Below are positions 1-32,000 of a stretch of DNA of 32,000 nucleotides, piece by piece; within the stretch, counting starts at the first letter, position 1; the number at the start of each line of letters is the position of its first letter. Location: assembly GCF_000020025.1 (NCBI RefSeq), contig NC_010628.1, positions 8,100,001-8,132,000 of the forward strand. Direction: 5' to 3'. This stretch comes from Nostoc punctiforme PCC 73102 (GTDB taxonomy: Bacteria > Cyanobacteriota > Cyanobacteriia > Cyanobacteriales > Nostocaceae). The notes below the pieces were generated by a model. That model was not told where the DNA came from. It saw only the letters and a program-made list of their open reading frames with translations, and made no database searches. A program made the position numbers and the translations under genes.

Positions 1-1004
1 ACCAACACAACTTCGCTAGAACCAAGGCTAACTTTTTCAAAGGCAGCCATTAAAGCTGCCACTTCTACTTCCCGACCGTAAAGTTTTTGAGCTATTTGGA
101 ATTGATGCGAAAAATCTTGCTGGCCTAGTGTAAAAAGCTCAATACTTCCTTTTGTTTGCAGTTGTATTGCTGCTTGCTCTAAATCAGCCTTTAACCCGTA
201 AGCACTCTGGTAGCGGTCTTCAGCAGTTTTGCTCAGGAGCTTCATAGCGATCGCAGAGATTCCCAGTGGTACATTAGGATTAATCTCGTGCGGAGCTATA
301 GGAATTTTCGCAATGTGACAATGCACTAACTCCATTGAGTCTTGAGCATTGTGGAAGGGAAGCTGACCCGTCAGCATTTCGTAGAAACTGACACCTAATG
401 AGTAAAAATCTGTACGATAATCTAAGGTTCGGTTGATACGTCCGGTTTGCTCTGGCGACATATAAGCCAGTGTTCCTTCTAGAAGGTTGAGGCTAGTAAT
501 TTCTGGACTTTCTTTTGATAACAACGAAGCGATGCTGAAATCAATCAGTTTTACTTTTTCGGTATTGGGGTTATAAAGAATATTTTCGGGTTTAAGATCC
601 TTATGGATAATGTGGTGGGTATGTAACTCTCCCAAAGTTTCAGTAATTTGAGCGGCAATGTTCAGAAATTTTGTAAGTTCAATCCCTGTAGTAGATATCT
701 GATGTTTTAAGGTTTCTCCACCAAAGTCTTCTAAAACCAGTGCTAGACCATTATTGTAGCCGTTGTCATAACTGATTAATTCATGGACTTTAATTACACC
801 TGCAATATTCAAATTTTGGATGATTTCGTATTCGTGCTTGAGTTGGGCAATCTCTTTGATACTGGGATACTCTGCTTTGAGCAGTTTGATAACAACTGAG
901 TGTCCGTTAGCCTTGGAGTATCCTCGATAAATTACTGTGGCAGCAGCTTCATAAATTAAACTTGTAATACTATAGTCAGGGATGTGAGCAATTAATTTAA
1001 ACAT
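1..1004 (-). CDS. Ser/Thr protein kinase domain, N-terminal part of a larger multidomain protein (3' end runs off the window)
   Basis: Own translation of the minus strand from the ATG (cat at 1002-1004) gives MFKLIAHIPDYSITSLIYEAAATVIYRGY..VVIKLLK. Kinase motifs follow: HIIHKDLKPENIL (HxDLKPxN catalytic loop), IDFSIAS (DFG-like) and GTLAYMSPEQ (APE motif). Then comes LYGREVE, the usual entry into the AAA/NTPase module of cyanobacterial kinase-AAA-GAF-sensor fusions. The frame is open down to position 1. It is absent from the ORF track because no stop lies in the window. Confidence 0.85.
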   Translation of the reverse strand, partial: MFKLIAHIPDYSITSLIYEAAATVIYRGYSKANGHSVVIKLLKAEYPSIKEIAQLKHEYEIIQNLNIAGVIKVHELISYDNGYNNGLALVLEDFGGETLKHQISTTGIELTKFLNIAAQITETLGELHTHHIIHKDLKPENILYNPNTEKVKLIDFSIASLLSKESPEITSLNLLEGTLAYMSPEQTGRINRTLDYRTDFYSLGVSFYEMLTGQLPFHNAQDSMELVHCHIAKIPIAPHEINPNVPLGISAIAMKLLSKTAEDRYQSAYGLKADLEQAAIQLQTKGSIELFTLGQQDFSHQFQIAQKLYGREVEVAALMAAFEKVSLGSSEVVL

Positions 1005-1362
1005 TAATACTTGTCTGAATGTTGTTTTTTAATAAATTTTGGTGGCTCCTATGATAGTTCCCAGAATTCAAGTCAAGTTAACTCTTCAGATGCTAATTAA
1101 ATAAAGATTAGCTTCCCTAATCTTTAGCACCACGCAATGACTATAAACTTTTTCGTACAGTGTGTACAGTTCGTTGATTTACGTAATAATCTAAGTCTAG
1201 TTGTGCTAGATAACTGGTGAATTTACTTACTTGCGTCAGTCTAAGAGCCACAAATACAGATTTGTACTGAAGCGAACGATCGCCAGCAAATAAGCATTGC
1301 GATCTTTCAAGTTTGGGTAAAACACATCAGGCTTGGTTATTATTGCTGATTTATTGATAGCT

Positions 1363-1397
1363 TTGTCAAAATATTGACAAAATTACCCGATTGTCAA
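1363..1397 (+). promoter_or_regulatory. Candidate operator/promoter: perfect palindrome TTGTCAAAATATTGACAA plus a third TTGTCAA half-site
   Basis: TTGTCAA-AATA-TTGACAA lies at 1363-1380, with a further TTGTCAA at 1391-1397. This is 42-76 nt upstream of the SDR start codon (1439), in a divergent intergenic region. A -35-like TTGACA (1374-1379) sits inside the palindrome. No cognate regulator gene is visible nearby. Confidence 0.3.
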
Positions 1398-1438
1398 ATA
1401 ACTGAGGTGACAGGTTCAACAACGAAAAAGTAAAAATC

Positions 1439-2197
1439 ATGAATAGCAATATTAAGAAACTTACAGGTAAAGTTGCCCTAGTTACAGGTGGTTCACGGGG
1501 TATTGGTGCTGCGATCGCTAAACGTCTGGCTGAAGACGGCGCAGACATTGCCATCAGTTACGCCACCTCATCGGAAACGGCCGCGATCGTTGTCCGGGAA
1601 CTCGAAGAAAAAGGCGTTAGTGCCGCCGCTTTCAAAGCCGACCAAGCCGATCCTCTCCAGGTTGGGAATTTGGTTAAGATGGTCGCCGAACGCTTTGGTC
1701 GTCTCGATATTCTCGTGAACAACGCTGGTATATTTGTCCTTGGTGTAGTTGGCGATTCTGCAAGCGATATTGCCTCCTTTGAACGGCAGTTTGCGATCAA
1801 TGTCGGTGGCGTAGTGGCTGCCGTCCGCGCGGCTGTACCACTCATGACTGAAGGTGGACGAATCATCTCCATTGGCTCCTGTGTTGGAACCCATTCCCTT
1901 TGGGCAGGAATCTCCGATTATTCAGCAACTAAATCTGCGATCGCTGGCTACACGCGCGGATGGGCACGTGACCTGGGGTCGAGGGCGATTACAGTTAACG
2001 TCATACAGCCAGGCCCAATTGAAACTGATATGAACCCATCTGATAGTGATTTTGCGGTAATTCAAAAAGCAGCCACAGCGCTCAACCGCTACGGTAAGCC
2101 AGAGGAAGTTGCAGCTGCGGTCGCTTTTCTCGCTAGTCCTGACGCAGCTTTCATCACCGGTGCAACACTTGATGTTGATGGCGGCATGAATGCTTAG
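1439..2197 (+). CDS. Short-chain dehydrogenase/reductase (classical SDR, 3-oxoacyl-ACP reductase-like)
   Basis: 252 aa. It carries the TGGSRGIGAAIA cofactor motif (TGxxxGIG), NNAG, the catalytic YSATK (YxxxK), and a PGPIETD segment. Confidence 0.93.
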   Translation: MNSNIKKLTGKVALVTGGSRGIGAAIAKRLAEDGADIAISYATSSETAAIVVRELEEKGVSAAAFKADQADPLQVGNLVKMVAERFGRLDILVNNAGIFVLGVVGDSASDIASFERQFAINVGGVVAAVRAAVPLMTEGGRIISIGSCVGTHSLWAGISDYSATKSAIAGYTRGWARDLGSRAITVNVIQPGPIETDMNPSDSDFAVIQKAATALNRYGKPEEVAAAVAFLASPDAAFITGATLDVDGGMNA

Positions 2198-2279
2198 ATG
2201 TCTAAACCAATTGGGTGTAACAGTCTGCTGCGGCTTTATTAAATAGTCGTATTACCAAAGTCAGTGTTTGATTGAGTCG

Positions 2280-2299
2280 GGGTCTTAAACCCAAGACCC
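2280..2299. terminator. Candidate bidirectional stem-loop between convergent genes
   Basis: GGGTCTT (2280-2286) and AAGACCC (2293-2299) form a 7-bp stem with a 6-nt loop, followed by gtttgg. It lies between the SDR stop (2197) and the AKR stop (2313). The stem is short and the U-tract weak. Confidence 0.3.
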
Positions 2300-2312
2300 G
2301 TTTGGTTAAAAC

Positions 2313-3350
2313 TTATCCTAACCACTCAGGATTTTTGGCTGTACTATCAAATTGGCTAGTGGTTTTAAACAGTTCATACTGACCTTTAAGAGCAGCTTGG
2401 CGAGTCCGATTCAGTAATGCTCTAACTTGTTCCTGGCTCATGGGTGTAAAAGTACTTACTGCCTCGAAAGCCTGGTTTAAGATGGGCATACTTTCAATGC
2501 CTGTAATCACCGTTGAAGTTGGCAGATTCATCGCGTAATGCAGACATTCGATAGGTTTGACCACATTGCTTTTGAGGATGTTTTGGTCGCCCATTGATTT
2601 CATCCCCAGTACAGCAATTCTATCTTGAACTAGTCTGGGTAAAACTTGCCTCTCAAAACTGCGGAAATGGGCATCCATAACATTTAACGGCATCTGCACT
2701 GTATCAAAACGGAACTTGTTTTGATTGGCAACTTCCAACATTCTCAGGTGTACTAAAGGATCTTTGTGCCCAGTAAAGCCTATGTAGCGAATCTTGCCAG
2801 CTTTTTGTGCTTCCACAACTGCTTCCATCGCACCGCCAGGGGCAAAAATCCGGTCTGGATCTTCCATGCGAATGACTTCATGATGTTGCAATAAATCAAT
2901 GTGGTCTGTTTGCAAACGTTTTAAAGATTCATCAATTTGTTTAGTAGCAGCCGCCTTTGTACGACCGTCAATTTTAGTCATCAGAAAAGCTTTTTGACGA
3001 TAACCATTTTGCAGAGCTTTACCCATGCGAATTTCGCTACCTCCGTTATGGTAATCCCAGCTATTGTCCATAAAATTAATCCCGCGATCGAGGGCAGTAC
3101 GGATCAGATTAATACCCTCTTGCTCATCTTTTGGTCTACCAATATGATGACCACCTAGACCAATTACAGATACTTGTTCTCCGGTGCGTCCTAGTTGCCT
3201 GTACAGCATTTCACCTTTTTTTATCTGGAGTGGAGTAGGCTGATTTTGCGCTAAAACCTGTTTAGTTAAACCTTGTAAAGCAAATACCCCAGCTCCACCT
3301 AAACCAGAAGCAGAAACTAGCTTCAGTAAATCTCGTCTGTTAATATCCAC
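2313..3350 (-). CDS. Aldo/keto reductase with twin-arginine (Tat) signal peptide
   Basis: 345 aa. The N-terminus MDINRRDLLKLVSASGLGGAGVFA has an RR motif followed by a hydrophobic stretch. The body is AKR-like (GINFMDNSWDY, GKIRYIGFTGH, and MQMPLN in place of the usual QxxYN). Confidence 0.88.
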   Translation of the reverse strand: MDINRRDLLKLVSASGLGGAGVFALQGLTKQVLAQNQPTPLQIKKGEMLYRQLGRTGEQVSVIGLGGHHIGRPKDEQEGINLIRTALDRGINFMDNSWDYHNGGSEIRMGKALQNGYRQKAFLMTKIDGRTKAAATKQIDESLKRLQTDHIDLLQHHEVIRMEDPDRIFAPGGAMEAVVEAQKAGKIRYIGFTGHKDPLVHLRMLEVANQNKFRFDTVQMPLNVMDAHFRSFERQVLPRLVQDRIAVLGMKSMGDQNILKSNVVKPIECLHYAMNLPTSTVITGIESMPILNQAFEAVSTFTPMSQEQVRALLNRTRQAALKGQYELFKTTSQFDSTAKNPEWLG

Positions 3351-3788
3351 AAATTAATCCTTTTGCCACAGTATGAGAACTTGCCCTGATAGCTAGCTTT
3401 GCACGAGAGCAAAATTCGCTGCTTCTAACTGTTGAAGGAGAAAAGCAGTGAGGTAGAGATAGATTTTTGATCGAGGGAGGGTAAGAGAAAAGAATATCCC
3501 ATCGTTGTGTAAGTAAAGGAAACATTGGAGACATAGGAAACAGAAAAATCTAATAGTCGTCTTCCTGATGTTGTTTCAGTAGTTAAAATGTCAACTCCAA
3601 CACAGTGCTTTAGTCCGAAAGTGTTATTGGGGAATTGTTTCTAAATCTTGGCAAGTATCATTTGTAGTGCTAAATATTCCTTGCAAAATTTCGAAACATT
3701 TAGCGTGTGGCTCAAAAATTGAGAAATTCCAGAAAATTTCTTTAGAAAAATCAAAATTTCAAACTTGATTGCGATAATAAGTTTAGGT

Positions 3789-3953
3789 AAAGGCAACAGG
3801 CAACAGGACAGGAGTTGGAAGGGGACTGTTACCCGTCCAACACAATCGTCCCATTGGGACGGGGCTTCTGACCCGATGGAAGGTTGAGGGAACAAGATCC
3901 GCATCTAACCAAAAATCTTCATTGTTGCCTATTGCCTGTTCCCTGTTCCTTTG
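3789..3953. repeat. Heptamer-repeat (CAACAGG-type, STRR-like) inverted arms flanking a ~108-nt core
   Basis: The left arm is aaaggcaacaggcaacaggacagg (3789-3812). The right arm is ttgttgcctattgcctgttccctgttcctttg (3923-3953) and is its imperfect reverse complement. The core contains further short stems, e.g. GTCCC-att-GGGAC. The element lies in the 676-bp divergent region between the AKR and the lipoxygenase. Confidence 0.6.
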
Positions 3954-4026
3954 ACCGAAAGTTAGTAACTCAAACCTGTTTATCCTCAAGTGTTAAATTT
4001 CCCAGTACTACACATGAGTAGAGCCA

Positions 4027-5919
4027 ATGACTGCTTTATCACCAGATCATTCAATCAGTTCATCAAGTACTCATACTTTAGATATAGCTAGGCAAGAGTA
4101 TCAATATAACTACAACCATATTCCATCTATTGCGATGGTGGATCGGCTTTCTATTACGGAAGAGTTCACCACTAACTGGTATTTTTTATTAGCCCAGCAG
4201 TTACGAGTTCTTTTTATCAATACCTTGATTGTCAACAGAGGCAATCAAGATTCTAAATCGATTCGTGATGATGTCGAAAGATTTATTTTAGAAGCCTTGC
4301 TCAAGGGAGCAGTACCAGCCCGAATCAGCATTCTGGCAAGAATCCTGCAAATTATCCCTCAGCTTTTGCTCAAAGAGATATCTAAGGATTTTAGAGAACT
4401 CGACGATCTTTTTCATTCTATTCTGAAAGAAAACGGACTTGCGATCCTCAGAGATGCTCTAAAGAGGATAATTACCCTTCTATATGAAGGACAGCCTACA
4501 GGACATGCAACCAGTCTCAAGGACTACGAAAATTTGTTTCCGGTGATTAGTCTACCAGCCATCGCTAAAACTTATCAGGAAGATGAAGTATTTGCCTACA
4601 TGAGAGTAGCTGGCTACAATCCCGTCACGATCAAGCGAGTAACTACTCTAAGCGATCGCTTCCCAGTCACAGACGAACATTACCAAGCGGTGATGGGAAC
4701 TGACGATTCATTAGCAGCAGCAGGGATTGAAGGCAGGCTCTACTTAGCTGACTATAAAATTTTAGATGGTGCAATCAACGGTACATTCCCACACGAGCAA
4801 AAATATCTCTATGCTCCCCTAGCACTATTTGCCTTACCCAAAGGTTCAGATCCCACCCGTCTATTGCGTCCGGTAGCCATTCAATGCGGTCAGACCCCAG
4901 GCCCAGATTATCCAATTGTTACTCCTAACTCCGGTAAATACGCTTGGCTTTTTGCCAAAACGATTGTCCAAATAGCAGATGCTAACATCCACGAAGCTGT
5001 TACTCACCTAGCAAGAACTCATCTTTTAGTTGGTGTTTTTGCGATCGCAACTGCTCGACAATTGCCACTCACACATCCCCTCAGAATCCTGCTGCGCCCG
5101 CATTTTGATAGCACCTTAGCAATTAACGATGCCGCCCAACGGATTCTCATTGCTCCAGGCGGTGGTGTCGATAGATTACTCTCATCATCAATCGATAACT
5201 CTCGCGTTTTAGCAGTGCTAGGGTTGCAAAGCTATAGTTTTAACAGCACCATCTTACCTAATCAATTCCAACAGCGCGGTGTAGACGATCCTAATCTATT
5301 GCCTATTTATCCTTACCGGGATGATGCCCTACTAATCTGGAATGCCATTCATCAATGGGTTTGGGACTACCTGAACCTTTACTACACCACGGATGAAGAC
5401 ATTCAAAAAGACAGAGCATTGCAAGCGTGGGCAGCCGAAATCCCAGCTTACGATGGTGGTCGTATCCCCGATTTTGGCGAAGATGGGGGCATCAAAACGC
5501 TAAATTACCTGATTGATGCCACTACATTAATTATTTTTACTGCCAGTGCCCAACATGCAGCCGTTAACTTTCCGCAAAAAGATTTGATGGGCTACGCCGC
5601 AGCCATACCATTGGCAGGTTATTTACCAGCCTCAACTCTCAAAAGAGAAGTTACCGAGCAAGACTACCTTAATCTGCTCCCCCCTTTAGATCAGGCACAA
5701 CGGCAATACAACCTACTCAGCTTATTAGGGTCTGTATACTACAACAAGCTGGGCGAGTATGAGCAAGGATACTTCACAGACGAGAAAGTAAAACCATTGT
5801 TACAGGCATTCCAAAGTCATCTTCAGCAGGTAGAAAATACCATCAAGCAGCGTAATTTGCACCGCCCACCCTATGAGTATCTCCTTCCTTCTAAAATTCC
5901 TCAGAGCATCAATATCTGA
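4027..5919 (+). CDS. Lipoxygenase (iron-dependent, bacterial type with helical N-terminal extension)
   Basis: 630 aa. It has WLFAKTIVQIADANIHEAVTHLARTHLL (the LOX His-x4-His iron-ligand helix), QHAAVNFPQ (His/Asn ligand motif), and a C-terminal ..PQSINI ending in Ile, the carboxylate iron ligand. No PLAT-like beta-barrel is evident at the N-terminus. Confidence 0.95.
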   Translation: MTALSPDHSISSSSTHTLDIARQEYQYNYNHIPSIAMVDRLSITEEFTTNWYFLLAQQLRVLFINTLIVNRGNQDSKSIRDDVERFILEALLKGAVPARISILARILQIIPQLLLKEISKDFRELDDLFHSILKENGLAILRDALKRIITLLYEGQPTGHATSLKDYENLFPVISLPAIAKTYQEDEVFAYMRVAGYNPVTIKRVTTLSDRFPVTDEHYQAVMGTDDSLAAAGIEGRLYLADYKILDGAINGTFPHEQKYLYAPLALFALPKGSDPTRLLRPVAIQCGQTPGPDYPIVTPNSGKYAWLFAKTIVQIADANIHEAVTHLARTHLLVGVFAIATARQLPLTHPLRILLRPHFDSTLAINDAAQRILIAPGGGVDRLLSSSIDNSRVLAVLGLQSYSFNSTILPNQFQQRGVDDPNLLPIYPYRDDALLIWNAIHQWVWDYLNLYYTTDEDIQKDRALQAWAAEIPAYDGGRIPDFGEDGGIKTLNYLIDATTLIIFTASAQHAAVNFPQKDLMGYAAAIPLAGYLPASTLKREVTEQDYLNLLPPLDQAQRQYNLLSLLGSVYYNKLGEYEQGYFTDEKVKPLLQAFQSHLQQVENTIKQRNLHRPPYEYLLPSKIPQSINI

Positions 5920-5937
5920 ATTAGGGACAAATGACCA

Positions 5938-7302
5938 ATGACAGTAAATATTATGACACTTAAAGATAAAGTTCTCAAAGGTCAAGATCGCCAGCTTTGG
6001 CTTGCACCGATACTAGCCAAAGTAGGTTATGACACTGCGATCGGCAAGTTTCTGCGTTTGATTTTCTATTATACAGATGCCTCAATCATACTCAAAGCGT
6101 GGCGGGACTTTCTCTACATTCGTAAGGACAATATTGGAGACAAGTATTTTGCAGTAGACCAAGCAATTATGCATTCCTCTCACTCCCAGGTGAGGGAACT
6201 AATGCAAACCCAACCACAACTGCGAGGAAATGATTTAGGCATCATCAGAATATTAGCTCCTAGCTACCTACTCGATAATCCTCTGAGCTTGGGAACGAAC
6301 GGTAACGAACACACAGGACTACGTACTGTAATCTTACAAGCCTTACCAGAACCGTCTCAAAAGATAGACTTTTTAGGAAATCTAGTTGAGCAAAGCTTGT
6401 TAGAAGCTGCTAAACAAGGCAAATTACACATCGGCAACGATTTGCCAAAGATCATACTGTCGATTTTGCATCAATTGGTTTTTCAGATATCTTTATCTGA
6501 GGAAGAAATTACAGCATCCGATAGTTACATTAAAGGTTTGGCTCTCGCATCCTTGCCTAATTTTATTAATAAGTATCTGCTGGCAATATTAACAGCACCC
6601 AAAATTCGGCATCGTCAATATTTAACCAATCGATATAAACAATCAGCTAAATGGGCATCTTACTTTGAAACAGGCGCTCAGTATCAGTTGAATGAACACC
6701 AAATTGCTAATACCCTTTTCGATATGATTCATATCGCTGGTACTGCCGGCACGAGTGCGCTTTTAGGATCAGTTATTGGTGTTCTCTGCTTGGATAATGA
6801 TCTCAGAAATGATGTAGTGTCAGAAGTGAATGCAGTCTGGAATGGTAAGAAAACTTTAGATCCAGACGCTCTAGAACAGTTAACAATTCTCAATCAAGTG
6901 ATTTTAGAAACGGCTCGTCTCTATCCACCTGTGCGATTTGTTAGCCAACTCACCAATGAAGGGGGTGAAGTCGAGATTGGAGAACAAAAATGTCCATTCC
7001 AAAAAGGTACTCGTTTGCTTGGCTCTATTTTTACAGCTAATCGAGATGCCAACAGATACCAAAATCCAAATGATTTTGACCTAACACGGAATTTTTCAGA
7101 TATTTTATCTTGGAACGGTGAAGGGCATGAGCGAGCCTGTCCTGGTAAATCCTTATCAATTGGCTTTATTAAAATTTTCTGTTTACATCTGTTCCAGAAC
7201 TATCAATGGGACTCAATTACAGAAGTTAAGTGGGATTTTGAAAAAGTGACTGCCGTTACTCCTAATAATTTAGTGCTACAAGGTTTTGCTCAACGACTGT
7301 AA
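5938..7302 (+). CDS. Cytochrome P450-like hemoprotein, atypical (candidate fatty-acid hydroperoxide-transforming enzyme)
   Basis: 454 aa, starting 18 nt after the LOX stop. It has the K-helix ETARLYPPV (ExxR), a PERF-like DLTRNF, and a Cys-loop WNGEGHERACPGKSLSIG with the proximal Cys. The I-helix region IAGTAGTS lacks the usual acidic residue. There is no N-terminal membrane anchor. Confidence 0.75.
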   Translation: MTVNIMTLKDKVLKGQDRQLWLAPILAKVGYDTAIGKFLRLIFYYTDASIILKAWRDFLYIRKDNIGDKYFAVDQAIMHSSHSQVRELMQTQPQLRGNDLGIIRILAPSYLLDNPLSLGTNGNEHTGLRTVILQALPEPSQKIDFLGNLVEQSLLEAAKQGKLHIGNDLPKIILSILHQLVFQISLSEEEITASDSYIKGLALASLPNFINKYLLAILTAPKIRHRQYLTNRYKQSAKWASYFETGAQYQLNEHQIANTLFDMIHIAGTAGTSALLGSVIGVLCLDNDLRNDVVSEVNAVWNGKKTLDPDALEQLTILNQVILETARLYPPVRFVSQLTNEGGEVEIGEQKCPFQKGTRLLGSIFTANRDANRYQNPNDFDLTRNFSDILSWNGEGHERACPGKSLSIGFIKIFCLHLFQNYQWDSITEVKWDFEKVTAVTPNNLVLQGFAQRL

Positions 7303-7339
7303 GTAATAAAATTAAGAGCCGGAAGTTTTGAATTAGAGG

Positions 7340-7972
7340 ATGTTTGTAAGTGCTTTTTGGGTGTATATTAATTACGAATTAAAAATTAGTATGACCGAAT
7401 TAATTGAAAGAAAGCAACTCGATAATATTGCAACCTGGATGATTCCAATTAAAGAAACAAACTTACCATCTATCCTTAAGGGTGTATTTTTTATGGATGG
7501 GAATCCTCTGCCAGATACTTGCATTACTATGTACAATTTGGAATGGAATATGCAGAGTAGAACTTTGGTTTTACCAACCTTTGCTCCATTACAGTGGACT
7601 TTTCATAACTCGATTGCGGGTTGGATATTACTACGTTTAATTCAATGGTTTAAAGTAACTTACAAAATTCAGTTTGAAGATGAAACGTTGCAACAAGCTC
7701 AGATCATCCCTGTTTTGCTGGGAATACCAATTTCAAAATTGATTGTGAGTTCTACAATGTCCCAAGACAACAATTCTCTTAATGGAGATATTTGGCACAG
7801 AAATAACGTTTGGTTCGGCGGACTTTCTAGGGCTGGTGAGTATACTCTCCGTAAGGTTGTTGATAAAGATGGTTGTTATACTCCTGCTTTTAACGATATG
7901 CTTACCAGGGTGAAAAATGAGTGTTTAGTGATTGCACCTACTCAAATTGATATGGCTTGTCCTTTTGAGTAG
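7340..7972 (+). CDS. Hypothetical protein co-oriented with LOX/P450 (no family recognised)
   Basis: 210-aa ORF. The ATG at 7340 directly abuts a GAGGA, which is too close to act as an SD. An alternative ATG at 7391 (MTELIERKQ..) gives 193 aa. The strand matches the P450, with a 37-88 nt gap. There are no TM segments and no motif I can name. Confidence 0.5.
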   Translation: MFVSAFWVYINYELKISMTELIERKQLDNIATWMIPIKETNLPSILKGVFFMDGNPLPDTCITMYNLEWNMQSRTLVLPTFAPLQWTFHNSIAGWILLRLIQWFKVTYKIQFEDETLQQAQIIPVLLGIPISKLIVSSTMSQDNNSLNGDIWHRNNVWFGGLSRAGEYTLRKVVDKDGCYTPAFNDMLTRVKNECLVIAPTQIDMACPFE

Positions 7973-8251
7973 CACGTTTCCCGTTTCCCGTCAATGCTCT
8001 CTTAGAAAAGTAGTCAACACAAAAAATGACTACTCATGTAATAAAAAGTATAAGCTTCTAATTCGTTATTTTGATTCAGCAATCCCAAATTAGTTAAAGG
8101 CTTACTCCAAGAGATTAAACAAGAAGACAGGATTTGCTTATAGATAATCATATAAATATTTCGTCAATTCATTATCTAAACAGGCCGATCCAACACCAAC
8201 AAAAAGCGATTACGATATACTGAGCCTAAATTGTAAAAGGAAATATAACTG

Positions 8252-9928
8252 ATGAACTCTTGTGATAATCAGAATCTGCCAGACAATCAACCATATAAAA
8301 TTTACGAATTTAAAAAAACTAATCAGGAAAAAATCCCTGGTTATTTAGTAGTTAGTACTGCCAAACTGAACGTTGAGACAGAAGAACAGAATTCTAATAG
8401 ATATTTATCATCAGTTGCTAATAAAAAGCTTTTTAATATCAATGATGGACAAGTTGAACCTTCAACCCAAGACATGATTGAGAAAATTGCTAAAACTTTG
8501 GAATCAAGCCCCGAACCAGAAATTATTATAAATATTCATGGATATAGTTCTACACCATCGGATACAGAGACAGGCTGCAAAAAGATTTATGAATACATTA
8601 ATACGGCTATTCAGCAACCAAATAAGTATATTTTTCTCGGATATAGATGGCCATCGGAAAATCCCATAAAAACGGATGAGTCTGGTTCTTTCGGGCAAAA
8701 GCTAATCAACGCACTTTCTTCTCTACCAACTTTACTAGCTATCAATTTAGCTCTGGGGCTAACAATTAGTATATGGTCTGCTATAGCTTTATTGTTCCTA
8801 AATATTTTGAGTAATAGCGCTGTTCACTTTTTCACAGCGATGTTAATTTTATCTGGCATTGTATCTGCAACTATTTTTACATTAATTATTCTCAGATTAT
8901 CTACTTATTTCCGTGATACTTATAGAGCGACTAATTACGGGGTTACAGATTTAGTTGAATTGATTAGACAGCTTGATTATACGGTAAAACTACCTCGAAA
9001 TAAACGGATTAAATTATCTTTTATTAGTCATAGTATGGGATGTTTTGTAGTTACAGATGTAATTCGTATTCTCTCTGATGTTTTTGACGTAAAATCTATT
9101 AATAAAAAACCGGATTCGGATATTGGCAATGTATTTCGATTAGGCAGACTTGTGCTAGTAGCACCTGATATACCTGTAGAAAGTATCTTGCCAGGGCGTG
9201 CTAATTTCCTTCGTTCTTCTTTACGTCGCTGCGAAGAAGCTTATATATTTTGTAATGAGGGAGACTTAGCGTTACGATTTACCTCTACTGCCGCAAATTA
9301 TTTTAGTTTCCCAGCACGAACTCGTATTAGTGGATACAGGCTTGGTAATATAACAGTTAAGCATTTCAATAATAAAAATGATTCAGTGGGTCACACACCC
9401 AGATATGGAGTTGTTAATTTGCACAAGCAAGACTATGGCAAAGGTTACAGACTTGACAACCCTTATAAATATTTAGAAATTCGTTCTTCTAGTAGCGAAC
9501 ATAGAAAACTTGAAGAGATAACTAAAATGTCAGAAGAGTCGGTACAACCCGCAGATTTATTTACATATTTTGACTGTACAGATTATAAAGATGACCGGAT
9601 AGATCAGATCGGAATTGTTAGTTCTGCAATCCAAAAGCCTGCGATAAATTTTGGGAATTACATTCTCCTAACCTTGGCATTTATTCGGAAATCTATTAAC
9701 AATAGAGATCCTCAAGGTATTGATACCCACACAGGCTATTTTGGAGGTGGTTTTAGTCAGAAAGCCATTTACGAATTAGCTTTTTTAGGATTTCAAGGAT
9801 TTTTAGAATCTTTGTCAATTGAAGGAGACGAGCTTGAGCAAATTAGCGTTTTTTCTCAAAGATGCCAAGAAAAGCAAATTCAAGTGATTCTTGCGCCGCA
9901 AATTTATCAACAAAAAACTCAACGTTAG
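8252..9928 (+). CDS. Alpha/beta hydrolase, DUF900-like esterase/lipase fold with an inserted two-helix membrane hairpin
   Basis: 558 aa. Fold markers are IINIHGYSS..YIFLGYRWPSE (DUF900-like N-terminal strands), the nucleophile elbow FISHSMGCF (GxSxG-type), VLVAPDIP (acid residue strand) and GIDTHTGYF (candidate His). Between WPSE and HSMG lie two long hydrophobic segments (LPTLLAINLALGLTISIWSAIALLFL and AVHFFTAMLILSGIVSATIFTLIILRL). The gene is visibly AT-rich: 16/60 G+C in the line starting 8281, against 31/60 in the LOX line starting 4861. Confidence 0.7.
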   Translation: MNSCDNQNLPDNQPYKIYEFKKTNQEKIPGYLVVSTAKLNVETEEQNSNRYLSSVANKKLFNINDGQVEPSTQDMIEKIAKTLESSPEPEIIINIHGYSSTPSDTETGCKKIYEYINTAIQQPNKYIFLGYRWPSENPIKTDESGSFGQKLINALSSLPTLLAINLALGLTISIWSAIALLFLNILSNSAVHFFTAMLILSGIVSATIFTLIILRLSTYFRDTYRATNYGVTDLVELIRQLDYTVKLPRNKRIKLSFISHSMGCFVVTDVIRILSDVFDVKSINKKPDSDIGNVFRLGRLVLVAPDIPVESILPGRANFLRSSLRRCEEAYIFCNEGDLALRFTSTAANYFSFPARTRISGYRLGNITVKHFNNKNDSVGHTPRYGVVNLHKQDYGKGYRLDNPYKYLEIRSSSSEHRKLEEITKMSEESVQPADLFTYFDCTDYKDDRIDQIGIVSSAIQKPAINFGNYILLTLAFIRKSINNRDPQGIDTHTGYFGGGFSQKAIYELAFLGFQGFLESLSIEGDELEQISVFSQRCQEKQIQVILAPQIYQQKTQR

Positions 9929-10058
9929 ACAAGAGATTCCGAAATCATTAGTAATACAGGCTGGACAAACGTGACATCCTCAGTATTCAATCGATAGTAC
10001 CTAACCCTGCGATCATCCTCTAGCGATCGCCACGACTCAGTGGACAGTCCGAGTTGAG

Positions 10059-10183
10059 TCAATACTTTTCGGGTTTTGGGGGAAAGGGCAATGGGGAAAG
10101 GGTTTAAATTGCCCTTTCCCCATTGCCCTTTAACCTTTCACCAGACCAAAAGAGAGATTATTGGGTTTAACCGAAAAGTATTG
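10059..10183. mobile_element. MITE-like element (125 bp) with 13-bp terminal inverted repeats, 9-bp direct flanking duplication and an internal 20-bp-stem hairpin
   Basis: The TIRs are CAATACTTTTCGG (10060-10072) and CCGAAAAGTATTG (10171-10183). The element is flanked by direct copies of CGAGTTGAG (10050-10058 and 10184-10192). The internal perfect hairpin pairs AAAGGGCAATGGGGAAAGGG (10083-10102) with CCCTTTCCCCATTGCCCTTT (10112-10131). Confidence 0.7.
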
Positions 10184-10490
10184 CGAGTTGAGTGAGATAC
10201 TGTCCCAAAATCCACAGAGGAGATTCATCAAGTAGGATGGTCAGTTTGGGAATTCCCTTAACGTAAGATGCATTGCGCTTGGAGAATTCCGCCAAAATCT
10301 GAATCATCGCCTCGTCGCCTTTAATCTCAACCTCAACCATTAGATCGATCAATATGGCTCTCAGTCCCAGTCGATGACGCATAAAACCAATATTAATTCT
10401 TTTGCCATCAGCCCAGATGGGCAGAATCTGCTTAGTACTTGCGGTTTGGACAAAACTATTAAAAGTGTGGGACTGGCTTAAAGACAACAT
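10167..10490 (-). CDS. Hypothetical protein whose last codons and stop are supplied by the MITE (probably truncated or pseudogenised)
   Basis: 107 aa. The C-terminal ..AILFG-stop is encoded by the MITE TIR. It contains ILIDLMVEVEIKGDE, a weak D..ExK nuclease-like pattern, which is not enough for a family call. Confidence 0.4.
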   Translation of the reverse strand: MLSLSQSHTFNSFVQTASTKQILPIWADGKRINIGFMRHRLGLRAILIDLMVEVEIKGDEAMIQILAEFSKRNASYVKGIPKLTILLDESPLWILGQYLTQLAILFG

Positions 10491-10536
10491 AACTAGCTCA
10501 TTGGGCTAGACTGAAGAAAGTTATGAGGACGCAAAT

Positions 10537-12021
10537 ATGACTGACAAAAATCGTTCTCAATGGGACTTAGGCAGGTTTCTCGAAACCCTGACTTACTTTG
10601 AGGTAATTCCTTTCCTTAACTGGGTACAGCAGTTAATCCAAGGCCATCCAAAGGATAATCAAGATAGACCCAATGGAGGGAGAAACGTGGGTGTAATACT
10701 TGTAGCAGGTGCAACAGGTGGTGTAGGTAAACGAGTGGTGCAGCGATCGCTCCAACAGGGTTATAAAGTCCGCGCCCTAGTTCGAGACATTGACAAAGCG
10801 CGGTCAATTTTAGGTAATGATATAGACTTAGTAGTTGCGGATATCACACAACCAGAAACTTTAACTCCTTTAGTTATGGCTGATATCCAAGCTGTAGTTT
10901 GCTGCACAGCAGTGCGCGTGCAACCAGTTGAGGGAGACACAGCCGATAGAGCCAAATATTACCAAGGTGTTAAATTTTACCAACCAGAAATTGTGGGCGA
11001 CACTCCCGAAAATGTAGAATATCAAGGTGTCAAAAACTTAGTCCAAGCGGCCGCAAAATATCTACCCCAAGCAAACGAAAAAATAATATTTGATTTCACC
11101 AAGCCATCAGCAGAATTAAAAGATAACTGGGGGGCGTTGGATGATGTCGTCATGGGTGGCGTGAGTGCCAGTAATATCCAATTAGTAGAAAATACAGCTT
11201 TATTTGCAGGTAATGTATCCACCGCTAACTCTGGCGGATTTGCTTCTGTCAGAACTAAGAATTTTGATCCCCCCTTTAACTTATCTGGTTATGAAGGTGT
11301 GAAATTGCGCGTCAAAGGTGATGGACAACGTTATAAAATCTTCCTAAGAACAGATACAAAATGGGATGGGGTTGGCTATAGCTATTCTTTTGACACAGTA
11401 GCTAATACTTGGATAGATGTTCGCATTCCCTTTGCAGATTTAATTCCCGTCTTTCGGGCAAAAGTTGTCAAAGATGCGCCGCCAATTGAGCAGACTAGAA
11501 TTTGTTCATTCCAATTGATGTTGAGCAAATTTGAATATGATGGGGCTTTGAATCCCAAATTTTCCCCTGGTGGTTTTACTTTGCAATTGGAATCAATTAA
11601 AGCTTACGGCGGTACAACTTTACCACAATTTATCCTAGTCAGTTCAGCAGGTGTAACTCGTCCCGGCCGCCCTGGCATTAATTTAGATGAAGAACCGCCA
11701 GCAGTGAAATTAAATGACCAATTGGGAGGAATTCTAACTTGGAAATTGAAGGGAGAAGATAGTTTAAGAGAAAGCGGAGTTCCTTATACGATTATTAGAC
11801 CTTGTGCTTTAACTGAGGAAGTAGGGGGTAAGGAATTAATATTAGAGCAAGGCGATAATATTAAGGGCAAAATCAGCCGTGAGGATGTGGCAGAACTTTG
11901 CGTGCAAGCGCTAAAAATAGCGAAAGCTTGTAATGTCACCTTTGAGATAAAACAGGCAGATAATACTGTTAACTCTATCGATTGGCAGAAGCTATTTTCT
12001 AATTTAGTAAAGGATAAATAA
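10537..12021 (+). CDS. NAD(P)-binding (NmrA/atypical-SDR-like) protein with an inserted CIA30 (complex I intermediate-associated 30) domain
   Basis: 494 aa. It has the Rossmann motif ILVAGATGGVGKRVV. The central region WGALDDVVMGGVSAS..GGFASVRT..GVKLRVKGDGQRYKIFLRT is typical of CIA30. The NAD(P)-binding fold then resumes (FILVSSAGVTRP..YTIIRPCAL). Confidence 0.72.
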   Translation: MTDKNRSQWDLGRFLETLTYFEVIPFLNWVQQLIQGHPKDNQDRPNGGRNVGVILVAGATGGVGKRVVQRSLQQGYKVRALVRDIDKARSILGNDIDLVVADITQPETLTPLVMADIQAVVCCTAVRVQPVEGDTADRAKYYQGVKFYQPEIVGDTPENVEYQGVKNLVQAAAKYLPQANEKIIFDFTKPSAELKDNWGALDDVVMGGVSASNIQLVENTALFAGNVSTANSGGFASVRTKNFDPPFNLSGYEGVKLRVKGDGQRYKIFLRTDTKWDGVGYSYSFDTVANTWIDVRIPFADLIPVFRAKVVKDAPPIEQTRICSFQLMLSKFEYDGALNPKFSPGGFTLQLESIKAYGGTTLPQFILVSSAGVTRPGRPGINLDEEPPAVKLNDQLGGILTWKLKGEDSLRESGVPYTIIRPCALTEEVGGKELILEQGDNIKGKISREDVAELCVQALKIAKACNVTFEIKQADNTVNSIDWQKLFSNLVKDK

Positions 12022-12084
12022 GTTAAGTGGCTATAGATTTATACTCTATAGCCATACCAACAGATGGTGTCTAAATAGACTGTT

Positions 12085-12432
12085 ATGAAAAAAATCCAAG
12101 TGCTAATAATTGCTGGGATTTTAGCAACAATTATCTGGGGTGGATTATTTGGAAACACTGCTTTATCGCAGCAAGTGGAGTCCCGCATTAGCAATCTGGA
12201 AGCGGACTTTAATCGTGTGGAGTCACGATTAAACCAGATAGAGTCTCAACTCGGTCAAGGTCGCCAATCTCCATCTCGAAGAACGACACTTACCCCACGA
12301 CAGTCAAGTGGTTCCAGAGGAAATTTATCACAGCAAGATCCGATGTTTGATCGCCTGGCAACTTTGGTGGTTGAATTGAAGCAACAAGTCAATAAATTAG
12401 AGGGGCGAGTTTCTAAATTAGAAAATCGCTGA
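12085..12432 (+). CDS. Small secreted coiled-coil protein (hypothetical)
   Basis: 115 aa. There is an N-terminal hydrophobic signal-like segment (MKKIQVLIIAGILATIIWGGLF). Heptad-like repeats follow (SRISNLEADFNRVESRLNQIESQL and NKLEGRVSKLENR). Confidence 0.55.
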   Translation: MKKIQVLIIAGILATIIWGGLFGNTALSQQVESRISNLEADFNRVESRLNQIESQLGQGRQSPSRRTTLTPRQSSGSRGNLSQQDPMFDRLATLVVELKQQVNKLEGRVSKLENR

Positions 12433-12518
12433 GTATTTAAATTATTCTATCTAGTTTTCAGAACTTAACCTTTGCCTTTAAGTAGGTTGGCGCAATTAAA
12501 GCTAACTGGCAAGGGCTG

Positions 12519-12546
12519 TCATTTGTCCTTTGTCATTGGTCATTAG
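12519..12546. repeat. STRR-like heptamer tandem repeat
   Basis: TCATTTG TCCTTTG TCATTGG TCATTAG gives four 7-nt units. This matches the TTGGTCA-type heptamers characteristic of heterocystous cyanobacteria. Confidence 0.6.
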
Positions 12547-12634
12547 TAAGGAATTTAAGACTATTTACGTTCAGTAACATAATTTGGTTTATTTCTACCA
12601 ACTTACTTAACACCTTGTACTGTGATTACATAGT

Positions 12635-12860
12635 TTGACATACTCCCCCGAATTGAATTCGGGGGATTCTAGCTTCAAACAGCAATTGCAGTCATAGACT
12701 GTCTAACATCACCTAAGCCAACAGTCGATGCCCCAACTGCACAAATATTACGACTAGCGTTTTCATCCCTTCCATTAACTGACTGGCAAGACGGACAACG
12801 CCACTCACGAGTATTTAAATCAAGTTTTTCTAAAACATATCCACAATGAGAACAAGTCTT
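12635..12860 (-). ncRNA. Predicted TnpB omega-RNA (reRNA) scaffold overlapping the tnpB 3' end and the IS right end
   Basis: This is by analogy with characterised TnpB systems, where the guide RNA scaffold derives from the tnpB 3' end plus the RE. The 10-bp-stem hairpin at 12645-12665 lies within it. The 5' limit (about 12860) is a guess and no fold was computed. Confidence 0.4.
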
Positions 12861-13850
12861 GCTACTGGGATACCATTGGTCGATAAAAACAACCAATTTG
12901 TTCTTCTTCTTGGCAACCCATTCTAAGATTTGCAGAAATTCCCCAAAGGCTAAATCAGAAACCTTACGACCCAAAAGACGATGCATTCCTTTAAGGTTGA
13001 GTGTTTCAAAACACAGCACATCAAACTTACTGGTTAATTCATGCGCTAATTTCCAAAACCAATCACGCCTTCGGTTAGAAATATCTTCATGCTTGCGTAC
13101 TAAGTTCTTTCTTGCTCGTTCCCGATTGGATGAGCCTTTCACCTTCCTGGAGTGATGACGATTTGCCTTTTTGATAGCATTAAGGGACTGTTTAAAAAAC
13201 TGGGGTGATTCAATTTTGCGAAAAACGCGGTCTTGGGGTTCCCCCAAGAGGAGCGATTTTTCAAGACAAGTACCATCAGAGCAGGTGAGAAACGTCTTAA
13301 GCCCAAAGTCAAAACCCGCTATCTTACTAGTCGTGAATTTAGCTTCTGGTTTACTATCCTCATCAACAAATACAACTATAAACAATTCACCCAATGGTGT
13401 GCGCTTAATGGTTAAGGTTTTGATTGTCCCCTCTATTTGTCTAGATTTCCAAAATTGATAAACTCGATTGCCAATCTTAACTCGATTACCAGCCAGAAAC
13501 TTATAGCCTGCTTGTTTTAAGGTGAACGATTTATATTTTTTGACCTTTTTAAATGCTGGTGGTCTTACTCCTTTATTATAATGTTTAAAAAATAACTGAT
13601 AGGCTTTCTCAATGCGTTGACAGATATCTTGTACTGCTTGAGAACCTACTGATTGCCAAAATTGGTTTTTCTTCCGCAGTTTAGCGATGTGTGACTGAAG
13701 TTTTGCACAATTTAAATGCTTGCCCCACATTCGGTAATAGCGCTTGTGGAGAGCGATTGCGTGATTATATATCACCCCAGACGCATTAATCATGCGTTTG
13801 AGATATCTATTTCTTTTGTGCTGGTATAACTTAAACTTCAGAGTTTTCAT
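12675..13850 (-). CDS. tnpB: TnpB (IS605 OrfB family RNA-guided endonuclease)
   Basis: The maximal ORF runs to 13892 (405 aa), but the likely start is MKTLKFKLY (ATG at 13850-13848), giving 391 aa. RuvC-like residues are present: GFDFGLK (D), CFETLNLKGM (E) and NGRDENASRNI (D). A zinc ribbon is present: CSHCGYV..CPSCQSV. Confidence 0.92.
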   Translation of the reverse strand: MKTLKFKLYQHKRNRYLKRMINASGVIYNHAIALHKRYYRMWGKHLNCAKLQSHIAKLRKKNQFWQSVGSQAVQDICQRIEKAYQLFFKHYNKGVRPPAFKKVKKYKSFTLKQAGYKFLAGNRVKIGNRVYQFWKSRQIEGTIKTLTIKRTPLGELFIVVFVDEDSKPEAKFTTSKIAGFDFGLKTFLTCSDGTCLEKSLLLGEPQDRVFRKIESPQFFKQSLNAIKKANRHHSRKVKGSSNRERARKNLVRKHEDISNRRRDWFWKLAHELTSKFDVLCFETLNLKGMHRLLGRKVSDLAFGEFLQILEWVAKKKNKLVVFIDQWYPSSKTCSHCGYVLEKLDLNTREWRCPSCQSVNGRDENASRNICAVGASTVGLGDVRQSMTAIAV

Positions 13851-13896
13851 GTGGTTATGATACCATCTATTATGTAGATAATCAACACTCATCTAC

Positions 13897-14298
13897 ATGA
13901 AAACTGTATATAATCATTACAATCATGCAATTGGCTTGGCTACTGTTCACTTGGTCTGGATACCGTGTCGGCGCAGAAGAATATTTGCTAACAATGAATC
14001 TTTAAAACTCCGATGCATTGAGATATTTCAGTCTGTTGCCAACGATAATAAATGGATTATCAAAGCCTCAGAAATTGCGCCAGACCATATTCATTTGTTG
14101 GTTGAGTATGACCCACATCACTCAATATCTCAAATAGTCAAGGCATTCAAAGGTCGCTCCAGTAGATACCTGCGACAGGAATTTCCAGAACTAATGAAAC
14201 TTCCTAGTTTGTTGACACATTCGTATATGTTCGACACTACTGGAAAAGTCAGCACTCAGAAAGTCTTAGAATATATCAATGATCCACATCATGGCTGA
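13897..14298 (+). CDS. tnpA: IS200/IS605 family Y1 (HUH) transposase TnpA
   Basis: 133 aa. It has VHLVWIPCRRRRIF, the HUH motif in PDHIHLLVEY, and the catalytic Tyr region LLTHSYMFDTTGKVS. Confidence 0.92.
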   Translation: MKTVYNHYNHAIGLATVHLVWIPCRRRRIFANNESLKLRCIEIFQSVANDNKWIIKASEIAPDHIHLLVEYDPHHSISQIVKAFKGRSSRYLRQEFPELMKLPSLLTHSYMFDTTGKVSTQKVLEYINDPHHG

Positions 14299-14353
14299 AT
14301 AAATTCAGCCTGTTCGCTTATATCTCCCCCATGAATTACGGGGGCTTTACGCT

Positions 14354-15172
14354 TCACGACCCGTAAGCTGGCTTCAATTTCCGTAGGAAGTTAAGCATGG
14401 CTGAAATCACAGTATCTGGCGACTCAATTAAGAAGCCATGACCACCACCTTCGAGAACTACAAGTTCAGCGTTAGGAATGCCTTGAGCAAGTTGCTGGGA
14501 AAACTTTAGGGGAGTGAGAATGTCTTGTTTGCCAACTAGAACTAGGGTAGGACAATGAATTTTTTGAAGGCGATCTGTTGTGTCAAAGTCAAGCATAGCT
14601 TGGCTGTGATGATGGAGTGAATGAGTCGCTGGCGGGAAAGGATATCTGATTGCAAATTCGATCAGACCTTCGATCGTGCCAGGAATCGCGTAGAAGCTAT
14701 CTGTAAATATCCAGGGTAATACGACTTTTTCATAAAGTTTCAGGTCTACATTAGCGCAGAGTTCGCCCCAAGTCTCAATGATACTGTTGAATAATCCATC
14801 ACCCTTTGCCAGTGACGAAAGTAGCATTAGACTTTGCACTTTTTCAGGATGTGCTAATACTAGTTCTTGAGCTATCTGACCTCCCATTGAATGACCCACT
14901 AGATGCACCTTATCGATCGCAAGATGATTGAGCAATGCTGCAACGTCATTAGCCATCTGCTTTAGACTATAGGGGGTTTCGGGAGCAGAACTTCGCCCCA
15001 TACCTCGGTTATCTAAGCGAATAACTTGATACTGCGAAATCAGCGATGGCATAATCAACGACCAATAGGCATGATCGCAAAGAAAGCCAGCTATTAATAG
15101 CAAAGGCTCACCCGTTCCCTTAATGTCGTAGAACAAATCAATCCCGTTAACCTGAAGCTTTGGCATAGTCAA
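14354..15172 (-). CDS. Alpha/beta hydrolase (AB_hydrolase_1 type)
   Basis: 272 aa. It has VHLVGHSMGGQIA (GxSxG), HCPTLVLVGKQDILTP and GGGHGFLIESP (His region). By the inferred IS boundary, the last two codons and the stop fall inside the IS end. Confidence 0.9.
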   Translation of the reverse strand: MTMPKLQVNGIDLFYDIKGTGEPLLLIAGFLCDHAYWSLIMPSLISQYQVIRLDNRGMGRSSAPETPYSLKQMANDVAALLNHLAIDKVHLVGHSMGGQIAQELVLAHPEKVQSLMLLSSLAKGDGLFNSIIETWGELCANVDLKLYEKVVLPWIFTDSFYAIPGTIEGLIEFAIRYPFPPATHSLHHHSQAMLDFDTTDRLQKIHCPTLVLVGKQDILTPLKFSQQLAQGIPNAELVVLEGGGHGFLIESPDTVISAMLNFLRKLKPAYGS

Positions 15173-15220
15173 TAATTCTGCTAAACCCGATCTGAAGCAG
15201 GGATAGATAACGCTACACTC

Positions 15221-15613
15221 CTACGTCTTAAATCTCTCGTCCACCGGAATTTGATAGCCGTTGGCGAGGCGATTGGTCATGTTGGCAGTAGCTGCGATCG
15301 CCATGAGTTCCCCGAACATGGTATCATTCATACCCTTGGCCCGCGCTCCTGCTGTGTGCGAGGCAATACAATACTCACAGCCATTTGTCGCACTCACGGC
15401 GATATAAATTAGTTCTCGCATCAGTGGATCAATTTCACCAGGGCTAGTCATCACTTCTTTCACCGCTTGCCAAGTTCGTTGCAAGGTAGGGGGATGATTA
15501 GCTATGGCTTTCCAAAAGTTATTGATATAGTCATTCTGGCGGGTGACGCGGATATCGTCATATACTGCCCGGATTTCATCGCTGGCTTCTTCGTATTCAA
15601 TCAGCTTAGTCAT
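15221..15613 (-). CDS. Carboxymuconolactone decarboxylase family (AhpD-like) protein
   Basis: 130 aa. It has RELIYIAVSATNGCEYCIASHT with a CxxC motif, typical of the CMD/AhpD fold. Confidence 0.85.
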   Translation of the reverse strand: MTKLIEYEEASDEIRAVYDDIRVTRQNDYINNFWKAIANHPPTLQRTWQAVKEVMTSPGEIDPLMRELIYIAVSATNGCEYCIASHTAGARAKGMNDTMFGELMAIAATANMTNRLANGYQIPVDERFKT

Positions 15614-15638
15614 GTTTCTATGTTTTTACTTCCAAACA

Positions 15639-16202
15639 TTAGCGGTGATGAAATTCGACCTCTCTCTCCAGAATCTTAATATCATAGTTGCCGAAGAAAT
15701 CGTGGCCCAGTAAGCCGATGCTGGCTTTGGGTGCGATCGCTACCTGAAGATTATTGGCTGTAACTCCACCTGCTGCAATAGATTTTACCTTACTGGTTGG
15801 AAATTCTACTTCGCTACCATCGGCAATTTGGGCTTGCATTGTACCTGTAGTCTGGAGTTTAAGTGTATTCGCCATACTTTGAGTAATAATGGTTCCGCTA
15901 GCACCAGTATCTACAATCATTTCAAAGGTTTTTTTGTCATTGAAGGTAACGTCAATCACAGGAGTTCCACCAAAGCGGCGTTTAATTGAGACTCGAAAAA
16001 CTTTATTGTCTGAAGGTGCGACTATAATATTGCTACAAATCCTTCCTAACCCAACGGTTTTACCAGAGGAAGTTACCATGTAACATGCTCCTGGATCGTC
16101 TGCTGTTGCTCGATGAGAGAATGCTAAAAATATCAGCGTCGGCATTAGTGCGATCGCAGCTAGATTAACGGTTATAATCCAAGGCTTCCAAGCATTCTTC
16201 AT
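15639..16202 (-). CDS. Retropepsin-like (clan AA) aspartic protease with N-terminal membrane anchor/signal
   Basis: 187 aa. There is a hydrophobic N-terminus (WIITVNLAAIALMPTLIFLAF). The active-site signature is MIVDTGASGTIIT (DTG), and the C-terminal part reads GLLGHDFFGNYD. Confidence 0.78.
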   Translation of the reverse strand: MKNAWKPWIITVNLAAIALMPTLIFLAFSHRATADDPGACYMVTSSGKTVGLGRICSNIIVAPSDNKVFRVSIKRRFGGTPVIDVTFNDKKTFEMIVDTGASGTIITQSMANTLKLQTTGTMQAQIADGSEVEFPTSKVKSIAAGGVTANNLQVAIAPKASIGLLGHDFFGNYDIKILEREVEFHHR

Positions 16203-16421
16203 ATTATATTGCTCTCCAATTTGTCTGATATTTGTTGATAACTAAATGACTCATAAATACTGCAAAAATTTGTGCCAAAAGCCCAGTTGTTAATCCCAAA
16301 ACACCATGTTTATATAGAGCGATATCGATTATATGCAATATATCTTAACCAGGATAAACTCATCTAATTTGGTATAATATAATAAGCTTGACAAATCAAA
16401 AAAGATAAGAATTAACTTTCA

Positions 16422-17489
16422 TTAGTTTTTTCTGATTCCTTGTGTTAAGACTGATTGAGATGCACTTGCTCTGGACGATTTAGCGTTCGGGGTTGAAAAA
16501 TCACCTAAGAAAAGCTGACGCATAATTGAAAAATTGCAGGTAATTTTGTAGATAATATATGAAATAATTAATGCACCTAATACCCTAATTCCTTGAGCTG
16601 CGAATATTGGGTAATTTTTCATAGTTATTTGTATCGGTTGATGTAAATACATAACGATCATAGAAGCATTACCAAGTTCGCGCAGGGCATTTCCTATGTA
16701 AGATTTATTATAAAGTAGTAGCGCAAATTGCTGTGTAATAATAATGCCAGATAAAGCTATAACAACATTAAAGATTAAGACTCCATAGCTTGTACCTTTC
16801 ATATTAAAAGCAAAATGCAGCAGAGACACTGTATCTAGTAAAATTGCAGTCAAAAATATTATTGTTCCTAATATAAGGATTTTAGTATTAATTAAAAATG
16901 ATTTAGCTGCCATGTGCCCTAACCAGTAAAATGGTAGTGCCATTGCAACTACATTGATATTCCAAGGAAAGGCAACATTTTTTAGATAATAATTAATCAT
17001 TGCTAAACAATAGGAGCCAAGCATAATTTTTATCATCAACCAATTATTAGAGCCAAACTTTATATAGAGCAGGTTATATAACTGCTGCGTAATAAATAAA
17101 CAAGTTACAAACCAAAATACACTAAACCAAAGCGCCAGATTTGCTCCACCATACAATTGTTTCCAAATGACCGGAAATATAGATATTATAAGTTTGTCTA
17201 TCGATAATATTTTTTTGTGCTGCCAACTATCTATTATTAATGGTAGATACTGAAGGAGAGTAAATAAAAAAAGAAATGAAAAATATGGTACTAGAAGATG
17301 AAGAAGTTTTTTCTTAAAGAAAGCAGAATAGTCAGTTTTTTTGCTATAAAGATATCCACTGATAAAGAAAAAAAGCGGCATGTGAAACCAGAAAATATAT
17401 TTCGATACTGGGTTGACTATGTGTCCTACAACAACCGTAATTATGGCAAGACCTTTCCAACAATCAATCCATTCAATTCTTTGCGACAT
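16422..17489 (-). CDS. Acyltransferase family 3 integral membrane protein (O-acyltransferase)
   Basis: 355 aa. The N-terminal RIEWIDCWKGLAIITVVVGHI is typical of acyltransferase_3. About ten hydrophobic segments follow. Confidence 0.78.
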   Translation of the reverse strand: MSQRIEWIDCWKGLAIITVVVGHIVNPVSKYIFWFHMPLFFFISGYLYSKKTDYSAFFKKKLLHLLVPYFSFLFLFTLLQYLPLIIDSWQHKKILSIDKLIISIFPVIWKQLYGGANLALWFSVFWFVTCLFITQQLYNLLYIKFGSNNWLMIKIMLGSYCLAMINYYLKNVAFPWNINVVAMALPFYWLGHMAAKSFLINTKILILGTIIFLTAILLDTVSLLHFAFNMKGTSYGVLIFNVVIALSGIIITQQFALLLYNKSYIGNALRELGNASMIVMYLHQPIQITMKNYPIFAAQGIRVLGALIISYIIYKITCNFSIMRQLFLGDFSTPNAKSSRASASQSVLTQGIRKN

Positions 17490-17868
17490 TAATCATACCT
17501 ATAGACTCTGTTGAATACTGTCGATGTCTGATATTTCTTTTGGCTTTCTCTGAACACTAGGATTTCTCAGAGCTTAAGCAGATTTAGTTTCCAAGCCTTG
17601 TGGCATCAACCTGACTCCTGACAGTTTTTTAGCAACAGCATTGAAGTCTTTTCATTTATTTTGCTCACTTGTCAAGTGCGTTATTTATCCTGTCTTTTAT
17701 GCTGATCTTATTTGATTTGCCAAGCTCACATAATACCGAATTAGATGAGCTTACACTGTATATCTTAACTAGAATTACTGAGTGATAAATTAAAGATTAA
17801 GTAAAGACATGATAAAAACACTTAGAGTAGATTAGGTGTAACGTACTAATTAAAATAAATTTGTTAGC

Positions 17869-18642
17869 TTACTCCAGTTTTGCTGCTGCATTTACAGCAA
17901 TTGCGATCGCATTTTTCACAGCAATATCCCTCTGTTCTAAGATGATATTTTCACTCACAGTACGCCCAGCAACTACACCGCAAACAGCAGCAGCAGCAAA
18001 ATTATACACACCTGCCATTTTGAATAGTGTGCCGGATTCCATCTCATAATTCAAGATATTTAAACGCCGATATTCTTCTGTGATGCCATGCAGCGATCGC
18101 ATTAAATTTGGATTTGCTGAATCTGTGCGTTCTTGTCCTTCGTAAAAAGTATCAACTGATGCCGTAATTCCGATGTAATGTTCAACCTTTAATTCTCGCG
18201 CGGCTTTAACTAAAGCGACTGTCAGAAACGGATCGGCTGCGGCTGGATATTCCACAGGTGCAATGTCATTTGCTGCACCTTGGCGACATAATGCTGCACT
18301 GCTAATAACAACGCTACCGACTGGTATATAAGGTTGAATTGCTCCGCAAGTTCCAATGCGAATGATTTGCCGAATTCCTACTTGTATCAACTCGTTGACA
18401 ACAATACTTAATGAAGGCGCACCCATACCACTAGTTGCAGATAAGATGCTGCGACCATTTGGTAAATATCCCACATAGCTATTGAGTCCGCGATTTTCCG
18501 ACAATAAGCGAACATCTTGGAAATAAGTTTGGGCAATTAGATGCGAGCGCTCTGGCTCACCAGATAATAGGGCAATCCTGGGAGGCGATGAACCTAAATC
18601 ATCTTGTCCAAAGCCAATGTGATAAAAGCGTTTATTTGCCAT
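17869..18642 (-). CDS. Nucleoside phosphorylase (PNP_UDP_1 family, uridine/purine nucleoside phosphorylase-like)
   Basis: 257 aa. It has HIGFGQDDLG..ALLSGEPERS, SGMGAPSLSIVVNEL, IIRIGTCGA and NYEMESGTLF, which are the family-1 NP motifs. Confidence 0.88.
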   Translation of the reverse strand: MANKRFYHIGFGQDDLGSSPPRIALLSGEPERSHLIAQTYFQDVRLLSENRGLNSYVGYLPNGRSILSATSGMGAPSLSIVVNELIQVGIRQIIRIGTCGAIQPYIPVGSVVISSAALCRQGAANDIAPVEYPAAADPFLTVALVKAARELKVEHYIGITASVDTFYEGQERTDSANPNLMRSLHGITEEYRRLNILNYEMESGTLFKMAGVYNFAAAAVCGVVAGRTVSENIILEQRDIAVKNAIAIAVNAAAKLE

Positions 18643-18773
18643 TCAATGCTACTCGCACGCGTATTGCAGATCGGAGCGTTTCTTATTGCTGGCTCCTACA
18701 ACTAAGGAACCAAGAATTGCTCTCAATATGGTTGGGCGATCGCTAAACTATTAGGACTTATGCAACTAACTTG

Positions 18774-19901
18774 TCACGCATGAACCAACAAGTATTGACC
18801 GTTACCAAGAATTTCACCATCACAACCGTCAAAATACACAATGCACAAGAGCAAATAAAGTCTCCACATCCGGCAGAACTTGCCATAGTTCATACCATAA
18901 TTTAAATCTTTGACTTTAGCTTGATTCTGGTCAAAATTCATCAACCAATTTATCAGAGTCTTTGAGTAGTTAGCACCATTTAAATACCATTGATTAATAG
19001 TTTTTAGGTCTGTATTAACCTTTGGAATGACATCATAATTCCACACCCGCATGTTTGGAAAAACATATTTGTCTATAAAAGGATGGGTTATATTATAAGG
19101 TAATCTGGTTGTGATTATGTGAATTAACACCTTGCCATCATCTTTTAGGAGAGAAGCCAGTTTTTGAAATGATTTCGTTAAATTACCTACATGTTCAAAC
19201 AGGCCAATCGCCATAATTTTATCAAACTTATTCTCAAAATCAATATCATTAAAGTCCTTTTCATATAGAGTGAATCTATCTGAACTGAGGTAACTAGTAG
19301 GGTCTCGCATTTTTTTACGCATATATTCACATTGCCCGTGGCTCAAATTAAGAGCTGTTACTTTCACATGCGGAAACCGGGAAAGGATGTAATTTGATGC
19401 AGAACCCCAACCGCATCCCAAATCTAAAATTTCGTCTCCATCTTCGATGCCTGCTTTTGCAATCAAATCATCGAGCATGTGCATTTGAGCTTGCTTAAGG
19501 TTAGATGCTTCTTTTTCCCATAAACCCATTGTGTATTTTGGATATAAAAGTTCTGTCTCTTTTAACATCAGACTGAACATTTCTTCGGGTAGGTTGTATT
19601 GAACCTTCATTAGTTCGTGCGATCCTTCTGCAAGGCGATCGCTTTCTTGCAACAGCCATTCATAGGGAACTAAAAGAGAGGGAAAATATTTGTAGCTGAT
19701 TTGCATCGAGAGATTTAAAAGGGATTTAAGCAGAGGAGCGGGGATTTTTAGCCCATTGATATAAGCCTCTGCTCCTGCCATTACGATTGCATTGAATGCA
19801 GCGATCGCTGTGCGGTTAGCTTGGTAAGCAATTCGGTTTTTGTTATTCACATCTACTAAAAGATTATGTCTTTGGATCTTGTCTGTAATGCTGGAAGTCA
19901 T
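18774..19901 (-). CDS. SAM-dependent methyltransferase, cyclopropane-fatty-acyl-phospholipid synthase (CMAS) family
   Basis: 375 aa. It has HYNLP-like QYNLPEEMF, the SAM motif I ILDLGCGWGS, and FDKIMAIGLFEHVG. Overall length is CMAS-like. Confidence 0.85.
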   Translation of the reverse strand: MTSSITDKIQRHNLLVDVNNKNRIAYQANRTAIAAFNAIVMAGAEAYINGLKIPAPLLKSLLNLSMQISYKYFPSLLVPYEWLLQESDRLAEGSHELMKVQYNLPEEMFSLMLKETELLYPKYTMGLWEKEASNLKQAQMHMLDDLIAKAGIEDGDEILDLGCGWGSASNYILSRFPHVKVTALNLSHGQCEYMRKKMRDPTSYLSSDRFTLYEKDFNDIDFENKFDKIMAIGLFEHVGNLTKSFQKLASLLKDDGKVLIHIITTRLPYNITHPFIDKYVFPNMRVWNYDVIPKVNTDLKTINQWYLNGANYSKTLINWLMNFDQNQAKVKDLNYGMNYGKFCRMWRLYLLLCIVYFDGCDGEILGNGQYLLVHA

Positions 19902-20260
19902 GTATACATTACCTTAGATTTTTGGTTATATTAAATTTATGACAAAACTAAATACTCGTCTTTTACAATTTCGGCCCGCGATAAATTCAAAACTCCCATA
20001 AAATCAAGGATTTATCACTCCCTAATGCTACTTAAAGTGGGAAAAGACGAGAAATAAAATTGAGAGTTATAAAATCAATTTATGTATTAAAAATTAATAT
20101 TTTTTTATTAAGCTTAATAAGGACATAACGATCCCTTAATTAATAGTGTTTCTCTTCGGGTTGCGAAAATATTTGATAAATTGCATTTAAATTTTTCACA
20201 CCATAGGGAACACCATATTTTCCCTGGTAATGAACTCAGACTATTATCCAAAGTCCTGCT

Positions 20261-20857
20261 TTACCTAAAATCTCCTCCTTCCCATATCTGAAGTTGTCTT
20301 TCAGCCGCAACTATGCAATTTAGATACTTTGGTGGATACAGAAAATGATCGTAAGCTAAAGCCATCTGTCTAGCAGCCTCAGTATGTGGCACTCGTCCTA
20401 TTCCCGTACCCAATCCAGGACAGGCAATCGTGTTAATTTTTTGCCTAGCGTGTTGGTTATGGTGGCGAACTGTCAGCAGCATTGCCCACATTGCAATATA
20501 AGGAATATCCGTCCCAGCAATAATCATGGGAACTCGCATCGTAGGTGTATGAGCCAAAAAAGGATGTTTATGATGACCTGTTTCCACAATCATTGATGTT
20601 CCTACAGGCTGTTCGCCCAAATAATCCTCAAGAATGCGCTGTTGGACTCTTGCCATTAAGGGACGACCAAAAAAACGGATAGCCGCATCTATGCCACCAT
20701 CCATCATGCCAAAAGAGTTCGCAGGGCTGACCATACAATCAAAATCTGGCAACCACTCGAAATAGTTATTCACTATTTCTACATTGGGTAAGTAATTAAA
20801 ATTCTGTTGAAAGGCTGCACACAACAAAGAGTCGGGAGCTACCAATATCAATTTCAA
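20261..20857 (-). CDS. Macro domain protein (ADP-ribose binding/processing fold)
   Basis: 198 aa. It has [20 protein letters not shown] (the macrodomain N-x6-GG-[VI]-D type motif) and [12 protein letters not shown] (second phosphate-binding loop). Confidence 0.7.
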
Positions 20858-20949
20858 GCTTTTATTTCCTCCGCTTGAATACCTATTTTAAACGTCAGAT
20901 GGGGCAAACATCAACTGTTTGTCTGACTTTTCGCATCATCTGGAAGGTC

Positions 20950-21380
20950 TTTCTAGAGAAGATGTTTGTGCCGGAACCAGTAATTACACTGGCAATTACG
21001 CCCAATAAACAGGAAGATAGCGATCGCCTTTCTAAGGCACTCAATCGCTTTCAAAGGGAAGATCCTACCTTCCGGTTGAGCATTGACCCCGAATCAGGCG
21101 CAACTCTGATTTCTGGAATGGGCGAACTCCACCTAGAAATCTACCTCGAACGCATTCAATGGGAATATAATGCGGAGGTCTACGTTGGTAATCCCCCCGT
21201 GGCATACCGAGAAACTATTGGACAACAAGCTACTTTTGACTACCGATTCAAGAAACAGTCACTGGCGCGTTTGGGTATTCTACAGAGTTGCGTAGACGCG
21301 AAGCGGCTTGTCCTCAGACATCGCTCACTTCTGGTATGACTACTTTTTCAATGGAGTTTGCCTGCTATCGCCAGTGTTGA
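20950..21380 (+). pseudogene. Elongation factor G paralogue remnant (5'-truncated, internal deletion/frameshift)
   Basis: [89 protein letters not shown] corresponds to EF-G domain III and the start of IV. After FDYRFKKQS the frame shifts. Another frame reads [25 protein letters not shown]-stop (21378-21380), the EF-G C-terminus. The GTPase domain, domain II and most of IV/V are missing. The tracked ORF begins with TTG. Confidence 0.8.
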
Positions 21381-21499
21381 ACCCACATTAACAATTAGCA
21401 TAAGCTCCAGTTTGTCTGATAAGACAAGCTGGAGCTTAAATCACTTAATCAGAAAAAAGAGTAGTAACCCAACACCAAGAATCCTTGATTTTGTTGAGA

Positions 21500-22930
21500 T
21501 TAGCGATCGCCTTTGCTAAGGTCTAAATCATCTGCAATATTTAGCGAATCACTACTATCTACTTGATTCGGCAGTATATTTGAAATAACTGCACTATTAG
21601 CTAATTTCTTTTCTGGTATATTTAAACTATCTACATCAATTGATAATTCATTAGTAACTGGTTTATATTCAGGATTCTCTCGGTTTCCACTTGCTATTTC
21701 TTCTGCTTTGCCGATAAAATCCTTTGCAAGCCGTTCACTAAAGCCAACAACAAATGCTATTACAAAAATCAAAGACCTTTGTTGGTCTTGAGATGATTCT
21801 TGATTTGTAGTTGGATTTAGCTTGAAGATGTTAGGATTAATAAACATGGATATTAGCCCAGAGTTAATTAAGGCTAAAAATAAAACAGCAAATGCTCCTC
21901 CAATCATTGGTTTAAAAGCACCAACAAGAAATGGAGTTAGTGGATCGGAATATTTCTTCTTTTGAAATTCTTCAATTCTAATTAAAATACTGATAATACT
22001 ACCTAATGTTCCTGCCGAAATAGCTAAACTGAGTTGGAGAAGAAATTCATTATACTTCTGATTTACAGATTGCCTTTTGCTATATTGTGCATTTAATTCG
22101 GCAAGGTTACTATTTAGAATTGTCAACTCTGTACTCTTGAACTCTGCATTCTTTTGAGATATTATATTTAACTCTTTAATTTCTTCTTTGGTTGTTTTTA
22201 ATTTACTAACATCATTTGCCGATTCAGAATTTGTGTTTTCTGATTGATTTTTTGCTTCAGATTGATTTTGAATTTCTTCTACTCGGTTATCTGTATATTT
22301 TTGAATTTCTTTGATTTCGCTTTGTAAGAAGTTTTTGTTAATATTATAATTATTGTTATTATAATAATTAATAATTTCTGAAAACATCCAAAGTCCGGCG
22401 ATAGAAGAGGAAGTAATTCCTCCATATATAAACACAGCACTTATAAGCCCAAAAATTACTTTAGTCGTCGTTGATGGTGAACGATGAACTGATAGAAATG
22501 GATTGATGATAAATCCTGTTATAGGATGTTCATATTTGCAAACAATTTGTTCAACATCAAATCTAATTGCCTGGGCAATATTTATATTCGATGAAGATTC
22601 ACGTAAAGCTTCTATGGCAAATATTAAAGCTTTCGAGAGTTCAGTCAGTTCTCTTTGAATTGTATTCCTATTATCAGGTATCAATATTCTCGGTATTTCG
22701 TCCCACCAAATTTTTTGTGGCGCATTTCTATTGATGAGTTTTTGAAGCCTATTAAACAAGATAATTATTTGAGATATTTCTTTCCCTGCTGAGACTAATT
22801 CTTCTTGTTTAGTTGGATCTGCAAAATTATTTAAATTATTTTTATAGAAATCTTTTATAAGTGCCTGTATCAGTGTCCTACTCTCATCTAAATTCCAATC
22901 ATTTTCAGTTGCTTTTTGATTAAAAACCAT
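21500..22930 (-). CDS. Orphan membrane protein: N-terminal soluble domain, TM, long Asn/Gln/Glu-rich coiled coil, C-terminal multi-TM module
   Basis: 476 aa. The TM candidates are VIFGLISAVFIYGGITSSSIAGLWMF, LLQLSLAISAGTLGSIISILI, FLVGAFKPMIGGAFAVLFLALINSGLI and SLIFVIAFVVGF. The coiled-coil region covers about aa 200-300. The gene is extremely AT-rich (7/60 G+C in the line starting 22321). No family was recognised. Confidence 0.6.
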   Translation of the reverse strand: MVFNQKATENDWNLDESRTLIQALIKDFYKNNLNNFADPTKQEELVSAGKEISQIIILFNRLQKLINRNAPQKIWWDEIPRILIPDNRNTIQRELTELSKALIFAIEALRESSSNINIAQAIRFDVEQIVCKYEHPITGFIINPFLSVHRSPSTTTKVIFGLISAVFIYGGITSSSIAGLWMFSEIINYYNNNNYNINKNFLQSEIKEIQKYTDNRVEEIQNQSEAKNQSENTNSESANDVSKLKTTKEEIKELNIISQKNAEFKSTELTILNSNLAELNAQYSKRQSVNQKYNEFLLQLSLAISAGTLGSIISILIRIEEFQKKKYSDPLTPFLVGAFKPMIGGAFAVLFLALINSGLISMFINPNIFKLNPTTNQESSQDQQRSLIFVIAFVVGFSERLAKDFIGKAEEIASGNRENPEYKPVTNELSIDVDSLNIPEKKLANSAVISNILPNQVDSSDSLNIADDLDLSKGDR

Positions 22931-23310
22931 TTTATCTCCAATAACTTTCTAATGTTCCTAACTATTGAATAAAAGTAGTGAATATCTATGAATTACTTTG
23001 AAGAAATTTACCAAGATACTCAACCTTCTACTTGTATTTATCATTCACTTTTTAGCATGGAATATACGATTGTGCAGCAAATAGTACACTCACTAGTACT
23101 TTTTGTCACCAGATATCGCTGCGGTTATAACTTAGGGGGATCTCAAAATCCCCTTAAAAAGGGGGTTGGAGGGATCTCTTACGCTTCTCGCGTCGGGAAA
23201 GGGGTTAGATTTTCGTAGACTTTTAGAGATGATCTGAATTGTCACAGTTAGAATCAAACTTCACAAGAGCATTACTACTATTCCCGAAAGCGTTTATTCG
23301 GTAAACTGAA

Positions 23311-24204
23311 TTGGATATTCAGGAGTTTTTTGTGGCTATTTTGAGAACTCTGCAACCTGGAGATGAAGTATCGGTAGAAGCATTTCTCTTGCAACACGCT
23401 GATACTTCTATATTTTTGCGCTCTAATTGGCGAACTGCGGGACTGCTTGATGAAGGTGCAAGATTTCAAGGAACTTACGTAGCGGCCTACACAGATAAAA
23501 CGATAGTGGCAGTTGCAGCCCACTTTTAGAATGGGATGATAATAGTCCAAGCGCCTGTATGTTTGCCAGAGGTGGTGCAAGCAGTTGTGGAACAATCTAG
23601 ACGTACTATTTCTGGAATTACTGGTCCAGCAGCACAAGTTGAAGCAACAAAAAGTATTTTGGGACTTAGCAACACACCAACTCAGCTTGATGAACATGAG
23701 ATATTGTTTTCTCTAGCACTACAAGACTTGCAAATACCTGAAGCTTTAACATCGGCAAAGGTACAGTGTCGTTTGCCACATCCAGAAGAATTGGAATTAC
23801 TTGCCGAATGGTGTGCTGCTTATAACGTAGAAGCTTTAGGAAAAACTGATACTCCAAGTTTAAGGCTTGCTTGCGATCGCATAATTGAAGCACGTCAAGA
23901 TATGCGTATGCATTGGGTTTTAGTGGCAGGAGATACTTTAGTTTCTTACTCTGCTTTCAATGCCAGTCTACCTGATATTGTGCAAATTGGTGGAGTATGG
24001 ACACCGCCAGCACTACGGGGGAAAGGCTATGCCAAAAGTGTGGTAGCAGGATCGTTGTTAAAAGCGCGATCGCTCTTAGTAAAACGTGCCATCCTATTTA
24101 CAGGTGATAATAACCAAGCAGCCCAAGCAGTTTATCGAGGAATTGGCTTTTTGCCTACTGGCGAAAAGTATGACTTAGTCTTATTTGAAGAGACTCAGGC
24201 TTAA
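23311..24204 (+). pseudogene. GNAT family N-acetyltransferase interrupted by one in-frame TAG (23527-23529)
   Basis: ORFs 23311-23529 and 23536-24204 are in the same frame and read ..VAVAAHF-TAG-NGMIIVQAP... The downstream part carries the acetyl-CoA motif LRGKGYAKSVVA. The upstream ORF starts at TTG, and a GTG at 23332 is an alternative start. The stop is one transition away from TGG (Trp). Confidence 0.7.
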
Positions 24205-24205
24205 G

Positions 24206-24613
24206 AAATATTGGGGTGAGTTTTGGGAGCGCAACACTGAAAAGGAAGACTTGGGACAGACATAGCGGGATATCAAGCAACCACCAGGAAAATGGGAAGT
24301 ATATGAACGAATTCTACGTGTTCCTTATTATGTAGTATTTGATCGGTACAAATATGAGTTTAGGGTATTTAAATTAGATGGAGGCCGTTATGCTGAGATA
24401 GCATTGTCAGATTCACGTTTTTGGATACCGGAATTAGAATTAGGCTTGGGTATGTGGCGGGGACGCTATCAAAATGTAGAACAGCCCTGGTTACGTTGGT
24501 ATGATGGGACTCTCAACTGGGTATTGACTTCTACAGAACAAGAAAGACAACGGGCTGAACGGTTGATTGCACAACTACGAGCGCTCGGCGTTGAACCCGA
24601 TGTAGATACTTAA
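24206..24613 (+). pseudogene. Uma2 (DUF820) family endonuclease remnant: 5'-truncated with an in-frame TAG at 24263-24265
   Basis: Own translation gives ..NTEKEDLGQT-TAG-RDIKQPPGKWEVYERILRVPYYVVFDRYKYEFRVFKLDGGRYAEIALSDSRFWIPELELGLGMWRGRYQNVEQPWLRWYDGTLNWVLTSTEQERQRAERLIAQLRALGVEPD. This is the typical C-terminal two-thirds of cyanobacterial Uma2 proteins. The N-terminal part is absent, because the GNAT gene ends at 24204. Confidence 0.7.
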
Positions 24614-25143
24614 TTCCTCAGAAGTTTCCTGTTTTGTGAATAGTCTGTATAGCCTTGAATATTCTCTGGTTCAAATTGACGCAGTACACGCGTAGCTTCG
24701 CGTGTTAAATCCTCATTTCCGGTAACTACAATTAGGTATTTACCAGCATTCAGACGGTTACGATAGGGTAAAGCATCGCCACTGCCAACTGTTATGCCAG
24801 TTCCTCGACCGATTAAACCAGCCCCCAAAGCGCCGGCTATCGCTCCTAATATACCAGCAAGAAATTCATTGCCAAATCGAGCAAACTGGGGAAATATTTC
24901 AATTTGTGTGAGATAGTTAAAGGCATAACCTGCAACAAATCCAAAGGGTACAAGCCACCAAAAGAGCTGAGTTGATTGCTTGCGGGCTTGCTTGTCGGGA
25001 TCAATCATTCCAAATTCATCAGCACTTAAATAACCATCGCCTAAAATATTAACTTGTGAAGTAGGCAAGCCTGCTTTTTCCAGAGCAGAGTAAGCGGCTT
25101 CTACTTGTATTCGATCTGGTAAAACTGCAACAAGGTAATTCAT
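24610..25143 (-). CDS. Small membrane protein (general-stress/DUF1269-like architecture)
   Basis: The likely start is MNYLVAVLPDRIQ (ATG at 25143-25141), preceded by AGGAAA. The tracked ORF extends to 25230. Two central glycine-rich hydrophobic segments (LFWWLVPFGFVAGYAF and FLAGILGAIAGALGAGLIG) sit between short soluble alpha/beta-like ends. Confidence 0.6.
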   Translation of the reverse strand: MNYLVAVLPDRIQVEAAYSALEKAGLPTSQVNILGDGYLSADEFGMIDPDKQARKQSTQLFWWLVPFGFVAGYAFNYLTQIEIFPQFARFGNEFLAGILGAIAGALGAGLIGRGTGITVGSGDALPYRNRLNAGKYLIVVTGNEDLTREATRVLRQFEPENIQGYTDYSQNRKLLRN

Positions 25144-25208
25144 AAGGATTTCCTTTTTAACAAAGATTTTTTGTGCAAAATTAATAAAACTGCTTAATAC
25201 GAATCGAG

Positions 25209-25412
25209 CTATTCTGGCTTTTTGTGCCATTGCCCATCATTACCTTTTTCGTAATCGCGTTTCACAGCACTCCAAGCAACACGAAAGGCACGCTCCTCTT
25301 CATCATATTCTTCTTGAGCATTGTTAAATGCAGCTCGAAAAATTTCTTGGGCGTGCTTGGGTAAGTGAGCTTTGACTGAATCAGGTAAGTCTGCAATCTC
25401 TTGGTAAGGCAT
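25209..25412 (-). CDS. chaB: ChaB family protein
   Basis: The likely start is MPYQEIADLPDSVKAHLPKHAQEIFRAAFNNA..AFRVAWSAVKRDYEKGNDGQWHKK (ATG at 25412-25410, with GGAAAGGAAA upstream). This is the classic ChaB signature. The tracked ORF extends to 25502. Confidence 0.88.
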   Translation of the reverse strand: MPYQEIADLPDSVKAHLPKHAQEIFRAAFNNAQEEYDEEERAFRVAWSAVKRDYEKGNDGQWHKKPE

Positions 25413-25713
25413 AAATTTCCTTTCCTTACTTGATGGAGTAATGTTAAATATAGCGGTTCTCCGCCCTTGTAAGGTACAAGAACCCAAACCCCCTAAGAGC
25501 AAGCTAGGAGGGGGCTATGATGTACTTTTTAAAAAATGCCGCCGCTTTACCTCTAAAGACAGATGGTTTTGCACGGATTCATCATTATTTTTATCTGTCA
25601 TTAATATTTTTCGTAATTTAAAATATTTAGTCTTTGCCAATTTCGTCCAACAATTACACGACTTTAAATAATTCGTAATTATTAACTACAAATTATTTAA
25701 ATTCGTGATGATG

Positions 25714-26157
25714 TTAAAAACTAATTGTTTGTGGCTTAAAACTCGATGTACTATCCCAATAATTGACCTGGTTAATATTCACCTTGAGTAAAGCAATATC
25801 GGGTTCGTCCAATCCTTTAGGAAACCAGGTTTGAAGTTCTGGCTTCCATAACTCTCGCATCTTGTTGCGGTCTTTTACGAGTTGTGATGTACCTGAGATA
25901 GAAACGTATCGCTGCTGTTCGGGTGACGAGAAACTAACATTGACCTGCTCATGGTGTTCAATCTCAGTCACCTTATGGGAACCAGCATAAGTAAAGAACC
26001 AGAGTGTGGCTTCAGAGTTAATATCACCACTTTTTGACATGGGGTAACTATGCAAACTTCCATCATCATCGACTGTGGTAAACATACCATAATCAATATT
26101 TTTGATTAGTTCATGCAGCTTTTGAATCTCTTGAGTGCGGTCTGTAGAAGTTGCCAT
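25714..26157 (-). CDS. Pyridoxamine 5'-phosphate oxidase-like FMN-binding protein (general stress protein 26 type)
   Basis: 147 aa. It has GMFTTVDDDGSLHSYPMS, LWFFTYAGSHKVTEIEHHEQVNVSF, YVSISGTSQLVKDRNKMRELW and FPKGLDEPDIALLKV. Confidence 0.88.
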   Translation of the reverse strand: MATSTDRTQEIQKLHELIKNIDYGMFTTVDDDGSLHSYPMSKSGDINSEATLWFFTYAGSHKVTEIEHHEQVNVSFSSPEQQRYVSISGTSQLVKDRNKMRELWKPELQTWFPKGLDEPDIALLKVNINQVNYWDSTSSFKPQTISF

Positions 26158-26854
26158 TGTTTGTACTATTTTCTCTATTTGCTTTTCCTAGACTGTAATT
26201 TTTGATTACAATCAGGTTTCGTGCTGGTAAAGTTACTTTCCAGTATTAACGTTTTTTGTTGAAATTGCGTGAGCCTACAGATGGAGTTATCCTAAAATTA
26301 GCTTTTTTAGTTATATCTTTAGAGAGATTGGTTGATAGTGATTATTATATACATATATAGCTTTTGGACATATAAATATGAATTGTGTGCTTGTTTCTTT
26401 AGACATAAATTTTATAAATTTTGCATGAATTTTTAGCCTATAAAAAGGTACAAAGTCAACAGGCTAGTATCGCAAGGCGGAAGTCAAAAGTCAAAAGTAT
26501 TATGGAATCAGCTTTTTAGGGATTTTAAATAGTTTCTCTATTTGCGCTGTAGCGTACTAGGCTTCGCTTCACTTACTGGCGGCAGCAGATCAAGTAGCAG
26601 CATTAGGGATTTCCAACGAAGAAATTATCCAATCTTGTGGAGTGGATATCTTGTTTGCCTTTAGCTATGGGCGCTCGCGTCACCCACCCCACAAGAAGTA
26701 GTTAAGTATTTTTTTATTTGGAAGTCCCTTACTACTCTCTGGCTGGAAACGACATTTGAAAAGGCTTTCACGTTAAGTTGACACCAATGACAGTTGTACG
26801 CTCTTACAGCCGATTCATTTAGTAGAAAGATTTTTGTAAATGGTATTACTTACT

Positions 26855-27144
26855 AGAAAGCAAAAGCTTTTTTTACTTGCGGAAAACACTCAAATGAGTA
26901 AGCAAACTGGGGTTTGAGAAAGCAAAAGCTTCTTTTACTTGCGGAAAACACTCAAATGAGTAAGCAAACTGGGGTTTGAGAAAGCAAAAGCTTCTTTTAC
27001 TTGCGGAAAACACCAAAATGATTAAGCAAACTGGGGTTTGAGAAAGCAAAAGCTTCTTTTGAGAAAGCATTTAAGTATTTTGAGAAAGTAAACAGGCTTT
27101 TTGATAAAGCAATTAGCCTTTTTGATAAAGTAATTAGCAAATAT
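26855..27144. repeat. Tandem array: three 62-bp units followed by five degenerate 21-bp units (GAKAAAG-N10-TTTT type)
   Basis: The 62-bp units are at 26855-26916, 26917-26978 and 26979-27040. They differ by 1-4 substitutions. The 21-mers start at 27040, 27061, 27082, 27103 and 27124. Each 62-bp unit is itself about 3 x 21 nt and contains two small hairpins (CAAAC-tggg-GTTTG and ACTCA-aa-TGAGT). Confidence 0.9.
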
Positions 27145-27263
27145 ACGTAAGGATTAAAAATTACGGTTGTCCATAGCTTGCGTCCCGTAGAGAAGGGTAC
27201 ATCGGTTTTTGAATGAGAATATAAAACTAAACAAATTCTGCAAGTGTGGAATTTTATATGACA

Positions 27264-27355
27264 CAGCAATAGCGATCGCTCTTGTATTGCAAAATTAACA
27301 AAGGAAATAAAAATCTAACCTAGCTAGCTGTGGTCAAGCTATAGTATATATTATT
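27264..27355 (+). repeat. Diverged copy of the leader/5' end of the SLH gene at 30621-30705
   Basis: cagcaatagcgatcgctcttgtattgcaaaattaacaaaggaaataaaaatctaacctagctagctgtggtcaagctatagtata aligns by eye with gcagcagcgatcgccttgaaattgctaaattaactaaggaaatcaaaatcaaggccagctagctgcaatctacaatggtatc. In this copy the ATG of the SLH gene corresponds to ATA. Confidence 0.6.
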
Positions 27356-27689
27356 ACTTTGCAGTACTCTTCCTATTCATCGCACGCTATGCATCTTGGC
27401 AAAATTTGTATTTACGACAATCCAGACCGGAATTATTACTAGTTGGATTGTATAAGATACTTGTGATAATTTAAGCATTAACCACAATTAGAGGTTGAGA
27501 ATGGCGAGTACATCCAACGTCCAGATTACCATCGCCTTGCAAGAGCCTGGTTTAGATGACGATGAACTGCAAGACGAAACGCAGAGACTATAAACAGTTG
27601 TTAGACAAAGAGGGACAAATCAACTTCAAGCTAAACTTGAGTTATCCCATAAATCAAATCAGCAGCTAGTTCAGAAGTCAGATGCTCAA

Positions 27690-28634
27690 ATGCTGGAACA
27701 GCAACAACCCATAGCAGTAACTTCTTTATCAGAAACTACCTACTTCAAAAACAAGTCTTTTATAGGTATTGCAGCAATTGTTTTATCTGGGTTAGTTGGA
27801 TTTCCCATCTATATAATAAATTTTCACGAGGATCGTTCGACAATAACCAAGCCTAATGCTCCTGTAGCAAAATCACTTATTCCCACACCTACTATATCCC
27901 CAAAATTAGCTACTCTCACACCTACTACATCCCCTGCGGTTAAAGATTTGGATGCACTTTTAAATATAGCTGGAGAAATTACCGATCCATCTCAATTACA
28001 CGCCTTAAAGCGCCAAGTGTTTAACCAAATTAATCCAGCTTGGACTAATCGCTTAGGATTACAACAGGATTTGGTATATCGTGTGGGTGTAGCTGCGGAT
28101 GGTGCAATTGTAGGTTACAAGGCGATAAATCAAGTAGCGAACGAAAAAATAGAGTTAACTCCTCTGCCCAAAGTACTTTACAATCCTGCTAACCGTCCTC
28201 AGATTTCTAATGAGCCAATTGCCCAATTTCAAGTAGTCTTTAATAGCCAAGGTGTGCTGCAAGTTAGCCCTGTGCGCGGATACTCTAAAACACCAGAGGT
28301 AGTCGGTGCAAAAATTACTGACTCTAATATAGTTAAAGGTTTAAACCAAAAGCTTTATAATACAGTTCGCCAAACTTGGAGTGGCACTCCCACCTTTACG
28401 CAAGACTTGAAATATCGGGTAGCGGTCAACAAAGATGGTGTAATCGCTGACTATGAACCACTCAACCAAGTCGCCTTTGACTATTTCCGGGAAACACCCC
28501 TTCCAAAAATGTTTAATGCTATCTACGGTTCTAATGTAGCAGCTCCCAACGATAAAGAACCTCTCGCCCACTTCCAAGTGATATTTAAGCCTAGCGGCAA
28601 GCTGGAAGTTACGCCTTGGCAGGGATATCAATAA
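27690..28634 (+). CDS. Membrane-anchored protein with two tandem homologous ~110-aa domains (hypothetical)
   Basis: 314 aa. There is one TM segment (FIGIAAIVLSGLVGFPIYII) and a Pro/Thr linker. Two related domains follow (..DLVYRVGVAADGAIVGYKAINQVA..IAQFQVVFNSQGVLQVSPVRGY and ..DLKYRVAVNKDGVIADYEPLNQVA..LAHFQVIFKPSGKLEVTPWQGY). The frame stays open upstream to a TAA at 27591, which is preceded by an in-frame 30-codon ORF starting at 27501. Confidence 0.65.
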   Translation: MLEQQQPIAVTSLSETTYFKNKSFIGIAAIVLSGLVGFPIYIINFHEDRSTITKPNAPVAKSLIPTPTISPKLATLTPTTSPAVKDLDALLNIAGEITDPSQLHALKRQVFNQINPAWTNRLGLQQDLVYRVGVAADGAIVGYKAINQVANEKIELTPLPKVLYNPANRPQISNEPIAQFQVVFNSQGVLQVSPVRGYSKTPEVVGAKITDSNIVKGLNQKLYNTVRQTWSGTPTFTQDLKYRVAVNKDGVIADYEPLNQVAFDYFRETPLPKMFNAIYGSNVAAPNDKEPLAHFQVIFKPSGKLEVTPWQGYQ

Positions 28635-28870
28635 GAAGATACTTAACTCTATAATTTAATTTATTAAGCGATAGCCATTCATGACTTGTTCTCAGCATCA
28701 TAATCTAGCCAATCCTGCCCAATAGAGTATTCTTACTTTAAGATGATGTAAAATTTGTACCCTCTGAATGAGGCTCTTCAACCTCTAGCAGGAGTGTCAT
28801 GTTCCATTAAGCGCCTACGATGAAGAAAAGAACTAGGTAATCAAATCGCAGTATATCTGCCTTTTAAATT

Positions 28871-29062
28871 ATGGACTGGAAGTATAAGTGGAAAAATGGC
28901 TATAAACCAAGCCGAGATGAAGCGGCAAAAAACCCTCATTTGTTAGATGAGAGCCAGTTCGAGAACGAGCAAGACCGAAAGCTAGCTGAAGAATCAGCAA
29001 GGAAGCATTTGGGTATACCTGCACCAACTATAGACGAAGATCAGTCAATACTACCTCATTAG
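28871..29062 (+). CDS. Small hypothetical protein (63 aa), weakly supported
   Basis: This is an isolated ORF in an otherwise empty 500-bp gap. Its composition is charged and hydrophilic (MDWKYKWKNGYKPSRDEAAKNPHLLDESQFENEQDRK..). No motif was recognised. Confidence 0.3.
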   Translation: MDWKYKWKNGYKPSRDEAAKNPHLLDESQFENEQDRKLAEESARKHLGIPAPTIDEDQSILPH

Positions 29063-29208
29063 CTTCTTCTAATGAACAAGCTTGATAACGCCATTTCCAA
29101 AAAAGATTTTGCAACAAATAAACTGGCTATAGGGGCGTACAGATGTACACCCCTAATTATGTATCTCTAGCACTATGTACGCTCCACACCATTAGGAAGT
29201 TCGATAAA

Positions 29209-29760
29209 ATGCAGATTTCTCAAATTTTTAATCGATTAAACAATAGCAAATTTACTAAGTTACTCAGTCAAACAGTAGCTTTAGGCGTAAGTGCTTTTGT
29301 TCTCCTCTCAACTACTAATGCTAATGCCGCCGAGCAAGTTGTTTTAAAATATGGTACTTTTCAGGGGCAAGTTTCTGTTCAAGAATTAAGTCAGTTTACA
29401 GAAACAGGTAAGACTACTCCGACACTACAAGCTTATTTGGATGCCGCTCAACAAGACCCCGCAGTAGCTCGTAAGGCACTGAAAGCCCCAATAAAAGCCG
29501 ATCCTGCCTTTTTAAATAACTTACTGTCTAGCTGGGCAGGGCCAATTTTAGTTAACCAAATTGGTGAAGTAGTTCATCCCCCCGCAGGACAACTAGATCA
29601 ACAGGCGCTGCGAAGTGCTTTAAGTACATCTATTCAACAAAATGGTGAAGTTACACTCCTTGGAGCTATTCAGAATTATCCTAATACTTCTGTTGAACTT
29701 GAAGGCGATCGCCTCATCTCTGTTTATGAACGCCTAAGCAGCCTAGCAGAACTTTTATGA
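29209..29760 (+). CDS. DUF1400-domain protein with signal peptide
   Basis: The likely start is MQISQIFNRLNN.. (ATG 29209, with AGGAAG 10 nt upstream). The signal-like segment ALGVSAFVLLSTTNANA precedes the mature part AEQVVLKYGTFQGQVSVQELSQFTETGK..ALRSAL..LLGAIQNYP, which resembles the cyanobacterial DUF1400 pattern. The tracked ORF starts at 29143. Confidence 0.6.
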   Translation: MQISQIFNRLNNSKFTKLLSQTVALGVSAFVLLSTTNANAAEQVVLKYGTFQGQVSVQELSQFTETGKTTPTLQAYLDAAQQDPAVARKALKAPIKADPAFLNNLLSSWAGPILVNQIGEVVHPPAGQLDQQALRSALSTSIQQNGEVTLLGAIQNYPNTSVELEGDRLISVYERLSSLAELL

Positions 29761-29864
29761 TAGCTAGTTACTGCTAAAATTTAATACCCATGAGTCTATC
29801 TTAGGGTTCTATTCTGTGACTGAGAAATTTCCTAACGTAATTGTAGAGTTAGGGAAAAGTTTAT

Positions 29865-30437
29865 ATGACAACTGACGTTTCTAGAAATATTAACAAGGAC
29901 ACTAATGGAGCGCTGATAAGTGGTGTTCTCCTAAGTGTTTTGGGGGTTATTGCGATCGCAGCGCCTAATCTCTCGACCTTATTCGCCGAAACTTGGATTG
30001 CAGTAATTTTGATTTTCGCCGGATTTACAAAACTAGTTTATGCCACTCAAACCCGCCACCAAGGAGGTTTTATTTGGAAACTTCTATTGAGCGGACTCTA
30101 TATTGCAACCGGTATAATGCTGTTTGTTTATCCTTTTACGGGTATTCTCACACTGACTCTATTGCTTGGCAGCTTCTTGGTGGCTGAAGGTACATTCGAG
30201 TTAATTCTGGCATTCCGGTTACGTCCGCAAGAGAACTGGAAGTGGATACTAGGTGATGGCATTATTACACTGGTCTTAGGTGCAATGATTTGGTTCCAGT
30301 GGCCCTTCAATGCGCCCTGGCTTCTTGGCACACTAGTTGGTATCAGCATTATTTTCACTGGCATTTCACGCGTAATGCTGTCATTGAATGCGCGTTCTAC
30401 CTCAAATCCTACTAACGAAGCTGCAAATCCTACTTAG
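29865..30437 (+). CDS. hdeD: HdeD family (DUF308) acid-resistance-type membrane protein
   Basis: 190 aa with six hydrophobic segments in the paired DUF308 pattern (GVLLSVLGVIAIAAP.., WIAVILIFAGFTKLVYA, LLLSGLYIATGIMLFVYP, LTLLLGSFLVAEGTFELILAFRLRP, ILGDGIITLVLGAMIWFQWP, LLGTLVGISIIFTGISRVML). Confidence 0.8.
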   Translation: MTTDVSRNINKDTNGALISGVLLSVLGVIAIAAPNLSTLFAETWIAVILIFAGFTKLVYATQTRHQGGFIWKLLLSGLYIATGIMLFVYPFTGILTLTLLLGSFLVAEGTFELILAFRLRPQENWKWILGDGIITLVLGAMIWFQWPFNAPWLLGTLVGISIIFTGISRVMLSLNARSTSNPTNEAANPT

Positions 30438-30440
30438 GAG

Positions 30441-30565
30441 ATAGAGCATGGGAGCATGGGAGCAGGAAAGGATTAGGGGACGAGGGGGACAAGGAGGACA
30501 AGGGGAAATTATTGAACAAGTCTCTTCCTTGTCTCCCCCCTCTTCCTTGTCTCCCTTGTCTCTTC
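30441..30565. repeat. Short tandem repeats (GAGCATGG x2.5) plus GGACAAG/GAGACAA heptamer-type inverted arms forming a long imperfect hairpin
   Basis: The left arm is ggggacgagggggacaaggaggacaagggga (about 30475-30506). The right arm is tctcttccttgtctcccccctcttccttgtctcccttgtctc (about 30521-30562). The element lies immediately after the hdeD stop and could act as a terminator. Confidence 0.6.
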
Positions 30566-30694
30566 TCTATGCCCCATACCCAATGCCCAATCTTGAGTAG
30601 TAAAAGTTTACTAAGAGATTGCAGCAGCGATCGCCTTGAAATTGCTAAATTAACTAAGGAAATCAAAATCAAGGCCAGCTAGCTGCAATCTACA

Positions 30695-32000
30695 ATGGTA
30701 TCTATTGCTACTCCCTTCTCGGATATTCAAAACCATTGGGCACGCTTATTTATTACAGCCTTAGCCCAACGTGGTATTGTCAGTGGGTCGCCTAATGGCA
30801 CATATCGCCCCGATAACTCACTCACTCGCGCTGAATTTGCCGCCATCGTCGCCAAGGCATTTGGCACAGTTAGCAAGAAGCGGCAATATGTACCTTTTGT
30901 GGATGTACCCATAAATTATTGGGCAGCAGCTGCCATTCAAACAGCTTACGAAAAAGCATTTATTAGCGGATTTCCTGATAAAAGTTTCCGCCCCGCCGAG
31001 CGAATTACTAGGGCAGAAGTTTTAGTTTCTTTGGTAGCAGGCTTAGAAATTGCCACCAAGGTAAAACCAGAACTCCTCTCAGCACTCCCACAAATTTATC
31101 AAGATTCTATTCAGATTCCTGGGTATGGTAGAAATCAGGTAGCTATTGCCACCAGCGCTGGATTGGTGGTTAGTTTCCCAAATATCAAATTACTCAATCC
31201 CAATCTTGCAGCTACCCGTGCAGATGTAGCGGCAATTGTTTATCAAGCTTTGGTGTATTTAGGTGAAGCAGAAAAAATTGCCTCTAGTTACTTAGTGCAG
31301 CCGCCAATACTAACGCCTACGCCGAAGCCAACGCCCACACCAATACCCACACCAATACCCACACCCACACCAATACCGACACCAATACCCACACCCACAC
31401 CAATACCGACACCAATACCCACACCCACACCCACACCTGCACCTGTCGGTAGCGTTAGGGTTAATCATAGTCGGGAATTTCGGGGGGCGTGGGTAGTATC
31501 TGTGTGGAATGGTGATTGGCCTTCCAAGCCAGGACTTTCTGTTGCTCAACAGAAAGCTGAACTCACTGAGATTATTAGTAAATTACAAGCGCTAAACTTC
31601 AATGCACTTATCTTTCAGGTGCGACCGGAGGGAGACGCTTTATATGAATCACAATTAGAGCCTTGGAGTGCTTGGATTACAGGAACTCAGGGGAAAGCAC
31701 CAGAACCATTTTACGATCCTTTAGCGTTTGCGATCGCAGAATGTCACAAGCGTAATATTGAACTCCATGCTTGGTTTAACCCTTACCGCGCCAGCACTTC
31801 TACCGACCCAGCTAAAACAGTACGTCCCCACATAGCAGCGACTAATCCAGAAAGCGTTTATTTGTGGAAAACTCAACGCTGGATGGATCCAGGATTGAAA
31901 ATAGTTCAAGATAGAGCTTACAACGTAATTCTTGATGTAGTGAAGCGCTACGATGTTGATGGCATTCACTTAGATGATTATTTTTATCCATATCCCATCG
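30695..32000 (+). CDS. S-layer homology (SLH) domain protein fused through a Pro/Thr linker to a glycoside hydrolase-like family 10 (GHL10/DUF187) domain; 3' end outside the window
   Basis: Own translation from ATG 30695 gives [56 protein letters not shown] (SLH), with two further SLH-like repeats. Next comes [20 protein letters not shown].. Then [87 protein letters not shown], which are the GHL10 hallmarks. There is no stop before position 32000. Confidence 0.9.
31339..31437 (+). repeat. In-frame ~30-nt tandem repeats encoding the (PT/PI) linker
   Basis: accaataccgacaccaatacccacacccac-type units are repeated about three times. They encode [11 protein letters not shown] reiterations. Confidence 0.85.

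Follow-up and report, generated by a model that had tools for sequence, protein, structure and literature searches.

We identified in Nostoc punctiforme PCC 73102 three consecutive genes, encoding a lipoxygenase (LOX), a divergent cytochrome P450 and a small protein hereafter called ORF3. Comparative sequence data support their conservation as a unit with a common orientation across cyanobacterial orders. The three genes probably form a self-contained oxylipin cassette, with a chemistry that we infer, in which the P450 would transform LOX hydroperoxides with the assistance of ORF3, a putative ligand-binding beta-barrel. The window analyzed is a 32,000-nucleotide stretch of PCC 73102 DNA, and all gene coordinates are positions in that window (Table 1).

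Table 1. Features of the cassette and its surroundings
Feature	Position	Strand	Size	Basis or remark
Aldo/keto reductase, divergent	2313-3350	-		PF00248, E=1.5e-30
Intergenic region, aldo/keto reductase to LOX	3351-4026		676 nt	ORF map
LOX ORF	4027-5919	+	630 aa	
LOX-P450 spacer	5920-5937	+	18 nt	Read directly; AGGGA 10-14 nt before ATG 5938
Soluble divergent cytochrome P450 (Npun_F6549, ACC84809.1)	5938-7302	+	454 aa from first ATG	PF00067, motifs, AF2 model
P450-ORF3 spacer	7303-7390	+	88 nt	Sequence read
ORF3 as longest ORF	7340-7972	+	210 aa	
ORF3, most likely start Met18	7391-7972	+	193 aa	Homologues and RefSeq WP_041566561.1
DUF900 alpha/beta hydrolase	8252-9928	+	558 aa	PF05990, E=6e-10

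The first-pass annotation of this DNA had described three closely spaced ORFs on one strand, and the coordinates of all three were confirmed on the plus strand. The LOX-P450 gap of 18 nt that it gave is correct for the first ATG of the P450, but RefSeq (WP_041565798.1) and most homologues start this protein at Met6 (position 5953), giving 449 aa and a 33-nt spacer. For ORF3, placed 37 to 88 nt past the P450, the start sites of homologues and RefSeq favor the larger value. The claim that no obvious terminator separates the genes stands: no convincing terminator hairpin was found in the P450-ORF3 spacer, a region that folds only weakly (-13.7 kcal/mol for 111 nt), and no terminator-like site was detected on the plus strand between positions 3300 and 10600, in a scan of low power since its five sites, all on the minus strand, compare with 5.0 ± 2.1 expected from shuffled sequences. 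The cassette promoter presumably lies in the region upstream of the LOX gene, where scanning revealed no sigma-70-like site on the plus strand and no Rfam match, and this one promoter would probably drive co-transcription of the three genes.

The LOX matches the Pfam Lipoxygenase family (PF00305, E=3.3e-59) and harbors all metal ligands, namely, H327, H332, H510, N514 and the C-terminal I630, confirming that it is a complete iron lipoxygenase. Among solved structures, it is most similar to 8x8f and 4g32, 15-LOX entries of the bacterial type (E about 1e-116). The sequence is identical to the PCC 73102 protein ACC84808.1/WP_012412744.1, and NpLOX1 has been reported as a 630-aa LOX of this strain. 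The 630-aa LOX of PCC 73102 is a reported linoleate/alpha-linolenate 13-LOX with a preference for alpha-linolenic acid, and the LOX of the window is almost certainly this characterized enzyme. LOXs of Rivularia and Calothrix, other genera with the cassette, are likewise listed as 13S/omega-6 LOXs. The pathway had been proposed to be undescribed, which does not hold for its LOX, already known, but no earlier description of the LOX-P450-ORF3 cassette was found in the searchable literature.

In 67 of 73 P450-bearing loci, LOX, P450 and ORF3 share a strand and follow each other in this order, from Nostoc, Calothrix and Stigonema to Leptolyngbyaceae, Leptothoe and Phormidesmis, showing that the adjacency is conserved and extends beyond Nostocales. 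Two further loci display LOX and P450 followed by the contig end, and LOX is paired with the P450 in 69 of the 73 loci overall. Against a LOX-coupled reading, two Calothrix genomes keep P450-ORF3 with no LOX adjacent. In 19 divergent loci, the three genes are the sole conserved neighbors, and the triad has no conserved ferredoxin or reductase gene in its vicinity. As the order recurs so widely while the other neighbors all differ, such an arrangement greatly exceeds what chance would produce. The 18-nt spacing, in contrast, is not conserved, the gaps in other genomes ranging from 5 to 453 nt and from 1 to 699 nt, and strict co-transcription is not guaranteed because of the length that these gaps can reach.

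The match of the P450 to PF00067 (E=1.1e-18) is confined to its C-terminal half (residues 249 to 433). The protein keeps ExxR (324-327), a PERF-like motif (376-384) and the Cys ligand C401 in HERACPG, while its I-helix, AGTAGTS (267-273), is devoid of the acid-alcohol pair of the canonical (A/G)Gx(D/E)T(T/S). AGTAGTS is invariant in 38 of 38 family members aligned, with Ala-Gly at the acid-alcohol positions, in agreement with the earlier view that this P450 is atypical. Such a sequence would be expected for a peroxide-using rather than an O2-activating enzyme, but it is suggestive and not diagnostic, since a few true monooxygenases also lack the pair. The best solved sequence relative reaches only E=4e-08; the AF2 model (pLDDT 84.7) shows a full P450 fold, with a TM of about 0.7 to CYP3A4, BM3, CYP46A1 and CYP74A alike. 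A relationship to CYP74 had been envisaged, but the profile E-value was 4e-06 for CYP74A2 versus 5e-10 for the best ordinary P450, the solved structures nearest in sequence are ordinary monooxygenases, and no Asn equivalent to the catalytic Asn of CYP74 or PGIS was identified. Thus, neither sequence nor fold links the P450 specifically to CYP74 or to any other known hydroperoxide-transforming P450, and we rejected its assignment as a CYP74.

The association was also found in rearranged forms. In GCA_000155555.1 and relatives, P450-ORF3 (50% identity with the same I-helix, and 48% identity, respectively) adjoins a LOX that belongs to another lineage and is transcribed divergently. At locus L081, an ORF3 relative (39% identity) and a P450 with 28% identity, the latter also lacking the acid-alcohol pair, are arranged convergently, and at locus L086, the LOX C terminus is directly followed by an ORF3 relative. 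In chytrids, computational gene models predict single proteins composed of Peroxidase_2, an ORF3 domain and LOX, namely, P0306 (Chytriomyces), P0324 (Physocladia) and P0391 (Entophlyctis), as well as Peroxidase_2-ORF3 proteins without LOX (P0308, P0382 and P0365). The domain exons of the Chytriomyces fusion gene are merely about 35 to 45 nt apart, and the chytrid ORF3 domains were detected with E-values of 1e-10 to 1e-17 in a library of 1.8 billion proteins. Like the cassette, KAI8619731.1, KAJ3117091.1 and KAJ3387201.1 combine an ORF3-type barrel domain, a LOX and a Cys-ligated heme enzyme, but this enzyme is of the chloroperoxidase/unspecific-peroxygenase type instead of a P450, and the parts are fused in one eukaryotic polypeptide instead of being encoded by separate genes. 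In their annotations, the chytrid fusion proteins appear simply as lipoxygenase or hypothetical protein, and they are themselves uncharacterized. These independent rearrangements and fusions support a tie of ORF3 to both LOX and a heme-thiolate enzyme. That the adjacency is a historical accident of three functionally unlinked genes, as the variable intergenic distances might suggest, is thus highly improbable and effectively refuted by the comparative data: the triad is retained where every other neighbor changes, and the association is seen again with a non-orthologous LOX in opposite orientation and in the form of fungal gene fusions.

The same data bear on whether the P450 works as a ferredoxin-dependent monooxygenase of the conventional kind, acting on the fatty acid or on the reduced product (13-HOTE/13-HODE), with di-/trihydroxy or epoxy fatty acids as products and ORF3 as a lipid carrier. 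The full P450 fold, the presence of all structural motifs and the nearest solved relatives are in line with such an enzyme, and some monooxygenases function without the conserved I-helix Thr. However, both O2-activation residues are replaced by Ala-Gly family-wide, including in the outliers with 28% and 50% identity, and the position of the P450 is occupied in chytrids by a heme-thiolate peroxidase that depends on peroxide and requires no reductase. The neighborhood also lacks a conserved redox partner, although this proves little because ferredoxins are abundant in cyanobacteria. We therefore consider a monooxygenase unlikely.

ORF3 (Npun_F6550) had been regarded as an orphan, which is ruled out by 147 homologues (E<=1e-3) across Nostocales and Leptolyngbyaceae and by 295 distant relatives, among them LOX and Peroxidase_2 fusions. 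Neither ORF3 nor any of 40 family members checked matched a Pfam family, and no solved sequence relative of ORF3 was found. Its AF2 model is confident (pLDDT 90.5) and beta-rich, but fold matches were weak, the best being lipocalin/nitrophorin-like ligand-binding barrels (E>=8e-3, TM 0.37); the top 50 did not include allene oxide cyclase. The superfamily core consists of P26, G31, N38, W69, G77, Y91, F95, W135, R137, Y151 and G161, and 119 distant domains retain the Arg/Tyr/Asn/Trp core, while the cyanobacterial clade harbors an additional invariant MDGNPxPDxC motif. Strongly conserved polar residues are N38, R137 and Y151, and in cyanobacteria also D36, D42, C44 and H72. ORF3 is thus the founder of a widespread, uncharacterized beta-barrel domain family. 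Since its best fold matches are ligand-binding lipocalins and not enzymes, ORF3 could act as a lipocalin-like binder, sequestering or delivering hydroperoxides in a protective cassette, where a heme-thiolate peroxidase/peroxygenase would dispose of LOX- or stress-derived lipid hydroperoxides with no dedicated end product. P450-ORF3 without adjacent LOX and the Peroxidase_2-ORF3 fusions without LOX are compatible with this function. Yet the frequent LOX-P450 pairing and the chytrid single-polypeptide fusion fit channelling to a product better than detoxification, and the conserved polar residues exceed the needs of a passive binder, making a purely protective role quite unlikely.

It had been suggested that the flanking genes could extend the pathway, which was not borne out. 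The DUF900 hydrolase, with an SHSMG nucleophile elbow and two predicted TM helices, is membrane anchored and possibly an accessory lipase supplying free fatty acid, but only 15 of 73 loci, all from close Nostoc relatives, carry it directly 3' of ORF3, and it is absent from divergent loci. The aldo/keto reductase, with an N-terminal twin-arginine NRRDLLK, is found upstream of the cassette in a subset of Nostoc loci and in none of the 19 divergent loci. Judged by gene neighborhood, both are lineage-specific neighbors outside the conserved core.

The cassette follows the same logic as the plant LOX-CYP74-allene oxide cyclase pathway, which comprises a 13-LOX, a heme-thiolate P450 without the I-helix Thr and a small beta-barrel. 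Enzymes of the plant CYP74 pathway are allene oxide synthase, hydroperoxide lyase, divinyl ether synthase and epoxyalcohol synthase, and the highest-ranking fold matches of the P450 include the CYP74A structures 3dan, 3dam and 3dsi (TM about 0.67 to 0.71). In contrast to CYP74, however, the P450 has an ordinary Cys loop (R-x-C-x-G), and the stretch from its I-helix to its L-helix falls about 16 residues short of that in CYP74A2. ORF3 gives no match to the Pfam family of allene oxide cyclase, and the genes are clustered and bacterial. The coral allene oxide synthase-lipoxygenase (PDB 3dy5), whose chains are significant relatives of the cassette LOX domain (E about 1e-73), resembles the cassette in that a LOX is physically coupled to a hydroperoxide-transforming hemoprotein. 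Like the coral enzyme, the fusion proteins of Anabaena PCC 7120 and Acaryochloris combine a catalase-related hemoprotein with a LOX, but in all these fusions the heme partner is a Tyr-ligated catalase-like domain, whereas that of the cassette is a Cys-ligated P450 encoded by a separate gene and accompanied by an obligatory third protein. Fungal dioxygenase-CYP fusions include linoleate diol synthases, 8R/9S-DOX-AOS and epoxy alcohol synthases. In such fusions, as in PGIS and TXAS (CYP8A1/CYP5A1), self-sufficient P450s isomerize the hydroperoxide or endoperoxide of their partner (PMC13049297). The P450 acting on the product of a partner dioxygenase is common to these systems and the cassette, but their dioxygenase is heme COX-like and not a LOX, and their P450s belong to other families and lack a beta-barrel partner. 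N. punctiforme itself possesses a two-gene oxylipin module composed of a 10S-DOX and a catalase-related 10S-hydroperoxide lyase (PMC13049297), in which a dedicated hemoprotein also consumes a specific hydroperoxide, although both proteins are of different families and no ORF3-type protein is present.

The LOX-hydroperoxide-rearrangement route originally proposed is hence partly sustained by the conserved unit, the atypical P450 and the fusions, while its LOX is not new, ORF3 is no orphan and the P450 has no CYP74 affinity. In the oxylipin cassette that we favor, three self-contained and vertically conserved genes would act in sequence. Free alpha-linolenic or linoleic acid would be converted to the 13-hydroperoxide by NpLOX1, a reaction shown in the literature for the 630-aa LOX of this strain. 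The P450 would then use the fatty-acid hydroperoxide as both substrate and oxidant, in a class-III-type chemistry needing no redox partner, and O-O cleavage and rearrangement would lead to an allene oxide, epoxy alcohol, hemiacetal or divinyl ether. In the third and least certain step, ORF3, a soluble calycin-like barrel, may bind the carboxylate end through Arg137, Tyr151, Asn38 and Trp and either present the hydroperoxide to the heme enzyme or capture or convert a labile product; in the latter case, it would resemble the allene oxide cyclase of plants. The cassette and the chytrid fusions point to an uncharacterized, directly testable fatty-acid hydroperoxide pathway.

All three ORFs lie on the + strand where the first-pass annotation had placed them, as borne out by the ORF map (table), and we refer to LOX (Npun_F6548), P450 (Npun_F6549) and ORF3 (Npun_F6550), in that order, as the cassette. 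The P450 ORF has its first ATG 18 nt after the LOX stop codon, with AGGGA found 10 to 14 nt before that ATG. In most homologues and in the RefSeq model, the P450 starts at Met6 (5953), leaving a gap of 33 nt to LOX, and ORF3 starts at Met18 (7391) in homologues and RefSeq, giving a protein of 193 aa and a gap of 88 nt to the P450. In line with the earlier remark that no obvious terminator separates the genes, zero terminator-like sites were found on the + strand between 3300 and 10600, in a scan that is itself weak (5 sites found, all on the - strand, versus 5.0 expected). Rfam and tRNA scans of the window gave no match, and NCBIfam added nothing specific for the three ORFs. With one strand, gaps of 18 to 33 nt and 88 nt, no terminator-like site on the + strand and an order kept at 67 of 73 loci, LOX-P450-ORF3 is a predicted operon in cyanobacteria. 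The 279-nt spacer after ORF3 (7973-8251) contains a modest 8-bp AT-rich hairpin, AGUAGUCA...UGACUACU, at about 8009-8034, which could be the end of the cassette transcript, ahead of the lineage-specific hydrolase gene.

Genes of the cassette and its surroundings in the window, and fusion proteins containing an ORF3 domain (domains by Pfam)
Feature	Position	Strand	Description
Aldo/keto reductase	2313-3350	-	neighbour of the cassette
LOX ORF	4027-5919	+	630 aa; ACC84808.1 / WP_012412744.1
P450 ORF	5938-7302	+	454 aa; ACC84809.1
ORF3	7340-7972	+	open frame 210 aa; Npun_F6550 / ACC84810.1
DUF900 hydrolase	8252-9928	+	neighbour of the cassette
CIA30 gene	10537-12021	+	494 aa; CIA30 domain (complex I assembly factor-like) inserted in an NAD(P)-binding NmrA/SDR-like fold
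TnpB-like gene	12675-13892	-	IS605-family OrfB; OrfB_IS605 and Cas12f1-like TNB domains
Lipid-related run	14354-19901	-	alpha/beta hydrolase, membrane acyltransferase_3, cyclopropane-fatty-acid-synthase-like methyltransferase (CMAS)
P0306			1204 aa; Peroxidase_2, ORF3 domain, LOX
P0324			1176 aa; Peroxidase_2, ORF3 domain, LOX
P0391			1748 aa; ORF3 domain, Peroxidase_2, LOX, RING
P0308, P0382, P0365			Peroxidase_2 and ORF3 domain
P0363			ORF3 domain and LOX

Iron lipoxygenases hold their metal through two histidines of an HxxxxHxxxxH motif, the histidine and asparagine of an HxxxN motif and the carboxylate of a C-terminal isoleucine. These ligands are all present in the window LOX (H327, H332, H510, N514 and the I630 carboxylate), confirming that the enzyme is complete with its C-terminal Ile, as had been noted. 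The Pfam searches proposed at that stage identified both enzymes: LOX matched the lipoxygenase catalytic-domain profile PF00305 with an E value of 3.3e-59 (201.5 bits, cut-off 23.6), and the P450 matched PF00067 with an E value of 1.1e-18, over its C-terminal half only. The nearest solved relatives of LOX are bacterial-type 15-LOX entries (E about 1e-116, best 3e-116), and its sequence is an exact match to the 630-aa protein ACC84808.1 / WP_012412744.1 of PCC 73102. According to literature citing Lang & Feussner 2007, PCC 73102 has two lipoxygenases, NpLOX1 (630 aa; old accession ZP_00106490.1) and NpLOX2 (547 aa); NpLOX1 was cloned and acts on linoleate as a 13-LOX, works best at pH 8 and prefers alpha-linolenic acid, and 13-LOX products of free fatty acids dominate in N. 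punctiforme after wounding. Since strain and length agree and the other LOX of the strain has 547 aa, the window LOX is very probably the already characterised NpLOX1.

The conservation of the cassette was surveyed by scanning one genome per species and mapping the window proteins onto each of the 73 loci with the P450. These loci come from Nostoc, Calothrix, Stigonema, Halotia, Atlanticothrix, Iningainema, Brunnivagina, Leptolyngbyaceae, Leptothoe and Phormidesmis, with P450 identities from 97% down to 62%. LOX lies directly upstream of the P450 on the same strand at 69 loci, and the full LOX-P450-ORF3 order is found at 67, so that the adjacency extends beyond this genome, as the first reading required. 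At two loci the contig ends after the P450, at two others the upstream side is cut or too short, and in two Calothrix genomes P450-ORF3 follows an isoleucyl-tRNA synthetase gene, with LOX absent within 10 kb. Intergenic gaps in other genomes range from 5 to 453 nt (LOX-P450) and from 1 to 699 nt (P450-ORF3); the conserved trait is thus gene order, not translational coupling. Clustering every ORF from the 19 most divergent loci left LOX, P450 and ORF3 as the only conserved neighbours. The aldo/keto reductase and the DUF900 hydrolase, which had been suggested as possible extensions of the pathway, were rejected as core components, since only some of the close Nostoc relatives have them there; the hydrolase is plausibly a lineage-specific accessory lipase.

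Some further observations concern single loci or the surroundings of the cassette. A contig binned as 'uncultured Acetobacteraceae' (CAZZZY010000458.1) contains an 88%-identical Nostoc-type P450 and ORF3 and is probably a mis-binned cyanobiont contig of a lichen metagenome. One Nostoc MAG (L068:10001-11363) gave only a partial tblastn match to the P450, from 10518, which may reflect a frameshift, a pseudogene or an assembly error. The cassette is followed after about 4.7 kb by the TnpB-like gene of the window, and a similar element is found upstream of the LOX-less Calothrix locus (L050:5292-6500). Only the closest Nostoc relatives keep the CIA30 gene beside the cassette, and the lipid-related run is not kept with the cassette in divergent loci.

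The LOX-P450-ORF3 association outlasts rearrangement. GCA_000155555.1, which we take to be Coleofasciculus chthonoplastes PCC 7420, encodes an ORF3 relative of 48% identity (P0271; L083:4113-8552, DS989853.1), and two further assemblies (L084, L085) have the same layout. In all three, ORF3 is preceded at 64 nt by a P450 that shares 50% identity and the I-helix, FDMIHVAGTAGTS, with the P450 of the window. LOX at L083 (656 aa) is encoded on the minus strand, divergently from P450-ORF3, and belongs to a different LOX lineage, with only 35% identity to the window LOX over 82 residues; its N-terminus shows a faint TTR-52 match. At another locus (L081), an ORF3 relative (39% identity) and a P450 fragment are transcribed towards each other; at 28% identity this fragment is far closer to the window P450 than any PDB P450, and its I-helix, IAGCLGSASLAGSV, is again without the acid-alcohol pair. 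On a short contig (L086), a LOX C-terminus is followed 50 nt on by an ORF3 relative. The reading that the three genes are neighbours merely by chance is scarcely credible.

Profile, Cys loop, ExxR, PERF and fold all place the second protein in the cytochrome P450 superfamily. The family is highly conserved (columns on average 71% identical in 38 diverse members), with an invariant ExxR motif (E324-R327), a PERF-like motif (P377, F380, R384) and a Cys loop, WNGxGHERxCPG, in which C401 of HERACPG is the ligand. Its best solved relative scored E=4e-08 with the single sequence and 5e-10 with the profile. The AlphaFold model has a full P450 fold (pLDDT 84.7) that Foldseek matched equally to CYP3A4, P450 BM3, CYP46A1 and CYP74A (TM about 0.7, 14-18% identity, probability 1.0). 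What sets this P450 apart is the I-helix, AGTAGTS versus the canonical (A/G)Gx(D/E)T(T/S): in the alignment to ferruginol synthase, Ala270 occupies the acid position and Gly271 the Thr position. AGTAGTS is invariant in the 38 members, and the pair is missing too in the 50%- and 28%-identical relatives. The P450 thus lacks the acid-alcohol pair of canonical O2-activating P450 monooxygenases, a loss that is characteristic of P450s using peroxide instead of O2, such as CYP74, CYP8A1, CYP5A1 and CYP152. The P450 could also be a conventional ferredoxin-dependent monooxygenase of fatty acids or oxylipins, and a few monooxygenases likewise lack the pair; no ferredoxin or reductase gene is conserved near the cassette in the 19 most divergent loci, and we consider this reading unlikely.

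A kinship with CYP74 did not hold, as neither sequence nor fold showed a preference for CYP74 over other P450s. CYP74A2 (3dam) was matched by the profile with E=4.4e-06, at a rank of about 20 among CYP3A4, BM3 and CYP152, and Foldseek placed CYP74A at ranks 14, 21 and 30, its TM no different from that of CYP3A4 and BM3. The Cys-ligand loop of CYP74 is reportedly (Lee et al. 2008) extended by an insertion of about nine residues, with a non-canonical heme signature; the loop of the window P450 reads WNGEGHERACPG, an ordinary R-x-C-x-G. As an indirect test of the loop, the profile span 265-418 corresponds to CYP74A2 279-448, which is 16 residues longer, while spans of ordinary P450s differ by 2 to 4. 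Because the CYP74A2 E value of 4e-06 is no better than that of CYP3A4 or CYP152, the P450 is placed outside the CYP74 clan. CYP152 fatty-acid peroxygenases, which bind the substrate carboxylate through an I-helix Arg-Pro, were rejected as well: the I-helix, MIHIAGTAGTSALLGS, contains no Arg-Pro, and CYP152A1 (E about 6e-06 to 4e-05) scored no better than unrelated P450s.

ORF3, described earlier as an orphan, has 147 close homologues, and the family profile HMM, run against 1.84 billion representatives, retrieved 295 proteins at E<=1e-3, most of them stand-alone proteins of 200-320 aa. None of 40 members matched any Pfam family at E<=10, NCBIfam gave no match to ORF3, and the family profile found no solved relative in the PDB, the sole match (E=1.2) arising by chance. 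A repeat search whose profile was built from diverse ORF3 domains (A3) recovered the cyanobacterial clade only and no new members. ORF3 is thus predicted to represent a new, widespread protein domain family. Its AlphaFold model (pLDDT 90.5) is beta-rich with three helices, and Foldseek matches in the PDB were weak (E=8e-3 to 0.2, TM 0.3-0.4), mostly to ligand-binding barrels of the lipocalin type, with nitrophorins, designed barrels and a leukotriene-binding lipocalin among them. Allene oxide cyclase was rejected, since its family profile gave no match and it was not among the top 50 fold matches. The core shared by 119 distant domains (<40% identity) consists of P26, G31, N38, W69, G77, Y91, F95, W135, R137, Y151 and G161, to which the cyanobacterial clade adds an invariant MDGNPxPDxC motif and QWTF(H). 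In the modelled barrel, the Arg/Tyr/Asn/Trp set may bind a fatty-acid carboxylate. With a lipocalin-like binder as third component, the cassette could also be a protective module for hydroperoxide disposal, which we regard as improbable.

Other contexts of ORF3 relatives were less regular. Three tandem ORF3-like genes (256, 230 and 230 aa; L078:6065-10551) lie on a 1.5-Mb gene-sparse, eukaryote-like metagenome contig, with no LOX or heme enzyme nearby. In a bacterium (L082:361-2399), an AttH/lipocalin-like (PF07143) gene immediately precedes an ORF3 relative (40% identity) and so adds a further neighbour of the lipid-binding barrel kind, with neither LOX nor P450 in the neighbourhood. Two more loci on short or cut contigs (L080, L087) were uninformative.

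The domain also occurs in multidomain proteins of chytrid fungi (table), namely, Chytriomyces sp. MP71, Physocladia obscura, Entophlyctis spp. and a Podochytrium sp., and as one stand-alone copy in a foraminiferan. The databases annotate these fusions, the Peroxidase_2-ORF3-LOX protein KAI8619731.1 among them, only as lipoxygenase or hypothetical protein. The Chytriomyces protein looks like a true fusion and not merged neighbour genes, because its domain exons lie only about 35-45 nt apart in a 4-kb gene (L079:5001-9028). Peroxidase_2 is the chloroperoxidase/unspecific-peroxygenase family, whose members have a Cys-ligated heme and use peroxides in place of O2 and reductant. Since Peroxidase_2 is a Cys-ligated heme enzyme, the Peroxidase_2-ORF3-LOX fusions suggest that LOX, a heme-thiolate enzyme and the ORF3 barrel came together on two occasions, in cyanobacteria as an operon and in chytrids as one polypeptide. 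Among 30 scanned ORF3 relatives, no further domain recurs beyond LOX and the heme-thiolate enzymes. ORF3 lies N-terminal of LOX in two chytrid fusions and could have stood in for the PLAT domain of LOX; we judged this less likely because ORF3 follows the heme enzyme where LOX is absent, because the Entophlyctis peroxidase domain separates ORF3 from LOX and because no LOX PLAT domains were among the ORF3 fold matches. ORF3 is tied more tightly to the heme enzyme than to LOX.

The core of the original proposal, a joint pathway of a LOX, a hemoprotein and a third protein, was strengthened by the comparative data, while the orphan status of ORF3, the CYP74 relatedness and the extension to reductase and hydrolase fell away. 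Very likely, all three genes serve a single oxylipin pathway. According to the literature on the 630-aa LOX of this strain, LOX would make 13-hydroperoxides of C18 polyunsaturated fatty acids. The P450 would then bind the hydroperoxide at its heme, cleave the O-O bond and rearrange the substrate without external electrons, and ORF3 would bind the carboxylate end of the lipid and either feed the hydroperoxide to the heme enzyme or capture and convert its unstable product. On balance we lean towards this scheme of an electron-independent P450 assisted by a lipid-binding ORF3. It is rather unlikely that cyanobacteria and, in fused form, chytrids possess an independently evolved counterpart of the plant AOS/AOC branch, in which a non-CYP74 heme-thiolate enzyme would form an allene oxide or epoxyallylic intermediate and ORF3 would be a new enzyme family cyclising or resolving it stereospecifically. 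If true, cyclopentenone-type or other signalling oxylipins would be made in organisms thought to be without such a route.

Jasmonates, green-leaf volatiles and the eicosanoid-like mediators of animals and corals all start from modules of a LOX and a hemoprotein, while bacterial LOXs have mostly been studied as isolated biocatalysts rather than for their physiological roles. The logic of the cassette parallels that of plant LOX-CYP74-AOC, of the catalase-related AOS-LOX fusions of corals and some cyanobacteria, of fungal DOX-CYP fusions and of N. punctiforme's own pair of 10S-DOX and catalase-related lyase (PMC13049297). Its heme partner is of a different P450 family than those of plants and fungi, and a P450 where the AOS-LOX fusions have a catalase-related protein; its third component is a putative new domain family. 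A full-text search, with subscription journals mostly outside it, found no description of Npun_F6548-6550, a bacterial LOX-P450 operon or the cassette, nor of Peroxidase_2-LOX or chytrid fusions, and the cassette is not described in a cyanobacterial P450 survey or in a May 2026 review of bacterial LOXs. The pathway had been called undescribed; this cannot be said of LOX, very probably NpLOX1, and stands for the P450-barrel partnership as far as the searched literature goes. The partnership and the ORF3 domain family thus appear new, and the chytrid Peroxidase_2-ORF3-LOX proteins seem undescribed.

Judged from comparative genomics, the cassette encodes a candidate pathway that is clearly delimited, widely distributed and accessible to experiment, and that has an unexpected parallel in another kingdom. 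It provides natural genetic partners for a LOX that has very probably been cloned and assayed before. The partnership is an old one and common among filamentous cyanobacteria, many lichen and plant symbionts among them, and the cassette brings to light a new domain family whose only recurrent partners, in two kingdoms, are LOXs and Cys-ligated heme enzymes. Three small soluble proteins now allow a direct test of the fate of bacterial LOX products, and may lead to new catalysts that transform hydroperoxides and to new oxylipins of relevance for symbiosis, wounding or development.
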